From: Candidatus Latescibacterota bacterium
GTDB lineage: Bacteria; Latescibacterota; UBA2968; GCA-2709665
Reading direction: 5' to 3'
Length of the DNA: 64,000 nucleotides
Assembly: GCA_965237675.1 (NCBI GenBank)
Contig: OZ250150.1
Location: 224,001-288,000, forward strand
Both the position numbers and the translations under genes were made by a program. Every line of letters begins with the position of its first letter. The first letter of the stretch is position 1. A model generated the notes under the pieces. That model had not been told where the DNA came from and made no database searches. It saw only the letters and a list, made by a program, of their open reading frames with translations. Below are positions 1 through 64,000 of this stretch, piece by piece.

Positions 1-4
1 GAAT

Positions 5-706
5 GTGCGGCATGCGCTGTCGGGCGGCAACGGAAACGCCACTGTGGACCTCAGACAGGCGCTTTTTCTCTTCGATTCCGATTGGGATACCGTCCGGCAC
101 AACGTCGTAAGCGTGGATCGGATGCCACGGGTCGAGTATGAATCCCCGGAAGAGGGCTTCCTGTTGGCCGCGGAACGCATGATCCTTGAACCGGGGATGT
201 ATTTTCTGGCGGGCGAAGCCGAAGATCGGTCGACGAGGCGGGTGGGCACGTTTCGGGAGCCGTTGGAGGTAAGGTCTTTCGGGCAGGACACTCTGGAGAT
301 CAGCAGCCTGTTGATGGCACGGCGCATTCAGGCGCGGGAGAACGCGCCATACGGCCGGGCGCAGTTTCTGGTTCTGCCGAATCCATTGCAGGTGTGCCGC
401 CGCAAAGGGCACGCGTGGTTCTACTTTGAGATCTACAATCTGGCGCGGGACCCCTTTGGGGCTACCCACTACCGGATCAGCTATCAGATGCAGGTGCTTC
501 CGGATGACGGGGTGGTCGACTCCACGGTGGCGTGGACGACGGCCGTTTCGTACTCGTACCGGGGCGGCCGCGAATGGGAGCCCCGCTTTCTGCGGGTCGA
601 TATGGACGGCGCAACGCCGGGGTTACGTGCCTTTCAAGTGGTTGTGGAGGATTTGCAGAACGGTCGGGAGGCGCTTTCGGAGACAGGATTCAGGATAAGA
701 TGGTAG
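5..706 (+). CDS. C-terminal part of a GWxTD-domain-family protein (5' end outside window)
   Basis: Open from the window edge. The motifs ISSLLMA..., LVLPNP..., FYFEIYNL and the terminal beta-sandwich 'PGLRAFQVVVED' resemble GWxTD protein C-termini. Confidence 0.6.
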   Translation: MRHALSGGNGNATVDLRQALFLFDSDWDTVRHNVVSVDRMPRVEYESPEEGFLLAAERMILEPGMYFLAGEAEDRSTRRVGTFREPLEVRSFGQDTLEISSLLMARRIQARENAPYGRAQFLVLPNPLQVCRRKGHAWFYFEIYNLARDPFGATHYRISYQMQVLPDDGVVDSTVAWTTAVSYSYRGGREWEPRFLRVDMDGATPGLRAFQVVVEDLQNGREALSETGFRIRW

Positions 707-751
707 CCGGGATCCCTCATACCACACCCGCCCGAGGGCTGAAGCCGCGCA

Positions 752-797
752 AACAGAAGGGGGCCAGGGCAGTTACCCTGGTCCCCCTTCCTCTGTT
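752..797. terminator. GC-rich hairpin between convergent genes, probable bidirectional terminator
   Basis: gaagggggccaggg-cagtta-ccctggtcccccttc stem, extended by aacag/ctgtt, lying between two stop codons. Confidence 0.6.
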
Positions 798-831
798 ACA
801 GCGAGCCATTTGACGCCGTCGCCTGGCCGGG

Positions 832-3234
832 CTATTCCAGGGCGGCGATTGTCCCCGGCGGGATTTGCGTTTCAGCGCCATTGTGTGTCACCTGAGCCAG
901 GGCAGTGCCCGTGTTTCTGGCCCACACCACGCCGGTCTCGGCGGCGTTGATTTCAAGCGCGCCCTCTGTGGTGATGTTCAGGAGCGCTTCCTGCAGAAGG
1001 GCTTCGCCCGCTCCGAGAGTTCGCGCATAGGCGACCCCGTCCTCCGTTACGGACGTAACGCCCCCAAAAATAGGAATGTCGGAAAGTTCTGAGCGCTGCG
1101 CCGTAAAGGTAAACGCGGTGGCTCTGTCGCCGAAGTTCGCCACGGCCAGGTGATTGTCCGCGAGAAGGCCAATGGCGGATCGTTCAGTTTGCATAATCAC
1201 AAAGTCGATACCTGCCGTATTGCGATGGCTGCGATCCGGGGCGATGAGCGCAGTGAGTTCGGAAATAGTCTTGCCGGAGGTTACCTGAACGGGTTCGTCG
1301 ACCCGGCTGAGGGTGACGTCATCGGCCACGGCGCGCCAGACCTGGTAAAAGTGACGGTTGCGGTAGACGGTTTTCCCGGTACCCGTGTAGACGATACCCA
1401 GGCGGTTGTCGATGTTGAGCCACGCCGGATGATCGTAGGTCTTGACGTCGTCGCTGTCGGGATCCCTCGTGACGTAACTCCTGAAGCGATCCGAACCGCC
1501 CGGCGTGTGGACGTTACGGTAGCCGTTGCAGTTTCCCTTCAGGGCGTTGAAGTCTTCATTGACGATGCGCAGGAAACCCTGGTCGACACTCTGAACGGTA
1601 ATATTCTCTCTGGCCGTGAGCCGTTCGCAGGAAAGGGAGATACCGGAGGGCAGGCCCGCAAAGAGCACTTCCTGGCGTACCGAACCCTGGGCGCGGTTCA
1701 GGATCAGCGCGGCGGCAAAACCTTCCTGATGTTCGTCCACTCGAACGGAGATCAGGTCGTGGCTGTCGGGCCTGTCCTGAACATCGATGCTGGCCAGAAA
1801 CGAATTTGACGCCGGCGCGACCGTGTAGAGGCCGTCCTTGTTCAACGGCAGCACCATGATGTCGTTTCGCCACGAGAGTGAAGTTTGACCGGTGCGATGT
1901 CTCTGAAAGACGAAACCGGATTGGGGATAGACCTTAACGCCCCTCAGGCTGCGTTCGACACGCGACGAGGGTGCAGGATCCGGTCCGTCGCCGAAGATCC
2001 TGTGGAAGAAATAGGTGTGGGCGGGATTGACGATGTTGTGTTCCCGGATGATAAGCGGATCCTGGGGTCCATGCACCATCTCGGCGATCTGTTGATCGTG
2101 CACGCGCCCGCCGGCGCTTTCCGCGCGCTGTTCCAGGGTCTCAAGCGCCTGGCGTTCGAAATACGCGGCGTCCGGGTCGTTCAGGAACAGGGCGGCCGTC
2201 GCATGGGTGAGCGTGCCCGGGTCGGGCGAGAGATACGGCCAGTCCATGCCCTGCACGGGATGCATCGAGCCGGTCCGGTCCGTGGTACGTTTGAGTTGGT
2301 CGTAGATTTCCTTCCGGTTGAATAGGCCATGTACCGGAACCTCCGCGCCGAACGCCCCGTAGATGATGCCGAGCCGCCCCAGGAACATAACCGAACTGCC
2401 GGTGTAGCTGGGATGCACCATGCCGTGGTTCTCGGCCATATAGTCCGGCAACGTGGTGAAAGTCTGGCCGGTGAGTTCCCGAACGGTCTGACCGTTTGAA
2501 AACGGCGCAAAGTTCTTCGTGTCCTGCTGGGTTGTGGCCGTGGAGAACATCCAGCGGCGGGCCGTCTCGGCCCAGGATTTGACGTGGGGCGAGTTGCTCA
2601 GGAAGCACTCAACGGAGGCCAGGCCGCAGGATGTCCAGCCGTTTTCTTCCATTTGCGTATTGGTAAAAACGCCGCTCTTGGGCGCCATGGCTCCGAACCT
2701 CTCGGCATAGTCCTCGTGCATGCGCGCGATCATACCCCACGTCTCGTCGTCGACCATTCCGCCCAGCAAGAGGGCGATGAGGCCGACGTCGGAAAGATTC
2801 GTTCCGCACTGGCTCTCGGGGAAAAACCCCCGGCCGCGTTCGCCCCACTTGGTGCCCCAGGTTCTGGGATTGCCCAGGCTCTTTTCGGGCCGTATACAGT
2901 CGGCAGGACCCGTGTCGTGGGTATAGCAGAGATAACGGATGCCCTTCAGCGCGATCTCCCGGAGTTCCTTCCTGGAGCAGCCGGTCCGTTTCGCGTCGTA
3001 TTCGGGCGAATTCGCGAGCGCGGCAAATACGAAGGCCGGTCCGGCCGTGTCGCTGCCGTACCAGTGGGCGCCGCCGAAAAAATGCCCGCAATTGGGACGG
3101 TCCGGCCAATCTTCGAAATAATCGAGGCCTATGGGTACCCAGTTCTCCAGGATGCGCTTATAACGCCTGCTCAGCGGGGTTTCCATGGCAGGCACGGACG
3201 TCCGCCGGCGGTTGGTTAGAATTTCAGGGAGCAT
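832..3234 (-). CDS. Large hypothetical protein (800 aa), possibly helical-toroid plus beta-sandwich, lyase-like
   Basis: Long ORF with ATG and an AAGGAG RBS. Helical N-half with MEENGW and ENHG.VHPSY motifs; beta-rich C-half. Function not assignable. Confidence 0.7.
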   Translation of the reverse strand: MLPEILTNRRRTSVPAMETPLSRRYKRILENWVPIGLDYFEDWPDRPNCGHFFGGAHWYGSDTAGPAFVFAALANSPEYDAKRTGCSRKELREIALKGIRYLCYTHDTGPADCIRPEKSLGNPRTWGTKWGERGRGFFPESQCGTNLSDVGLIALLLGGMVDDETWGMIARMHEDYAERFGAMAPKSGVFTNTQMEENGWTSCGLASVECFLSNSPHVKSWAETARRWMFSTATTQQDTKNFAPFSNGQTVRELTGQTFTTLPDYMAENHGMVHPSYTGSSVMFLGRLGIIYGAFGAEVPVHGLFNRKEIYDQLKRTTDRTGSMHPVQGMDWPYLSPDPGTLTHATAALFLNDPDAAYFERQALETLEQRAESAGGRVHDQQIAEMVHGPQDPLIIREHNIVNPAHTYFFHRIFGDGPDPAPSSRVERSLRGVKVYPQSGFVFQRHRTGQTSLSWRNDIMVLPLNKDGLYTVAPASNSFLASIDVQDRPDSHDLISVRVDEHQEGFAAALILNRAQGSVRQEVLFAGLPSGISLSCERLTARENITVQSVDQGFLRIVNEDFNALKGNCNGYRNVHTPGGSDRFRSYVTRDPDSDDVKTYDHPAWLNIDNRLGIVYTGTGKTVYRNRHFYQVWRAVADDVTLSRVDEPVQVTSGKTISELTALIAPDRSHRNTAGIDFVIMQTERSAIGLLADNHLAVANFGDRATAFTFTAQRSELSDIPIFGGVTSVTEDGVAYARTLGAGEALLQEALLNITTEGALEINAAETGVVWARNTGTALAQVTHNGAETQIPPGTIAALE

Positions 3235-3360
3235 ATCATCTCCTTTTCGGTGTTGACTGCACGAGAGGGGTAAGGCTTCAGTGAAAAACCGGATCTCTGC
3301 TCGAATAACTCCGGATAACCGGCCGCGATTCGATCCAGGGTCTCCATCTCAGGTCCGTAC

Positions 3361-3780
3361 TCACGTCTCCGGGTTCCGTCCTAAGATCTTGTCGATTAAT
3401 GACCTCCGTGAAAGTCGTTCCACTGCGTTTCGAGTGCTTCGGATTTCCGACGAAAGTTCGTCGACGACGCCGAGCTTTTCATGGATTCGAGCGAGCGCTT
3501 CCTCAATCGCCGTGAGCCTTTCGCCGACCTGCAATGGTTCGGTGCGTTGCAAGAGTTCAACGGCATTCTGGAACGCTGAAAGGGCACTATTCAGCGAATC
3601 AATCGCGTCTCTCGCCACAGAGGCGAGATCCGAGACGATGACATTGGCTTCACCGAGCCCTCTGCCTGCGTTGGCAAGAGAATGTTGGAGCGCATCGAAC
3701 TTTTCGAGACGCTGCACCACCTCCGTGGCTCGACGTTCGGTTTCACTGAGCCGTTCCTGTAGATCTTCCAATATATCCAT
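3361..3780 (-). CDS. Hypothetical coiled-coil protein (139 aa)
   Basis: ATG directly abuts the TAA of the upstream helicase gene; heptad-like L/E/R-rich sequence. Confidence 0.7.
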   Translation of the reverse strand: MDILEDLQERLSETERRATEVVQRLEKFDALQHSLANAGRGLGEANVIVSDLASVARDAIDSLNSALSAFQNAVELLQRTEPLQVGERLTAIEEALARIHEKLGVVDELSSEIRSTRNAVERLSRRSLIDKILGRNPET

Positions 3781-6700
3781 TTACGCTCCCAATGCCTTTG
3801 CCACGCCGGGCGCCTCATATTGGCTGGCCACCCGGTCAGCTATCTGATTCAACCGATCGACAACGTTGCGAACCCTTCGGATCGCAATTACGGCGCGGAC
3901 GCGGGGATCGTCAAGGTCGCCCGTACGCTGAGACACCCGCCTTTCCAGGTATGCGAAGTCCGGCGCCGCATCGGCAAGATCGAGCAGCGCAACCGTGAGG
4001 GGCGGCCCGAGATCACCGGCGCGGGTTGACGCGAGGTCGTACATCTCGTCGATGGCCGCCTCGATATCCGTCCGCGAGATCCCATATTTTTCAACGCCGC
4101 CGCGGATCGCTGCGCCGATTCCCCTGGCGCTGACGGTTTCATCGTGATCCGAACACATCGACTCTGAAAGCGCGCGAGCCAGAAGAAGCCCGGGGTGGTC
4201 CGGGTCGGACTCGAGCGCGCGAATGCACAGACCACGAAGCTCGCCCGCGTCCATCACCGTCTGCACTTTGGAAACAAGATTCCACCACGAGGACAACTCG
4301 ACATCCTCACTCTTTAGCAGTCTTTCAATGTGCTCTGCGCCAAAGCCCTCCTGAAGGTAGTCGAGCAGCCGTGTACGAATTTCCGCGTCGTCTCGCGCCT
4401 GACGTGCCAGTAACAGGGCCTCCCTGATCATACCCCGCCGCGAACGTTCGACGAGGTCGTACGTGAACTCGATCAGTATCGTGACCAGCGCAAGCACCGC
4501 GTCTCTCGGTCGGCAAGTGCCGATCCTATCAACGCTTCGGACGATCGACTTGCTCCTTCCGGGTTGGGCCGAGCGAACGAATTCAAGCAGCCTGTTCTTA
4601 CAGCGATCGAAATCGAACGCCTCCGCATGAAGCACAAACTTGCGGGATCCGAAGTCGACCTCATAGTCGTCAATCACGCCAAGCCTGAGGAGCCGGTAGA
4701 CGGCCTTCTCCCCTCTGATGCGGTTGTCACCGTAGGGTCGTTCGATTCGTTGTCTGGAAGAGAGATCGCCCAGCGCATTCAAAAGATCGGTCACATCATC
4801 GATTTCCCGAGCCGCCCCACTGAACGCCTGCAGGTGAAACCACAATGCCCGGGTGATGTCATCCGCCGTCTGGCGGTTTCCTTCAATCGCTATAAATTTG
4901 CTGCGAAGCGCCTCCAGGTCGAGATCGGGATCGATCAACTCCGAGGAACGACTCGAGTCGTATTCCGAAAACACCACTGTCGCGCGTGCGAGTTTTCGAT
5001 CCCGCCCCGCGCGGCCGGCTTCCTGGTAGAAGCTCTCGAGCGACATCGGCATCCCGAAATGCACCGTATACCGGATATTCGGTTTGTCGATCCCCATCCC
5101 GAACGCTTTGGTCGCGACGAGCACGGGCACGCGATTGGCTTTGAAATCCGCCGCATTCTCACGCTTCTCCACGTCCCATTTCCCGGCATCCACGGACCCC
5201 GGCGGGTTGCCTGAGTATAACGTGACTTCCGCACCCGTAGCCTGCCGCACGATACTGCGCGCATCCTGTATCCCGTAAGTACGGGCATTGACCGTTGGGA
5301 CGAAGACGATTCCCGAAGCGGTATGGGCGCCCGAGGGTCGGTAGAACTCCGCCCGGGGCAACCCGAATTTTCCCGGCAGTGCGTTCAGCACGCCGCGCAG
5401 CGCCGCCTTAGGTTCCTCCGTCGGCGAGGTGCGCACGATCTCGAAGCGAATCTCGGAGCGATCGAAGGACGCCGGTCGAATTAATGCGTCCGATCGGTTC
5501 CTGTCGATGCCCAGGTCGGCAAGCATGTCCCGTAAGACCGCCCGCGAGGCGGTTCCCGTGAGGGCCAGCAGCGGCGGCGGCCGGCGTTCGCGATCCGCGC
5601 CGAGCCGTCTCAGGTTGTTCGCGAGGTTCAGGTACGCGGGACGGAAATCGTGTCCCCACTCCGATACGCAATGCGCTTCATCGATAACCGCAAGGTTGAC
5701 CGGCGCGCACTCCACCAGCGCACGGAGCGCCGCCCGAAACTGTGGCGACTGAAGCCGTTCGGGCGCGTGAAGCACGAACAGGTACTCGCCGCGTTCGATC
5801 CGCTGGAGCAGGCGTTCACGTTCCTCGCGCGTGGAGAGTTGGCCGGTAATCGAAACCGCCCGATCGATTCCGTAGGACCTCAGAACCTCGACCTGGTCTT
5901 CAATCAACGCGGTTATGGGATCGACCACCAGCGTTACGCCAGGCATCAGGAGCCCGGCGAGTTGATAGATGATACTCTTGCCCCCGCCGGTCTGAAGCAG
6001 CACGACGCTGTCTTTCTGTCGCAACACATTGAAGATGGCCTGCCCCTGCATCGGGCGGAAATCTTTCTTGCGAAATATGTTCCGGAGGAACATCCGGAGC
6101 GGTGCGTGAGCTTCTTCGTAGGTCGACACCGCGGTCCCTCGCCGGCGCAGGTCGAACGACTGCCCGGCCGCGATCAATGCCGGGACGTACACCGGGCGAA
6201 TGACGAAATCCCGCCCCTCGTGCCTGACCCGATGAAACGGGCTCATTGTGGACTCGATGGCAATGCTCAACCGGTCCACGGGTGCGTCGATCAGGGTGGT
6301 CTCCACCCACCGGCCGGCGTCGCCGCGCATCCACGTCTTGTGAAACCCGTCGTCCGCGCGCACGGAACATCGGGTTGGGACCGAACAACCACCATACAGA
6401 ATATCGATGCCCGCCAGCAACCGAAGCGCATCCAGCACCGCGGCCGCGGCCGGGGCTCCGGCCCCTTGTATGTCAATATCCCAGCTGCCGCCCGGCGTCA
6501 GCCACCCGTATTCCAGCGCGCGGGCGATCGCGAACTGTACCTTCGCTGCTGTTGCGCAATCCAGAACAAGCGAGGCAACGGCCCTTTCTTCACCGGCGGC
6601 CAGGCCGAATGCCGTCAGAGCCATCTTGCATCGACCGCGTATCTCATCCAGCATGGCGCCCTGGCCACTCAGCACTTCCGCGTTGGTGATCCGTAGAACG

Positions 6701-7656
6701 TCAATCCCGATCGAGCGCAGCGCCTCATCCCGCGCTTCGTCCACCGCGGTCGCTCCCTGGTGTTCCGGACCGTCGATTTCGATTGCGAAAGGTGATCCGC
6801 CCGGGTGGCTGAAGAGGAAATCGGCACGCCGGGCGCCGCTGCCATATCCGCCTGCGGACTCAACCAGCCTGTCCAGTGGCGCCTGCGGCGTGAGCCAGTG
6901 GCCGGCTGCGGGCCCGAGCGCCGTGGGCACCCATTGGTTGAGGAACCAGGCTTCCGCCTGGCTTTGCAGCAGCATTTCGTCCGAACCGGGATCGAAGTCG
7001 AAAGCAGGTTCGAGGATAAAGGGGACTCTTTGAGTGACACTTGAAAGGACGGTCTCGGTTGTCAAACGCAGTGACGCGCCTGGCCGCGGCTCCCAACCGA
7101 CATCCGTCCCATCTTCGCCGATCTCGCTCACCCTATCCAGAAGACCGAGGGAACGCAGCGCTTCGCGTTCGACATTCAGGGTCGCCAGGGGCGTATGGCC
7201 GCGGCGCAGCAACTTGAGAAGCAGTCCGGTTGCTAAGCGGACGTGCTCAGCCGCCTCTCCGCGCTCCCGGCTTCTGCGGGAAAGCAGCACGCACTGGCTG
7301 AGCGCACGCTTCAATAGTCCGTCCTGCAGGAGCCGATCCTGAAGGATTCCGGGCACTGCCCCGACAGACACGTACTCGGGGATGAAATCGGTGCGCCGCA
7401 CGCCTTCGATCCATTCGACGGGTAGCAAGGCGTCCGGCAACAACCGGGTCTGGCGGGAGGGTTCAGCCGGTTCCCCTTTGTCTCCAACGTTTCGGGTACC
7501 GCGACACCTCGGAAACTTCGTGCAGCCCCAGAACTGTTCGCCCGGGTTTCGACCCCGCTTCGCCGTGCGAAGCGCCATTGGAGCACCGCAGGAAGGACAC
7601 CGGGGCGATTCAGACTGGGAGATCGATCTATTCATATCGGCTTTCGTGCCGAGCAT
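3781..7656 (-). CDS. RecQ-family DEAH helicase fused to an N-terminal topoisomerase-type Zn ribbon and a DUF559/Vsr-like endonuclease domain
   Basis: CPSCG...FWGCTKFPRC Zn ribbon; RADF...AIEIDGPEH...DEARDEAL...VLRITN nuclease motif; TGGGKS, IDEAHCVSEWGHDFRPAY, ALTGTA, ATKAFGMGIDKPNIR and YQEAGRAGRD RecQ motifs. Confidence 0.9.
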   Translation of the reverse strand: MLGTKADMNRSISQSESPRCPSCGAPMALRTAKRGRNPGEQFWGCTKFPRCRGTRNVGDKGEPAEPSRQTRLLPDALLPVEWIEGVRRTDFIPEYVSVGAVPGILQDRLLQDGLLKRALSQCVLLSRRSRERGEAAEHVRLATGLLLKLLRRGHTPLATLNVEREALRSLGLLDRVSEIGEDGTDVGWEPRPGASLRLTTETVLSSVTQRVPFILEPAFDFDPGSDEMLLQSQAEAWFLNQWVPTALGPAAGHWLTPQAPLDRLVESAGGYGSGARRADFLFSHPGGSPFAIEIDGPEHQGATAVDEARDEALRSIGIDVLRITNAEVLSGQGAMLDEIRGRCKMALTAFGLAAGEERAVASLVLDCATAAKVQFAIARALEYGWLTPGGSWDIDIQGAGAPAAAAVLDALRLLAGIDILYGGCSVPTRCSVRADDGFHKTWMRGDAGRWVETTLIDAPVDRLSIAIESTMSPFHRVRHEGRDFVIRPVYVPALIAAGQSFDLRRRGTAVSTYEEAHAPLRMFLRNIFRKKDFRPMQGQAIFNVLRQKDSVVLLQTGGGKSIIYQLAGLLMPGVTLVVDPITALIEDQVEVLRSYGIDRAVSITGQLSTREERERLLQRIERGEYLFVLHAPERLQSPQFRAALRALVECAPVNLAVIDEAHCVSEWGHDFRPAYLNLANNLRRLGADRERRPPPLLALTGTASRAVLRDMLADLGIDRNRSDALIRPASFDRSEIRFEIVRTSPTEEPKAALRGVLNALPGKFGLPRAEFYRPSGAHTASGIVFVPTVNARTYGIQDARSIVRQATGAEVTLYSGNPPGSVDAGKWDVEKRENAADFKANRVPVLVATKAFGMGIDKPNIRYTVHFGMPMSLESFYQEAGRAGRDRKLARATVVFSEYDSSRSSELIDPDLDLEALRSKFIAIEGNRQTADDITRALWFHLQAFSGAAREIDDVTDLLNALGDLSSRQRIERPYGDNRIRGEKAVYRLLRLGVIDDYEVDFGSRKFVLHAEAFDFDRCKNRLLEFVRSAQPGRSKSIVRSVDRIGTCRPRDAVLALVTILIEFTYDLVERSRRGMIREALLLARQARDDAEIRTRLLDYLQEGFGAEHIERLLKSEDVELSSWWNLVSKVQTVMDAGELRGLCIRALESDPDHPGLLLARALSESMCSDHDETVSARGIGAAIRGGVEKYGISRTDIEAAIDEMYDLASTRAGDLGPPLTVALLDLADAAPDFAYLERRVSQRTGDLDDPRVRAVIAIRRVRNVVDRLNQIADRVASQYEAPGVAKALGA

Positions 7657-7671
7657 CCCGAAAAGGAGGAG

Positions 7672-8334
7672 TCAATACGCGCGGACACCTGTCCTCTCGC
7701 CGATCCAATCGATCATGGCACCGAATGTGGGACATTGGTCCGCGATGTCGTGCAGGTCTGCGTTTTTCAGGATGGCATAACTATCCGTATTTTCGCGATA
7801 GGACCGTTTGAGATGTCTCTGGAAGAGTCCCTCAACGATTCTCTTCGGCGGTCTGTCTTGATTCTGTTTTTCGGGAGGTCGGCGCCAGCCGCGGGGTTCG
7901 TTCGTCATTCTAAGGCGTGACCCAAGTTGACTCGTTGCCGCAAGGAGCAACACTTCCATGTCATATTTAAAAGCACTGGCATAAAAACGTGCGAAATGAC
8001 TGTTGAAATCAGCCTTGCTAACCACCCGCTGCAGATTCCGCCCTACGAGTCGGGTTTGGATGTCCCTTAGTTCCTCCAAATCACCGTGCTCGTATTCCGT
8101 GGCAAATCCTCGATTCGGGTATAGGTCCGGTAAGCCTACAACCAGGTCTCTGGGATTGTTTGCCAGTTTCTCAGTCGCTCGTGCGCCGATCTTTCTCAGA
8201 TATTTTTGTTTGTTGTTCAGGGAAATCAGCTTAACGCCCCAACCCTCGTGACCAAGCTGCCGTTTCCAACCGCTCAACAACGCCGATAGTGCCTGTTCGT
8301 CCGAGTTCCCCTCCACAAAAATCCACACCTTCAT
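7672..8334 (-). CDS. DUF4276-like TOPRIM-fold protein
   Basis: N-terminal 'IFVEGNSD' TOPRIM-type motif, 'LPDLYP', C-terminal 'CPTF'; ATGA overlap with the upstream ATPase. Confidence 0.75.
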   Translation of the reverse strand: MKVWIFVEGNSDEQALSALLSGWKRQLGHEGWGVKLISLNNKQKYLRKIGARATEKLANNPRDLVVGLPDLYPNRGFATEYEHGDLEELRDIQTRLVGRNLQRVVSKADFNSHFARFYASAFKYDMEVLLLAATSQLGSRLRMTNEPRGWRRPPEKQNQDRPPKRIVEGLFQRHLKRSYRENTDSYAILKNADLHDIADQCPTFGAMIDWIGERTGVRAY

Positions 8335-9623
8335 GCGCCGGCCTCCAGTTCGCCGGAGCGGTGGAGGTCTCCAAGGGTTTCGCCTGTAACGTTCTTAAGC
8401 ATCTCCACAAGCGTCTTCCGGTTCGCCGGGCGGTGCCATGCTACCTTTGCGTCGTCTTCGCTCCGCGCCATCACGGCTACGTCGTCAATATCGAAGCGGT
8501 TGAGCAAATCCGGGCTGTGAGTCGTCACCAGCACCTGGGTGCGTTCCGCGGCTGTCTTGATCATTTCGGCGACGACCGGCAACAGCCCGGGATGCAAACC
8601 CAATTCGGGTTCGTCAATTGCTACCATCATGCGAGGCGCCGGAGTCAATAGAGCCGTCGCCAGGCAGAGGAATCTCAGCATGCCATCTGAAAGATCCCAC
8701 AGATTCATGGACCGGTGCATGCCCTTCTCGCGCACGCCGACGAGCACTTGCGGCGGCGTTCCATAGGTAGTGTCGCAATGTATCTCCTCAAATGCCGGGT
8801 AAGCTACGCGCAGGAATTCGCGCAGCTCCTCTGCCGATGACCGGTAGTCATATCGAGTCAGGATTTCGTGCAGCACGGTCCCGAGATTGCCGCCATTGCT
8901 TGACAATGTTGTAACTGGTAAAATGTCGGCGGCCTTGGTGCGAAGCGAGGAAGACCGTGTCATATCGAAACCGGGGTAGAACGCCATATGTGCCAACAAA
9001 ACCCGAACGGAAGAGGGAACAGGAAACTCGTTGAAGAACCGAATTTGCGAAAGCAACAAGGCGACTTCCTGTTGTGCCGTCTGGGCAGGAACGCTCGGCA
9101 GAGCAGTTTCCGAAGGATTGGACTCGCGTACAATATCAGTTGACGATTGCGCTTCATCAAACGGTGTAAACTTACCTTGTCTTCTGTCGAATATCTGCCG
9201 GCGGTATGGGGTTGCCTCCAGGAACTTGAAGGGTTCCATATGACCAGGTGCTGGCTCTTGGTTTCTGAGAACCTCGTATCGGGGCTGCATTTGGTTCTGA
9301 GTATCTGGCACTAAAACGACCTCGTACACCAGCGACTTTTCCGCCTCCATGTTCAAAATGCCCCATAGGGTGGGGTCATGAAAAGTGATGTTCCAGGTCA
9401 ACTGCTTGTTAACGTTACCCGAGGAAATGATGGACGCTGCCCCATAGTGCCAGCCAATTGCCGAATTCAGGGGGACCTCGCAACACTCCGCAATCAGTTG
9501 CAGGCAATCGATCAACGTACTCTTACCGACCGCATTTGCGCCGATCACCACGGTGAGCGGTTTTAAGTCCGCTTTGAAGTCGTCGAGAAGCCGGTAGCCC
9601 CCGATCTCAATTTCAGAAATCAT
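8331..9623 (-). CDS. ABC-type (AAA_21/AAA_15-like) ATPase
   Basis: Walker A GANAVGKS, signature LSDGMLR, Walker B AIDEPELGLHP, H-loop VTTHS. Confidence 0.9.
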   Translation of the reverse strand: MISEIEIGGYRLLDDFKADLKPLTVVIGANAVGKSTLIDCLQLIAECCEVPLNSAIGWHYGAASIISSGNVNKQLTWNITFHDPTLWGILNMEAEKSLVYEVVLVPDTQNQMQPRYEVLRNQEPAPGHMEPFKFLEATPYRRQIFDRRQGKFTPFDEAQSSTDIVRESNPSETALPSVPAQTAQQEVALLLSQIRFFNEFPVPSSVRVLLAHMAFYPGFDMTRSSSLRTKAADILPVTTLSSNGGNLGTVLHEILTRYDYRSSAEELREFLRVAYPAFEEIHCDTTYGTPPQVLVGVREKGMHRSMNLWDLSDGMLRFLCLATALLTPAPRMMVAIDEPELGLHPGLLPVVAEMIKTAAERTQVLVTTHSPDLLNRFDIDDVAVMARSEDDAKVAWHRPANRKTLVEMLKNVTGETLGDLHRSGELEAGA

Positions 9624-9989
9624 AGGAAAATACCTTTCGCGTCAATTGTCGACATCGTTACAGTGCGCGGTTCCGGCGGTTGAGTACCTTGCGGGAGAGT
9701 TTGGCATCTGCGTCGCGGCCCTTGGCGCGCTTGATGCAATACATCAAAGGACGATTGCTTACAATTAATGCCCTTCAGACGGTCTGTCAAGGGGCATAAC
9801 ACAGGCAAGGATCGTGCCAGGCGTGGGGGTGAGGTTTTCTCTAGATCATTCATCATGGCACGCCGTAGGGACAGGTTCGGGCCGCTGGAGTTCTGATTCG
9901 ACGTCGTCCGGTCCCGACCAAGCGCGTCAGCAGATGCCGTTGCGGTGAATCGCCGAATCGAAGGGTATCGGCCAGCTACGGTATCCGCT

Positions 9990-10727
9990 CTACTCGACTG
10001 CGAACAGACGGTTGCGCGACGGCAGGCTGACGAACTTCGAGAAGTGGTGGATCTGCAGATCGGGGTGGCGGGAATCGACGGCGGTGGGCGCTTCGATCAC
10101 GAAATCGGCGAAGTGGGGGGCATTGAATGCCACGAAGGCGAGCGACAGGGAGTCGACAAGCCGCGTGGGCCTCGACGAGAGGTCGGGAAACGCGAGCGGG
10201 CCGGTGTCGACCTGGTACCGGTCGTCCTCGCGGCGGGTATTCATCGTCTTCACCGGGCATTCGATCAGGGCCCTGAGTCCGGTTTCATCGTTTCGGATCT
10301 CGGTCTGCGAGACCAGCGGCGCGAAGCGGTACGTTTCCTCGCGGATGGACGCGTTCGACGGCAACTCGCGAATTCTCCTGCCTTCGACGAGGTGGAGGTC
10401 GTAGCCGCCGAACATCTCCGCGTACGGCCGCGTTTCCCGGTAGCGGACGCTGAAATAGGCGGGACGCCGGAAAATGAGCCCGTACCCGGCACTGAAGATC
10501 GGAAGAAAATCGTAATTCTCGCGCCGGAACAGATCCTTTTCGTGGAAGGTGTTCTCGCTCTTGCACGAGGCGGTCTGGTAGAAATCCTCGCAGATCCCCT
10601 CGCTTTCGTCGATAACGCGGGTGCGCGACTCGATCCAGAAGCGCGCCTCGTTTGTCCGCCCCTTTCCAATCAGGAACGAGCGGCCGTAGTCGAGCGGGGT
10701 CATTTCGATCTGTGAATCGCGATTCAT
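9990..10727 (-). CDS. Hypothetical protein (~245 aa)
   Basis: Protein-like composition; ATG at 10727 preferred over the upstream GTG; no motif recognised. Confidence 0.65.
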   Translation of the reverse strand: MNRDSQIEMTPLDYGRSFLIGKGRTNEARFWIESRTRVIDESEGICEDFYQTASCKSENTFHEKDLFRRENYDFLPIFSAGYGLIFRRPAYFSVRYRETRPYAEMFGGYDLHLVEGRRIRELPSNASIREETYRFAPLVSQTEIRNDETGLRALIECPVKTMNTRREDDRYQVDTGPLAFPDLSSRPTRLVDSLSLAFVAFNAPHFADFVIEAPTAVDSRHPDLQIHHFSKFVSLPSRNRLFAVE

Positions 10728-10881
10728 AGCGCACACTCGCCGGTTAGCGACACAAAACACAAAAACCCCAGAACCTCAAACGCTCCCGCAGGGTATCCCG
10801 AGGTTTAGCCCCAATCCCTTGGAACTTCCTTTGTAGCTGCGATACTTTCGGTTAACCTAATAGCAGGTTCCGGCGGGCAAT

Positions 10882-11493
10882 CTAAGTCGCAAAAAGCGGG
10901 AACTTCTCATTGATAAGCATAAGCGTTTTCTGCTTCGCAATGACCCGGTAGGAGCGACTGATGAACTTCCCGCCTTCAAGGTGCGCGACGGCACGCGGCA
11001 GACCGCTCAATGACTCCATACCGCACCAGAGCAGTTCGCGCCGAGTCTCCAGACCGATTCGCCGCAGGAGCCCGCCCAATCCCTCCCTGTCAGACGCCAA
11101 CCCTTCCAGAAAGGATTTCGGCAGACGATGCGGCACTATCAACGAGTCTGCGTACACATAAATGGTCGATGGCGAGCCGTCAGGCGTGTGGACTCGAATC
11201 ACCGCCTGCCTTGAGATCACCTTCGCCCCGATGGGTAACTCCAACCACGGATGTCCGCCTGAGAGCGTCCGTTCCGACTGCTGTAGGCGGACAACCTCCA
11301 CCGGCGTCATTGTATACGCTTCGATGAACCGTGTAACGATCCCGTCCGTAACCAGCATCCCCCTCTGAAACGGAGTGAGGCGGGACAGGTTGATTTCTCC
11401 CAACGCGGAAGGCTTGTCGTGTTGCGCCACAAAGAGTTCTTTCATGCGTGCACCGAGGACGGCGTCCGATTCGTCAGTGACGTCAGGTTTCAT
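10882..11493 (-). CDS. Chorismate pyruvate-lyase-like (DUF98/UbiC-fold) protein
   Basis: LLVTDG.VTRFIEAY-type motif (MLVTDGIVTRFIEAY), YADSLI, GLGGLL...LETRREL, SRSYRV, LMLINEKFP. Confidence 0.75.
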   Translation of the reverse strand: MKPDVTDESDAVLGARMKELFVAQHDKPSALGEINLSRLTPFQRGMLVTDGIVTRFIEAYTMTPVEVVRLQQSERTLSGGHPWLELPIGAKVISRQAVIRVHTPDGSPSTIYVYADSLIVPHRLPKSFLEGLASDREGLGGLLRRIGLETRRELLWCGMESLSGLPRAVAHLEGGKFISRSYRVIAKQKTLMLINEKFPLFAT

Positions 11494-11575
11494 GGTCCAG
11501 GTTCGCTTTCACCTGCGAGGAACGTGCGTTGGCAGTGAAGAATCATTCGGCGCGGTGACAGACAACCCACACGAA

Positions 11576-12616
11576 TCAATCTCTGAGGGGCAGCTTGATC
11601 GCTTTGCCAGTGTGGGACGAGCGGTAAGCGGCCAGGGCGATCTCGACGGCGGCCCGTCCGTCTTCCCCCGAAACGGAGGGCGGCGTATCGTCCACGATAC
11701 AGGCGATGAAATCCCGCACTTCATCGGCAAACGCTTTCTGCCGGGGATCCGGGACCGAGGCGAAGTCGTACACCGTTTCCCACTCCGTTGCACCTTCACG
11801 GGCGACCCTTACCCGGTTGTAGGGGTCGACTTCCATCAGACCGTTCTCACCGACGAGTTCGGCGCCGCAACTGAAGCCCTTCCAGCCGGGCGGGGGAAGG
11901 GCTTCGGAGTAGATGAGGTGGGCGCTGCCGCCGTTTCGGAAGGTAATCATCACCATGTTGGATGTGACGTCGTTGGGAACCTCCGTACGCAGGGAATAGG
12001 ACCGGGCAAAGACATAGTCGGCTTCGCTTTGGAACCACCACCGTAACCGGTCGATATTGTGGACACCCCACGCGATGAGGCCGCCCGGGCCGTAGAGATC
12101 CAGGTTCGTGAACCAGGCCCGGTCCGGATTGGGCCTGCGGTAGCCGGGTGTGGCGAGGGTATCCCTGCACATGAGCAGCCGGCCGATGGCGCCCTCGTCC
12201 AGAAGGCGTTTGGACACGGCGTCGCCTTCCCAGTACCGATGGCTCTGCGCGACCATGAGTTTGCGGTTCTTGCGACGGGCGGATTGAATAATGGCGTCGC
12301 ACTTGTCCAGCGTGAGTTCCAGGGGTTTTTCCACGAGCACATGTTTGCCGGCTTCGAGGGCGGCAATGGCGTGTTCGGCGTGCAGGGCGTGCGGCGTGGT
12401 GACGATAACGGCGTGGATATCGTCCCTGGAAATCAGCGATTCAAGGCTCTTCTCGTAGTCCAGGCCATACTGACCGGCAAGGCCGGGGCCGACTTCCGGC
12501 AGGTTGGCGGGATCGTTCACGGCAACGGCTTCGCCCTGCGTTACGTCTTTGAGGGCGTCGATATGGGTACGCCCCATTTTTCCTGCGCCGACGATACCCA
12601 CGCGGACGCGTTCCAT
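11576..12616 (-). CDS. Gfo/Idh/MocA family oxidoreductase
   Basis: Rossmann GIVGAGKMG, TTPHALH, GKHVLVEKP, GVHNID. Confidence 0.9.
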   Translation of the reverse strand: MERVRVGIVGAGKMGRTHIDALKDVTQGEAVAVNDPANLPEVGPGLAGQYGLDYEKSLESLISRDDIHAVIVTTPHALHAEHAIAALEAGKHVLVEKPLELTLDKCDAIIQSARRKNRKLMVAQSHRYWEGDAVSKRLLDEGAIGRLLMCRDTLATPGYRRPNPDRAWFTNLDLYGPGGLIAWGVHNIDRLRWWFQSEADYVFARSYSLRTEVPNDVTSNMVMITFRNGGSAHLIYSEALPPPGWKGFSCGAELVGENGLMEVDPYNRVRVAREGATEWETVYDFASVPDPRQKAFADEVRDFIACIVDDTPPSVSGEDGRAAVEIALAAYRSSHTGKAIKLPLRD

Positions 12617-12664
12617 TGGACCCTCTCAGGTGTGGAAAACAAGGCGGGAAAGCGGGGATTCAAC

Positions 12665-13561
12665 TTACATCAGGCGTTTACGCTTGGCAAGATAATTGAA
12701 CAAGACCGTATCGAAGGGCTCGGCGGTGTCCAGCAGGACATAGTCGATCAGGCTTTCACGGCATTCGCGGCCCAATTGTTCGGTGAGGGCGCCCATATGG
12801 TCTCTGTAATCGGATGCGATGTGCCACGGTTCGGTGGTCACGGAGGCACCGGATTCGAGATCGACGAACCGGGTTTCGCGACCAAAGGCGAGATCCCGTT
12901 CCCTGGGATCCAGAATGTGGAAGACGATTACTTCGTGTTTGCGGTGCCGGAAGTGTTTCAGGCCGGAAAGCAGGGAACGCGGGTCGTCCATCAGATCGGA
13001 CAGGACCACGATAAGACCGCGTCGCACAATACGTTCGGCAAGGCTGTGGAAGGTTGTGGCCAGGTCGGTGTCTTCTCCCTCGGGGTCTGTATTCTGTAGC
13101 GTTCGAAGCAGGGCGTGAAGATGCGTACTCGCTGATCTGGGCGGGAGGTAGGTGCGGATGCCGCGGTCGAAGGCTACCAGGCCGACGGCGTCGCGCTGGC
13201 GCAGCATCAGGTGTGAGAGGGCGGCAGCGGTATAGGCGGCATACTGATACTTGGTGAGGGCAGTGGAGCCATATGCCATCGACCGGCTGGCGTCCAGGAG
13301 GATATAGGCCTTGAGGTTGGTTTCTTCTTCATATTGTTTCACGTACAGCCGGTCGGTCTTGCCGTAAACCTTCCAGTCGACGTTGCGCGGCGGGTCACCC
13401 GGTATGTACTGACGGTATTCGGAGAATTCAACCGAGAATCCATGGTACGGACTCTGGTGCAGGCCCGTGATGAAGCCCTCGACCACGAGGCGGGCAACCA
13501 GGTCGAGGCGGGACAGGCGGGCGACAACGTCGGGCTGGAGGTACGCGCGGAAATCGGGCAT
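12665..13561 (-). CDS. DUF58 domain protein
   Basis: GLHQSPYHGFSVEFSEYRQY.PGD, DWKVYGKTDR, LDASRSM. Confidence 0.9.
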   Translation of the reverse strand: MPDFRAYLQPDVVARLSRLDLVARLVVEGFITGLHQSPYHGFSVEFSEYRQYIPGDPPRNVDWKVYGKTDRLYVKQYEEETNLKAYILLDASRSMAYGSTALTKYQYAAYTAAALSHLMLRQRDAVGLVAFDRGIRTYLPPRSASTHLHALLRTLQNTDPEGEDTDLATTFHSLAERIVRRGLIVVLSDLMDDPRSLLSGLKHFRHRKHEVIVFHILDPRERDLAFGRETRFVDLESGASVTTEPWHIASDYRDHMGALTEQLGRECRESLIDYVLLDTAEPFDTVLFNYLAKRKRLM

Positions 13562-13581
13562 CGGCGTTCGGAATTGAGGAA

Positions 13582-14577
<996 letters not shown>

Positions 14578-14659
14578 GGTTGGGAAATCCTTTGCGGGGC
14601 GGAAGGTACCGTTTTCGCCGATTCTCCAGGCCGCCGGCTGCTGACCGCCGGGGCTTCGT

Positions 14660-16018
14660 TCAGGTTTTCTGTTTCTGTTTTTTGGCTGCGGGAAAAAGGA
14701 CGTTGTTCAATATGAGGCGATAGCCAGGCGAGTTCGGGCGCAGGGCGAGTTGCGTGGGCGGGTCGCCTACGAAGTGGCGATAATCTTCCGGGTCGTGGCC
14801 GGCATAGAACGTAAACGTGCCCCGGCCCACGTTACCGTGGATGTATTTGACCTGGTCCGTACCGCTCACCTCGCCCATAATGGTGACCGACTTCTTGATT
14901 CGGCCCTTTCGGAATGCCGTGGTCTGCCCCAGAAACCCCCGGACAACGGGAACGTGGTTCTGGGTGAGCATGGTGGGCACCGGATCAAATTTGGCCGAAA
15001 ACTCAAACAGGGTGAACGCGTCCGCATCGGGCCCGCGGAACTGCGCGCCTGTGGTGGGCGAGACGTCGATGTCCGCGTGTTCATATTCCAGAGGGTCCGT
15101 GACCAGGGAAAAGTTCTCAAATGCGATGGTTCTTGAAAAATCCAACCTGGCCTGTGCCGCGGGGTGGGGCGGATCCCCGTCGTACACGGTATCGACAATG
15201 TCGACACCGGCCGAGGCCAGGGCAATGTCAAAGGTATCTGTGGCGGAACACATGGCAAAGACAAACCCGCCATCGGAGATGTATTCCAGAATGGTCCGGG
15301 CAACGGCGCCTTTTTCCAGGGACACCTTTTTGAAACCGAGGCGGCTGGCAAGGCTTTCGAACTGGGCCTGCTGACGCCGGTACCAGAGTTCGTGGCCGTG
15401 GCTGCGATAGAATTTTCCGTATTGGCCGGTGAAATCTTCATGATGCAGATGCAACCAGTCATACTCGGAGAGTTTACCGGCAAGCACTTCCTCGTCCCAG
15501 AGGATGTCGTACGGGATTTCGGCGTAGGACAGGGCCAGGGTGACGGCGTCGTCCCAGGGCTGTTTGTTGGGCGGCGTATACACTGCAATTTTCGGCGCTC
15601 TTTCCAGCCGAACGGGATTCATGTTTTCGTGCTCGATCTCCGCGAATATTCGTACGGCATCGGCGCCGGCGATGCGCTCGAAAGAGACGTCGCGCAGACG
15701 GGCCTCCATGGCCGCCGATTCCACGTATTCCATCATGAAGGCGCCGCCCCGGTAGTTGAGCAGCCACTCGACGTCGATACTCTGTTGCAGCGACCAGTAG
15801 GCCAGCCCATAGGCCTTGAGATGATTGGTCTGCCCCAGGTCCATGGGGATGAGCAGTTTGTCGGCGGCCGCGTGGGAAGAGAACCCGAGCAGACACAGAC
15901 AGAAAGCCATGGTCCTGACGAGAAGACCGGGGACTCCACACGGGGGGCGGGCGAAGCGAGTGTCCACCCGGGGGCCTGGGGAGGACGTCTTTCGGTACTG
16001 CCGGCAGTGAGTCTTCAC
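14660..16018 (-). CDS. Conserved exported protein with class I glutamine-amidotransferase-like domain (often mis-annotated as asparagine synthetase B); real start may be ATG 15910
   Basis: Signal-peptide-like segment, then LLIPMD..QTNHLKAYG, WLLNYRGG, WLHLHHEDFTGQYGKF, FAMCSATD. Confidence 0.75.
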   Translation of the reverse strand: MKTHCRQYRKTSSPGPRVDTRFARPPCGVPGLLVRTMAFCLCLLGFSSHAAADKLLIPMDLGQTNHLKAYGLAYWSLQQSIDVEWLLNYRGGAFMMEYVESAAMEARLRDVSFERIAGADAVRIFAEIEHENMNPVRLERAPKIAVYTPPNKQPWDDAVTLALSYAEIPYDILWDEEVLAGKLSEYDWLHLHHEDFTGQYGKFYRSHGHELWYRRQQAQFESLASRLGFKKVSLEKGAVARTILEYISDGGFVFAMCSATDTFDIALASAGVDIVDTVYDGDPPHPAAQARLDFSRTIAFENFSLVTDPLEYEHADIDVSPTTGAQFRGPDADAFTLFEFSAKFDPVPTMLTQNHVPVVRGFLGQTTAFRKGRIKKSVTIMGEVSGTDQVKYIHGNVGRGTFTFYAGHDPEDYRHFVGDPPTQLALRPNSPGYRLILNNVLFPAAKKQKQKT

Positions 16019-17845
16019 CTATCCGGGCTCCTTGCGGTTGGCCTCAAGGGCTTTTATCTTCTCTCGAAGCGCCCGCACCTGTTCCCGGGCCTCCTCTGCT
16101 TCCAGGCTGTGCGGATATGCCGCCAGCACAGATTCGTATGTGCGCAGTGCTTCCTGGTATCGGCCCAGCCGTTGGTCGTAGATCCTGCCCATGGTGACCA
16201 TCGCCTCCGGGCACAACGGGCTCCACGGGACGGTCGCAAGCAGGTGCCGGGACATCCGGATGGCTTCGTTGTGACTGCCGAGTCTATCCAGAAGCGCGAT
16301 CTGACTCGCCAGGGCACGGTCCAGTAGCCGCGACTTCCCATGGGTTTCTACAAACGTCCGGAAGGCGTCCAGGGCCCTTTCCGGTTTTTGCTGTCGCATG
16401 AGCCTGGACGCCGCTGAATAGGATTGAAGCACCCCGACATCTTCAAATTCGGCCTGCTCGAGCAGGACCGCCAACGCCAGCGCATCGTTGAAAGCGAATC
16501 GGTTGGACGAGCCCGACAAAAGGCTGTCAATAATGGCGCGGGCGGCGCCTAAGTCACCCGAAAAGAAACGGCACTGCGCAATACCGAAACGAGCCTGGGC
16601 GGCGTCTTCCTTGCCGTGTTGTTCACGTGCCACGCGGGCGTAAACCGATTCGGCCTCCGCGAGCCGGTCCGACAGAACCATCATATCCGCGATTTCGAAG
16701 AGGGCGCGATGGCGCCAGGAAGAACGCCTCTTCGCCCCTGCGACGGCGCGAAATACATCCAGTGCGGCCGCAGTATCCCGGTAGACCCCGCGCAAGAGAC
16801 GTCCCAGACGATAACCGGCCTCGTGGGCACGTACAGTCCGGGGAAATCTGCCAATCAGATTCCTGTACATCGTCGCAGCCGTGTCGACCTGCGACAATCC
16901 TTCGCTTGCCCTCCCCAGGCCCAGCAATGCGCCGGGCAACTGGGCGGTGGTATCGAGTCGGTCCAACAGCAGACGATAAGCCGCGGCCGCCGTGTCGAAC
17001 TCGCCGGCATCGAAGGCGTGTTTGGCGACTCGGAACAAGAGCGTCTTCTGAAGCGGATCGAGACGTGAGAACGTCGCAAAGACCCGCAGGGCCGGCTCCT
17101 CACGTCGGGCCGCCAGGGCGTATTCCGTGAACAGCCGCAGTGAAATCTCGTCTCCTGGATGGGTCCGGACCTCCTGGCCGAGTGTGGCAAGTATCCGTTC
17201 CTGGTGATCGCCCTCCTGGGCAAATTTCCTGAAGCGGGTTTCGACGAACCCGAGAGACTGCGGCTGTTGCCGAACAAAATCCAGGTATTCGGCGACGGCG
17301 TCGGGATAACGCGCGAGCCTGTCGGCGATTTCAGCCATTTCCCTGGCGAAGAGCCGCGGGTTTTTCAGGGTTTTTCGTCCCTGCCGGCAAACGGAAAGCG
17401 CCCGCGACGGAAGGTTGTGTTTCAGGAGGCTTTGCGCAACCCTCTGAAACGTACCCTCATCGGCTGCTTCCGTGACGATTCGGTTCCAGTTTGCAATTGC
17501 CCCATCCAGGTTGCCCGTTTCGGACTGGACGTCCGCCAGACGGAAACGGACCGACCTCTCCCGCGGTCTCTTTTGAAGATGGGATTCCAGGAGGCGAATG
17601 GCTTCGCCGCGGCGCCCCGTGCGGAAGAGAAGGGATTCCATACGGAGGAGAATGTCAGCGCGGTTCGGATACCGTTTCAAGAGCTTCCTGTAAAGGTGCA
17701 ACGCGCCCTTCAGGTCGCCGGATGCTTTCTTCGCATCGGCGTGTTTCAGGGTCTCGCTGGCAGTGCCGGCGGGGAGACTCACCGGCAAGAGTACGACAAG
17801 GGCCGCAAGGATCGGGAACAGGCGAGATGAAGTCCGGGTCTTCAT
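16019..17845 (-). CDS. Exported tetratricopeptide-repeat protein
   Basis: Signal peptide; repeated A...Y..L...YP/FP TPR helices. Confidence 0.85.
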   Translation of the reverse strand: MKTRTSSRLFPILAALVVLLPVSLPAGTASETLKHADAKKASGDLKGALHLYRKLLKRYPNRADILLRMESLLFRTGRRGEAIRLLESHLQKRPRERSVRFRLADVQSETGNLDGAIANWNRIVTEAADEGTFQRVAQSLLKHNLPSRALSVCRQGRKTLKNPRLFAREMAEIADRLARYPDAVAEYLDFVRQQPQSLGFVETRFRKFAQEGDHQERILATLGQEVRTHPGDEISLRLFTEYALAARREEPALRVFATFSRLDPLQKTLLFRVAKHAFDAGEFDTAAAAYRLLLDRLDTTAQLPGALLGLGRASEGLSQVDTAATMYRNLIGRFPRTVRAHEAGYRLGRLLRGVYRDTAAALDVFRAVAGAKRRSSWRHRALFEIADMMVLSDRLAEAESVYARVAREQHGKEDAAQARFGIAQCRFFSGDLGAARAIIDSLLSGSSNRFAFNDALALAVLLEQAEFEDVGVLQSYSAASRLMRQQKPERALDAFRTFVETHGKSRLLDRALASQIALLDRLGSHNEAIRMSRHLLATVPWSPLCPEAMVTMGRIYDQRLGRYQEALRTYESVLAAYPHSLEAEEAREQVRALREKIKALEANRKEPG

Positions 17846-20800
17846 TGGGAATTCTCGCGTTTCAGCGCGTCCTGCATCAATGCTTCGAAGTAGTTCCGGA
17901 TGAGTCGCTGGTATTCGGTGGCAAAACCCGCATCGAGCGCCTTCCGGAGCCGGTCACGGAGCGGGTTGTCCGCTTCTCCCAGATTTGAAGGCAGCGAACC
18001 CGGCCCCTCGTACGCGAGGTCTGTACCCCGCCTGGCACGCCGTTCTCTGCTTCGGTCGCGTTCACGAATCGACCTCTGGGCATCCAGCAGGCGTGAGAGA
18101 ATCCTGCGCTGGCGTTCGAGTGTACGGCTGCCGACGCGGCGGTTCTTCATCTCCTGAATGACCGCGTTCATTTCGGAAGCGATATTATCCAGATCGCCGA
18201 GCAGCGCCTGTCTACGGCTGCCCATCTGCTGGCGGATTTCCTCCAGTGCCTGCTGGATGGCTCTCTGTCGGGCGGCCATGCGAGCGAGGCTCAATTGCTG
18301 GCCGGGTTCCTCCACCGCGGGGCGCTGCGGGCCGAACATGGATTCACTCTGAGCGTTCAGACCCGCCTGCCGGTCGGCCACGTCCTGCATGCGCTGAAGC
18401 ATTTCTTCATAGCCGACCGAAGAACCGGCAGCGGCGATGTCCTTGACCACCCGACGGAGCGCCAACGCCGTGGCGTTGAGGGCGCCCATTGCGTCCTGGC
18501 CGGTACGCGTTGCCCGGGATCCGGCGCGGGCCTGGATATGTCCGGCGGTCTCGCGGATCTTAATGAGAGCCCGACCCAGCGCCGCGCCGGTTTCGGGCGT
18601 TACAAAATAGGTCCTGTGAGCGACTTCCATCAGGTGGTCCGCCAGACGCGCTGCGCCGGCCAGAATACGGGCTTGCTCAAGCGCAAGCGCCGTCGGGTCG
18701 CTATCCCGGGAGATATCCCCCGCCTTACGCGCGGTCTTTTCCTGCGCGGCGGAAAGGCCCAGCAGGTTGTGCGTTAACTGATCGAGTTGGCGCGTCAGCG
18801 CTTCTTTCTGCCGACTGACGAAGGCCTGCCTCGCCGCCTGGAGTTCGCTCGCGAACCTGTTGAGATCTTCCGCTATGCGTGCACCGCGGTTTCGGGCGGA
18901 CCGTGCTGCTCCCTCGCGCAATTCGCGACTGACCTGCCGCATCCGCCCGGGGATACGCTGCTTTTCAAAACGGTCCGCCAGGCGTCCCAGTTCGTTCGCC
19001 ACCCCGGGGTGCTCCGCCAATTTCCCGGCAGTCTGCGCAAGTTCATCCTCAAATGAATCGGCCCGCCTTTCAATCGCGTCCTGTTGCCCGGCCACGGACG
19101 AAGGATCACGTTCATCGGCGATGTTGTCAACCACGCGCCGCTGATCTTCAGTCAGCGCTTCCAGCGTCCTGGCCAGCGCCTCTAGGTTCTGCTCGTCCCT
19201 CAGTTGTTGCAGCAGAGCGATCGTCCGCTCCAGAGCCTGCTGAAACCCGTCCTGTTCGGCACGGAACGCCTTGAGGGCCTCCTTCACGGCTTCAGGGTCG
19301 ACGCGCTGCATGGCGTCGCGGAGTTTCTCCATAGCTTCTTTCAATCCAGGCGTCTCAATTTCGGTGAGCAGCTCCTGAATCTGGTTCAGCTTTTGAAGCG
19401 TTTCGTCCCCGAGAAGTCCGCTCTGTTCCAGCCGGTCGAGCGTTTCTTCGAGTTTCTCGCTAACTTTCTCAAGATGCTCCGCCGCGGTGACCTGGTCCTT
19501 AATTGCGGTTTCCAGTTCCTTACGGTGCTGCCATTGCATCTCCTGTCCTTTCAAGAGTCGACGCGCAATCTCTTCTAGGCGTTCCCGAACCGCCTTTCCG
19601 CCTTCCCGGATGTCTGTCATCCGTTCCAGCCCCTCTTCCTGGGCTCTTTGCGCCTGCCGGTGGATTTCCAGGAGAGAAGGAAAGCGGATGGTGAAGGCCG
19701 GTGTTTCTGCTGTGCCGGGGCCGGAGACGATGTTGGTGTCATACGCGCGCAGCCGAAAGACGACCCGGTCGCCCGGCAGCAAATCCAGGCTTGAAAGATC
19801 CCAGACGGTGGTCTGGGTGAGTTCTCCTGCGCCCGGGTTTACCAGGGGGAGGGGTATGGTATTCTGCTCCGCGTCATCGTTCAGGAGGTAACGAATCTCG
19901 ATCCGCGCGACGCCGAAGTCGTCGCGGGCTTCCACGAATAGAGGGACCCGCATGTTTTCCCCCAATTCGGTGTCTCTGCCCGGTCGGAGAAGGCGGATTT
20001 CAGGCGGTTGGTCCTTAAGGGCCACAACGCGGTATTCTACAGGATTCGTGCTGGGGATACCGTGGGTATCGCGCAGGACGATTGTATATCGCCGGTTCTG
20101 CCTGACGGTCAGATTGACACGAGCGAAACTTCCGTTAATCCCTGCCGGTGACGCGGTGCTGTCGTCGAAGACGATTTCAACCGTTTTCAGCGGCAGGCTG
20201 GATTCGACGTGGAGGGCGGTCGAGGTTCCGGCAATGGCCACAATGTCGCCACCGCCTATGTCCCTGACTTCCTCCAGCCGGGTATAGGCCGGATAACGGT
20301 TGTCGTGTTTGATCCGCACGACCATCGGCCGGGGTTTCGCGGTGAGCGTGTAAACCGGCGTTTCCGCGTCGTTCGCGCGAAGACGGTACTGAAACGACCG
20401 TGTAACCGAGGGCATCCTGTGCGCGATCCGCCCGTTCCGGACGGTAAGCTCAACTGGTGTCCACGTATCGTCTTCCCGCATGTGCATGTGGGCCCGGAGG
20501 GGCACGAGACCGGTGAGAGTCGCCGTTATTTCGAAGGGTTCGCCGGCGATGACTTCAGCGCTACCGGGCTGAAGTGCAATAAAGGTCTCGGGCGGACGGA
20601 CATAGACTGCTGCCGGATGGGCGAGCCGTCGGGCGGCCGCGGTAAGCGGTCCGGGAAGAATTGCGAACGCGAGGAGAATGGCCAGACCGAGAGCGCCACA
20701 CAGGGCAGCCATCCGCAGGGGTGGCGTGCGGGCGACAAGGAGGTCCAGATTCAGCCTCGCAAGCGTTTCATCCGCCTGAATCACCGCGGCTTCGACCATC

Positions 20801-21177
20801 GGGGACGAATAGTCGGTGTCCCTGTGGGAACCCCAGAGTTGCAGCGCACTGATCAGGCGTTGCTGCAGGCCTCCGAACGCGTGTTCGACCTGCAACGCCA
20901 CGTCTTCCGGCGAAGGTGGAAGGAACAGCGGGCGAACGCAGTACGATGCCGCAAGGCCGACGAGAACAAGCCCCGCGACCCCCTCCGCGGCCAACTTGAC
21001 AGCTGGCAGAAGATACAGGGCGGTCTCCAGGAGAAGCAAAACAAAAAAACCCGCCAGCGCACAGCAGAGGGTCAACCCCGCACCGTACAGAATGCGGGCG
21101 GCCGTTTGCCTTCTGCGAAGCGCGTACAACCTGCGCAGCAGGTTCTGGTATGCGGAATTTGCGATTGGCCTGGACAT
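17842..21177 (-). CDS. DUF4175-like membrane protein with long coiled-coil C-terminus
   Basis: N-terminal TM helices, RLISALQL, Ig-like middle (DQPPEI, ARDDFGV), C-terminal RQRRILSRLLDA and Y..LIRNYF. Confidence 0.8.
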   Translation of the reverse strand: MSRPIANSAYQNLLRRLYALRRRQTAARILYGAGLTLCCALAGFFVLLLLETALYLLPAVKLAAEGVAGLVLVGLAASYCVRPLFLPPSPEDVALQVEHAFGGLQQRLISALQLWGSHRDTDYSSPMVEAAVIQADETLARLNLDLLVARTPPLRMAALCGALGLAILLAFAILPGPLTAAARRLAHPAAVYVRPPETFIALQPGSAEVIAGEPFEITATLTGLVPLRAHMHMREDDTWTPVELTVRNGRIAHRMPSVTRSFQYRLRANDAETPVYTLTAKPRPMVVRIKHDNRYPAYTRLEEVRDIGGGDIVAIAGTSTALHVESSLPLKTVEIVFDDSTASPAGINGSFARVNLTVRQNRRYTIVLRDTHGIPSTNPVEYRVVALKDQPPEIRLLRPGRDTELGENMRVPLFVEARDDFGVARIEIRYLLNDDAEQNTIPLPLVNPGAGELTQTTVWDLSSLDLLPGDRVVFRLRAYDTNIVSGPGTAETPAFTIRFPSLLEIHRQAQRAQEEGLERMTDIREGGKAVRERLEEIARRLLKGQEMQWQHRKELETAIKDQVTAAEHLEKVSEKLEETLDRLEQSGLLGDETLQKLNQIQELLTEIETPGLKEAMEKLRDAMQRVDPEAVKEALKAFRAEQDGFQQALERTIALLQQLRDEQNLEALARTLEALTEDQRRVVDNIADERDPSSVAGQQDAIERRADSFEDELAQTAGKLAEHPGVANELGRLADRFEKQRIPGRMRQVSRELREGAARSARNRGARIAEDLNRFASELQAARQAFVSRQKEALTRQLDQLTHNLLGLSAAQEKTARKAGDISRDSDPTALALEQARILAGAARLADHLMEVAHRTYFVTPETGAALGRALIKIRETAGHIQARAGSRATRTGQDAMGALNATALALRRVVKDIAAAGSSVGYEEMLQRMQDVADRQAGLNAQSESMFGPQRPAVEEPGQQLSLARMAARQRAIQQALEEIRQQMGSRRQALLGDLDNIASEMNAVIQEMKNRRVGSRTLERQRRILSRLLDAQRSIRERDRSRERRARRGTDLAYEGPGSLPSNLGEADNPLRDRLRKALDAGFATEYQRLIRNYFEALMQDALKRENSQ

Positions 21178-21279
21178 AAGTGAGGTGAGCGCAGGGACGG
21201 AGGTCCCGCTTTGCCGGCGTGAACGAGGTACGGGGCGGCGGCGTTACGGATCCCTTTCTGCGTGGGACCGGTCGCGCGG

Positions 21280-21999
21280 TTAATGCGTGAGCGTCCAGAC
21301 GATGACGTTCGTCCCCATTTTCAAGGCGGCGTCCCGCTTCTCCGGCGGATCTTTGTGAACGGCGGCATCGTTCCAGCCATCGCCGAGGTCGCTCTCGTAA
21401 TTGTAAAAGACCACGAGGCGTCCTTCGTGAAAGATGCCGAAGGCCTGCGGCCGTTTCCCGTCGTGCTCGTGGATTTTGGGCAGGCCGCCCGGAAATGGGA
21501 ACGGGTGTTGAAAGATGCCGTGAGAGGGCGGCAGCTCCACCAGTTCTTTGTCGGGAAAGGTCCGTTTGATTTCACGGCGAAACGCTTCATCGAGTCCGTA
21601 GTCGTCGTTGGCAAACAGGAAGCCGCCGTGTTCGAGGTACGTGCGAAGGCGCCTGACCTCATCTTCTGTAAATCGGATATTCCCGTGCCCGGTGAGGTAG
21701 AGAACTGGAAAGGTAAAGAGGTTTTCGTCCATGATTTCTACGCGGGCTTCCTGTTTTGCCGTATGGATCGTCGTTCGGGTTCGGATAAAGGCCAGAAGGT
21801 TGGGAATCTCGGTCGGGCCGTTGTACCAGTCTCCGCCGCCGGCGAATTTGAGTCGCGCCATTGTGAATGACGCCGGAGGATGTGACAGCTGAGCCGAGGA
21901 GCGGCCGGCGAAGCCCATCAGAAGGAAGAGAACAGCGCACGGTACGCGCCAACGTGTGGTTGGCCCGACGGTGTTGTTGTGCTTTTTTTTTTGGTTCAC
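21280..21999 (-). CDS. DUF4159 domain protein
   Basis: GGGDWY, LYLTGHG, GGFLFANDDYG, LPKIHEHD, ESDLGDGW. Confidence 0.85.
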   Translation of the reverse strand: MNQKKKHNNTVGPTTRWRVPCAVLFLLMGFAGRSSAQLSHPPASFTMARLKFAGGGDWYNGPTEIPNLLAFIRTRTTIHTAKQEARVEIMDENLFTFPVLYLTGHGNIRFTEDEVRRLRTYLEHGGFLFANDDYGLDEAFRREIKRTFPDKELVELPPSHGIFQHPFPFPGGLPKIHEHDGKRPQAFGIFHEGRLVVFYNYESDLGDGWNDAAVHKDPPEKRDAALKMGTNVIVWTLTH

Positions 22000-22132
22000 G
22001 TCTTCTGAAAATAGCCTCTCGGTTCAGCGAAATAGGGGCCGGGCATGGGAAACGGGGGCCTTGCGTGCCCCGCGTTCCGGCGCCCAACCCCAATTTAGAC
22101 GTGGTGCAAGAATGGAAGTTCCAGGGCTCCGG

Positions 22133-22480
22133 TCAATCGGAGTCGATCTGAAGCAGTGTGTGCGGCCGGTCCGACCTGGAAACGGGATTCTTCGCGAAGC
22201 TGAACGTGCAGTCGAATTCCACGTCGGCCAGGCATCGTTCATCGATCGGAAACGCGCTACACTGGCCCGGCCGGTCTTCGTAGATGCTGCACACGGAAAA
22301 TCCATCGTCCTGTTTGATTACGAAAGGGCATTTGAAGAGAATTTCACAACAGTTCCCGCATCGGTTGCATTCGCCCGTTCGCAGGGTTGCCTGTTCGACA
22401 ACATAGGATTTTCGGAAGTGAACAAAGAGAAAACGACGAACTTTGCCCGCGGCCTGGCGCGCCTTCAACGGCAATTTCAT
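22133..22480 (-). CDS. Small Cys-cluster (YkgJ/CxxCxxCC-type) protein
   Basis: CNRCGNCC...CPF...CSIYEDRPGQCSAFP. Confidence 0.8.
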   Translation of the reverse strand: MKLPLKARQAAGKVRRFLFVHFRKSYVVEQATLRTGECNRCGNCCEILFKCPFVIKQDDGFSVCSIYEDRPGQCSAFPIDERCLADVEFDCTFSFAKNPVSRSDRPHTLLQIDSD

Positions 22481-22513
22481 GTGCGCTCCGTTCCCTCTTT
22501 CGCATGGATCCAG

Positions 22514-24052
22514 TCAGGGGGTTTCGGTTCCGTTCTCAGCGGATACACCGGATTCGACCCCCGTCGGCTTCTGTAGCCGGAACAGTTGACGAATTTCCCG
22601 CCACTCTCCGGTTTCCAGGAAGTTCCAACCCCACAGAATGAGCGGATAGGCCAGCAACAGAATGCACCGTGTCGCGATGCCGGACGGGCCGACACCGGAG
22701 GCATATCCGGATACAACGAGAAAAACGATACCGCCGGCGACCGCGACCTTTGCAAGCCGTGCGTATTCGTAGGCAACCGGGTAAAACCGTCGTGTGTACA
22801 AATAGAGGAAAAGGACCATGACCCCGTAGGCGGCCAGGGTACTCCAGGCCGCGCCAAGCACACCCAGACGCGGGATGAGCAGAAGGTTTAACCCCACGTT
22901 GACGCTCGCGCCCACGCCCACAACAACGGGCAGCATGCGGGAACGACCCTCCGCGTAAACCCCCGCCGTCAGTATAATGTATATTCCGGAAAACAGGAAT
23001 GCAAGGGTTACAATGGGGATGACGCCCTGCGCGGGTAGATAATCGGCGGCTTTGCTTCCACAGGCCAGCAGGATGAGATCGCGGGCAAAAGTGGAGAGTG
23101 CCAGCAGGAACAGGGTTGCTCCCGCCGCAAAGTAGGTGGTCATCCTGGCGACAACGCTACGGGCCTCTGTTCTGTCCGGAATGGCCAGAATGCCCGGCGC
23201 CCACGCGGCGCGGAATACGCGCGTAAGCATCTGCATGGGCAGGCAGAACCGGAAGAGGATCTGAAGGACACCGACGGAATCCTTGCCGAGGAAGAATTTC
23301 AGAAACAACCGGTCTGAAAGGTTGATCAGCAGAAGGGCGGCGGCGGACGGAACAAAGGGCAGCCCAAAACGCAGAAGGTCGCGCAGGACCGGCGGCGAGT
23401 AGATGGGCCGGAGTACACGGAACCCGATCGGGCACAGGGCCAGGAAGGCAAAAATGGAGCTTGCCAGGTTGCTCCAGAAAATAGCCCGTACCCCTTGACC
23501 TTCCCAGACGATCAGGTAAACGGTGAGACCAAGCTGCAAGGTATGCTGGACAAACCGTACTGACGCATAGATTGCGGATCGCTGCCGCACCCGGCACAAC
23601 GTAAAGAAGGGCTCGGACAGGGTGTCCAGCAGCAGAATGACCGCGATAATCTGGAAGACATCCGTGTAGGACGTCGTGTTGAGAAACACGATGGCCAGGC
23701 GCGGCGCAGCGTTCCACACCAACAAAGAAAGAAAGACGCCGATGCCCAGAAGCGTCCAGTATGCCGTGCTGAACTTGAGGCGCATGTCCGCGGCATCGCG
23801 CTCGACAGCAAGGTGTCGGACGAGCGCATGGTTCAGACCCAGGGCGTACAAAAGAACGCTGAAGCTGACAAAAGCGTACGCCAGGGCCATGTCGCCGTTT
23901 TCGGATGTGGAAAGAAGGCGGGCGTAAACCGGCACCAGAAGGATGCCTGTGGCCTTTCCCAGCATGTCGCCCAGACCGTAAACGGCGGTGTGCCTTGCTA
24001 TCGATTTGACGTGTCGGAAGCGCATGGACAATCCACGACTATCCATCTTCAT
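22514..24052 (-). CDS. Oligosaccharide flippase (Wzx/MOP family)
   Basis: About 12-14 TM helices; HTAVYG, LLRFGLP, INLSDRLFL, LLIPRLGVLGAAWST. Confidence 0.85.
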   Translation of the reverse strand: MKMDSRGLSMRFRHVKSIARHTAVYGLGDMLGKATGILLVPVYARLLSTSENGDMALAYAFVSFSVLLYALGLNHALVRHLAVERDAADMRLKFSTAYWTLLGIGVFLSLLVWNAAPRLAIVFLNTTSYTDVFQIIAVILLLDTLSEPFFTLCRVRQRSAIYASVRFVQHTLQLGLTVYLIVWEGQGVRAIFWSNLASSIFAFLALCPIGFRVLRPIYSPPVLRDLLRFGLPFVPSAAALLLINLSDRLFLKFFLGKDSVGVLQILFRFCLPMQMLTRVFRAAWAPGILAIPDRTEARSVVARMTTYFAAGATLFLLALSTFARDLILLACGSKAADYLPAQGVIPIVTLAFLFSGIYIILTAGVYAEGRSRMLPVVVGVGASVNVGLNLLLIPRLGVLGAAWSTLAAYGVMVLFLYLYTRRFYPVAYEYARLAKVAVAGGIVFLVVSGYASGVGPSGIATRCILLLAYPLILWGWNFLETGEWREIRQLFRLQKPTGVESGVSAENGTETP

Positions 24053-24160
24053 CGGTGGTCGAAACGGCGGCCGACGTTCCGGCTCACCACGGGACCTGGT
24101 GAACGCATGACGTCTTCCGGCGCCTGGCCAACGAGACGCTTAGTCGGACGGATGGAATGA

Positions 24161-26590
24161 TTACAACATTGAAACAGGGTCGATATCTACGTCCAGGGTC
24201 ACGGCGGCGCGGCGATTTCGGCCGAATTCCCGCATGGCTCGGCGGGCGAGGACGTTCAGGTTTCTGGATGAGGGGGTCTTGAGCACGACCTGCCACCGAT
24301 AGCTCCTTCGGATTCGGGCAAGCGGCGCCTGTGCGGGTCCCATCACGTCCACGTGCGGCAGCGCCATTGCACGCAGGGTCTCGGCGCACAATCCGGCGGT
24401 ACGGGAGACGTCATGTTCATGCCGGCCCTTGAAGAGAAGCAGGGCCATTCGGCCGAACGGCGGATAAAGCACGCTGCGTCGTCCCTCGAGTTCAAGTTCA
24501 GCAAATTTCGGAAAATCGTGTGTCCGTGCGCACCGAACGGCTTCACCGTCCGGCAGGTGGGTCTGAACGACGACCTCTCCGGGCAAATGCCCCCGTCCGG
24601 CCCGGCCGCTCACCTGCGTGAGCAACTGGAACGTACGTTCTCCGGCTCTGAAATCCGGTAGATGAATGCCGGTATCGGCCGAAATGACACCGACGAGGGT
24701 AACGCCGGGGAAATCCAGACCTTTGGCCACCATTTGTGTACCCAGGAGAACATCCGCCTGACCCATCCTGAATGACTCGAGGATACGGTCATGCGCCCCT
24801 TTTCGACGGGTCGTATCGACGTCCATGCGGAGCAGGCGTAAGTCGGGAAATTGGTCCTTAAGGGCTTCTTCCACCCGCTGCGTGCCCACACCCATCAGCC
24901 GAAGGTTGGGCCCCTCGCAGGCGCGGCATACGGACGGCGCTGACGTATCGAAGGCGCAGTAGTGGCACACCATCCGTCGGCCGGGGGCATGGTAGGTGAG
25001 CGTTACCCGGCAATTCGGGCATTGTACACCCCCGCCACAATCCAGACATTGTACGAACGGAGCGTACCCTCTGCGGTTTTGCAACAGGATGATCCGTTCC
25101 CTTTTTTCAAGGCGGTCCCTTAGTTTTTCCCGCAACACCCGCGAAAAGAGGCCGCCACTTTCTTTTCTCATATCCACAAGGGTGACTTCGGGCAGGGGGC
25201 GGGAATCGATCCGTTCCGGTAGGGAAAGCATTCGGAATTTTTCGGTGCCGACGTTGTGAAAAGACTCGAGCGCGGGCGTTGCCGAGCCCAGAATGATGGG
25301 GATATTTTCCATTTTTGCCCGCATCACCGCCACATCGCGAGCGTTGTACCGCGGTGCCGGATCGGACTGTTTGTAGGCGCTATCGTGCTCTTCGTCGACA
25401 ACGATCAGGCCCATGTTCGGTACGGGCGCAAAGACGGCGGAACGGGCGCCGACGACAATGGTCCGCCGGCCCTCGCGGACGTCCCGCCAGGCATCGTAGC
25501 GTTCGCTTTCCGACAGGGCGCTGTGCATGACGGCGACCCGGTTGCCAAAATGGGACCTGAAACGGCTTACCGTCTGAGGAGTGAGCGAGATCTCGGGTAC
25601 AAGAATCAGCGAGCCCAGGCCGGATTTCAGAACCAGGTCAACGGCCTGGATGTAGACCAGCGTTTTCCCGCTCCCGGTAACCCCGTGCAGGAGAAAAGGA
25701 CTGAAGTTGGAGGGGTTGAGCGAACCCTGAATTTCCTCTAACGCTTTCTGCTGATGCAAGGTGAGTGTCTGGCGTTCGGGGGGAGTCGGTTCCACTTCAG
25801 CGTATGGGTCCCTTCGGACTTCGCGCTGGTATATCCGAACCAGTCTGCGTTCCGCCAGCGCTTTGACGATAGCGGGTCCAATCCCGGCGCGGCTGAGCTT
25901 TGCGGTCGGCACAACGCCGCCACAGGCCCGAAGGCGCCGGAGACATTCCGCCTGTCGGGGCGCCCTTCGCTCCAGTGCGGGCCATTCGAGTTCGAACCAC
26001 CGCGCATCGGGCACGAGTTGAACCATGCGCTCTCGCCGCGGCCTGACGCGGGGGTCTTCAATTGTCTGATAGGTTGCAAGCATACCCCTGCGAATCAATC
26101 CGTAGACTGCACTGCGGACCTCGTTTCCACACAGGCGACGCTGCAGTTGTCGGAGGCTGGCCGGGCCCCGCGTTTGCAACTGGTCGAGCACCTGCTGCTG
26201 AAAGGAGGAAATCGGACCCCGACCGGCGCCATCGAGGTCGTTAAGGGCAATGCGCTGCCCGCTGTGGGTGTGGATGCCGGCCGGAAGCGCGGCCGTGAGG
26301 ACTTCGGACAGGGTGCAGACGTAATAGCCCGCTATCCAGCGGCAGAGGTCGAGGACGTTTGGTGAAACCACGGGATAGGCGTCGAGCAGGATACCGATCG
26401 ACTTGACGTTGTCCAGGTCGGTCCGGTTCTGAAACCCGACGACAATGCCGGTCGTCCAACGGGGTCCCAGAGGAACGAGCGCTCTGCTGCCGACGTGGAT
26501 TTGATGCTTCAGGTCGTCGGGAACAAGATAGGTCAATTCCCGGTCGATTGGCGTGGCGAGAGGGACAATTTGCGCGTAGTTGGAATCCAT
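24161..26590 (-). CDS. priA: Primosomal protein N'
   Basis: GVTGSGKT, LVPEISLTPQ, VDEEHD, NRRGYAP, two Zn motifs, GTQMVAKGLDFP, QVSGRAGR, DIDP end. Confidence 0.97.
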   Translation of the reverse strand: MDSNYAQIVPLATPIDRELTYLVPDDLKHQIHVGSRALVPLGPRWTTGIVVGFQNRTDLDNVKSIGILLDAYPVVSPNVLDLCRWIAGYYVCTLSEVLTAALPAGIHTHSGQRIALNDLDGAGRGPISSFQQQVLDQLQTRGPASLRQLQRRLCGNEVRSAVYGLIRRGMLATYQTIEDPRVRPRRERMVQLVPDARWFELEWPALERRAPRQAECLRRLRACGGVVPTAKLSRAGIGPAIVKALAERRLVRIYQREVRRDPYAEVEPTPPERQTLTLHQQKALEEIQGSLNPSNFSPFLLHGVTGSGKTLVYIQAVDLVLKSGLGSLILVPEISLTPQTVSRFRSHFGNRVAVMHSALSESERYDAWRDVREGRRTIVVGARSAVFAPVPNMGLIVVDEEHDSAYKQSDPAPRYNARDVAVMRAKMENIPIILGSATPALESFHNVGTEKFRMLSLPERIDSRPLPEVTLVDMRKESGGLFSRVLREKLRDRLEKRERIILLQNRRGYAPFVQCLDCGGGVQCPNCRVTLTYHAPGRRMVCHYCAFDTSAPSVCRACEGPNLRLMGVGTQRVEEALKDQFPDLRLLRMDVDTTRRKGAHDRILESFRMGQADVLLGTQMVAKGLDFPGVTLVGVISADTGIHLPDFRAGERTFQLLTQVSGRAGRGHLPGEVVVQTHLPDGEAVRCARTHDFPKFAELELEGRRSVLYPPFGRMALLLFKGRHEHDVSRTAGLCAETLRAMALPHVDVMGPAQAPLARIRRSYRWQVVLKTPSSRNLNVLARRAMREFGRNRRAAVTLDVDIDPVSML

Positions 26591-26596
26591 TGAGGA

Positions 26597-27583
26597 TTAA
26601 CGTACGGATGGCGGCGCCTCAGGTTCAATCTCTTCGACCCAGATATTGGATCGGGAGATGAACAGGCGGTGTTTCCGTCCGTGTTTTATAGGGAGGGGAA
26701 TAGGCGTTTCCTGCAGGGAGAGGGAAACGGCGGCGGCGTCTTCAATTTCCACACGGAACCGATCTCGGGCGGTCCAATGCCGCTGGGTGCCGGAAAGCAG
26801 ACGGCTTTCAAAGGTTGAATCGCCGTCGCTGGAAATACGTACCTGGGTCTCCGCCACAGCACGTACGGAAAGGATTAAATCGTCTTCCCAAATGCCGGAA
26901 AAACGCTGCGGGAGCGAATAGGACGAAACCACCCGCTCGCCCGGCGGCGAACTTCGATGGGTGTCCCGCTGCCGGGGGGCCGTCTGGAGGGACTCGGGAG
27001 CCGCTGTAACCGCCTGGCTTTCGGGTGGCGCCGTGTGAATCTCGGGCTCCGGTGTTGCAGAAGTCTCCAAAGCGGATGACGTTGACTGGCTTCCGATTTT
27101 CGACATCGGAGCCTCCGCTTCGACAGGGCCCGCCGACGTCGAATCACGCCTTAGCATCACGGCAGCGATGACAGCGCCGAGTGCCAATACACATAGAATT
27201 GCCAGGATGGGACGCAACGACAGGGACTGTTCTCGTAGAATTGCCAGGATGGGACGCAACGACAGGGACTGTTCTCGTAGAATTGCCAGGATGGGACGCA
27301 ACGACAGGGACTGTTCTCGTTCCCGGCGTACGACGGGCGGGCGGGATGTCGCGTGAGGCCTTGTTTTGCCGTATTTGTCCAGCGTCGCCTGAACATCGAG
27401 CCCGACTTCCTGCGCGTATCTCTTCAGAAAGAGGCGAATGTAGATTTCAGGAAGGATGTCGTAGTTGCCGGTTTCGAGGGCGTTGAGGTACTCCGGATTG
27501 ATTCGTGTCCGTTCAAACAGTTCTTCCAGGGACAGGCCGCTGGCTTCGCGTTGGGCTCGTAACTCTGATGCAAATTCACGCAT
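26597..27583 (-). CDS. rodZ: RodZ-like HTH/TM/DUF4115 protein
   Basis: N-terminal HTH (TRINPEYLNALE...YIRLFLKRYA), single TM helix, periplasmic beta domain. Confidence 0.8.
   Translation of the reverse strand: MREFASELRAQREASGLSLEELFERTRINPEYLNALETGNYDILPEIYIRLFLKRYAQEVGLDVQATLDKYGKTRPHATSRPPVVRREREQSLSLRPILAILREQSLSLRPILAILREQSLSLRPILAILCVLALGAVIAAVMLRRDSTSAGPVEAEAPMSKIGSQSTSSALETSATPEPEIHTAPPESQAVTAAPESLQTAPRQRDTHRSSPPGERVVSSYSLPQRFSGIWEDDLILSVRAVAETQVRISSDGDSTFESRLLSGTQRHWTARDRFRVEIEDAAAVSLSLQETPIPLPIKHGRKHRLFISRSNIWVEEIEPEAPPSVR
27194..27320. repeat. Perfect 42-bp tandem repeat, 3 copies, in frame within rodZ
   Basis: tagaattgccaggatgggacgcaacgacagggactgttctcg x3; encodes (REQSLSLRPILAIL)x3. 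Confidence 0.95.
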
Positions 27584-27606
27584 AACCGGCTCCGATAACG
27601 ACCTTT

Positions 27607-28203
27607 CTAATGCTCAGATGCAAACAGTAACGGCGATTGGCCCACCATGCGTTCGAGGAGTGAGCAGAAGAGTGAAAGCGGTAACCCGACGACGTTGTAA
27701 AAACAGCCGGAGATGGAGTGGACGAAGGCCGCCGCTCTGCCCTGGACCGCGTACGCGCCCGCTTTGTCCATGGGTTCCCGGGTCTGCACGTAAAACTGAA
27801 TTTCCTCCCGCGAGAGCGGCCTCATCGCGACGTCCGTCACCGCAACGTCGCGGAGAGAACGGCCGGACCCGGTATCGATCAACGTAAGGCCGGTATATAC
27901 GCTGTGTGTCTTTCCCGAGAGTCTGCTCAGCATTCGAATCGCCTCATCTTCCCCGGCCGGCTTTTCGAGAATGTCGCCTTCCAGCACAACTACGGTATCC
28001 GCGCCCAGAACCAGCTCCCCGCGGAAGTTGGCAGCGACCGCGCGCGCCTTGCGGGAAGAGATTTCACGGACGTAGTCGGCGGGAGGCATCGGCCTGTCCA
28101 GGGTTTCCGAAACGTGGCTCGGCACAACGTCAAAGGATATACCGAGCAGACGCAGGAGGTCGGACCGCCTTGGCGATGCGGAGGCCAGAATGAGTTTTTT
28201 CAT
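27607..28203 (-). CDS. maf: Maf family nucleoside triphosphate pyrophosphatase
   Basis: ILASASPRR, LGADTVV, LEKP, DKAGAY, NVVGLP. Confidence 0.95.
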   Translation of the reverse strand: MKKLILASASPRRSDLLRLLGISFDVVPSHVSETLDRPMPPADYVREISSRKARAVAANFRGELVLGADTVVVLEGDILEKPAGEDEAIRMLSRLSGKTHSVYTGLTLIDTGSGRSLRDVAVTDVAMRPLSREEIQFYVQTREPMDKAGAYAVQGRAAAFVHSISGCFYNVVGLPLSLFCSLLERMVGQSPLLFASEH

Positions 28204-28261
28204 TGTGGGAATGGCGATGCAGACAGCGGCTGCGCGGTGGCGAACTCCCGCATCCTGCGTC

Positions 28262-28454
28262 TAGTGTGCTGTCCCGGAAATAGGTTGCCGAATTCGGCCC
28301 ACGGGTCGCCCGGCCCGCAAGGCGCCTGAGCAAGGCGACCTGCGGAAGGTCGGCCCAACGCAGCGAGCCGGGATGAACCGGCGCCTGCCTGTGCGTGCTG
28401 CCTCACGCACGCAGACAGGGATGAATGGTTACATATTTCCGGGAAAGGACACTA
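28262..28454. mobile_element. MITE-like element with 21-bp terminal inverted repeats and internal hairpin
   Basis: Left tagtgtgctgtcccggaaata vs reverse complement of right end tagtgtcctttcccggaaata (19/21); right 99 bp repeated at 33526-33624. Confidence 0.75.
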
Positions 28455-28889
28455 TGTTTCAACCATCAGAGTAACGGGGCCGTCGTTGTGTATTTCGACT
28501 TGCATGTGGGCGCCAAACTCACCGGTGCATACGGAAATGCCCAGGGTGCGCAGCGTATCCACGAACTCGTTGTAATACACCTCGGCCATCTCGGGCCGCG
28601 CCGCGTTGGAATATCCCGGCCGGCGGCCCCTTCGGGTATCTCCGTAGAGCGTGAACTGTGAGACCACCAGGGCCTGCCCTCCGATGTCCAGGAGGGAGCG
28701 ATTCATTTTGCCCCGTTCGTCTTCAAAAATACGAAGGTTGGCGCATTTGCCGGCTACATATTCGATAATTTCCGGCGTATCCTGTCGGCCGACGCCAAGC
28801 AGTATAAGCATCCCCCGGCCGATATCGGCGGTGGGCCGCCCGTTGATGGACACCGCTGAACGACTGACCCGTTGTACAAGCGCTCGCAC
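28452..28889 (-). CDS. dtd: D-aminoacyl-tRNA deacylase
   Basis: GTG start (MRALVQRV), NLRIFED, VSQFTL, GEFGAHM, NDGPVT. Confidence 0.95.
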   Translation of the reverse strand: MRALVQRVSRSAVSINGRPTADIGRGMLILLGVGRQDTPEIIEYVAGKCANLRIFEDERGKMNRSLLDIGGQALVVSQFTLYGDTRRGRRPGYSNAARPEMAEVYYNEFVDTLRTLGISVCTGEFGAHMQVEIHNDGPVTLMVET

Positions 28890-29080
28890 TCTGGTTCCCG
28901 GAATTCGGAGAACGCCAACCAAGGACGGATTTCGATGGGAAGAAACAGAATGAGGGACGAGTGGATATTCGCTAATTAATTTAGCCCATTCGGGGGTGCG
29001 AGGCAAGGGAAGAAAGGACAGGGGGCATGGCGCTGAATCCGGTCATGGAGAGGACGGGATCCCGGATTGTCCTATACATT

Positions 29081-31453
29081 TCAGAGCCCGAAACCGCCCC
29101 TGCGATGTTCAACTTTGATCTGAGGGATGTCTTTGATATTGACTTTGAAATGGAAGCCCTTGTTGAAGCCGGTGGGATACCAGCTGAACGTGGCCTGCCA
29201 GCAATGCAGGTCCCGGTACACATAGATCGTCTGTGATATAAGCCTGGTATTGATGAGATCATAGTTCACTGAATAATTGAACCGCCATGTCCGCGTGGGG
29301 TTCAGCGCCAGGTCCGCCTTGACCCAGGAGCGCCTGGTGTCCGTGAAGCCGGCGGCGAAAGACTGCCGATGGCTGAAATAATGCCCCAGATTGAAATGCC
29401 AGGGCTGCGCGGCGTCGCCAAAGTCGCGGTAAATGTCGTCTTCAAAGTTAAAACCGGTCCTGGCCGTGGGAAGCATGGTGCTGCGGGCTTGGGTCGGTTC
29501 GGATTCCCGATCAGCTCGACCGCTGAAGCGCAGGCTTGTGTTGACGGTGACGCTGCGCAGACGCGGCCGATAGAGGGAGAGACGGCCCAGGGAGTCGTAA
29601 AAAGTGTGGGACATGCTGAGGCGAACGTCGACTTGTCGTCCGGGCTTGATCGAGGCCGAAGTGAGGAGGGCGCGCCATCTGCGCAACGGGCTGGTGTCGA
29701 AGTCGTATCCGGATGAGAAACTGGCCGTTGCAAAGGTGGACCGTCTTGTCTTGCCGTCCTCCTCGGTCTTGATTTCGAAGGAGTTGTTGAGCCTCATATT
29801 CAAAGTGCGCCTGGGGTCGTCCCAGTCGCGGTGGCCGTGAAATCCCAGTGTGGCGCCTGCAACCCGCGCGTTATGGTAATACCGGAAGTCGACCTGCGGC
29901 TGGAACCGGTGACGAATTCCCCGGAGGCGTCCTACGTGGGGTTCAAAGATGCCATAGAGCGCAGTGCCGACGGCGATACTCGCGTTGTAGGATTCCCGCC
30001 GGGTGCGCTCATCGTCGTTCAGGCGTGAGGAGGTCTGGCTGAGGTTGAATCGTTGGGTGAGATCCAGCCAGCCGAAGGGACGGTGCTGGCTGCTCATCCC
30101 GAGGCGGGAGTTGAGGGTCAGATTCCGCGTGTTGTCGGCCGGGTCCACGTTGCGCGTGAAGGCGTTGGTCAGACCGCCGGAAACGTCGTAGTAAAAAGCG
30201 TGGTGCCATCTGGCTTCGCGGCTTGATTCGGGCCGTCCGAAAATGCGTCGCCGGGCCTGGCGGAGCGAAAGGCGAGGGAACCCCTGGAAACGGCTCTGGC
30301 TCTGATCGAGGTCACGGTAGTAGTTGAGATTGAGGTCCATGCTGCGTCCGGCCTCCGTCCATCGTTTGTCCATGGAGAAGGAAGAACGAAGTTGCCGGTT
30401 CAGGTATCGATAGAGGCTGTTGGAATTGTGAAGGTCAAAGCTGGAACTGTTCGTGAAATCTCCCGTGGCCCGCATATTCAGCGTCGGGTTCAGCCGATGC
30501 TGATGATGAAAGTTCAGACGCCATGCGCGACGGGAGTCGCCCGATGTCTGCCGCCCGCGTTCAAAGGAGATATCCATATTTCCACGGAGGCGTCTACGTA
30601 CGGAATAGTTAACGCCTGCATCAACAAGAAATCCGTTGCGTTCTCTCAATGCCGTCTTCATGGTGGCATCCCAATAGTCGCTGGGCGCCCAATAGTACCC
30701 GATGTTGCTTACCGTAATTCCGTCCCTGCTGTTGCTCCCGATGCGGGGTGTGAGAATGCCGGAGCGCCTGCCCTGGGTGAGCGGAAAAACGTAGAACGGG
30801 AGCCACATCAGAGGAACCGGTCCGATGCGGAAGGTTACGGACCGCGCGATGGCCTTGTCGTTCTCGACAACCTTAAGAGCCTGACAGAGAAAGTCGTAAT
30901 GGGTATGATCCCTGTTGCAGGTGGACATGGAAATCGAACGGGCGTGAAGTTCACGTTGTTGATCGAGCAGAATCTGTTCGCCCCTGTAATAACGCCTCCG
31001 GTGACGCGCCCGGCCACCACGCACTTTGCCACGGCCGGTTTTCAGGTTGTACACCATTGACGATCCCGAGAACCGCTCCCCGCCCCGGATAAACTCAGGC
31101 ATACCGATGGTTTTCCTGCCGGTGGAGTCCGGCAGCGCCTCGGCCTCCAGACGCTCTTCTTTCCGGTGGAGAATGATGCGGCCAGCGCGCAGTTCCACAT
31201 CCCGATACTTTAGGACGACGTTTCCTGTGAAGACGACCCGCCCTCTCGCAATATCGACCACCACCCGGTCAGCCGCATATTCATAAAGCAACGAGTCCAA
31301 CGCAGTCGACGCCTGCCGGGCGGGGAGCGGGCCGGGAAACATCTGCGCGAAAGCCGGATCGACCGCAAATAGCACCAGGAGGAACAGCGCGCCGGAGGCG
31401 CGTTGGATCGCCTTCCAGTGAGCAGTTGCCGGTTTTACGTGTCGCATGTTCAT
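29081..31453 (-). CDS. lptD: LptD-like LPS-assembly outer-membrane protein (start uncertain)
   Basis: Signal peptide, OstA-like jellyroll (GNVVLKY..L.AG), RRSGILTP, YYWAPSDYWD, beta-barrel, YRDLHCW near C-terminus. Confidence 0.8.
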   Translation of the reverse strand: MNMRHVKPATAHWKAIQRASGALFLLVLFAVDPAFAQMFPGPLPARQASTALDSLLYEYAADRVVVDIARGRVVFTGNVVLKYRDVELRAGRIILHRKEERLEAEALPDSTGRKTIGMPEFIRGGERFSGSSMVYNLKTGRGKVRGGRARHRRRYYRGEQILLDQQRELHARSISMSTCNRDHTHYDFLCQALKVVENDKAIARSVTFRIGPVPLMWLPFYVFPLTQGRRSGILTPRIGSNSRDGITVSNIGYYWAPSDYWDATMKTALRERNGFLVDAGVNYSVRRRLRGNMDISFERGRQTSGDSRRAWRLNFHHQHRLNPTLNMRATGDFTNSSSFDLHNSNSLYRYLNRQLRSSFSMDKRWTEAGRSMDLNLNYYRDLDQSQSRFQGFPRLSLRQARRRIFGRPESSREARWHHAFYYDVSGGLTNAFTRNVDPADNTRNLTLNSRLGMSSQHRPFGWLDLTQRFNLSQTSSRLNDDERTRRESYNASIAVGTALYGIFEPHVGRLRGIRHRFQPQVDFRYYHNARVAGATLGFHGHRDWDDPRRTLNMRLNNSFEIKTEEDGKTRRSTFATASFSSGYDFDTSPLRRWRALLTSASIKPGRQVDVRLSMSHTFYDSLGRLSLYRPRLRSVTVNTSLRFSGRADRESEPTQARSTMLPTARTGFNFEDDIYRDFGDAAQPWHFNLGHYFSHRQSFAAGFTDTRRSWVKADLALNPTRTWRFNYSVNYDLINTRLISQTIYVYRDLHCWQATFSWYPTGFNKGFHFKVNIKDIPQIKVEHRRGGFGL

Positions 31454-31635
31454 ATCTTTGCGGCAACGCCTGCATCCACGAATGATCGTGAAGCATCCTG
31501 GAAAGAAAGTTAAACGGCGCGTCATTGGAAGGATCGACGGACGCCTCGTTTCGCGCCTCCGGGGCCGGTCCCGGGGTTCACATCTCCTGGCGCGCCGCGC
31601 AGGGACAACCCACATTCAGGAGGAGACAATAGCAG

Positions 31636-31665
31636 TTGACTTTTTAATGTTTTTCGCGTTATTTT
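31636..31665 (+). promoter_or_regulatory. Putative sigma70 promoter for tRNA-Leu
   Basis: TTGACT-N18-TATTTT about 80 bp upstream of the tRNA. Confidence 0.45.
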
Positions 31666-31742
31666 AGTCGCTGTCCAGCGGAATGGGTTGGACATCAAGC
31701 ACAGACTGAAACCTCGCGAAATATTAACTTATTGTAAGTAAA

Positions 31743-31828
31743 GCGGAAGTGGTGGAATTGGCAGACACGTCAGATTTAGGATCTGGTGGGCTATGCCCGT
31801 GGGGGTTCGAGTCCCCCCTTCCGCACCA
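31743..31828 (+). tRNA. tRNA-Leu (anticodon TAG)
   Basis: GCGGAAG/CTTCCGC acceptor stem, D-loop GGAATTGGCAGAC, anticodon loop TT-TAG-GA, long variable arm, GGTTCGAGTCC, encoded CCA. Confidence 0.97.
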
Positions 31829-32085
31829 ATGTTGATGCCGGACGGCGGCCTCCGGGAATCCGGGCCGTGCGCTACTGTTTTTCTGGCGCACGGCTTTCCT
31901 CTTGTACAGGCGGTCATAAGCGAATCCGCCGGTCGGCGCTGCACGCCCTTCGCGCCTCATAACCGAACCTTTTCGCGCGCGCTCGGGAACGCACCAGGCA
32001 TTTTAAGACAACTTCTAATGAATATTCCGTTTTTCGGTGAGTGAGTCAAGCCGAATTCCGGCAATTTGAACCCCAAGGAGCGAGG

Positions 32086-33417
32086 ATGGAGCAGCTTGCG
32101 TTCTTGACGGAGGAAAAAATCCGAGAGATCAGGCGCCTGTTTGGCACGCCTGTCTTCGTCTACGACCAGGAGACATTGGAAGCTCGTGCACGGGACGTGT
32201 TGGATTTTCCGAACGCGTACGGATTGACCGCCCGCTACGCGATGAAGGCGTTGCCCGCGGCGGCCGTTGTGAGAATTCTGAACCGGGCGGGGCTGCACAT
32301 CGACGCCAGCAGCGGATACGAAGTGGAACGTGCCATGCGGGGCGGCGTGTCTCCGGAGCAGATCCAGCTCACGGCGCAGAGGATGCCCGGAAACCTGGAG
32401 TACCTGGTGAAACAGGGGGTCATTTTCAACGCCTGTTCGCTGCAGCAACTGCGCTGCTATGGCGAACTGTTTCCGGGCCGATCCGTGACCGTACGAATTA
32501 ATCCCGGTCTCGGGTCGGGGCATAGCAAAAGGACCAATGTGGGTGGACCATCCGCCAGTTTCGGGATCTGGCACGAATATCTGGATGAGGTGCTGGCCAT
32601 TGCAAGGGCCTGCAAATTAAAGATTTCGAGTATGCATACCCACATTGGTTCGGGCAACGATCCCGAGGTCTGGGAACACTGCGCCATGATCTCGCTGCGC
32701 ATTGCCGCCCGCCTGCCGGAGGTGGGGGTGCTGAGCCTGGGCGGCGGGTTTAAGGTGGGGCGTGTGGCGGGGGAGGCGTCTACCGATCTGAAGCGGGTCG
32801 GGTTGCATGTTGTGGAAGCGTTCCGAGCCTTTCGGAGCGAACATGGGCGCGGACTTCGGCTGGAGGTAGAACCGGGCACCTTTCTGGTGGCCAATGCGGG
32901 GGTGCTGATCTGTTCGGTAATCGATTGTGTGGATACCGGCAGCGACGGCTACAACTTCCTGAAAGTGGACGCCGGTATGACCGAGGTATTGCGCATCAGC
33001 CTTTACGGTGCGCAGCACCCGATTGTGGCCGTACCCGCGCAACCGGGGGCGCGACGTCAGCGGGAATATCTCATCGCAGGCCACTGCTGTGAGAGCGGGG
33101 ATGTGCTGACACCGGCGCCGGACGATCCGGAGGGATTGCGGCCCCGGCTGCTTGCCGAGGCGAGGACTGGCGATCTGCTGGCTGTGGGGGGATCCGGCGC
33201 GTACTGTTCCGGCATGGCCTCCAAGAATTACAATTCGTTTCCCGAGGCCGCCGAGGTCCTGCAAGCCCCGGACGGCACGCTGCACCTCATTCGGAAACGG
33301 CAGACGCTGGAACAGATTACGGCAAACGAGGTGATGCCGGATTTTTTGGATGACGGGGCTCACCTAAACCCGCGACGACCTTCGGGCATTGAGCCTGCAC
33401 ACGGAGCCGCTCCATGA
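32086..33417 (+). CDS. lysA: Diaminopimelate decarboxylase
   Basis: FGTPVFVYD, RYAMKA (PLP Lys), DASSGYE, RINPG, HTHIGS, LGGGF, EPG, GHCCESGD, GAY; AAGGAG RBS before ATG 32086. Confidence 0.93.
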   Translation: MEQLAFLTEEKIREIRRLFGTPVFVYDQETLEARARDVLDFPNAYGLTARYAMKALPAAAVVRILNRAGLHIDASSGYEVERAMRGGVSPEQIQLTAQRMPGNLEYLVKQGVIFNACSLQQLRCYGELFPGRSVTVRINPGLGSGHSKRTNVGGPSASFGIWHEYLDEVLAIARACKLKISSMHTHIGSGNDPEVWEHCAMISLRIAARLPEVGVLSLGGGFKVGRVAGEASTDLKRVGLHVVEAFRAFRSEHGRGLRLEVEPGTFLVANAGVLICSVIDCVDTGSDGYNFLKVDAGMTEVLRISLYGAQHPIVAVPAQPGARRQREYLIAGHCCESGDVLTPAPDDPEGLRPRLLAEARTGDLLAVGGSGAYCSGMASKNYNSFPEAAEVLQAPDGTLHLIRKRQTLEQITANEVMPDFLDDGAHLNPRRPSGIEPAHGAAP

Positions 33418-33422
33418 GCCCG

Positions 33423-33521
33423 TACCCTGAGCCTGTCGAAGGGTAGCGAAACGCGGGCATTTCGAAAAGCTCAGCGTCCATATTTCGAAAAACTCAACGA
33501 GACGTTTCGGCAGGCTCAACG
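33423..33521. repeat. Cluster of REP-like CCCTGAGCCTGTCGAAGGG / TTCGACAGGCTCA-type repeats
   Basis: taccctgagcctgtcgaagggta followed by three degenerate inverse copies (ttcgaaaagctca, ttcgaaaaactca, ttcggcaggctca). Confidence 0.65.
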
Positions 33522-33525
33522 ACCG

Positions 33526-33624
33526 CAACGCGGCGAGACGGGATGAACCGGCGCCTGCCTGTGCGTGCTGCCTCACGCACGCAGACAGGGAAGAATGGTG
33601 ACATATTTCCGGGACAGGACACTA
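33526..33624. repeat. Second (partial) copy of the MITE-like element right end
   Basis: 94/99 identical to 28356-28454; no left TIR seen. Confidence 0.85.
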
Positions 33625-34407
33625 CCCGATTCCGCCCACCAGGTAGTCCCAGCACCGGCGTCGGATGTCACGCTCCTTGTAGTGATCGCTCTGAGAAACA
33701 CCGAGTGGATTGCCAAACGTCAGGATATTGTTGACATCGCCTGCCTTCTCGCGCAGGTTCCAGTCCCGACGGCCGTCGAGCGCGTCGGGATCGTGGTTCC
33801 ACGTGGGCCGGGTGTTGTCTTCCGTGCGGTGAAAGAGGAATTTGATCATGTGGCGTTTGGCCCCGGAACGGTTGGCAGCCGTGCCGTGCCAGAGATCGTA
33901 ATGGGTGAAAGCCAAGGTGCCCGCTTTGACCGTAAGGGAGATCTGTCCGCGGATGTTGGTATAGGTGGCCATGCGGTCTGTGGGCGCGTTGCGGAAATGA
34001 GTACCGGGTACAATCACGGTAGGGCCCATGTCTCCTGTCACGTCGCGTGGATAGTAGAGGCCCAGGAAGCGGTTAAGGCGGATGTCCCGTTTGTTGGTGC
34101 TGTCCTGGTGCCACTGCATGTAACCTGACCCCGGCTGTTTGCAATGCCAGTGACGGTGGGATTGAACCTCGTACCCCGGGCCTAGCAGGCTGATGAGGAC
34201 GCCCTTTACAACCGGATGGTCAAGAACCTGCCAGAGTTCGGGCACGGTATCGGTGACGGCGTCGCCGGGATTCTGGTCCAATGCGTCCAGTTGTCCGGCG
34301 ATGCGATCGTTTAGTCCATCTGGCAGGTCGGGTCGCGCGATATGGTAGCCGGTGACGAGGAACTGCGCTACCTCGAAGTCGGTGAGCAGGTGACATTTAC
34401 GGGTCAT
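33622..34407 (-). CDS. Phytanoyl-CoA dioxygenase (PhyH) family Fe/2OG enzyme
   Basis: WHQD, MGPTVIVPGTH, DLWHG...NRS...R; ATG 34407 overlaps the upstream gene. Confidence 0.88.
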   Translation of the reverse strand: MTRKCHLLTDFEVAQFLVTGYHIARPDLPDGLNDRIAGQLDALDQNPGDAVTDTVPELWQVLDHPVVKGVLISLLGPGYEVQSHRHWHCKQPGSGYMQWHQDSTNKRDIRLNRFLGLYYPRDVTGDMGPTVIVPGTHFRNAPTDRMATYTNIRGQISLTVKAGTLAFTHYDLWHGTAANRSGAKRHMIKFLFHRTEDNTRPTWNHDPDALDGRRDWNLREKAGDVNNILTFGNPLGVSQSDHYKERDIRRRCWDYLVGGIG

Positions 34408-34702
34408 GGACGACCTCCATTTTTTGAAGGATGAACTCGTAGCCCACCACGTCCAGATTGGTATCGTCATACGGCGCCTGCAGGTGCGGGAATTGCACGA
34501 TCTGCCAACCGTCTACCAGAGCGTCGTGCACGGTTTGATAGGGCCATTCCTCTTCACTGGCGGTGATTTCCGCCTGGAAACCCCGGACCGGTTCGATCAG
34601 CGTGAAACCCAGGATGGCTGAAAAAACGCTGGGGGTCCGCGCGTGCAGGTAAAGCAGGCGCTGACGTGGCAGCGTGGATGGACTGAATGTCGCGATTTTC
34701 AT
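34397..34702 (-). CDS. Small hypothetical protein coupled to the PhyH gene
   Basis: 101-aa ORF with GAGGAG RBS; RQRLLYL...PYQTV.DAL.DGWQI...YEFILQK; overlaps the next start. Confidence 0.7.
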   Translation of the reverse strand: MKIATFSPSTLPRQRLLYLHARTPSVFSAILGFTLIEPVRGFQAEITASEEEWPYQTVHDALVDGWQIVQFPHLQAPYDDTNLDVVGYEFILQKMEVVHDP

Positions 34703-34839
34703 GTGCTTCGCGCTCCTCTGAGAAGACGCCGCTCCCTTTCCTCGTCCAACCTTCGTTTGGACAATCTACCTCCAAAACAGCTGCATAGCCCCATTGACTC
34801 TTGCCCCGAACGGATGGAACCTGCTGTCCGCGTTTCGTA

Positions 34840-36699
34840 TTATTCGGAAACCCGGTAGCTGTAGAGATGGGATCCGCTGCCGAAGTAGATATGGCCGTCG
34901 AGGATGTCTCCTCCCGGACCGATAGATACGGGCGATTCCGCCAGCATCCGTATGGCGTATGTATCGGGTTCCACAATGGCGATGCCCTTTGTGAAGAGGA
35001 TGTAGACGGCGCCGTCCGGCGCCGTGACAAACACCCTCGGGCCCTGTTGCGATGTCGTGGGACCGAACTCGGATTCGAGATCGTGCTGGTGGACCACCCT
35101 TCTGCCGCCGGGATCGAAGACGAAAAAGCGCCTGCGGTCGGCAATGCCGTAGACGACACCCTGCGGTCCTGAACACATGTCGGTATACCCCTGCACGCCA
35201 GGGAAGACGACCCCGTGCCAATCGAGTTGTCTCGTGGCCATGTCCATGATATAAAGCTCCGCCTCTTCGGCCTTCTGTTCACCGCCGGTGCCGGGGCTTG
35301 TCGTGGTGCCACCCAGAAGCCTGTTGTCGGGCAGGGGAACCAGGCTCATGGTGGATTGATCGGGCAGGATATCGGTGTGTTCGAGCAGGGTGTGCTCACG
35401 GGTCTGCCTGTCCCAGAATAGCATGCCGCCCCCGGTAAGCCCGTACCCGGGGGTGCCGGCGAGGACGACGGTTCTTCCATCCGGATGGGCAAGCAGCATG
35501 TGGGGGCGGTTGATGACCTCGTGGCATTCGTATAGCAGTTCCGGGTTGCAACCGGCTTTGTCTCGCTCGGTGTGTACCCATGGTTTGGCGGGGTCCCATT
35601 CTTCCAGCAGGCCGTGCGTGTATGCGCCGACAAAGAACATGTCGCCCTCTCTGGCAACGGTATTCCATTGCCCCAGGGCCGGGCGGTTGATCCAACTGGC
35701 GGTATCCGGATTGAAGCTGAAAAAATGCATGGGGAAGGCGGTGCCGCCGCAGATGGTGTTGTCCGGAGCCGTGGCCACGCCCATCATGTGAGCGCCCTCG
35801 CTTGTGTAGTCGAAGGAAACTTCGCGGGTTGCGCCGGTTCGGGGATCCTCGACGGCCAGTCTGCGGTCGACCAGGCTGCAGGCCACCATGCGTTTCCCAT
35901 CCGGAAAATCGGTGTGGAAGAGACCCTGGCTGCCGGCAATAAAGGGTTTCTCGCGTCTGTTCTCAATTTTGCCGACATCCGTTCGCACACCGCGGTACAG
36001 TTCCATCCAGCCGTCCTCGGAACCGCCGTTTGTATGACCGTAGACCTTCCCGTTCAGGTCGCGGTACACAGGGGCGTGGGCCTGGGTTCGTTCGTCTTCT
36101 GCAAGAAGAGGTTCCGCTTTGCCGGTTTCCGGGTCCAGGGAGATAATCTGGCTGGCCGTGCTGCCCGCCCCGAAATATATCCAGCCGGTATCGTCAGCGG
36201 CGATGGCGCGGGGATACTGCCGCCAGTTCTGATCGTATAGATTGCCGTAGTCCCGAAATTCGCCCGTGTGGGGATTATAGGAAGCCACCGCACTGTTCGG
36301 GTACGTCCCTGACCAGATGCGGCCGTCGTCGTCTTCGGTCATGCTCATGGCCATCTGGGGCACGGTTTTGTGGTGGAAGGTGAATGCGCGCTTTTCCGGG
36401 TCGAATTCCACAAAGTGGCTGTTGAAGTGGGTGTAATACCTGTTTCGGCTGGACAGGATAGCGGCAAACGGGCCGTCGCCGCCCGGCGGATAGGGCATGG
36501 GGAATTCTTCACTATTTCCGGTTTCCGCATCGATCATCAGGAGGGCGTACCCGCCCCGGTTGTCATAAAGCCAGATCAGGACTACGTTGCGGCCCGCGCC
36601 GTCCACGGTAACGGCGGTGCCCCGGTGGTTGCTGATGGGGGTCGCTACGCCGTGGTGGAAAAAGCCGTTGCCCATCGCTTCGGTGCTGGAACCAGACAT
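34840..36699 (-). CDS. Beta-propeller repeat protein
   Basis: Repeated DG.IW.GT / DG..YFG / ..FDP.T blades; GGAGG RBS. Confidence 0.8.
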   Translation of the reverse strand: MSGSSTEAMGNGFFHHGVATPISNHRGTAVTVDGAGRNVVLIWLYDNRGGYALLMIDAETGNSEEFPMPYPPGGDGPFAAILSSRNRYYTHFNSHFVEFDPEKRAFTFHHKTVPQMAMSMTEDDDGRIWSGTYPNSAVASYNPHTGEFRDYGNLYDQNWRQYPRAIAADDTGWIYFGAGSTASQIISLDPETGKAEPLLAEDERTQAHAPVYRDLNGKVYGHTNGGSEDGWMELYRGVRTDVGKIENRREKPFIAGSQGLFHTDFPDGKRMVACSLVDRRLAVEDPRTGATREVSFDYTSEGAHMMGVATAPDNTICGGTAFPMHFFSFNPDTASWINRPALGQWNTVAREGDMFFVGAYTHGLLEEWDPAKPWVHTERDKAGCNPELLYECHEVINRPHMLLAHPDGRTVVLAGTPGYGLTGGGMLFWDRQTREHTLLEHTDILPDQSTMSLVPLPDNRLLGGTTTSPGTGGEQKAEEAELYIMDMATRQLDWHGVVFPGVQGYTDMCSGPQGVVYGIADRRRFFVFDPGGRRVVHQHDLESEFGPTTSQQGPRVFVTAPDGAVYILFTKGIAIVEPDTYAIRMLAESPVSIGPGGDILDGHIYFGSGSHLYSYRVSE

Positions 36700-36874
36700 G
36701 GGTTGACCTCCGTTGGGAATTCGTAAGTGATGCGGGGGCGGAAGAATCAGGAGAAGGGGCTTGGTTCAGCGACTTGAACCAATATACGCCGTAGAAACGG
36801 AAGGGAAAAGCCAAATTCAGACGACGACCCACAGCGAATATTACGACTGATCGTCCGAGTACCGCTTTCCCGAT

Positions 36875-37664
36875 TCAGGAACCGGAAGACCTGACCGGCA
36901 TCAGGGCGGCGAGGGGCTCGGAGATCTCGTAGACGCTGTCGACCGCCAGGTCGTGGTTGAAGAGTTTTCTTTCTTTTTCGGCCCGCAGTTGCAGACGCTC
37001 CATATGAAATTCCAGCACGTCGGAGGGAACGGGCACCGCGGCCGGGTCCAGGAAACGAAGATAACCGTCCGTGTCCTGGACCAGGTGCGGGTCTGGCCGA
37101 GTTCGAGGCCGTAGTTGCGAACCCCCTGCGCCGCTGCAAGCAGCAAATCAAGAATGCAGATTGTGATGGCGATTGACGGCGGAATGTTGGTGCCGGTCAG
37201 GAATCCGGGTTGACGGCGGTGCAGTTCGATGCCCCGTTCGAGATACAGCGCCGCGAGACGGTCCAGGTACTGGTAGTTGCGGATGCCGTCTTCAATGGAC
37301 ATCTCCTTCGTATATGACACGTTATACGCGATTCCCGACCCGAGATATCCGGTGTAGCCCGCCGCGAAGCCGATTTCGGACGTGAGCTTCGGCATTGCCG
37401 TTCCCGACAGCACAATGGCGGGTTTGTCAATGGCGTGAATCAGACGGCGGCAGGAAGATATGCCGTAGTTGACAATCGGGAGACCGTTCAACATGGAGCG
37501 GCCGGCCCGTGGCTGGGTCAGGCACCGGTCTTCAGCCGCTGCCCGCCGCAGAACCGGCGCAAGTTGTTTGTGCCGCGGCAGGCTTCGGTGAAAGGCGACG
37601 GCTTCGTCGAGGTCCACCTTTGAGCCAGTGGGCCAGCGGGCGAGATTCTCGCGGCGCAGGCGGT
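36875..37664 (-). pseudogene. glmE: Glutamate (methylaspartate) mutase E subunit remnant with internal deletions and frameshift
   Basis: RWPTGSKVDLDEAV, QPRAG|RSMLNGLPIVNYG, GI.YNV.Y.K, YQYLDRL; C-terminus (GYLRFLD...VYEIS) in another frame; no start codon. Confidence 0.85.
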
Positions 37665-37850
37665 CAACTCGCGTACCAGGCCCTCGTAATCAGCCGAAGT
37701 CCACCGGCCGCACTGCTGCAGGCCAGCCTGTAGCGGTAGCGTGGCTGTTTGGGCAGACGTCGGTGCAGAATCTGGAGGGCATCGGTGAATCCCAGCGAAA
37801 CGTCGGATTCGACCGTCGAGGGCGCCTGACCGGATCCCAGAAGTCGACCC
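37660..37850 (-). pseudogene. glmL: Internal fragment of glutamate mutase accessory protein GlmL/MutL
   Basis: RLLGSGQAPSTVESDV..G...ACSSAAGGLRL, then frameshifted GLVRELTA. Confidence 0.75.
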
Positions 37851-38191
37851 CTGTCCAGAAATCGCCGCTCCACTTCGCGCCAGTCCTGTTTTCCCACAAC
37901 GACGTTACCACCGACGTAGATCAGAATACCTCCGATTCCCGCTTCGATACAGATATCGCGAAAGCCGCGGCAGTCGAGTTCGCCCTGTCCGTACAACGAG
38001 GAAACCAGGATGGCGTCGGCATCGGTTTCGACCGCCGCGTTGACGAATTCAATGGACGGCGTGAGGGCGCCAAGCGACACAACGTCGTATCCCGCCTTCT
38101 CCAGGGCCATGCTGAGAATACGGGTGCCCACGATGTGGCAATCCGATCCAATCACGCCGGTGATCAAAGTTTTCGATTCACTGGACTGCAT
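37850..38191 (-). pseudogene. glmS: Glutamate mutase S (B12-binding) subunit, C-terminally truncated and fused to the glmL fragment
   Basis: GVIGSDCHIVG (DxHxxG), AVETDADAILVSSLYGQG, YVGGNVVVG; terminal DRVY... segment missing. Confidence 0.85.
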
Positions 38192-38242
38192 CGTGCGTGA
38201 AGTCTCTCACTACAAAGTCAGGTTGGCCCGCAGGCGGGCGTT

Positions 38243-39454
38243 TTACCTATGCCGCTGCGCCCATCGGCGCACGACGCGGCTCAACTGCTGAAGACGAATC
38301 TGCCCTACCTCAGGATACACCGGAAGAAACAGCAGGTGCCGCTGCAGGTCCATCGCGCAGATTGACATCTGGCCCGGAAATTCCCGACTGGACCGAACCA
38401 CGCATAGCGACGGCGGCCACAGATGTCCGTCGAAACCGGCTTCCCAGAGCCGCCGGCACAGGTCTGCAGCATTGCCGACCCGAACAACGAAGAGCCAGTA
38501 GGAGTGTTCCGCCCCGTGGCCCGGGTAGCAGAGGTCCGGAACCCTGCGGTGAAACGCCATGGCCTCCGGCCGGCAGCCGGTCCGCTCCAGGGCGTTCGAG
38601 CGCATGCGCCTCGAAAGTAGCGCCAAGAGGGCGCCGCACGGCTGACGGCGGATTTTTTTAAGCATTTCCAGCCCTCTGAAACTCCGCGTGGCCCGGTAGC
38701 TCACGGTATCGTGCGACCTGCCAAACAGATGGCACATCGCACACAGAAGGGTATAGGGTCCCGGCCTGCTGAGCAGGAGAACGACGCCGTATTTTGCCAG
38801 GCGCATGAAAAACCGCCCCTTGCTCTGTTCAGGATAGCCGTTATGCAGCCGCCGGACTCTGTCTCGCAGGACGGGATCGTCCACAAAAAGAAGGCCGCCC
38901 CCCAGGGCCGTGTTGTATTTGCTGGGGCCGAAACTGAACAGGCGCACGTGGCTGCCGGGGTGGCCGGTATAGCCGTCGCCCCAATAAGCCTGTGCGCAGT
39001 CTTCCAACAGCACCAGGCCGTGCCGCCCGGCGAAGCTCACCAGGGGATCCATGGGGATGCGGGCGCCGAATAAATGTGTTGCCAGCAGGGCAACGGTCCT
39101 GGGAGTGAGTCCGCTCTTCAGGCTCTCCGGATCGGGCGCGAGCGTGAGTGGATCCAGATCGACCGGCACGGGCACCAGGCCGTGGGCCCGGATGATTTCC
39201 AGCATGTCGGGAATGGTGATAGCCGACACCAGAATGTGGGACCCGCGCGGGAATCGGGCGGCCTGGAGATAGGCATCGAAGCCGCTGCGAAGCGAGAGAA
39301 AAAACTGCGCCTGGTCGGGGGCGCCGGTGCTCTCCCGGCAGGCAGAATGGCCTACCGCACGCCCGTCACTCACCAGGCATTGGCTCATGCCGAAAAGGAG
39401 ATCGCGCCAGCCGACATCCAATCTTTTTCGAGGAACCATGGCCGATTCACTCAT
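38243..39454 (-). CDS. DegT/DnrJ/EryC1/StrS-like PLP-dependent enzyme
   Basis: PVPVDLD, THLFG, LEDCAQ, FSFGPSK...GGG, LFLPVYP. Confidence 0.85.
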   Translation of the reverse strand: MSESAMVPRKRLDVGWRDLLFGMSQCLVSDGRAVGHSACRESTGAPDQAQFFLSLRSGFDAYLQAARFPRGSHILVSAITIPDMLEIIRAHGLVPVPVDLDPLTLAPDPESLKSGLTPRTVALLATHLFGARIPMDPLVSFAGRHGLVLLEDCAQAYWGDGYTGHPGSHVRLFSFGPSKYNTALGGGLLFVDDPVLRDRVRRLHNGYPEQSKGRFFMRLAKYGVVLLLSRPGPYTLLCAMCHLFGRSHDTVSYRATRSFRGLEMLKKIRRQPCGALLALLSRRMRSNALERTGCRPEAMAFHRRVPDLCYPGHGAEHSYWLFVVRVGNAADLCRRLWEAGFDGHLWPPSLCVVRSSREFPGQMSICAMDLQRHLLFLPVYPEVGQIRLQQLSRVVRRWAQRHR

Positions 39455-39790
39455 TCGCCGGCGCGGGCGGGTAGGATGGGGCGTTGTGGGGGAACTGACT
39501 CCGCATTGGGCAAACGCCTTGTGGGGTTGTGCCTGAGGTCCCTGCCCCGAAAAATCATACATCCTCGCAGCATGCGAACTTAAATTCGGATTCCCTCCAT
39601 AATAGCCATTTCCACTTATTTACTGCAACACATTATTTAACTTCGATATCGCAACGCGTGGGCGCACACGGGCGCCATTGCCGACCCGGAAACTACGATC
39701 GCAGACGCGTTTCTTCCGGCGCGTCTTCTCGTCCCGTGAGAACGATCGTATACAATGGCCCTTACGAGAGCATTTGTTGGCTTTCCGACA

Positions 39791-40618
39791 TCAGACTGGC
39801 TCCTGGTCGACCGACGCTTCGACCGGCTCGCCTCCGCGTTTTACCATCTGATTGAACCAACGCAAACCGACTACTGCGAGGATGATGCCGCACACGTTCA
39901 GCCACCACGGAAGGAACACCAGGTGATTGAAATCATCCATAGGCCCGAGTATCTCGTAGCGCGCAACCATGAGGAAAAGGAAATTATGCAGCGCATGACC
40001 CGCAATCGCGGGGATCAGCGAACCGGTTTGAATCACCCACCGGGCAAATACAATTCCCACGATAAGGGGCCCGGGAAATTGCCATGGATTCATATGAAAA
40101 ACAGCGAACAGGAATGCCGACCAGAAAATGGCGCGTTTCCGGGTTTGGTGGGCCAACAAGCCAATCAGTATGACACTTCTAAACAGCACTTCTTCGGTAA
40201 GCGGCGCCTGGACCGCCAGGTTATAGAAGGCGAAAGTGTACGGCGTTTCTTTCCACACCAGTTCTCGGAATATCTTGACTATCGGTTCGGGCATCGGAAT
40301 CAGGTAATGTACCGCGCTTTCCACGATGGATATAGCGATCGACAGGCCAACAATGGAAACCGCAAGGGGCAGGTACAATCCCCAGGGTACCGTTCTGAAG
40401 AGCAGGATATTGGGCCAGGTCCGATCGGTTCGCCGCTGTGCGTACACGATCACCAGAACGAGACTGACCAATGACACGAAGCTATTCACATAGAGAATGG
40501 AGAGCGGATCCTGGTCTAGAATCGTGCCGAGGAGGTAAAGAAGCAACGATGATCCCGCAATGATCAGGTAAAATAGAACCACCAGCCAAATGGATTGCTT
40601 CAGATTCGGATACGCCAT
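39791..40618 (-). CDS. CPBP/Abi (type II CAAX) intramembrane protease, copy 1
   Basis: EEVLFR, FAVFH, HALHN motifs; multiple TM helices; GGAGG RBS. Confidence 0.92.
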   Translation of the reverse strand: MAYPNLKQSIWLVVLFYLIIAGSSLLLYLLGTILDQDPLSILYVNSFVSLVSLVLVIVYAQRRTDRTWPNILLFRTVPWGLYLPLAVSIVGLSIAISIVESAVHYLIPMPEPIVKIFRELVWKETPYTFAFYNLAVQAPLTEEVLFRSVILIGLLAHQTRKRAIFWSAFLFAVFHMNPWQFPGPLIVGIVFARWVIQTGSLIPAIAGHALHNFLFLMVARYEILGPMDDFNHLVFLPWWLNVCGIILAVVGLRWFNQMVKRGGEPVEASVDQEPV

Positions 40619-40702
40619 GTATGGCCTCCCATTTAAACGATCAGCTGTCCGTACATCAATCGATCCGGATCCCCGGCGAGGGTCGTTTGAGGGGTTCCGC
40701 CA

Positions 40703-41530
40703 TCAGACATGCTCCCGTTCTGCTAGCGTTTCGACCTGCTCGCCTTTGCTTTTTGCCATCTCATTGAACCACCACAAACCGACTACTGCGAGGATGATGC
40801 CGCACACGTTCAGCCACCACGGAAGGCATGCCAGATTATTGAAATCATCCAAAGGCCCGAATATTTCGTAGCGCGCAACCATGAGGAAAAGGAAATTATT
40901 CAGCGCATGGCCCGCAATCGCGGGCAGCAGCGAACCGGTCTGAATGACCCACCAGGCAAATACAATTCCCAATACAAGGGCGGCGGGAATCTGCCACGGA
41001 TTCAAATGAAATAGAGCGAACAGGAATGCCGACCAGAAAATAGCCCGTTTCCGGGTCTGGTGGGCCAGCAAGCCAATCAGAATGACACCCCTGAATAGCA
41101 CTTCTTCCGTAAACGGCGGCTGGACCGCAAGGTTATAAAAAGCGTAAGCATAGGGCGTTTCTTTCCACACCAGTTCTCGGAATATCTTGACTATCGGTTC
41201 GGGCATCGGAATCAGGTAATGTACCGCGCTTTCCACGATGGATATAGCGATCGACAGGCCAACAATGGAAACCGCAAGGGGCAGGTACAATCCCCAGGGT
41301 ACCGTTCTGAAGAGCAGGATATTGGGCCAGGTCCGATCGGTTCGCCGCTGTGCGTACACGATCACCAGAACGAGACTGACCAATGACACGAAGCTATTCA
41401 CATAGAGAATGGAGAGCAGATCCTGGTCTAGAATCGTGCCGAGGAGGTAAAGAAGCAACGATGATCCCGCAATGATCAGGTAAGATAGTACCAGCAGCCA
41501 GACGGATTGCTTAAGATTCGGATACGCCAT
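40703..41530 (-). CDS. CPBP/Abi intramembrane protease, copy 2
   Basis: EEVLFRG, FALFH, HALNN. Confidence 0.92.
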   Translation of the reverse strand: MAYPNLKQSVWLLVLSYLIIAGSSLLLYLLGTILDQDLLSILYVNSFVSLVSLVLVIVYAQRRTDRTWPNILLFRTVPWGLYLPLAVSIVGLSIAISIVESAVHYLIPMPEPIVKIFRELVWKETPYAYAFYNLAVQPPFTEEVLFRGVILIGLLAHQTRKRAIFWSAFLFALFHLNPWQIPAALVLGIVFAWWVIQTGSLLPAIAGHALNNFLFLMVARYEIFGPLDDFNNLACLPWWLNVCGIILAVVGLWWFNEMAKSKGEQVETLAEREHV

Positions 41531-41682
41531 TTATGGCCTCCCATTTGAACGTTGAGATGTGAACACATTCAACGTTCCGTATACCAGTACGCGGCCCGCG
41601 TTGAATCCCTTTCTTTCTATAGGATTCAATCTTCATGCATCAGCTGATTGTACATCTGATATTGGATACCAGAGCAGTGCCC

Positions 41683-42510
41683 TTAGACATACTCACGGTC
41701 TGCTAGCGTTTCGACCTGCTCGCCTCTGCTTTTTGCCATCTCATTGAACCACCACAATCCGATCAGAGCCAGGATAACGCCACATACGTGCAGCCACCCG
41801 GGAAGCAACATCACGGCATTGACATTATCCACGGGTCCGAAAATTTCCAGATGCGCAACGGTCACTATCAGAAAATTGTTCAGCGCGTGTCCCACGATCG
41901 CGGGCAGCAGAGAGCCAGTTTGGACGACCCACCATGCGAATACGAGTCCCAATATCAAGGCCGTGGGAAATTGCCATGGGTTCATATGAAATATAGCGAA
42001 CAGGCACGCCGACCAGACAATGGCCTGATTCCGCGTTCGGTGGGCCAACAAGCCACCCAGTATAACGCTTCTGAAGAGGACTTCCTTAATCAATGGCGCC
42101 TGAACGACCATGACATAAAATGTGAACGGGTAGGACTTCTCCTTCCCTGCCAGATCCCCGAATACGTTGAGCATTATTTCGGGCACCGGTATCAGGTGCC
42201 GCAACAGGTTTCCCAGGTCCGAGCCAACGATTGCCAGTCCAACAATGGACACACCGAGCGGCATGTAGAATTGCCACGAAACCCGCTCAAAAAGCAGGAT
42301 CTCGCGCCAGGTCCGATCTGCTCTACGCTTTGCGTAGATTACCGTCAAAACGAAACCGGCTAATGTCAAGAGCTGGATTTCGTGTGGACTGTGTTGTAAA
42401 GACCGGTCGAAGATGAGACCCAGGATAGCGATCGGCACGCCCAGTACCACGCTGATCAGGAAAAACAATATCAGGAGCCAAACGGATTGCTTCAGGTTCG
42501 GATACGCCAT
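41683..42510 (-). CDS. CPBP/Abi intramembrane protease homologue, copy 3 (EE motif reads KE)
   Basis: Start MAYPNLKQ at 42510 by paralogy; KEVLFR, FAIFH, HALNN. Confidence 0.9.
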   Translation of the reverse strand: MAYPNLKQSVWLLILFFLISVVLGVPIAILGLIFDRSLQHSPHEIQLLTLAGFVLTVIYAKRRADRTWREILLFERVSWQFYMPLGVSIVGLAIVGSDLGNLLRHLIPVPEIMLNVFGDLAGKEKSYPFTFYVMVVQAPLIKEVLFRSVILGGLLAHRTRNQAIVWSACLFAIFHMNPWQFPTALILGLVFAWWVVQTGSLLPAIVGHALNNFLIVTVAHLEIFGPVDNVNAVMLLPGWLHVCGVILALIGLWWFNEMAKSRGEQVETLADREYV

Positions 42511-42774
42511 GTATTTCCTCCCATTTAAACGATCAGATGTGAACACATCCAACGATCCGCATACCAGTGCGGGCGCGGCTCAGTCTCAGTACCCTTTCTT
42601 CATTCATGTGTACACACCACCTGCAACTGCTGACCGCACACGTGATATTATAGACCGCGCCGCCACATCAGCTGACCGAACGTGCCGAAACGGGCACAAA
42701 AAAATCCCGCTCCATCCCCTCGCCATTCAGTGATGAACTTTCCGGCGGCACCCCGATTAAAGGGTGCCGGGCAG

Positions 42775-42914
42775 TGTCACCACTCACGCAGCTTTGAGGA
42801 TGCGGGAAGGTCCTACGTATTCGCCGAGGACATGGGAGCTACCCTTGCCCCTTGAAAGTCAGCTATTGTATTCGGTAGGCTACCCGACATACGGGTACTG
42901 CCCGAGTGGTGACA
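42775..42914 (-). ncRNA. Candidate structured RNA (~140 nt), family unknown
   Basis: 17-bp closing stem (42775-42791 with 42898-42914, 15 WC pairs), internal hairpins tacccg-N5-cgggta and gtcct...aggac; 5' end coincides with the predicted TSS. Confidence 0.45.
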
Positions 42915-42919
42915 ACCGA

Positions 42920-42948
42920 AATATAGATTCCGCGAATGAGAAAGACAA
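42920..42948 (-). promoter_or_regulatory. Putative sigma70 promoter
   Basis: TTGTCT-N17-TATATT on the minus strand; TSS predicted near 42913. Confidence 0.6.
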
Positions 42949-43135
42949 GCGCAATTTCAGGTTAAGACTGAAGAATGCTATCGGACTGCAGCGTCGGCGT
43001 GCGCTTATCCGAAGTCAGCCGCTGCGTTGACGGTTCGCTACGATTGAGCCCAACCACCGGTAAACCGGAGGCGTACCTCGAGGTCTATTTCGCTGCCATT
43101 GGTGAAGCACGCAGTCACCGGCCTCTGCCGGGCAT

Positions 43136-43954
43136 TTATTGTCGCATCTGCTTCCCGGCCTCCCAGATCGGATAGCGTATGTCCGCCCGTTGCAACTCTC
43201 TCTGCAGCCACTGGCTGAACAATGTGTTGCGAATCTCGTCTGTGATGCGATCGTCCAGCGTGGCGGGATAGGTTTGCTGCATCATGAACAGCGCAAACCC
43301 GCCCGATGCCTTTTCGGGGCCGAAGATTTCACCTGGCGAGGCGGCAAAGAGGCGTGCGGCAATTCCCTTCGGCAACTGCTTGCGCCGGACGCGCCCCATA
43401 AACCCGCCGGCCGGGCGCGTGCGATCATCTTGGGAGAACTCCCGGGCCATTGCGCAGAAATCGGCGCCGTCCTCACTCGTCTGAAGTCCAATCTCGTCGA
43501 TAACGCCTCTGTCCCGATGGAAAATCCAGCAGACCTCCGCCTCGTCGAACTCCAGCGTGTGTTGCGCAAAATAGGGTTCGATCCCTCCCTCGGCGACTTT
43601 GTCGGAAAGCAGGCGCTCCAGCAGCCTGGCTTCGGCATCCGCCGCAACGTCCCGTAGTGTAATGCCTCGTGAAACGAGCCAGGCTTCCGTGTCTTCAACG
43701 CGTTCCAGCCGATTTTTGTACCGCCACCCATCCACATCGCGCTGGATGTCCTCCGGCTTCGTGCGAACACCCTCACGGATGGCAAGCTGGCGGATCAGTT
43801 CTCTTCGCGCGAACTCACCGAAAAAGCTGAGCTTGTCGGCAACACACATTTGACGGACTAAATGGTTCAACGAGACGTCGGCTCCGTTGACCCGAATCAC
43901 GGTAATATCCCGCTGCGCAATTTCCGAAGCGGCCTCTTCCGGACCCCGCATCAC
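43136..43954 (-). CDS. PpiC/parvulin-type peptidyl-prolyl isomerase associated with peptide export
   Basis: F.AMAREFSQD..T...GG.MG.V...LP......F...PGE..GP parvulin motif; ATGA overlap with HlyD. Confidence 0.85.
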   Translation of the reverse strand: MMRGPEEAASEIAQRDITVIRVNGADVSLNHLVRQMCVADKLSFFGEFARRELIRQLAIREGVRTKPEDIQRDVDGWRYKNRLERVEDTEAWLVSRGITLRDVAADAEARLLERLLSDKVAEGGIEPYFAQHTLEFDEAEVCWIFHRDRGVIDEIGLQTSEDGADFCAMAREFSQDDRTRPAGGFMGRVRRKQLPKGIAARLFAASPGEIFGPEKASGGFALFMMQQTYPATLDDRITDEIRNTLFSQWLQRELQRADIRYPIWEAGKQMRQ

Positions 43955-45351
43955 GTATCCCCCGGAATAGTAACCGACGTTTTCGTGGCATCATAGGTCG
44001 CCGACTCGTACAGCTTTCGCAAAGGACTGAGCAGCATCAGCAATACCGATTGGCGGTCCGTCATGATCTCCGCCGTCCCCTTCATGCCGAAGAGCAACGG
44101 CTTAGGTTGTCCTTTTACGACCATGGAGGTTTCTTCCAATTCAACAACACCTTTGAAGATCGGACCGACACGCTCGTCGATGACGGCATCGGGCGAGAGT
44201 TGTTTGAGCCATCCGCGTTTGATGCCGAAGTCCTGAAATGCAAATGCGTCGTACTTCAGTTTGACGATCTGTCCCGGTTTGAGCAGGCCCACGTCTTTGT
44301 TCAGCACCGTGAGTTCGGCAACCATGGGGACGGAGGCCGGCGCCACTGAAACCAGCGCCTGCCCCTTGCTGATCACCTGTCCGACCGCGTTCACCATCAC
44401 CTGGGTTACAATGCCGGGTTCGGGCGCCAGAATCAGATCCGATTCGGCTTCCAACTGTCGATCGACGCGTTTGCGCGCCTGGTCCAATTTCAATCGCGCG
44501 GTTTCATACGCGTGTTTCATCTGCGAGGCCTCACGCCCGTGGGCGATGCGAGCCTCGAGAATCTGCCGCTGGAGATCCTGGACAGCCGTTTCGTTCCTAT
44601 AGATTTCCGACATGCGTCCCGGAAGCGCCGCCAGGGCGTTTATGTACCGGACGCGGGCGCGGTTGATTTCCGCCCGGCTGATCAACTTGCGCTCAAACAG
44701 CATTTTCTGCTGAACGTACTCCTGTTTCAATTGGTCGATTTCAGCCTGACGAAAACCGATCTGCGCCTGCAACTCCGCATCCGAAGCGGCTTCCCCGGAT
44801 GACGCGGCATCGCCCAAATCGGCGCGATAGTCTCGCAGGGCATCCCGGTGTGCGTCCATAAACCGCTCCAGGACAGACAGTCGTTTCTCCAATGAGGCGA
44901 TCGTTTCCCGGGTCAATTGAGTCCTCTGCGGCAATACCTTTACGACATCGTACCTGGCCTTTTGGAACGCCATTTCCGCCTGTTCCAGTTCTCTCAGGTC
45001 TCCCCAGGTCTCCCATGACTTCAGCTTGAACAACAACTGGCCTTCCTCGATCCGATCGCCCTCCCTGATGCCGATATACTCAATTTCACCGTCTCGAAGG
45101 GCCTGCAGCGTTTTCACTTTCCCCAGAGGTACCAAACGGAAGGGCGCCGATGCCACCACGTCCACCTTGCCCCACCACGCCCAGACGACCGCAATTCCGA
45201 CAAATAGAAGAACGATATACAGCAACGCCCGACCCCAGAACGGCCTAAGAGACCCCACGAACGCGCGCATTTCTTCCGCGTCGTCGTCCCGGCCCGGGAG
45301 AATGACCGGCGTCGCTGCTGCCGACGGCTTTGTTAGTCCGGGTTCCGCCAT
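43951..45351 (-). CDS. HlyD-family membrane fusion protein
   Basis: N-terminal TM, V.EGD.I..GQ.L-type motif, long coiled coil, NKDVG..KPGQ.VKLK.DAF.F..FG, GM.GTAEI. Confidence 0.95.
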   Translation of the reverse strand: MAEPGLTKPSAAATPVILPGRDDDAEEMRAFVGSLRPFWGRALLYIVLLFVGIAVVWAWWGKVDVVASAPFRLVPLGKVKTLQALRDGEIEYIGIREGDRIEEGQLLFKLKSWETWGDLRELEQAEMAFQKARYDVVKVLPQRTQLTRETIASLEKRLSVLERFMDAHRDALRDYRADLGDAASSGEAASDAELQAQIGFRQAEIDQLKQEYVQQKMLFERKLISRAEINRARVRYINALAALPGRMSEIYRNETAVQDLQRQILEARIAHGREASQMKHAYETARLKLDQARKRVDRQLEAESDLILAPEPGIVTQVMVNAVGQVISKGQALVSVAPASVPMVAELTVLNKDVGLLKPGQIVKLKYDAFAFQDFGIKRGWLKQLSPDAVIDERVGPIFKGVVELEETSMVVKGQPKPLLFGMKGTAEIMTDRQSVLLMLLSPLRKLYESATYDATKTSVTIPGDT

Positions 45352-45378
45352 CAGATCGGCTCCTGGTCTGCCGGAGGT

Positions 45379-48300
45379 TCAAACCACCTGCAACTGCTGA
45401 CTGCACATGTGATAGTAAAGACCTCGGCGAACCATCAGTTCTTCGTGCGTGCCCATGTCGACGATGTGGCCGTTTTCCAGTACAACAATCGTGTCCGCAT
45501 CCCTCACGGTGCTCAGACGATGGGCAATAACGAGGGATGTGCGATTTTCCAGGAATAGCGCCAGGTTGGACTGAATCGCCCCTTCAGAGTCCGTATCCAG
45601 CGCATTTGTCGCTTCATCGAATATCAGTATTTTCGGATCGCGATACAGCGCCCGCGCGATCACGATCCGTTGCCGCTGCCCGCCGGACAATCCGATTCCC
45701 TGTTCGCCCACCTTCGTCTCATATCCCAAAGGCATATCGCTTACGAAATCGTGTACGCAGGCCAGTCCGGCAACTTCCATAAGCCTGTCCATGTCTGCGT
45801 CGGGTTCTCCGACCGCGATGTTCTCCGCAATGGTGCCGCTGAACAGAAACGAATCCTGCATGACCATTCCCACCTGGCGTCGCAGCCAGTGCGGGTCGAA
45901 ATCTCGCACATCCATCCCGTCCAGAAGCACACGCCCTTCCGAGGGATCGAACAGGCGGGGCACCAGCTTTACGAGCGTGGTCTTTCCCGCGCCACTGCGT
46001 CCGGCAATGGCGACCTTTTGGCCCGGTTCCAGTTCCAGCTTGATGTTGTTCAATACATAGGGTTCGTCGGATCCGACGCCGTACCTGAAAAATACCCCAT
46101 CAAACACCAGGCGGCCTTCAACCCGTTTCAGTCTCAGCCCGTGTCCGCGTTGGCGCGCATCCTCCATCTTCGATTCGTAGATGTCATTCAGCCTATCCAA
46201 TGCGACCCGGGCTTCCTGGACCTCCGGCCATATGCCGATCAGTCCCATAATGGGTCCCATCACATTGCCGATGAGGGCGTTGAACGCCATCAACTGCCCG
46301 ACCGACAACTCCCCTTCGATCACCAGGGAGGCGCCATACCACAATATCACCGTGGAACTCAACAGGTTGATCATACTTCCGCCCGCACCGAACAACATCT
46401 CCATTTTCAGCCGCCGAAACCCGATCTGAATTTCCTTCGTAAACTTGCCCTCCCACTGCCATCTCGTAGCGCGCTCGACGGCTTCGGCTTTCACCACGTC
46501 AATGCCATGCAGCGAATCGATCAGGACAGACGACTGTTCCGCGCGGGCAAGAAAAGCGCGCTGGCTGAAGGACTTCAGAATCGGGGTGTAGATCAGCGTC
46601 AACCCCACGGACGGCGGCACGAATATCAACATCACGAGCGTCAACTCCCAATTGTAGTAGAACATCAGCCCGAGATAGACGAACAACATGATAAAGTCGA
46701 GTATCGCCGAGATGGTCGTGTCCGTAAACAGGCGCTGGATCGTGGCATTTTCCTCAAACCTCGTGGTCAGATCCCCCGTGCGGCGCAGCGCGAAAAACCG
46801 CATGGACAGGCCCAGCAGATGCCGATAGAACCGGGATAACATGGTCAGACTCAACCGGGCGCTCATATACCCGACCAAATACGCGCGCAACGTCGAGGTG
46901 CCCATTTGAAACAGCGCCACGACGACCATGCCCGCCAGCATCAGGTTCAAGAGATCCTCGTCGTGATGTACCAGCACCTGATCTACAATGGTCTGCGTGA
47001 AAATGGGCGAGGCAAGTCCGAACAGACTGAGCACCAGGGACGCCAGCAGAACCTCGACCAGAATGGCCGTATATGGCTTGATCAACGGGAAAAAACGTCT
47101 GAAGGAAGACCTGGAGGGTTCATTTTCCGCCACCTGATCCGTGTATTCCAGCAGCAGCGCCATGTTGGTCCAGCTTTTCTCGAACTCCGGACGCACCAAC
47201 CTGCGAATCCCTACGCCGGGATCCGCGATTTTCACATCCTTTTTCGTGATCTCGTACAACACCACGAAATGGTTGCCCTCCCAGTGCAAAATCGCCGGCA
47301 GTCCGGTCCGCATCAGCGCTTCATAGCCCGTGCGCACGCCCCTCGTGACGAACCCCAACGTCTCCGCCGCCTCGGCCAGCGCCGCCATCGACGTGCCCTC
47401 CCGCGACACGTTGCACATTTCGCGCAACCTGTTCAACCCGATCGGCATCTTGTAATACTTGCAGATCATCCCCAGACACGCCGCCCCGCAATCGGACTCG
47501 TCGTGCTGTTTTAGAAATGGAAAACGAAACGATGTGGGCGCTCTTTGTTCCTCTTCACCTTCCCCGGCGCTCACGACATTGGAAGCCGTGTCTTCTGATT
47601 CCTCGACACCCTGCCCCGGCGTCGATCGAGCCTGGACCCGGGCCCGAGATCCGCCAGGTCGAGACGGATCGAATGGAGGCCCGCCGGATTCCTGTTTCGA
47701 GTGCAATCGCCGTGCCATTTCCAGCAAGGACTCCAATGCAGGAATTGCATATTTGAGGCTATCAAAATCGTTTTTGTCCAAATAATAGATAATGCAATCG
47801 TTTTGACTGCGGATCGCCAGTGACTCGCCACCGGAAGACTCCGTATCCTGGAAGAAATCACCCGCACCCAGACTAAAGGTGCTGCCATCCTCGGCAACCC
47901 CTTCCAGAAGACCGCTGCCCACCAGATAAAACCGCCCGCCCGAACGACCGGGTTCCACAACCGTCGTTCCCTCCGCCACCTCTTCGCGCTTCAAACGCCC
48001 GAACAACTCCCGCATCGCGCCGCCATTCACTCCGCGGTTCAGATGCCGGGTAAAATTTCGATATGCGATATCCGCAACCTGATCCTGAAGATGGGCTTCC
48101 AGTTCCGGTTCTTTCTTCAACACCTTGAAGAATTCATCCCCGGACACCTCCAACACCCGGGAATCCTCAACCGCCCGCACTGTTGCCCGATGACCGCGCC
48201 CCGTCAACAGCGCCCCTTCGCCAAAGTGATCGCCGGCGTACAAAAACCCCACGGTTTCCGCCTGGGCATCCGCAATCTGCTTGATCACCCGCAATCGACC

Positions 48301-48450
48301 CGACTGAAGTATGCAGAAGACATCACCAGGTCCCCCTTGATCGAAGACGACCGACCCGAAAGGAAACCGGGCGGATTCTGACTGAATCGAATGTTGGGAA
48401 AAAAGGGAAGACACGTCCATTATTTGTAACCCTGCCAGAACATCGTACAA
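45379..48450 (-). CDS. Peptidase-containing ABC transporter (two cNMP-binding-like domains + C39 peptidase + TMD + NBD); start may be ATG 48420
   Basis: GDHFGE.ALL...R.ATVRA; QHDESDCGAAC, HWEGNHFVV and IADP (C39 triad); GRSGAGKT, LSGGQRQR, FDEATNALD, IAHRLST. Confidence 0.95.
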   Translation of the reverse strand: MYDVLAGLQIMDVSSLFSQHSIQSESARFPFGSVVFDQGGPGDVFCILQSGRLRVIKQIADAQAETVGFLYAGDHFGEGALLTGRGHRATVRAVEDSRVLEVSGDEFFKVLKKEPELEAHLQDQVADIAYRNFTRHLNRGVNGGAMRELFGRLKREEVAEGTTVVEPGRSGGRFYLVGSGLLEGVAEDGSTFSLGAGDFFQDTESSGGESLAIRSQNDCIIYYLDKNDFDSLKYAIPALESLLEMARRLHSKQESGGPPFDPSRPGGSRARVQARSTPGQGVEESEDTASNVVSAGEGEEEQRAPTSFRFPFLKQHDESDCGAACLGMICKYYKMPIGLNRLREMCNVSREGTSMAALAEAAETLGFVTRGVRTGYEALMRTGLPAILHWEGNHFVVLYEITKKDVKIADPGVGIRRLVRPEFEKSWTNMALLLEYTDQVAENEPSRSSFRRFFPLIKPYTAILVEVLLASLVLSLFGLASPIFTQTIVDQVLVHHDEDLLNLMLAGMVVVALFQMGTSTLRAYLVGYMSARLSLTMLSRFYRHLLGLSMRFFALRRTGDLTTRFEENATIQRLFTDTTISAILDFIMLFVYLGLMFYYNWELTLVMLIFVPPSVGLTLIYTPILKSFSQRAFLARAEQSSVLIDSLHGIDVVKAEAVERATRWQWEGKFTKEIQIGFRRLKMEMLFGAGGSMINLLSSTVILWYGASLVIEGELSVGQLMAFNALIGNVMGPIMGLIGIWPEVQEARVALDRLNDIYESKMEDARQRGHGLRLKRVEGRLVFDGVFFRYGVGSDEPYVLNNIKLELEPGQKVAIAGRSGAGKTTLVKLVPRLFDPSEGRVLLDGMDVRDFDPHWLRRQVGMVMQDSFLFSGTIAENIAVGEPDADMDRLMEVAGLACVHDFVSDMPLGYETKVGEQGIGLSGGQRQRIVIARALYRDPKILIFDEATNALDTDSEGAIQSNLALFLENRTSLVIAHRLSTVRDADTIVVLENGHIVDMGTHEELMVRRGLYYHMCSQQLQVV

Positions 48451-48721
48451 GTGGGAACGATACGTCCAGAAACCCGGATCCTGAAATTAACGGATACAAC
48501 GCCATGACATACTAAAAATAGTATGATAACAGCCATTGACCACAATCAGGATTCATCCAACCAGAGGATCAGTTACGCGTTTGGCAATGTAGCGATCTTT
48601 GGCAGGAGAATTACGATTCGGTAAATGCTCAATTGATGTGGTCTGTCACGTTGATAACAGAGAGCCATCTCTACAGTACTTTGGAGGCGTCGCCTGCCGG
48701 CTCTTGCGATTCCGGTTGGGT

Positions 48722-49534
48722 TTAGCCAGTGTCCGCGCATTTGTCCGCCGGCAAAATGCGGAAGCCGATTTCCGACGGGTGATCGCGAACGTATCTGTCA
48801 TTCTCAAATCGGCGGACCTTGATAAACAGCAGCACATCTCCGGCACAACTGCAGAACGTGAGACTGAAGAGCAATAGCGACCAGATCGCCGGGTCCCACC
48901 ACAGTATCAGACCGGCGGCCGGCGTGGTCACAATCAGGGGCAAGAGCGCGAACACCCGGTAAACACCCACCGTCATGGGTCTGTCGACGTGACAATACAA
49001 GGCCACCCATCGCCTGAAGATTCCGAAGTGCAGCGATTGAATTGGAATCTTACCCCAGCACAGGGCGGCAAGACCGTGGAGTGCTTCGTGGAAGACATAG
49101 AAGGCGATCAGGTATCCTGGAAACTTCAGTAAGTCGTTGAACATCAGACGCATATCGATTTCCCGTGACAAGGCATCTCCCGCCAGGATACCACTTGCAA
49201 ACGCAGTCCAGAACATGAGCATGAAAATTATGCCCACATCTTCTATATCCAGACCCACATCTATAGGTTTCTGCGCGTTGTTGCGATCCTCTTCCCCTGT
49301 TCCCGATGTGAAGACATCGCGTATGATCGACACGAATCTGTCGCCATACGCACAGAGCGCCTTTCGTGACATCAAAAAGTACATCGACATGCCAGTTAGG
49401 ACGCCAATCACTATCGCATAGTCAAGATCAAGTAAGTACCTGAGGATGAGCATGGCCGGCGCTACGGATAGCATCCCAAACAATGCGGCAGCGACAATCA
49501 GCCGTTTCCACGTGTTTCCGAGACAGGCGTACAT
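48722..49534 (-). CDS. DUF3267-like membrane metalloprotease (HExxH)
   Basis: GGAGG RBS + ATG 49534; several TM helices; FHEALHGL, LYCH, ALLP, AGD..., DHPSEIG. Confidence 0.8.
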   Translation of the reverse strand: MYACLGNTWKRLIVAAALFGMLSVAPAMLILRYLLDLDYAIVIGVLTGMSMYFLMSRKALCAYGDRFVSIIRDVFTSGTGEEDRNNAQKPIDVGLDIEDVGIIFMLMFWTAFASGILAGDALSREIDMRLMFNDLLKFPGYLIAFYVFHEALHGLAALCWGKIPIQSLHFGIFRRWVALYCHVDRPMTVGVYRVFALLPLIVTTPAAGLILWWDPAIWSLLLFSLTFCSCAGDVLLFIKVRRFENDRYVRDHPSEIGFRILPADKCADTG

Positions 49535-49640
49535 CAAACAGGACCTCCGTTCATGGTTCCATTGCCCTTTTTGAGGGGACGGAAAGGGGCGCGTACCGTA
49601 AATTGCTCGGACCGAGAGGCCAGATACAATCGACCAGCGT

Positions 49641-50495
49641 CTACCGGTCATCACTTGCAGCATCTGGCGCCACAAGTCCGTCCGTGGTGTCGGGTTGGGT
49701 GCTGTTCGAGACGTGGTAAAACCACCACAATCCAAGAGATGCCACAATTGCCCCCGCTGCACTCCACCACCACGGATTAGAGGTCACAACATTAAGGTCT
49801 TCTGCAACACGGAAAAAAGGAATGTCAAAGTGTTGGATGGTCACTGAGACGAAATTATGCAATGCGTGTGCGACAAGCGCGGGCCACAAAGATCCCGTGA
49901 GGATAACCCACCAGGCAAATACGAGACCCCATATAAGGGCCGGCGGAAGTTGCCAGGGGTTCAGATGCCCCACACCGAACAGTATCGCTGACCAGACAAT
50001 CGCGTAGATGCGGGTATAATTCGCCAGCAGACCACATAAAATGACACCTCTAAAAAGCAACTCTTCGATCAACGGTGCTACGAAAACTGCCACGAACAAG
50101 GCTGCCGAATAGGTTGTCTTGCGACCGGCCGTCGATTGAAAGACCTCTTGAAAAAAATCAGACATTGGAATTAGGAATGTGACGACCTTGTCCAATTCAT
50201 CAAGGACCACCACCATGCCAGCCACCGTTATTGCAACGCAGGGCCATACTCGCCAATCAAAGTCTATTCTCATGAGTTGCGATACATCATTCCACGATCG
50301 ATCAGTGCGACGAAAAATCCATATTAGAAGGAGAAGGAAAACTGCCAGTTGTAGTATACCGATCAGGAGGTTTTCCTCGTGCAAACGCTCGCCATAGGTG
50401 AGCCGTACAATACCGATGAGCACTCCCAAACCGACTTGAATCAGAATGTACAAGACCAGCAACCAAATCGCCTGTTTCAGATTCGGAAACACCAT
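49641..50495 (-). CDS. CPBP/Abi intramembrane protease, copy 4
   Basis: EELLFRG, FGVGH, HALHN. Confidence 0.92.
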   Translation of the reverse strand: MVFPNLKQAIWLLVLYILIQVGLGVLIGIVRLTYGERLHEENLLIGILQLAVFLLLLIWIFRRTDRSWNDVSQLMRIDFDWRVWPCVAITVAGMVVVLDELDKVVTFLIPMSDFFQEVFQSTAGRKTTYSAALFVAVFVAPLIEELLFRGVILCGLLANYTRIYAIVWSAILFGVGHLNPWQLPPALIWGLVFAWWVILTGSLWPALVAHALHNFVSVTIQHFDIPFFRVAEDLNVVTSNPWWWSAAGAIVASLGLWWFYHVSNSTQPDTTDGLVAPDAASDDR

Positions 50496-50743
50496 TCAAC
50501 TGCCCTCTCTTACGACTCTTATGATCTCAATTTCCCGTAAATGTCACCGGCTGCGGTTGATAAAAATCCAACCGCTATGCCTGTCGGAATTGGCAATTTC
50601 AATCTAAAGGATATCGTCGCGGAGTGTACGGAATCAAGAAACCCCGCTCTCCTCTCCATTAATCCCTTACACGACTGGAGCGGGGGCGATTGTTTGTTCC
50701 TGTCCCTGGCGCAAAAGTTGCGAGTCCATCCTTACAGGTCATC

Positions 50744-51586
50744 TCATTCGCCATCTGGCGCCACGACTCCGTCCGGGGTAACGGGCTGTCTGCCGTTTGT
50801 AGCCAGGTAAAACCACGACAGTCCAGTCGCAGCTATTACTGCCCCCGCTGCACTCCACCACCACGGATTGAAAGACACAACATTCAGGTCTTCCGAAACC
50901 GCGAAATATGGAATTTCAAAGTGCACAATTGTCGCGAAAATGAAGTTGTTCAAAGCGTGCCCAACAAGCGCGGGCCATAAAGATCCCGTCCTGATAACCC
51001 ACCAGCCCAATACCAGGCCACCTATCAGGGAAGCCGGAATTTGCCAGGGGTTCAGATGACTCACGCTAAACAGTATCGATGACCAGATAATCGCGTATGT
51101 CCTGGAATAATTCGACAGCAGGCCACTCAAGACAACACCTCTAAAGAGCAACTCTTCGACATATGGTGCGACAACGGCTCCCCGGAACAGGGCAGATGGA
51201 TAGGATGTTCCGCGCCCGAGCGTTGTATGGAAGATCACCTGCATAGATTCCGGTATTGGAAATCCGCATACTACGGCTTTGTTCAATTCAAAAAGAACCA
51301 TCACCGTGCCGGCTATCGATATTGCAACGCAGGCCCATATGCGCCAATCGAAGTTTGTTTTCGCAGGTTGCAAGAGACTTACCCACCGTCGATCCGTACG
51401 ACGGGAAATGTATGACAAAATCAGAAGAAAAATCCCGAATACCAAGAGCCCCATCGCATAGTTGTTATGCTCAAGGGACTCGCCACTGATAAGTTGCACA
51501 ACGTCGATGAATATTCCCATGACCACTTCCATCAGGATGAGCAGGGCTAACACCCAACAGGCCTGCCTCAAGTTCGGATACGCCAT
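50744..51586 (-). CDS. CPBP/Abi intramembrane protease, copy 5
   Basis: EELLFRG, FSVSH, HALNN. Confidence 0.92.
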   Translation of the reverse strand: MAYPNLRQACWVLALLILMEVVMGIFIDVVQLISGESLEHNNYAMGLLVFGIFLLILSYISRRTDRRWVSLLQPAKTNFDWRIWACVAISIAGTVMVLFELNKAVVCGFPIPESMQVIFHTTLGRGTSYPSALFRGAVVAPYVEELLFRGVVLSGLLSNYSRTYAIIWSSILFSVSHLNPWQIPASLIGGLVLGWWVIRTGSLWPALVGHALNNFIFATIVHFEIPYFAVSEDLNVVSFNPWWWSAAGAVIAATGLSWFYLATNGRQPVTPDGVVAPDGE

Positions 51587-51665
51587 TTCAATTCCCTTTT
51601 TTGACCTTCAAACCTACGGGGTAGCGGTACTTCAGAGTACCGCGATCAGCCCATCCGCATTTTCC

Positions 51666-51701
51666 GGGATAGGAGCACGAATTGCAGAATGCTCCTATCC
51701 C
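51666..51701 (-). terminator. Perfect 12-bp hairpin downstream of the precursor cassette (terminator or mRNA-stabilising stem)
   Basis: gggataggagca-N12-tgctcctatccc; no clear U-tract. Confidence 0.5.
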
Positions 51702-51732
51702 AGTATTCAACACGAGGTTCGCCTACATTATT

Positions 51733-52011
51733 CTATCGCTTGCAGCAGCAACAACTGCAACAGCTTTGGTGGTTGGACGGTTTCTTGTTGTCGTTCGATG
51801 TCACCTCAGCCACAGTCACACCGGTGGCAACGCCTGTTATATACGTGAGAACCTGCTTGCCAACTTCGATGGCAATTCGTACCCAATTGCCACCGAGTGT
51901 TTCTCCCATTTGTCTACGATCGAGCAATTCTTCGCGCCGATGCAAAGGGCTGCAGGTTACAACCATGTTACCAGCATCTGTCGCCATCGGATTGGCCAAA
52001 GCATGAGTCAT
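51733..52011 (-). CDS. Double-glycine-leader precursor peptide A4 (92 aa; 41-aa leader, 51-aa core ending SCCSCCCCKR)
   Basis: AGGAGG RBS; leader ...VVTCSPLHRREELLDRRQMGETLGG homologous to neighbouring leaders. Confidence 0.85.
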   Translation of the reverse strand: MTHALANPMATDAGNMVVTCSPLHRREELLDRRQMGETLGGNWVRIAIEVGKQVLTYITGVATGVTVAEVTSNDNKKPSNHQSCCSCCCCKR

Positions 52012-52476
52012 GAAGTCCTCCTGGAGAATTGATGGTATTAAACGATGTTCGACAATAGGGTGTGCAAACGATTGCAACAAGAGGGATTGGTTCCCTCAAA
52101 GTTAGGGGTTGTAAGGATTTCACTAAATATTCAACGACAAGTCACATCGCGCGCAGGTTCGATTCCATTTCCGGTCTGTCGAAGGCAGCCCATAGAAAAT
52201 CGCTCCGTCGTTAACTTAACCCGCTCGGCCATTTTAATACGCCCTTTCTCGACCGCTTCAGTGAGGCGCAAACAGGTTCCGTTCTACGATGTCCCACGAA
52301 CCTTCAGCAACTCGCTGAGATGTTGGTTTGCGGACGATTTTTCTCGGCTTCGGCAAGATATCAACACAGCGGACGTGAAGAACGAGCATGTTGAAAGTTC
52401 AGTTCGGAACGGCGGCTGTGGAGAACCCCGGAAGAACGGCTATGCAACAGACTACTTCCGCTGCTGGATTCAGCCT

Positions 52477-52683
52477 TCAACGAGGTCTGGCCAAGTGCTC
52501 GATAACTTCAGCGACAAGTCGTATGGCAAAACCCACGTATCGACCGAGTCGGTCATTTCCTGGAAAAACAAGCCCACCAGAGGCATGCATCATCTCACGA
52601 TGCGCCAGTTCCATCTCCCGGCCGGGGAGTTGGGCACAGGTCACGGAAACCTGGCCTCGTCTTGAGGGAAATCGATCGCTCAT
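52477..52683 (-). CDS. Double-glycine-leader precursor peptide A3 (68 aa; 37-aa leader, 31-aa core)
   Basis: AAAGGAGGTGA RBS; ...VTCAQLPGREMELAHREMMHASGG|LVFPGNDRLGRYVGFAIRLVAEVIEHLARPR. Confidence 0.85.
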   Translation of the reverse strand: MSDRFPSRRGQVSVTCAQLPGREMELAHREMMHASGGLVFPGNDRLGRYVGFAIRLVAEVIEHLARPR

Positions 52684-52846
52684 TTCATCACCTCCTTTCT
52701 TTGACATCGCAGCGATGCGCCGGGATGTCTTGTGGGCTTCGCCGCGAAATCAGGGAAGTCCGCGGTGAAAAGTTGAAGACTCAGTTCGAAATGTCGACAG
52801 GAGAGATCGCCAGGAAAAACGGCTTTCCGCCCGGTCAGCCCCAATA

Positions 52847-53050
52847 TCAGTTCCCGTCGTCGAAATAATCTACGATGGCCTCTGCAACTAACTTGGCGAC
52901 TGCTAGGATCACGATGCTTGGTCCAAAGGGTAAAACGAACCCTCCCGCCGCATTCTCCATCTCGCGGCGCGCCAGTCCAATTTCACGGCCAGGGAGTTGG
53001 GAACAGATCACGGCAGCCTGCGCTGGAGTCGATTGAATTAGATCCGTCAT
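52847..53050 (-). CDS. Double-glycine-leader precursor peptide A2 (67 aa; 37-aa leader, 30-aa core)
   Basis: AAGGAGGTGA RBS; ...VICSQLPGREIGLARREMENAAGG|FVLPFGPSIVILAVAKLVAEAIVDYFDDGN. Confidence 0.85.
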   Translation of the reverse strand: MTDLIQSTPAQAAVICSQLPGREIGLARREMENAAGGFVLPFGPSIVILAVAKLVAEAIVDYFDDGN

Positions 53051-53199
53051 TTCGTCACCTCCTTCCTCTTTGGGTCTCAGCGATACTCAGATGCATCCCT
53101 TAGCGCTAATTTGATGAGTCCATATACCTCTGCGCGAATGAATAGACGGACACATTTGGACCATCAAGGGCCACTTCTGGATGCGATATTGCTTGATGG

Positions 53200-53403
53200 C
53201 TACAGTACCGTAGACGGAACGTCGGGTTCAGGTAATTTCACGCCGAATAACTCAGCGATTAATCTTCGGAGGAGGCGCCCAAGCCCGGCGTCTCCACCGG
53301 AGATACGTGCGATCTGCCCGGCGGTCAAGTCTTCCGTCTGAATGGGTAACCGAGCCGGAATTCCGGACGAGTCCACAGGGCTTATTTCAATTCGTCTGGT
53401 CAT
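53200..53403 (-). CDS. Double-glycine-leader precursor peptide A1 (67 aa; 37-aa leader, 30-aa core)
   Basis: AAAGGAGGTGA RBS; ...RLPIQTEDLTAGQIARISGG|DAGLGRLLRRLIAELFGVKLPEPDVPSTVL. Confidence 0.82.
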   Translation of the reverse strand: MTRRIEISPVDSSGIPARLPIQTEDLTAGQIARISGGDAGLGRLLRRLIAELFGVKLPEPDVPSTVL

Positions 53404-53631
53404 TTCTTTCACCTCCTTTCGTCAACATCCCAGCGATATCCAATCAATCTCCATTTTCTCTGATCAGGTAGCCGGATGCACATCGCTGAAATGCCGTGAT
53501 GCCCGAAGCGTTTTGTATGCCTTTTTCTGATCGCGGCACACGCCCCATTGGGGCGGCTTCGGCTGTGAGTCAACGGAAACTTCGTGACAAGGGACGCGGT
53601 TGGTCCCTCAATCCGTCGACGCATTGGACTC

Positions 53632-53646
53632 GCAAGGATTGTGCCA
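53632..53646 (-). promoter_or_regulatory. sigma54 (-24/-12) promoter upstream of the precursor cassette
   Basis: TGGCAC-AATCC-TTGC on the minus strand, matching the TGGCAC-N5-TTGC consensus. Confidence 0.7.
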
Positions 53647-54004
53647 CTCCCAGTACCCCTGGGCATAACTGTCTGGCTTGCAAACGCGGATTTATTTTTG
53701 AACTGTTGGCAAGTAGCCGTGGCACGGCTGGTTCCTGAATAATGTGTTCCACTCTGCGTCATTCAGATGAAACTTTGTTGCATTTTGCGCGGCGCCGAAC
53801 GAACCCGGAAGCGTTGCAACAAAAAAAACACCGGTGACAAGAGCCACCGATGTTCGATCCAACAAGAAACTTCAGATGGGTAATTTCAGCCCGCGCTCGG
53901 CGGGCAAGCACGCGAAGGGTATTTGGTCAACAAGGCTGCTTTATTCGCGAATCAATCATCTTCCCCGCGCACAATGGCTTGTCGAGCCCTTGAGGAATCG
54001 TGAA

Positions 54005-54309
54005 GGTGGGGCAGACATTCCTGTCTGCCCTTCTCATTGTCCTTTTGCCGGAATGCAGACAGAAGAAAGGCTTGCGCCGCCACTATAGAACCAATACTCG
54101 GGATGGCGCTTGAGCCACAGCTTACGCGCTTCTTGGAAGGCACGGCGTTTGTCCCTGGGGGATCGCGTCAGCCAGGCGAAAGGTGATCCAATAGACAGCG
54201 CCGTCCTACTTCCAGTGGGGAAGACGGCGGCGAGTTTTGGCGTTCCCGGACACAGCATTCTGAGATTTCGGTTTGCTGTATATGAGCAGACAAGAATGCC
54301 TGCTCCACC
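54005..54309 (-). pseudogene. REP-associated tyrosine transposase (RAYT) relic flanked by inverted REP hairpins
   Basis: Minus frame reads TRRRLPHWK*DGAVYWITFRLADAIP (internal stop, then frameshift and truncation); REPs ggtggggcagacattcctgtctgccc (54005-54030) and an inverse copy (54284-54309). Confidence 0.75.
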
Positions 54310-54728
54310 TTTTCAAGCTTTTGTTCGAAGTATCGCTTGAGGGCATCAACCATCCGAGACAAACCGCCCTGTACTTGCTTCCGCCTCCCGAAACAGCAAG
54401 GCGCCATTGTCTCCTTTGCGCGTGCGGTGACGCAAAGGCAGACCGGTCGTCACCGTCAAATGCGAGCGGGAAACCGCTGGCATCCGCGAAGCGACGGCGC
54501 CTGGCTCTATCGTTCCGATAACGCCATCGAATGCCGCCGCTCGCTTTGACGTATTTCCACGAAAGACGTCCCGTTACAGTTGCCGAGGTTCCGAGATATC
54601 GTTAAACTTGGTAACGTCGTCGTTGAACGTTCCGCGGAACGCCAATGGGATGAGGATAACGAAGTGATAGGGCCCCGTAGCGTAAGCCGGGACCGCGTAA
54701 ATCCACCACCAGCAACCAATCGACATCT

Positions 54729-55172
54729 ATGCAACGATACGGAAAATTCCTGTCTCCGACATTCGTCAAATTCGTGCTGACCGGTCTCTCGGGAGTGTTC
54801 GTCAATCTCGGTTCGTTTCAGCTGTTGCTCAGTCTAGGCGTGCACGAATTGCTGGCGTCGCCGATTGCGATTGAACTGTCGATTATCTCGAATTTTCTGC
54901 TGAACAACTACTGGACCTTCAGCGACCGCGCGTTGTCCGGAAAGAAGCGCGTACGGGGTTTGAAATATCACCTCGTTACCCTGTTTACGCTTATGCTGAG
55001 CTATGGCACGTTCGTGTTGCTTTCCTTCCTTTTTCCCGCGGTACCACTCGTGATTTGGCAGGGCTGCGCGATTGCCCCGGCCGGTTTATTCAACTATTCC
55101 GTCAATTCCCTATGGACGTTTCGCGACGTGACCCTCGATCGGGCGGGAAACAGCGAGGACGGCGCCCAATGA
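54729..55172 (+). CDS. GtrA family protein
   Basis: KFVLTGLSGVFVNL, NFLLNNYWTF, FNYSVNSLWTF; four TM helices. Confidence 0.9.
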   Translation: MQRYGKFLSPTFVKFVLTGLSGVFVNLGSFQLLLSLGVHELLASPIAIELSIISNFLLNNYWTFSDRALSGKKRVRGLKYHLVTLFTLMLSYGTFVLLSFLFPAVPLVIWQGCAIAPAGLFNYSVNSLWTFRDVTLDRAGNSEDGAQ

Positions 55173-57250
55173 ATCGCGTGAATGCCATAAATAAAGGTTT
55201 TGAATCAATCCGCGATGGCACCGCTCTGGTTGCGTCCATTGTCGCGCCGCTCCTGCTTTACGTGCTGACGATGCCGCGCACCGTTGTTCTGGAAGACGAC
55301 GGGTTGTTTCTGATGGCAGGGGCGCACCTGGGCGTGGCCCATCCACCGGGATATCCGCTCTATACGCTCATTGTCTATCTCTTCACACAATTGCCCTTCG
55401 GCAGCGTCGCCTTCCTCGGCCATTTATCCAGTGCGGTACTGGGCGCGCTCGCGTGCGGTTGCGTTTATATTTGCGGCCGTCTGACAGGCGCCTCGTCGAT
55501 TCCGGCCCTGACCGCCGCGTGGCTGTTTGCCGCCTCCGAGCATTTCTGGTCTCAGGCCATTGTCACCGAGGTCTATACGCTCAATGCGCTGTTTTTCTTC
55601 GGACTCTACGTGCTGCTCTTGTTCGGCATCCGCCAGCCGCACCGAAACGGCATCTGGATTGCCGCGGCTGCGGCCTACGGATTGAGTCTCGCCAATCACC
55701 TGCCCCTGACAGTGCTGTCAACGCCGGGTTTGATCCTGCTGGTCTTTGCCGTTCGGCGCACAGTATATAGGAAACTCCCTCTGCTCCTGGCCATTCTCGT
55801 GTGCTGCGCGGCTTTTCCATATATCTGGATGATCTGGAGGTCGCACCATGAAATACTGATTAATTTCTACGGCCCTATCGATACAATTAAGGAAGTCTGG
55901 TTCTACGTCAGCCGGCAGGGGTACGTCGACGTCGATACCAGCCCCAGCGCGGGATGGGATGACCGGTTCAAGTTCATGCAGTGGCTTGGCAACGAGTCTT
56001 TGTGGCAATTGACGCTGCCGGGATTTGCCTTGTCGGTGTTCGGCCTGGTCGTTCTGTTTCGCAAGCGGCAGATCGCATTTGCGGCATCGGGATTGCTGGT
56101 CTTTTTGGGAAATAGTATTGTGTTGATCCTCCTGCTGCGCTTCGATTTCGACGATTTCCAGGTTGCGGTGTTTCGTCCCTATTCGCTGTCGTGTTACGCC
56201 ATCCAGGCAATATGGCTGGGCATTGGTCTTCACGTTGTCTATTCCTGGTTGGCAAGGAGCTTCTCCTCCAGGACGGTCCGGCAACCGAAAGTCAGAATCG
56301 GTGCGGCATCGCTGGCCGGCCTCGCGTTAGTCTGTTGGTCCGTGAATTCGCACTGGCGGGCAAACGACAGGGCCGATAGCGACTTTGCCGAGCGCTACAA
56401 TGAAATGGTGATGGACCTCGTGCCGGAAGATGGGGTCCTGTTCGTATTCGGAGATCCAACCGGCCACGTCGGCTACTATCGATACGTCGAAAACCGACGT
56501 CCGGACGTCACGCTGTACAATCTGCAGGGACTCGTATTTGGCACGCGCCTCTTCAGTCCGTTTATGTCCGCTGCGTCACGGAAAGAGACCCTGGAAAAAT
56601 TCGTCGACTCGACCGAACGCGCGCTCTTTTTTCCACTTGATGTCGATATCTATCCCGAACGTGAACAATGGATTTATGGCTTTCTTCTGCAGACCGCCAG
56701 AGGTGGCAAGCCGGGGACGATAAAGCTGAAGCGCCACCCACGCGGCGAGGAGTTCTTCGTACACCTCATCAACCGGCAGCCCATCGATCGCTGGGAGCGC
56801 GTCAGGCGCAACGAATTGCTGTTTCAATATGGGCAATACCTGGGATTGATCCATTTTACGGGCCACCCGCTACGCGATCAAGTACAGGACCTGCTCCAAC
56901 TCGCACATGGAACTTATGCAAGCCTCCTCGGCATGGCCACCGTCTTACTGGATAACGGAAACAGCTCAAACTGGGAGCAGGTCTCGGCATGGTTGGCCAG
57001 GGCGGAGACGCTGAAGCACGAAGCCCTGAAGAAGAAAACTCTCGCGGAGCTATACTACCTGAAAGGAAGGTTGCTACAGAAGCAGGATCAGACCAACGCG
57101 GCCATCGTGTCGTTCAGGAAGTCCCGAGATATATATCCCCATCCCCAGAACAAGGCGCTCGAAGCCCTCGACCAATACAGGATCGACTTCAAACGCGTCA
57201 ATCCGCCTGGTCCAAAGAGCTCCAAATCCGGCTTGCCCCTCCCCCGTTAA
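55169..57250 (+). CDS. DUF2723 (TMEM260-like GT-C glycosyltransferase) membrane protein with C-terminal TPR
   Basis: ATGA overlap with gtrA; EDDG.F, LGVAHPPGYPLY, FWSQA..TEVYTL, GLSLANH. Confidence 0.85.
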   Translation: MNRVNAINKGFESIRDGTALVASIVAPLLLYVLTMPRTVVLEDDGLFLMAGAHLGVAHPPGYPLYTLIVYLFTQLPFGSVAFLGHLSSAVLGALACGCVYICGRLTGASSIPALTAAWLFAASEHFWSQAIVTEVYTLNALFFFGLYVLLLFGIRQPHRNGIWIAAAAAYGLSLANHLPLTVLSTPGLILLVFAVRRTVYRKLPLLLAILVCCAAFPYIWMIWRSHHEILINFYGPIDTIKEVWFYVSRQGYVDVDTSPSAGWDDRFKFMQWLGNESLWQLTLPGFALSVFGLVVLFRKRQIAFAASGLLVFLGNSIVLILLLRFDFDDFQVAVFRPYSLSCYAIQAIWLGIGLHVVYSWLARSFSSRTVRQPKVRIGAASLAGLALVCWSVNSHWRANDRADSDFAERYNEMVMDLVPEDGVLFVFGDPTGHVGYYRYVENRRPDVTLYNLQGLVFGTRLFSPFMSAASRKETLEKFVDSTERALFFPLDVDIYPEREQWIYGFLLQTARGGKPGTIKLKRHPRGEEFFVHLINRQPIDRWERVRRNELLFQYGQYLGLIHFTGHPLRDQVQDLLQLAHGTYASLLGMATVLLDNGNSSNWEQVSAWLARAETLKHEALKKKTLAELYYLKGRLLQKQDQTNAAIVSFRKSRDIYPHPQNKALEALDQYRIDFKRVNPPGPKSSKSGLPLPR

Positions 57251-57569
57251 AAACCCGCTCTTGTTGCCCGTCCGACCCGCCAAACATACGCCGATAACAT
57301 ACCGGCACAATACGTAGAAGCATGGGAATTCAGCGAAGATCCCATGCCCGCATCGATGTGAAAGGAGACGCTTCTCTTCCTCAATAACCAGCAAGGATCC
57401 CCAAGTACGAAGGTGGCGGTTTCTCCGACTGCATCTGCTTGACATTGCTGGACATGGTGGGTATTTTCAAGAGGCAAGCGAAGAAAACCGCGACGCCATC
57501 GCTAATTTACTAGTTTAATCGTGCGCTCTTCGAGGGGTTGAAGCCAGTCAGGGCGTGGAGGTACATACA

Positions 57570-58022
57570 ATGAGAAATGTCGATATAGCCGTGTCCAGTA
57601 CGGATGAAAAACTCCAACTCGTCGTGGAAATCAAGAACAAACCAGGTGCGTCCGCCGAGTGGGTCACACTCATGCGGCGCAATTTGCTGGTGCATTCATT
57701 TTTGCCTTTGGCTCCATACTTCCTGCTTGTGCTCCCAGACTACCTCTATCTTTGGACGGAGGCCTCTACAGCAGATAATCTGGCAAAACCTGACTACAAA
57801 ATTGAGACCACCGAAATATTCGCACCCTATCTCAAATCCAACCAATCCCTTAATGATTTAAGTGGGTATGGGCTCGAATTGCTTACGATTTCGTGGCTGG
57901 AAGATTTACTTCATACAGACATGGGACGTGACTCGGTTGACAGAAATCTCCACTGGCTCTTTAACTCGGGGTTATATGAAGCAATTACAAACGGTTCACT
58001 TGAACTCGAAGCTACAACATGA
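57570..58022 (+). CDS. Hypothetical protein with PD-(D/E)xK-like motif
   Basis: GGAGG RBS; VDIAV...LVVEIK; ATGA overlap with the PIN gene. Confidence 0.65.
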   Translation: MRNVDIAVSSTDEKLQLVVEIKNKPGASAEWVTLMRRNLLVHSFLPLAPYFLLVLPDYLYLWTEASTADNLAKPDYKIETTEIFAPYLKSNQSLNDLSGYGLELLTISWLEDLLHTDMGRDSVDRNLHWLFNSGLYEAITNGSLELEATT

Positions 58023-58624
58023 TTGTGTATTTGGAGTCAAATTTCGTTCTTGAACTTGCTTTTCTTCAAGCCGAGCATGAAAATTGCTCGGCACTTTTGC
58101 GTCTATCGCAATTGGGGAAGATTCGCTTGGTATTACCCGCCTTCAGTATTGGTGAACCGTACGAAACGTGGGTGCGCCGCTCGAAGCGAAGACGAGAGAT
58201 TCACGAGGACCTTACATCGGCCATTCGAGAACTCTCTCGTTCAAGTCCTTACGAGGGGGCATCCGAACATTTCCACGAACTCACCAGCATATTGATCCGC
58301 AGTGGTGAAGAAGAGAAGCGCCGGCTGGATGAAACTCTGGAAAAAATCTTACAGACCGTTGAAGTCGTACCGGTAGGATTAAGTATTATCAGAGCCGCGA
58401 TAAATTACCAAAAGAAGCTTTACCTTTCGCCACAAGACTCGATAGTTTTTGCTTCGATTCTCGATCATCTGAATACAGCGTCCCCGGAGCCTTGCTGTTT
58501 CATCACCAAGAATTCCAAGGATTTCGCGAATCCTGATATTGAAAACGAATTGACCGTGAACAATTGCAAGCTGCTGACAAAATTCGCGGATGGCGTGGGG
58601 TATGTCGGAAGTCAGTTGGGGTAA
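58019..58624 (+). CDS. PIN-domain protein (DUF4935-like)
   Basis: IVYLESNFV, SIGE, LSPQDSIVFAS, FITKNSKDF. Confidence 0.8.
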   Translation: MIVYLESNFVLELAFLQAEHENCSALLRLSQLGKIRLVLPAFSIGEPYETWVRRSKRRREIHEDLTSAIRELSRSSPYEGASEHFHELTSILIRSGEEEKRRLDETLEKILQTVEVVPVGLSIIRAAINYQKKLYLSPQDSIVFASILDHLNTASPEPCCFITKNSKDFANPDIENELTVNNCKLLTKFADGVGYVGSQLG

Positions 58625-58683
58625 GTGAGGTCACAACACAGGACCGAAGGCCGATGTGATGCCGCGCGGTGAGGCTCCCCGCT

Positions 58684-59100
58684 TCACCCGTCGCGGATTG
58701 CATCCAACTCGGGCAGCAGCCGGACGCTCTCCTGCTCGTTTGGGTCGGTGCGGGCGATGACGACGGTGCAGGTTTCGGTCTCGCTCGGATTATAGGGAAG
58801 GTGGGGCACGCCGGGTGGGATGTAGACGAAATCGCCGCTGTTGACGCACATGTGCTCCTCCAGGTTGTCACCGTACCACATCCCGGATCTGCCGCTGATA
58901 ACGTAAACGGCGGTCTCGTGGCCTTCGTGCAGATGCGCCCTGGCGCGTTCGCCCGGAGGAATTTTCAGCAGGTGCATGCAGACCCCGCGCGAGCCGGTGT
59001 TCTCGGCCGCGACGCCGGTTCGATACGTAAAGGCCTGCTTGCCGGTGTAGACTGCCTGGGAGCGAATTAACTTGCACGCTTGAGTAGTTGGCGACGACAT
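58684..59100 (-). CDS. Cupin domain protein
   Basis: AHLHEGHETAVYV, GDFVYIPPGVPHLP. Confidence 0.9.
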   Translation of the reverse strand: MSSPTTQACKLIRSQAVYTGKQAFTYRTGVAAENTGSRGVCMHLLKIPPGERARAHLHEGHETAVYVISGRSGMWYGDNLEEHMCVNSGDFVYIPPGVPHLPYNPSETETCTVVIARTDPNEQESVRLLPELDAIRDG

Positions 59101-59169
59101 AGTTCCTCTCTTCCGGATTTGGCGACAAGGTCGAATCAATACACGGCGGGCCCCGCGTTATCGCGGGTT

Positions 59170-59943
59170 TCAGATCTTCACGACTCGACAACAGAAAACC
59201 GGCCAAAAAAACTCGAAATCGTCATCACCTGAACGACGTATCCCGAACTCACTTCTGACATCCTGAGATGCGGCAGCGAAATCCCGATACAATCCCTCCG
59301 AGGCCGCCTCAGGTGTACCCGACCTGTTGACCCAATCCCAGAACGTCATGTCCACCTGCGTCGCGGCAGTATGGGTTATTTCAAAACCGGTGTCTGTCAC
59401 GTGCCTGCGCCACTCAGACGGTGTTGGCGCCGTTGCGTGCGAGGGATCCCGCGCCACTTCCACACGATGATGCCACGTAGCGACGGCGGCGTCCTCCGAT
59501 GTGGTCGTATCGCACAGCAGAAAGACGCCCCCGGGCCTCAACACCCGGTGGACTTCTGAAAGAAACTTCCCGATGTCCCGAAAATGGTGCGGTGCGGTCC
59601 GACAGGTGACCAGGTCAATGGATGCGTCCGGGTACGGAATATCGCTTGCATCGATCCTTTCGAAACGGACGTTTGCAATGCCTCGCCTGGCGGCGATTTT
59701 GCGGGCCTGGTCCAGCATGCCTTGCGCGATGTCAGAAGCCACGATTGTGTCGCAGAACCCGGCAACAGCGAACGCCGTAAAGCCGGGACCGGTGGCAATA
59801 TCCAGACCCAACGGGTAGCGTTCGAGGGATGCCCACTCCGTGAGGATGCGCAAACTCTCTCCAGACGAGTGCGCCTCGCTCACCGCGTATTTCGCCGCCT
59901 GGCGGTCGAACTGCTCCCCGGCCTCGGTCGATGTCATGTTCAA
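59170..59943 (-). CDS. Class I SAM-dependent methyltransferase
   Basis: LDIATGPG, PYPDASIDLV.CR.APHHF, RVLRPGG. Confidence 0.9.
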   Translation of the reverse strand: MNMTSTEAGEQFDRQAAKYAVSEAHSSGESLRILTEWASLERYPLGLDIATGPGFTAFAVAGFCDTIVASDIAQGMLDQARKIAARRGIANVRFERIDASDIPYPDASIDLVTCRTAPHHFRDIGKFLSEVHRVLRPGGVFLLCDTTTSEDAAVATWHHRVEVARDPSHATAPTPSEWRRHVTDTGFEITHTAATQVDMTFWDWVNRSGTPEAASEGLYRDFAAASQDVRSEFGIRRSGDDDFEFFWPVFCCRVVKI

Positions 59944-60036
59944 ATTTGTACCTTCATCGTGAAATCAAACGTCCGATCGATGGACACAGTTGCCACGGCT
60001 CATACGACGCTTCAAAATGCGTTGGCAGCCGACGCC

Positions 60037-60777
60037 TTACCGCACCGCATTCGAATACCAGCCCTTCCAGGCTGGTTTCCAACCCCGGAACAACGCGATA
60101 TATAACGGGTTGGTCCATAGCAGGATCTTCCACACCGGCCACTTGTCGAAGCGCCGGCAGGATGGTTTTACCCGCAGTTCTCCAATAAATCGGACTGTCT
60201 GACCGGTTGACCTAGCAAAGAAGTCGACGTCTTCGCCTATCCAGGCCCCCTCGTCGTAGCCGCCTGTTTGCTCGAAGACACATTTGCGACAGAATTGCGT
60301 GGCGCCCTGAACCATCCCCGTAACGCGACCGAACAGCCGCCAGGCTTGCAGATAGACCCGGATAGAGTAACGCCGTGGATGATAGTCGACGTCCACACCC
60401 CCTCCGACACATTTCGGATCGCCCATCGCCGTGCAAATCACCTGGAGAAGGGCGCACGGTACGACGACGTCCGCATCGATGAAAATGAGTACCTCCCCGG
60501 TGGCGTGGCGCGCGCCTGCGTTACGTGCCCGGGAGATGCTCTGTACCGGCTCGCGAACAACCGCCGCTCCCTTCGCTCGCGCGACGGCCGCGGTGGCATC
60601 CCTGCTGTTGTTGTCAACGACAATCGTCTCGACGTCTACGTCAGTACCCGCACGGACCATTTCTGCGGCATCATGGATCGAGTCCAGCGTCGCCGCGAGA
60701 TAGGCCTCCTCGTTGAAGGCGGGGATAATAACCGTCATCCGGAGACCGGAATGCTTCGCTTCATTGCCGACCGACAT
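60037..60777 (-). CDS. Glycosyltransferase family 2
   Basis: VIIPAFNEE, VVDNNS.D, ARNAGA, FIDAD, GGYDE...EDVDF. Confidence 0.88.
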   Translation of the reverse strand: MSVGNEAKHSGLRMTVIIPAFNEEAYLAATLDSIHDAAEMVRAGTDVDVETIVVDNNSRDATAAVARAKGAAVVREPVQSISRARNAGARHATGEVLIFIDADVVVPCALLQVICTAMGDPKCVGGGVDVDYHPRRYSIRVYLQAWRLFGRVTGMVQGATQFCRKCVFEQTGGYDEGAWIGEDVDFFARSTGQTVRFIGELRVKPSCRRFDKWPVWKILLWTNPLYIALFRGWKPAWKGWYSNAVR

Positions 60778-60829
60778 CAGATCTTCCAGGGATCTTGCCC
60801 GGCGGGAACAAAAACGCCAGATTTGGAAT

Positions 60830-61276
60830 TTATACAGCGCTGCACCCCGCCACCGGATTGCCTGGGATGCCTACGGAACAAGCAAGAATGACTACAAATG
60901 AAACTTCAAATGCGTAAAACACGACGAGTGTCACTGAGAAAATGGTTGCCATCCAGGAATGTCTCGGCTTGTCCTTATGCTGGCCCGGGTTCATGGAAAA
61001 GTCTGTCTCGTCCTGCTGTCGGACACGGTCGTATTCGGCGCGAAACAACCGCTCCTGCCACAGGAAATACCCATCCAATATCCAAAATCCGATTACGGGT
61101 ACGATAAGCGTCAATGCCAAAAGAGGCTGGTCTGTTCCGAGTCGCACCATTAATACGGCTCCAGCGACGAGGACGGTCATGCTCCAACCCTTGAGTAGGA
61201 ATGCATTGGCACCTAAGCGATTTACGACGCCCTGGATAAATTCCAAGTGCTTTACGACTCGTTCAGAGTTATTCAT
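60830..61276 (-). CDS. Small 3-TM membrane protein, candidate effector of the adjacent TIR proteins
   Basis: KHLEFIQGVVNRL..NAFLLKGW, FW.LDGYFL.QERLFR..YD.VR; GGAGG RBS; co-oriented with the TIR gene. Confidence 0.75.
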   Translation of the reverse strand: MNNSERVVKHLEFIQGVVNRLGANAFLLKGWSMTVLVAGAVLMVRLGTDQPLLALTLIVPVIGFWILDGYFLWQERLFRAEYDRVRQQDETDFSMNPGQHKDKPRHSWMATIFSVTLVVFYAFEVSFVVILACSVGIPGNPVAGCSAV

Positions 61277-61292
61277 TTGTCTTGTCCTCCGT

Positions 61293-61802
61293 CTAGTATC
61301 TCTTACGTGTGGCAATTGCGTCTTCAACCATACTCGAGAGGTTTCTGGAAATCCAACTATACCGATCCGTACTGTTCCAGCCCGATGGATTGTAGCAGGT
61401 CACAACTCTTGACATGAGTGTAAATGCCCCCGGAATCTGAATGTAGGAAAATGGAATGGAACCCATTATTGAGTTCTCGCCGAAAACATCCTTCAAACCA
61501 TGAATATACACACCCACAACGCCCATACCGCGATTCCAGGACTCGATGATTTCATAGTTTATCCACTTCCTATCTGCCGTGTTTGTCCCAGCAAGAACGA
61601 TCGTACATGACCTTCCAATCATCTGGCTCTTGATCCAATAGGCTATGGCCGCATCTCCTCTTCGCTTCACGACTTCCCAATCGTTGTCGGTCGCCGGCCT
61701 ATTACCTTCGATAACGCCGATATTGCGAACTTGGGAAGCCCGCCAGTTATCTTCCCTGTAGTAGAAGCTGTAAAACGCTCTTCTTTTTGGCCAGTTCGTC
61801 AT
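61293..61802 (-). CDS. ThsB-like TIR domain protein (DUF1863/MTH538)
   Basis: RRAFYSFYY..DNWRASQVRN, DNDWE.VK, SCTIVL.G..TA.RKWINYEI (catalytic Glu), G.GVVG.YIH. Confidence 0.9.
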   Translation of the reverse strand: MTNWPKRRAFYSFYYREDNWRASQVRNIGVIEGNRPATDNDWEVVKRRGDAAIAYWIKSQMIGRSCTIVLAGTNTADRKWINYEIIESWNRGMGVVGVYIHGLKDVFGENSIMGSIPFSYIQIPGAFTLMSRVVTCYNPSGWNSTDRYSWISRNLSSMVEDAIATRKRY

Positions 61803-61890
61803 TCTAAATCCAACTGGGAGTCGGTGAGACGCGCCGAGGACTACACTCGGCAACTATGGTTCGTCTTTCAGGATATGTACACGGGCAAAG

Positions 61891-62009
61891 GAGCCTGTCG
61901 GAGAACCCCAATTTTGTGCGATCATCATTCAATATATTGATTTTATATTCCCAAATAACACTATTTATTGTATGCCGGGAGATGCTGGCATAGGTATTCC
62001 GACAGGCAC
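61891..62009. repeat. Small AT-rich MITE-like element with GCCTGTCGGA terminal inverted repeats
   Basis: gcctgtcgga at 61893-61902 and tccgacaggc at 61998-62007. Confidence 0.45.
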
Positions 62010-62084
62010 CTAGTACCTGTTGACTTCTAATACTGCGCGTGCCTATAGTTTGATGTCTCCCCTCAAGACGAAGGAGCCATCGGC

Positions 62085-62540
62085 ATGCCGAAGAAATACG
62101 TTGTACGTCTGACGCCCGAAGAACGGGAGCGGCTGCAGGATCTGGTAAGCAAAGGCAAGACGCAAGCCTACCGAATAAGGCACGCCCACGTACTTCTCAA
62201 GGCCGATGCAGAGGGTCCGGCTTGGCTGGATCGGCAGATCGCGGAGGCCTTTTCGTGCAATCGGTCTACGGTTGAGGGCATCCGGAAGCGTTTTGTGTTG
62301 GAGGGCCTGGATTCGGCCCTTGAGCGAAAGAAGCGAGCCCATCCTCCCACCGAAAGAAAGCTGGATGGTGCTAAGGAAGCCCGATTGATCGCGTTGGCTT
62401 GCAGTGAACCTCCAAAGGGACATAAGCGGTGGACGCTGAAGCTGCTGGCCGATGAACTCGTGGCCCTGGAGATCATCGATAGCATCTCATACCGAACGGT
62501 GCAGCGGACGCTAAAAAAAACAAACTTAGGCCTCACCTGA
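62085..62540 (+). CDS. IS630 transposase, N-terminal HTH ORF
   Basis: KYVVRLT.EER, ACSEPP.G..RWTL.LLA; ends at the A8 slippery site 62513-62520. Confidence 0.9.
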   Translation: MPKKYVVRLTPEERERLQDLVSKGKTQAYRIRHAHVLLKADAEGPAWLDRQIAEAFSCNRSTVEGIRKRFVLEGLDSALERKKRAHPPTERKLDGAKEARLIALACSEPPKGHKRWTLKLLADELVALEIIDSISYRTVQRTLKKTNLGLT

Positions 62541-63220
62541 GAACGTGCTGGGTGATTCCGCCCAAGCAAAACGCCGCGTTTGTCGCCGCGATGGAGGATA
62601 TCCTGGACGTCTATCAGCGGCCGTACGACGCCAAGAGGCCCGTTGTCAATATGGACGAACACCCGGTCCAGTTGGTCAGGGAGACGCGTACTGTGATCGC
62701 AACACGTCCGGGCAAACCTGAACGCTACGACTACGAGTATGAACGTAACGGAACCGCCGTGAACTTCATGTTCACCGAACCGCTGGCGGGCTGGCGCAAG
62801 GTCCGTGTAAGACAACGCAAGACCGCGGTGGACTGGGCCCAAGAGATCAAGGATCTCCTTGATACTCACTACCGTGAAGCCGAAACCGTCGTCTTGGTGT
62901 GTGATAACCTCAACACGCACACGCCCGCGGCACTCTACAAGGCGTTCTCACCCGAAGAAGCTCGCCGTCTGGCCAAGCGTCTCGAAATCCACTACACGCC
63001 CAAACACGGGAGCTGGCTCAACATCGCCGAGATCGAACTCAGCGTCTTGAGCAACCAATGCTTGAAGGAACGCATCCCCGATATTGAATCCCTCAAAGAG
63101 CAGATTTCCGCCTGGACGAACGATCGCAACAACAAAAGCAAGGCTGTCCATTGGCGGTTCACGACCAACGATGCTCGGATCAAACTGAGAAAGCTGTACC
63201 CAGACTACGCGGCGCTTTAG
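62513..63220 (+). CDS. IS630 transposase, DDE ORF (joined by -1 frameshift)
   Basis: -1 frame continues KNKLRPHL...W.IPP; MDE, DYEYERNG, CDNLNTH, YTPKHGSWLNIAEIE. Confidence 0.9.
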   Translation, partial: KKNKLRPHLRTCWVIPPKQNAAFVAAMEDILDVYQRPYDAKRPVVNMDEHPVQLVRETRTVIATRPGKPERYDYEYERNGTAVNFMFTEPLAGWRKVRVRQRKTAVDWAQEIKDLLDTHYREAETVVLVCDNLNTHTPAALYKAFSPEEARRLAKRLEIHYTPKHGSWLNIAEIELSVLSNQCLKERIPDIESLKEQISAWTNDRNNKSKAVHWRFTTNDARIKLRKLYPDYAAL

Positions 63221-63247
63221 CCGTCAATGGGTACTAGTCATTCACAT

Positions 63248-63885
63248 TCATTCTTTAACAATTTTGCAAATCTCGTAGTCGTCAATGTTGTCTCTCAGTT
63301 GTTCTGCATCCCTAAGGTATTTTTCCTTTTCTGCAATAAAGTCACACCACTTTAATGAGTATATGTAGCTGGATGCGCCAGTATACACAGGATTGTCAGA
63401 TTTATGGTTTGGGCAACTGTTAAATTTGGGATTCTTTACATTAAACATATTGTCTCGTAGTATTTGAAACAGCTGGTTAGTGCATAAAGTTCTGCAGTGG
63501 CAATTTGAACAGGTGTCATCTTCAATATAGTAACCGTAGGAGGACGATCGATCCGGCAAGACTACAGCCAATATACCGTTTGTGCGACTCGTTCGACCAC
63601 CACGTGAGATTTCCTTAAGAGAGTAGGAGATTTCCCACGGAATCCATTGATCGGATTCACTTTGGTATTCGTCTCTCATATTGGGCGAAATCAACACGAG
63701 TGTGATGCTGCTATCGTAAATCTTGTCTTTTAAATGAGTAGCGATTGTATCATCCTTGAATTCGCTCAAGTCTTCATTTCCTTCTCCTTTGTATATTTCA
63801 TCGCCTTCAAATAAATCCACTATCTCATCCACATATGCGCGAGCAGTGGTTCCAGAGTTGAGGGGCTGCACAGCATCATCGTGAT
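63248..63885 (-). pseudogene. Second ThsB-like TIR protein, apparently 5'-truncated
   Basis: TARAYVD, IYKGE, LKDKIYDSSITLVLISPNM, DQWIPWEISYSL, TNGILAVVLP; the usual first strand (K.F.SY) is absent and an in-frame stop lies about 10 codons upstream of the GTG at 63871. Confidence 0.7.
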
Positions 63886-64000
63886 TAGCGACATTTAGAA
63901 ATCCGTTCTAACGACAATTAAAATTCCCGGTATGGCAAGCGGTTCGTAAACTAACCCAGACCCCTTCCCCAAGCGATAGGAGGGCTGGATGGTTACGGAC

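Follow-up and report, generated by a model that had tools for sequence, protein, structure and literature searches.

The precursor array and its neighborhood

The window, by which we mean the whole 64,000-nucleotide stretch of Candidatus Latescibacterota DNA analysed here, carries four tandem precursor open reading frames (ORFs), A1 to A4, on the minus strand (span 51733-53403), each with a strong ribosome-binding site. The remnant of a glycosyltransferase (GT) gene, a set of membrane-protein genes, and an export cassette lie on the same strand:

53479..53544, minus strand: 3'-end relic of a GT4 (Glycos_transf_1) gene, 22 codons, detected by tblastn
53200..53403, minus strand: A1 precursor, 67 aa; 37-aa leader ending in Gly-Gly and 30-aa core; profile match E 2.1e-24
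52847..53050, minus strand: A2 precursor, 67 aa; 37-aa leader and 30-aa core
52477..52683, minus strand: A3 precursor, 68 aa; 37-aa leader and 31-aa core
51733..52011, minus strand: A4 precursor, 92 aa; 41-aa leader and 51-aa core
50744..51586, minus strand: CPBP (Rce1-like/Abi) membrane protein 1, Pfam PF02517 E 1.6e-21
49641..50495, minus strand: CPBP membrane protein 2, PF02517 E 4e-20
48722..49762, minus strand: DUF3267 putative zincin membrane peptidase, Pfam PF11667 E 1.8e-14
45379..48450, minus strand: long PCAT with cNMP-binding (CAP_ED-like) region, C39 peptidase, ABC membrane domain, and ATPase
43951..45351, minus strand: HlyD-family periplasmic adaptor, Pfam HlyD_3; TIGR01843 205.6 bits, cut-off 208.65
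43136..43951, minus strand: PrsA/SurA-like parvulin (PpiC), Pfam Rotamase E 1.4e-10
41683-42552, minus strand: CPBP gene downstream of the export genes, PF02517 E 2.5e-18
40703-41530, minus strand: CPBP gene downstream of the export genes, PF02517 E 1.6e-19
39791-40618, minus strand: CPBP gene downstream of the export genes, PF02517 E 3.3e-16

A1 to A4 are conserved coding genes; chance ORFs are ruled out, since genes of this type are conserved across two families. The initial annotation had credited every ORF with a strong ribosome-binding site, and this is borne out: on the reverse complement, A1-A3 have AGGAGGTGA 4-5 nt upstream of their ATG, and A4 has AGGAGG 5 nt upstream of its own. We placed the start of A3 at the second ATG because the ribosome-binding site precedes that codon. 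A word-based protein search returned 4 proteins only, because most such ORFs have not been called as genes.

The ORF translations place Leu-Pro at residues 19-20 and Gly-Gly at residues 36-37 of A1-A3, as first described. The proposed 37-residue leader thus holds for these three peptides but not for A4, where Gly-Gly falls at 40-41 of a 41-residue leader. Counting back from the Gly-Gly, all four share Leu -19, Leu -12, and Met or Ile at -7, and Cys -22 is present in A2-A4, again in agreement with the first reading. The A2 leader combines Cys -22, Leu -19, Pro -18, Arg -16, and Glu -15, followed by a hydrophobic and acidic core with Pro at +4. A1 represents a subtype with Pro rather than Cys at -22, and has orthologues in same-genus loci. 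A4 has Pro -20 and Leu -19 without Pro -18; its core holds a hydrophobic stretch, and its last nine residues include six Cys.

Contigs assembled from two RNA libraries of one study overlap three of the precursors:

52806-52986: RNA contig on A2
52477-52650: RNA contig on A3, with 11 differences and therefore derived from a related strain
51776-52005: RNA contig on A4

These assembled contigs, which are blind to strand, transcript ends, and DNA carry-over, give a weak hint that A2-A4 are transcribed; positions with no contig are uninformative. A scan of 51400-54800 for promoters and terminators found sites no more numerous than in shuffles.

Sequence features and range of the leader family

When the four peptides are made into a profile, 53 of 61 related genomes give a match at E <= 1, among them 14 of 14 from the same genus, and the best match outside the window's own genome has an E of 2.5e-25. 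We then turn to the leader by itself. At a threshold of E <= 0.001, a profile built from 43 leaders detects the family in 42 of 168 genomes from the phylum. In one Ca. Latescibacterota order it is found in 41 of 53 genomes, own genome included; across the other families of the phylum it is found in 1 of 115, weakly (E 6.7e-4, 24 of 37 positions). A search of 1.84 billion representatives with the leader gave 61 matches at E <= 0.001. Nine of these are multi-stretch repeat proteins; among the remaining 52, we inspected 51, all of them single-stretch small proteins whose leader nearly always ends in a Gly-Gly type. The set of related loci rests on a single, very specific leader pattern and is uninformative for other phyla.

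Curated models do not capture these peptides. Pfam and NCBIfam returned no family for the window peptides (6 versions) at E <= 10. The bacteriocin_sig model TIGR01847 matched 2 of the 43 leaders, with a best E of 0.14, and none of the 6 window versions at E <= 10; Nif11 (TIGR03798) and NHLP (TIGR03793) matched neither the window peptides nor the 43 leaders at that threshold, where HMMER filters discard most matches above about E 0.1. The initial annotation had suggested a new leader family, to be compared with Nif11, NHLP, and class II models and searched for in related genomes. The family is real and falls outside all of these models, and its homologues adjoin PCATs: 49 of 56 arrays have a long PCAT no more than 12 kb away. 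Judged from its sequence, the leader is a previously uncatalogued, lineage-specific double-glycine family, so far found in one order of an uncultured phylum.

The alignment of the 43 leaders displays two conserved halves. The C-terminal half comprises Leu -12 (40/43), Glu or Gln at -8, a position -7 that is typically Met (Met, Ile, Val, or Ala in 36/43; Thr in 7/43), a small or hydrophobic residue at -4 (Ala, Ile, Val, or Thr in 42/43), and the Gly-Gly, both residues of which are invariant. In excerpts of PMC10885120, C39 substrates carry a hydrophobic pattern at -4, -7, and -12; positions -12 to -1 of the leader agree with it, as had been anticipated. The N-terminal half is a box around Leu -19, which is also invariant (43/43) and is flanked by Pro at -18 or -20 in 42/43 leaders; Pro -18 itself occurs in 38, and the 5 leaders that lack it sit in cassettes shared with Pro-bearing ones. 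The box further includes Arg, Gln, or Lys at -16, and Glu or Thr at -15, a position that is hydrophobic in the ComA substrate motif as excerpted from PMC10885120. Position -22 is Cys in 29/43 leaders and otherwise Pro (12/43) or Phe (2/43). With these replacements, and with A2 and A3 cores that offer no Cys partner, we rejected Cys -22 as a modification site. Upstream conservation reaches -36 to -29, with Arg -34 in 28/43 and Pro -29 in 26/43 leaders.

Three leader subtypes can be recognized, which share Leu -19, a flanking Pro, the basic or polar residue at -16, Leu -12, positions -8/-7, and the Gly-Gly; one PCAT serves all three. An AlphaFold2 (AF2) model based on 22 A2 homologues places a leader helix at residues 23-34, at low confidence (pLDDT about 50).

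The cores

The same model places a helix at residues 44-64, in the core, with a pLDDT of 75-92. As helices, the cores are short and either amphipathic or hydrophobic; they have a common motif and a near-invariant Pro +4. Between A2 and one of its orthologues, identity is 68% for the leader and 64% for the whole peptide; across core types, leader identity is 54-65% and full-length identity only 41-45%. The idea of a precursor library is thus half upheld: leader identity outlasts that of the full length, but the cores form a few discrete types, each conserved between species. In the ESM Atlas, the nearest clusters consist of precursors of class IIb bacteriocins, lantibiotics, and the ComC type, at scores of 0.85-0.87 that, being below 0.9, serve as leads only.

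The export cassette

The long PCAT matches Pfam cNMP_binding (4.6e-27, two stretches), Peptidase_C39 (9.2e-40), ABC_membrane, and ABC_tran. Its C39 match spans positions 2-130 of the 133 in the model and contains Cys321, in a D-C-G context, and His394, which we take to be the catalytic residues. Its NCBIfam scores fall under every equivalog cut-off (TIGR03796, 574 bits vs 853). The locus combines several features of a double-glycine system: a Gly-Gly, hydrophobic residues at -12/-7/-4, and, next to the precursors, a cognate PCAT whose C39 domain is complete; cleavage itself is predicted. For TolC-like genes, OEP gave no match in the window and 10 matches, spread over 5 open frames, in the rest of the genome.

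The parvulin matches SurA and PrsA in a PDB profile search; it scores 79.1 bits against TIGR04500 (PpiC-related peptide maturation), for which the cut-off is 180. Its AF2 model has an overall pLDDT of 55.7, with the parvulin domain below 50. Neither a signal peptide nor a membrane segment nor a hydrophobic N-terminus was found in the window protein, and the N-termini of 20 parsed orthologues are alike in this; the parvulin could therefore meet the leader. A parvulin lies within 15 kb of 46 of 57 arrays, and leader and parvulin co-occur genus by genus (g1, 14/14; g2, 2/2; g4, 1/1; g6, 21/21; g11, 1/1).

The gene order of the cassette is repeated in 5 of 6 loci scanned. One same-genus locus, L037, has kept four precursors while its PCAT has shrunk to a cNMP fragment. 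A paralogous cassette (L071) carries a parvulin and two M16 peptidases, and the leader there has Ser at -18.

Neighboring membrane-protein genes

The listed DUF3267 ORF overlaps that of CPBP membrane protein 2, so its true start is probably internal; orthologues measure 201-304 aa. In this genus, the number and kind of CPBP and DUF3267 genes co-vary with the peptide sets. CPBP membrane protein 1 is a candidate for immunity or processing, and excerpts of the literature describe CAAX/Abi proteins as recurrent in bacteriocin loci. A sister-genus locus, L041, has no CPBP or DUF3267 genes, and the immunity reading therefore draws on the window's genus alone. The array is also flanked by GtrA and a TMEM260-like gene, the latter present at 6 of 7 same-genus loci. 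This divergent module may serve periplasmic modification.

A glycosyltransferase pair in sister genera

In sister genera, the first precursor is directly preceded by a GT28-like/GT4 pair. Both enzymes are of GT-B type (Glyco_tran_28_C and Glycos_transf_1), and some 55-65 nt separate the end of the intact GT4 gene from that precursor. Of 36 GT4 copies, 34 have a leader match no farther than 700 nt away, and for 33 of these the distance is at most 250 nt; each of the 7 g6 arrays examined (including all three arrays of one genome), as well as the g2 locus, has its own pair.

No GT4 orthologue was found at E <= 1e-60 in the window's own genome or in any of 14 same-genus genomes; tblastn against the own genome, with a threshold of E <= 1e-20, found none either. 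What the window has is the 22-codon relic, which shares 13 of 22 residues with positions 442-463 of the L041 GT4, a protein of 467 aa (E 0.009 with all loci compared, 1e-05 with the 1.3-kb spacer only). Of 7 other loci from the genus, 5 have this relic too, with strand and place unchanged. The initial annotation had raised a trans-acting enzyme as a partner of the upstream box: such a pair exists upstream of the precursors in sister genera but is missing from this genome.

Proposed precursors of exported peptides

We propose, with a probability of about 75%, that A1-A4 are precursors of exported peptides with a lineage-specific double-glycine leader. The C39 domain of the adjacent PCAT would cut behind the Gly-Gly on the cytoplasmic side, and cores of 30-51 residues would then be exported by the ABC/HlyD pair and an unlinked TolC-like protein. 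The cNMP-binding region may respond to a small ligand and so gate export, in the manner reported for HetC; the parvulin may act as a cytoplasmic holdase or isomerase; and the variable CPBP/DUF3267 genes may protect the producer or trim the peptides. The ancestral cassette would have had the GT28-like/GT4 pair before the precursors, with loss in this genus. Given this loss, export probably takes place with no prior glycosylation in the cytoplasm, as with class II bacteriocins; in this genome the peptides are probably unmodified and bacteriocin-like.

We consider it unlikely that the mature peptides are instead signals or matrix components rather than antimicrobials. In excerpts of the literature, HetC substrates are proposed to have such a role, and the EbfG proteins of Synechococcus have been shown to have one; long PCATs of the same architecture act in cell differentiation (PMC10986499, in excerpt), PCAT-linked double-glycine proteins function in biofilm formation (PMC4997328, in excerpt), and the sister-genus cassette L041 is without immunity-like genes. 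Against this stand the short helical cores, amphipathic or hydrophobic, the variation of CPBP/DUF3267 sets with peptide sets in the manner of toxin and immunity pairs in this genus, and the recurrence of CAAX/Abi proteins in bacteriocin loci described in the literature.

What reads the N-terminal box

The box is as informative as the C39-read half of the leader: in the genus without glycosyltransferases, the halves average 2.68 and 2.70 bits. The N-terminal half reaches 3.16 bits where glycosyltransferases are present, vs 2.68 where they are absent, in a comparison (g1 vs g6) that is confounded by sampling and in which the subtype was preselected by Cys -22 and Pro -18.

One reading, with no second partner, is that C39 recognizes a longer helix, which the box would cap at its N-terminus and provide with an extra hydrophobic anchor; we regard this as possible, if short of even odds. 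Leu -19 stands seven residues, or two helical turns, ahead of Leu -12; position -15 is polar here and hydrophobic in other leaders; the AF2 helix begins right behind Leu-Pro-Gly-Arg; and a single PCAT handles three subtypes that share few positions. However, conservation out to -36 exceeds any helix cap, and the leader part of the model is of low confidence.

Possible as well, and similarly doubtful, is that the box is the recognition element of the ancestral GT28-like/GT4 pair in a leader-guided glycopeptide pathway, which in this genus persists for another purpose or serves another glycosylation route, e.g., the GtrA/TMEM260-like module. The proximity of GT4 copies to leaders, a separate pair at each g6 array and the g2 locus, the relic upstream of A1 and in its same-genus counterparts, and the GtrA and TMEM260-like genes that flank the array are consistent with it, as is the higher information content of the N-terminal half where the enzymes are present; that difference may, however, stem from sampling and relatedness. 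Glycosylation of family members is a prediction from genes, and the synteny of the GtrA module inside one genus may be mere inheritance. Furthermore, the box is as conserved as the C39 half in a genus where 14 of 14 genomes gave no GT4 orthologue at E <= 1e-60.

We judge it unlikely that the box docks a second partner. That partner would be either the cNMP-binding region of the PCAT or the cytoplasmic parvulin, with the Leu-Pro at -19/-18 as the site to be isomerized or held. Such docking would account for a box that lies N-terminal to the C39-read region yet is equally conserved, and for the near-constant Pro beside Leu -19; the parvulin tracks the leader across genera and is without a signal peptide. 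The genomes are related, however, and co-occurrence may mirror one inherited operon; the near-invariant Pro +4 of the core would be an equally good target. Binding by the PPIase, as the initial annotation had suggested, finds no support; Pro -18 is missing in 5 leaders that share cassettes with Pro-bearing ones and replaced by Ser in the parvulin-bearing cassette L071. A complex prediction from parvulin and precursor alignments gave a score of 0.02, where the mark is 0.32, a result that counts neither for nor against binding.

We tentatively suggest a combination of two of these readings, itself rather improbable as a whole: the box would be a dedicated docking element, ancestrally read by the GT-B pair and kept in this genus through a second, retained partner (the parvulin or the cNMP-binding region). 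If true, this would be the founding leader of a new glycosylated, PCAT-exported peptide class in an uncultured phylum, and HetC-type long PCATs would gain their first defined substrates and a leader code.

Comparison with known systems

The array resembles systems with C39-cut leaders, that is, the class II bacteriocins, competence peptides, and lanthipeptides served by ComA, LahT, and PCAT1: it shares the Gly-Gly, the hydrophobic residues at -12/-7/-4, the acidic -8, and tandem precursors that adjoin a C39-ABC exporter with a HlyD-type adaptor. Unlike class II-type double-glycine leaders, the Latescibacterota leader is longer (37-41 residues), has a second box at -22 to -15 with a polar -15, and fails TIGR01847 and the Pfam leader models. 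With Nif11 and NHLP it has in common a long conserved leader that ends in Gly-Gly, with several core types behind one leader, and the NCBIfam exporter models nearest to the window PCAT include the NHLP-type TIGR03796; yet the leader is half as long and matches neither TIGR03798 nor TIGR03793.

Glycocins offer a further parallel, in that the sister-genus GT gene is predicted to be co-transcribed with a Gly-Gly precursor and a PCAT. Glycocin enzymes are of GT2 type, whereas those of the sister genera are GT-B; the window has only the GT4 relic and no intact GT gene. The pairing with two GT-B enzymes hints at a possible new glycopeptide class, for which the clean loss in the window's genus provides a natural comparison.

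A cyanobacterial parallel concerns the export genes. In the literature as excerpted, a long PCAT with a cNMP domain, a HlyD protein, and a parvulin make up the commonest cyanobacterial "bacteriocin" cassette, HetC included, and the group I bacteriocin cluster is composed of a long PCAT with CAP_ED, HlyD, and a SurA-like rotamase (PMC3140520). The window has these same three export genes with the same domain architecture, and the paralogous cassette with its two M16 peptidases is likewise similar to group II as excerpted. Unlike the cyanobacterial group I clusters, which average 0.35 recognised precursors each according to an excerpt of PMC3140520, the present cassettes are hosted by Latescibacterota, have clear tandem precursors in each cassette, and add CPBP/DUF3267 genes here and a GT pair in sister genera. 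The cNMP domain of HetC binds ppGpp in vitro, and the HetC substrate is yet to be found, in the portion of PMC10986499 available. No cultured member of the phylum is named in the records examined, and heterologous expression would be the route forward; Latescibacterota cassettes, where tandem precursors share one leader, are a tractable setting for the cargo of the pump, the role of the parvulin, and the reader of the box.

The precursor peptides and their leader

The leaders of four tandem peptides form a real and conserved family. Their small ORFs, located by ORF scan and sequence reading, span window positions 51733-53403:

A1, 53403..53200, minus strand, precursor ORF
A2, 53050..52847, minus strand, precursor ORF
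A3, 52683..52477, minus strand, precursor ORF
A4, 52011..51733, minus strand, precursor ORF

An AGGAGG motif lies 4-5 nt ahead of each ATG, reading AGGAGGTGA in A1-A3; in A3, this ribosome-binding site precedes the second ATG, and the length counted from there is family-typical. In A1-A3, Gly-Gly occupies residues 36-37; in A4, it occupies residues 40-41. Counted back from this pair (-2/-1), Leu -19, Leu -12, and Met or Ile at -7 are common to all four, Cys -22 is present in A2-A4, and Leu-Pro stands at residues 19-20 in A1-A3. The initial annotation had described a 37-residue leader family here, and we recovered every feature that it listed.

Two metatranscriptomic libraries of a single study supplied RNA contigs that fall on A4 (51776-52005), A3 (52477-52650, from a related strain), and A2 (52806-52986); because contigs from an assembly reveal neither strand nor transcript ends, nor whether DNA was absent, they give a weak hint of transcription of A2-A4. 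A DNA run of a related strain shows 209 other letters in place of the 211-nt stretch that separates A4 from A3 (52033-52245), with the flanking precursors retained.

Conservation and range

A profile of the four peptides finds matches in 53 of 61 related genomes (E ≤ 1), including 14/14 of the same genus and 21/21 of one genus belonging to another family; a genome usually holds several copies in tandem. In an alignment of 43 leaders taken from 15 loci, Met 1, Leu -19, and both glycines are invariant. Pro -18 is present in 38 leaders, and four of the remaining five carry Pro -20 instead; position -16 is Arg, Gln, or Lys in 42, Leu -12 is found in 40, and position -22 is Cys in 29, Pro in 12, and Phe in 2.

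A profile of the leader alone matched 42 of 168 phylum genomes (E ≤ 0.001). One order, represented by 53 genomes, accounts for 41 of these; the sole match outside it is weak (E 6.7e-4, 24/37 positions). Against 1.84 billion protein representatives, this profile retrieved 61 proteins (E ≤ 0.001). The 51 inspected non-repeat matches are small proteins in which the same leader stands at the N-terminus or close to it. Two of them are identical to peptides of sister genera g2 and g4, and for a divergent subtype, a relative with 51% identity occurs in a genome of sister genus g6. Nine matches (P0023, P0027, P0037, P0041, P0046, P0049, P0050, P0052, and P0054) were rejected as Gly-Gly precursors: these multi-stretch proteins carry 4-7 tandem repeats resembling the leader box, are unrelated to the family, and would give false positives in any leader model built later.

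The leader family is absent from catalogues. The window peptides match no Pfam or NCBIfam family at E ≤ 10, and the Nif11 and NHLP models, suggested in the initial annotation for comparison, match none of the 43 leaders. Single models reached few of them: TIGR01847 two (E 0.14), a graspetide target model one (E 0.13), and an irrelevant Pfam family one (E 0.27). In the ESM Atlas, the clusters nearest A2 are class IIb bacteriocin, lantibiotic, and ComC-type precursors, at 0.85-0.87, below the level at which such proximity is more than a lead. Among papers listed for Latescibacteria with bacteriocins and for genome mining of C39 peptidase-containing ABC exporters (PCATs), titles and abstract beginnings do not mention the family.

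The export cassette

A4 is followed, on its own strand, by:

two CPBP (Rce1-like/Abi) genes
a DUF3267 putative zincin membrane peptidase
a long PCAT of 1023 aa, with N-terminal cNMP-binding region, C39, transmembrane domain, and ATPase
an HlyD adaptor
a parvulin-type protein of 271 aa
three further CPBP genes

The C39 domain is complete, with Cys321 and His394 present. A profile search of solved structures with the parvulin matched SurA and PrsA; neither the window protein nor 20 parsed orthologues has a hydrophobic N-terminus, and the parvulin is therefore most likely cytoplasmic. TolC-like genes are present elsewhere in the genome and none lies in the window.

The order precursors, CPBP/DUF3267 genes, long PCAT, and HlyD holds in five of six scanned loci, CPBP/DUF3267 being absent from the g6 locus, and the parvulin follows in both loci that extend far enough. 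Across the 61 related genomes, a close PCAT homologue lies within 12 kb of 49/56 arrays and a parvulin homologue within 15 kb of 46/57, arrays without them belonging mostly to short contigs. In one genome, three arrays are each paired with a PCAT and a parvulin of their own. The reading of a new leader family near PCATs is thus supported. In L037, a same-genus locus, four precursors are kept upstream of a region (14480-19498 of that locus) where the PCAT has shrunk to a 209-aa cNMP fragment and AbiJ-, GmrSD-, and SIR2-like defence genes come next; the sole full PCAT of that genome is located elsewhere.

Other genes of the window include a 155-aa ORF without Pfam match that overlaps a PIN_12 domain gene at its start (57555-58624, plus strand), which looks like a toxin-antitoxin pair and also occurs near the array of locus L040, and two genes with ThsB-type TIR-like domains, a Thoeris-like defence component (61293-61853 and 63248-63871, minus strand).

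Glycosyltransferases and the N-terminal box

At L041, a g6 locus, a pair of GT-B genes (Glyco_tran_28_C and Glycos_transf_1 families; GT28-like and GT4) ends just ahead of the first precursor. This pair lies upstream of 7/7 examined g6 arrays, among them every array of a three-array genome, and also of the g2 precursors; at a g4 locus, only the last 90 codons of GT4 remain, beside an IS110 transposase. At E ≤ 1e-60, GT4 orthologues occur in 21/21 g6, 2/2 g2, and 1/1 g11 genomes (g11 being a further genus), and none in the 14 same-genus genomes or the window's own genome. A leader match lies within 700 nt of 34/36 GT4 copies, mostly at 53-65 nt. In the window, 13 of 22 residues encoded at 53479-53544 (minus strand) are identical to the GT4 C-terminus; by arithmetic, the inferred end of this relic precedes the A1 start by about 60 nt, which is the g6 spacing, and the same relic is found in 5/7 other same-genus loci. 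Given the pairing in sister genera and the relic here, the ancestral cassette therefore very probably comprised GT28-like, GT4, precursor(s), PCAT, HlyD, and parvulin. In the window's genus, the glycosyltransferases would then have disappeared, and additional precursors and CPBP/DUF3267 genes would have been acquired.

A dispersed repeat (about 53920-54450) sits in the spacer ahead of A1, at the place expected for the glycosyltransferase genes. It has dozens of partial copies across the genome (blastn, 75-100% identity, 30-470 bp), and DNA contigs pile up on it at 60-300x. Divergent from the array are GtrA and a TMEM260-like/PMT-like GT-C gene, and close to them are genes for a methyltransferase and a GT2 protein of 246 aa (together 54729-57250, plus strand, and 59170-60777, minus strand). 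The TMEM260-like gene is syntenic in 6/7 same-genus loci, three of which also have GtrA; these genes may form a periplasmic glycosylation module.

What the box at about -22 to -16 does admits several readings. It could cap a longer C39 helix and anchor it further; the AF2 precursor model places a low-confidence helix at -15 to -4, starting where the Leu-Pro-Gly-Arg stretch ends, and predicts a core helix with confidence. It could instead dock the parvulin or the cNMP region, or be a glycosyltransferase recognition site kept for another reason. The box matches the C39 half in conservation in the genus without glycosyltransferases (2.68 versus 2.70 bits per column) and slightly exceeds it where these enzymes occur (3.16 versus 2.94), a comparison confounded by sampling. 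The original proposal that the box may bind the PPIase is somewhat weakened.

The mature peptides

By sequence and AF2 model, the cores are short helices of amphipathic or hydrophobic character. They fall into few types, each conserved between species; within the A2/A3 subtype, Pro at +4 is near-invariant. The A4 core ends with six Cys among its last nine residues (51733-51760), and its orthologues stay Cys-rich and basic at the C-terminus.

CAAX/Abi proteins are described as recurrent in bacteriocin loci and, within the genus, CPBP and DUF3267 gene sets vary with peptide sets; for these reasons, we favour, at roughly even odds, bacteriocin-like mature peptides with membrane-protein immunity. 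Kjos and colleagues reportedly implicated CAAX/Abi proteins in self-immunity. The main alternative, drawn by analogy, is that the peptides may serve in signaling or as matrix components, for which EbfG/PteB are the model (PMC4997328).

Comparison with known export systems

C39 domains reportedly read hydrophobic residues at -4, -7, and -12, and in ComA also at -15 (PMC10885120). The C-terminal half of the leader fits this pattern; unlike in ComA, -15 is polar, and the box at -22 to -16 lies outside the region described as read.

The paralogous Latescibacterota cassettes L069-L071 (PCATs 55-57% identical) encode two secreted M16 peptidases and an acidic precursor of 183-199 aa, a distant family member whose leader retains Cys -22, Pro -20, and Leu -19; this arrangement resembles cyanobacterial group II. 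HetC of Nostoc is a PCAT of the long type whose cNMP domain is reported to bind ppGpp in vitro, its substrate being unknown (PMC10986499). The export gene set of the window is exactly that by which Wang et al. defined cyanobacterial group I: a long PCAT with CAP_ED domain, HlyD, and a SurA-like rotamase, the most abundant cyanobacterial type, given there with a mean of 0.35 recognised precursors per cluster (PMC3140520). The surroundings are thus a known export architecture joined to a new leader and, in relatives, to a new glycosyltransferase pairing.
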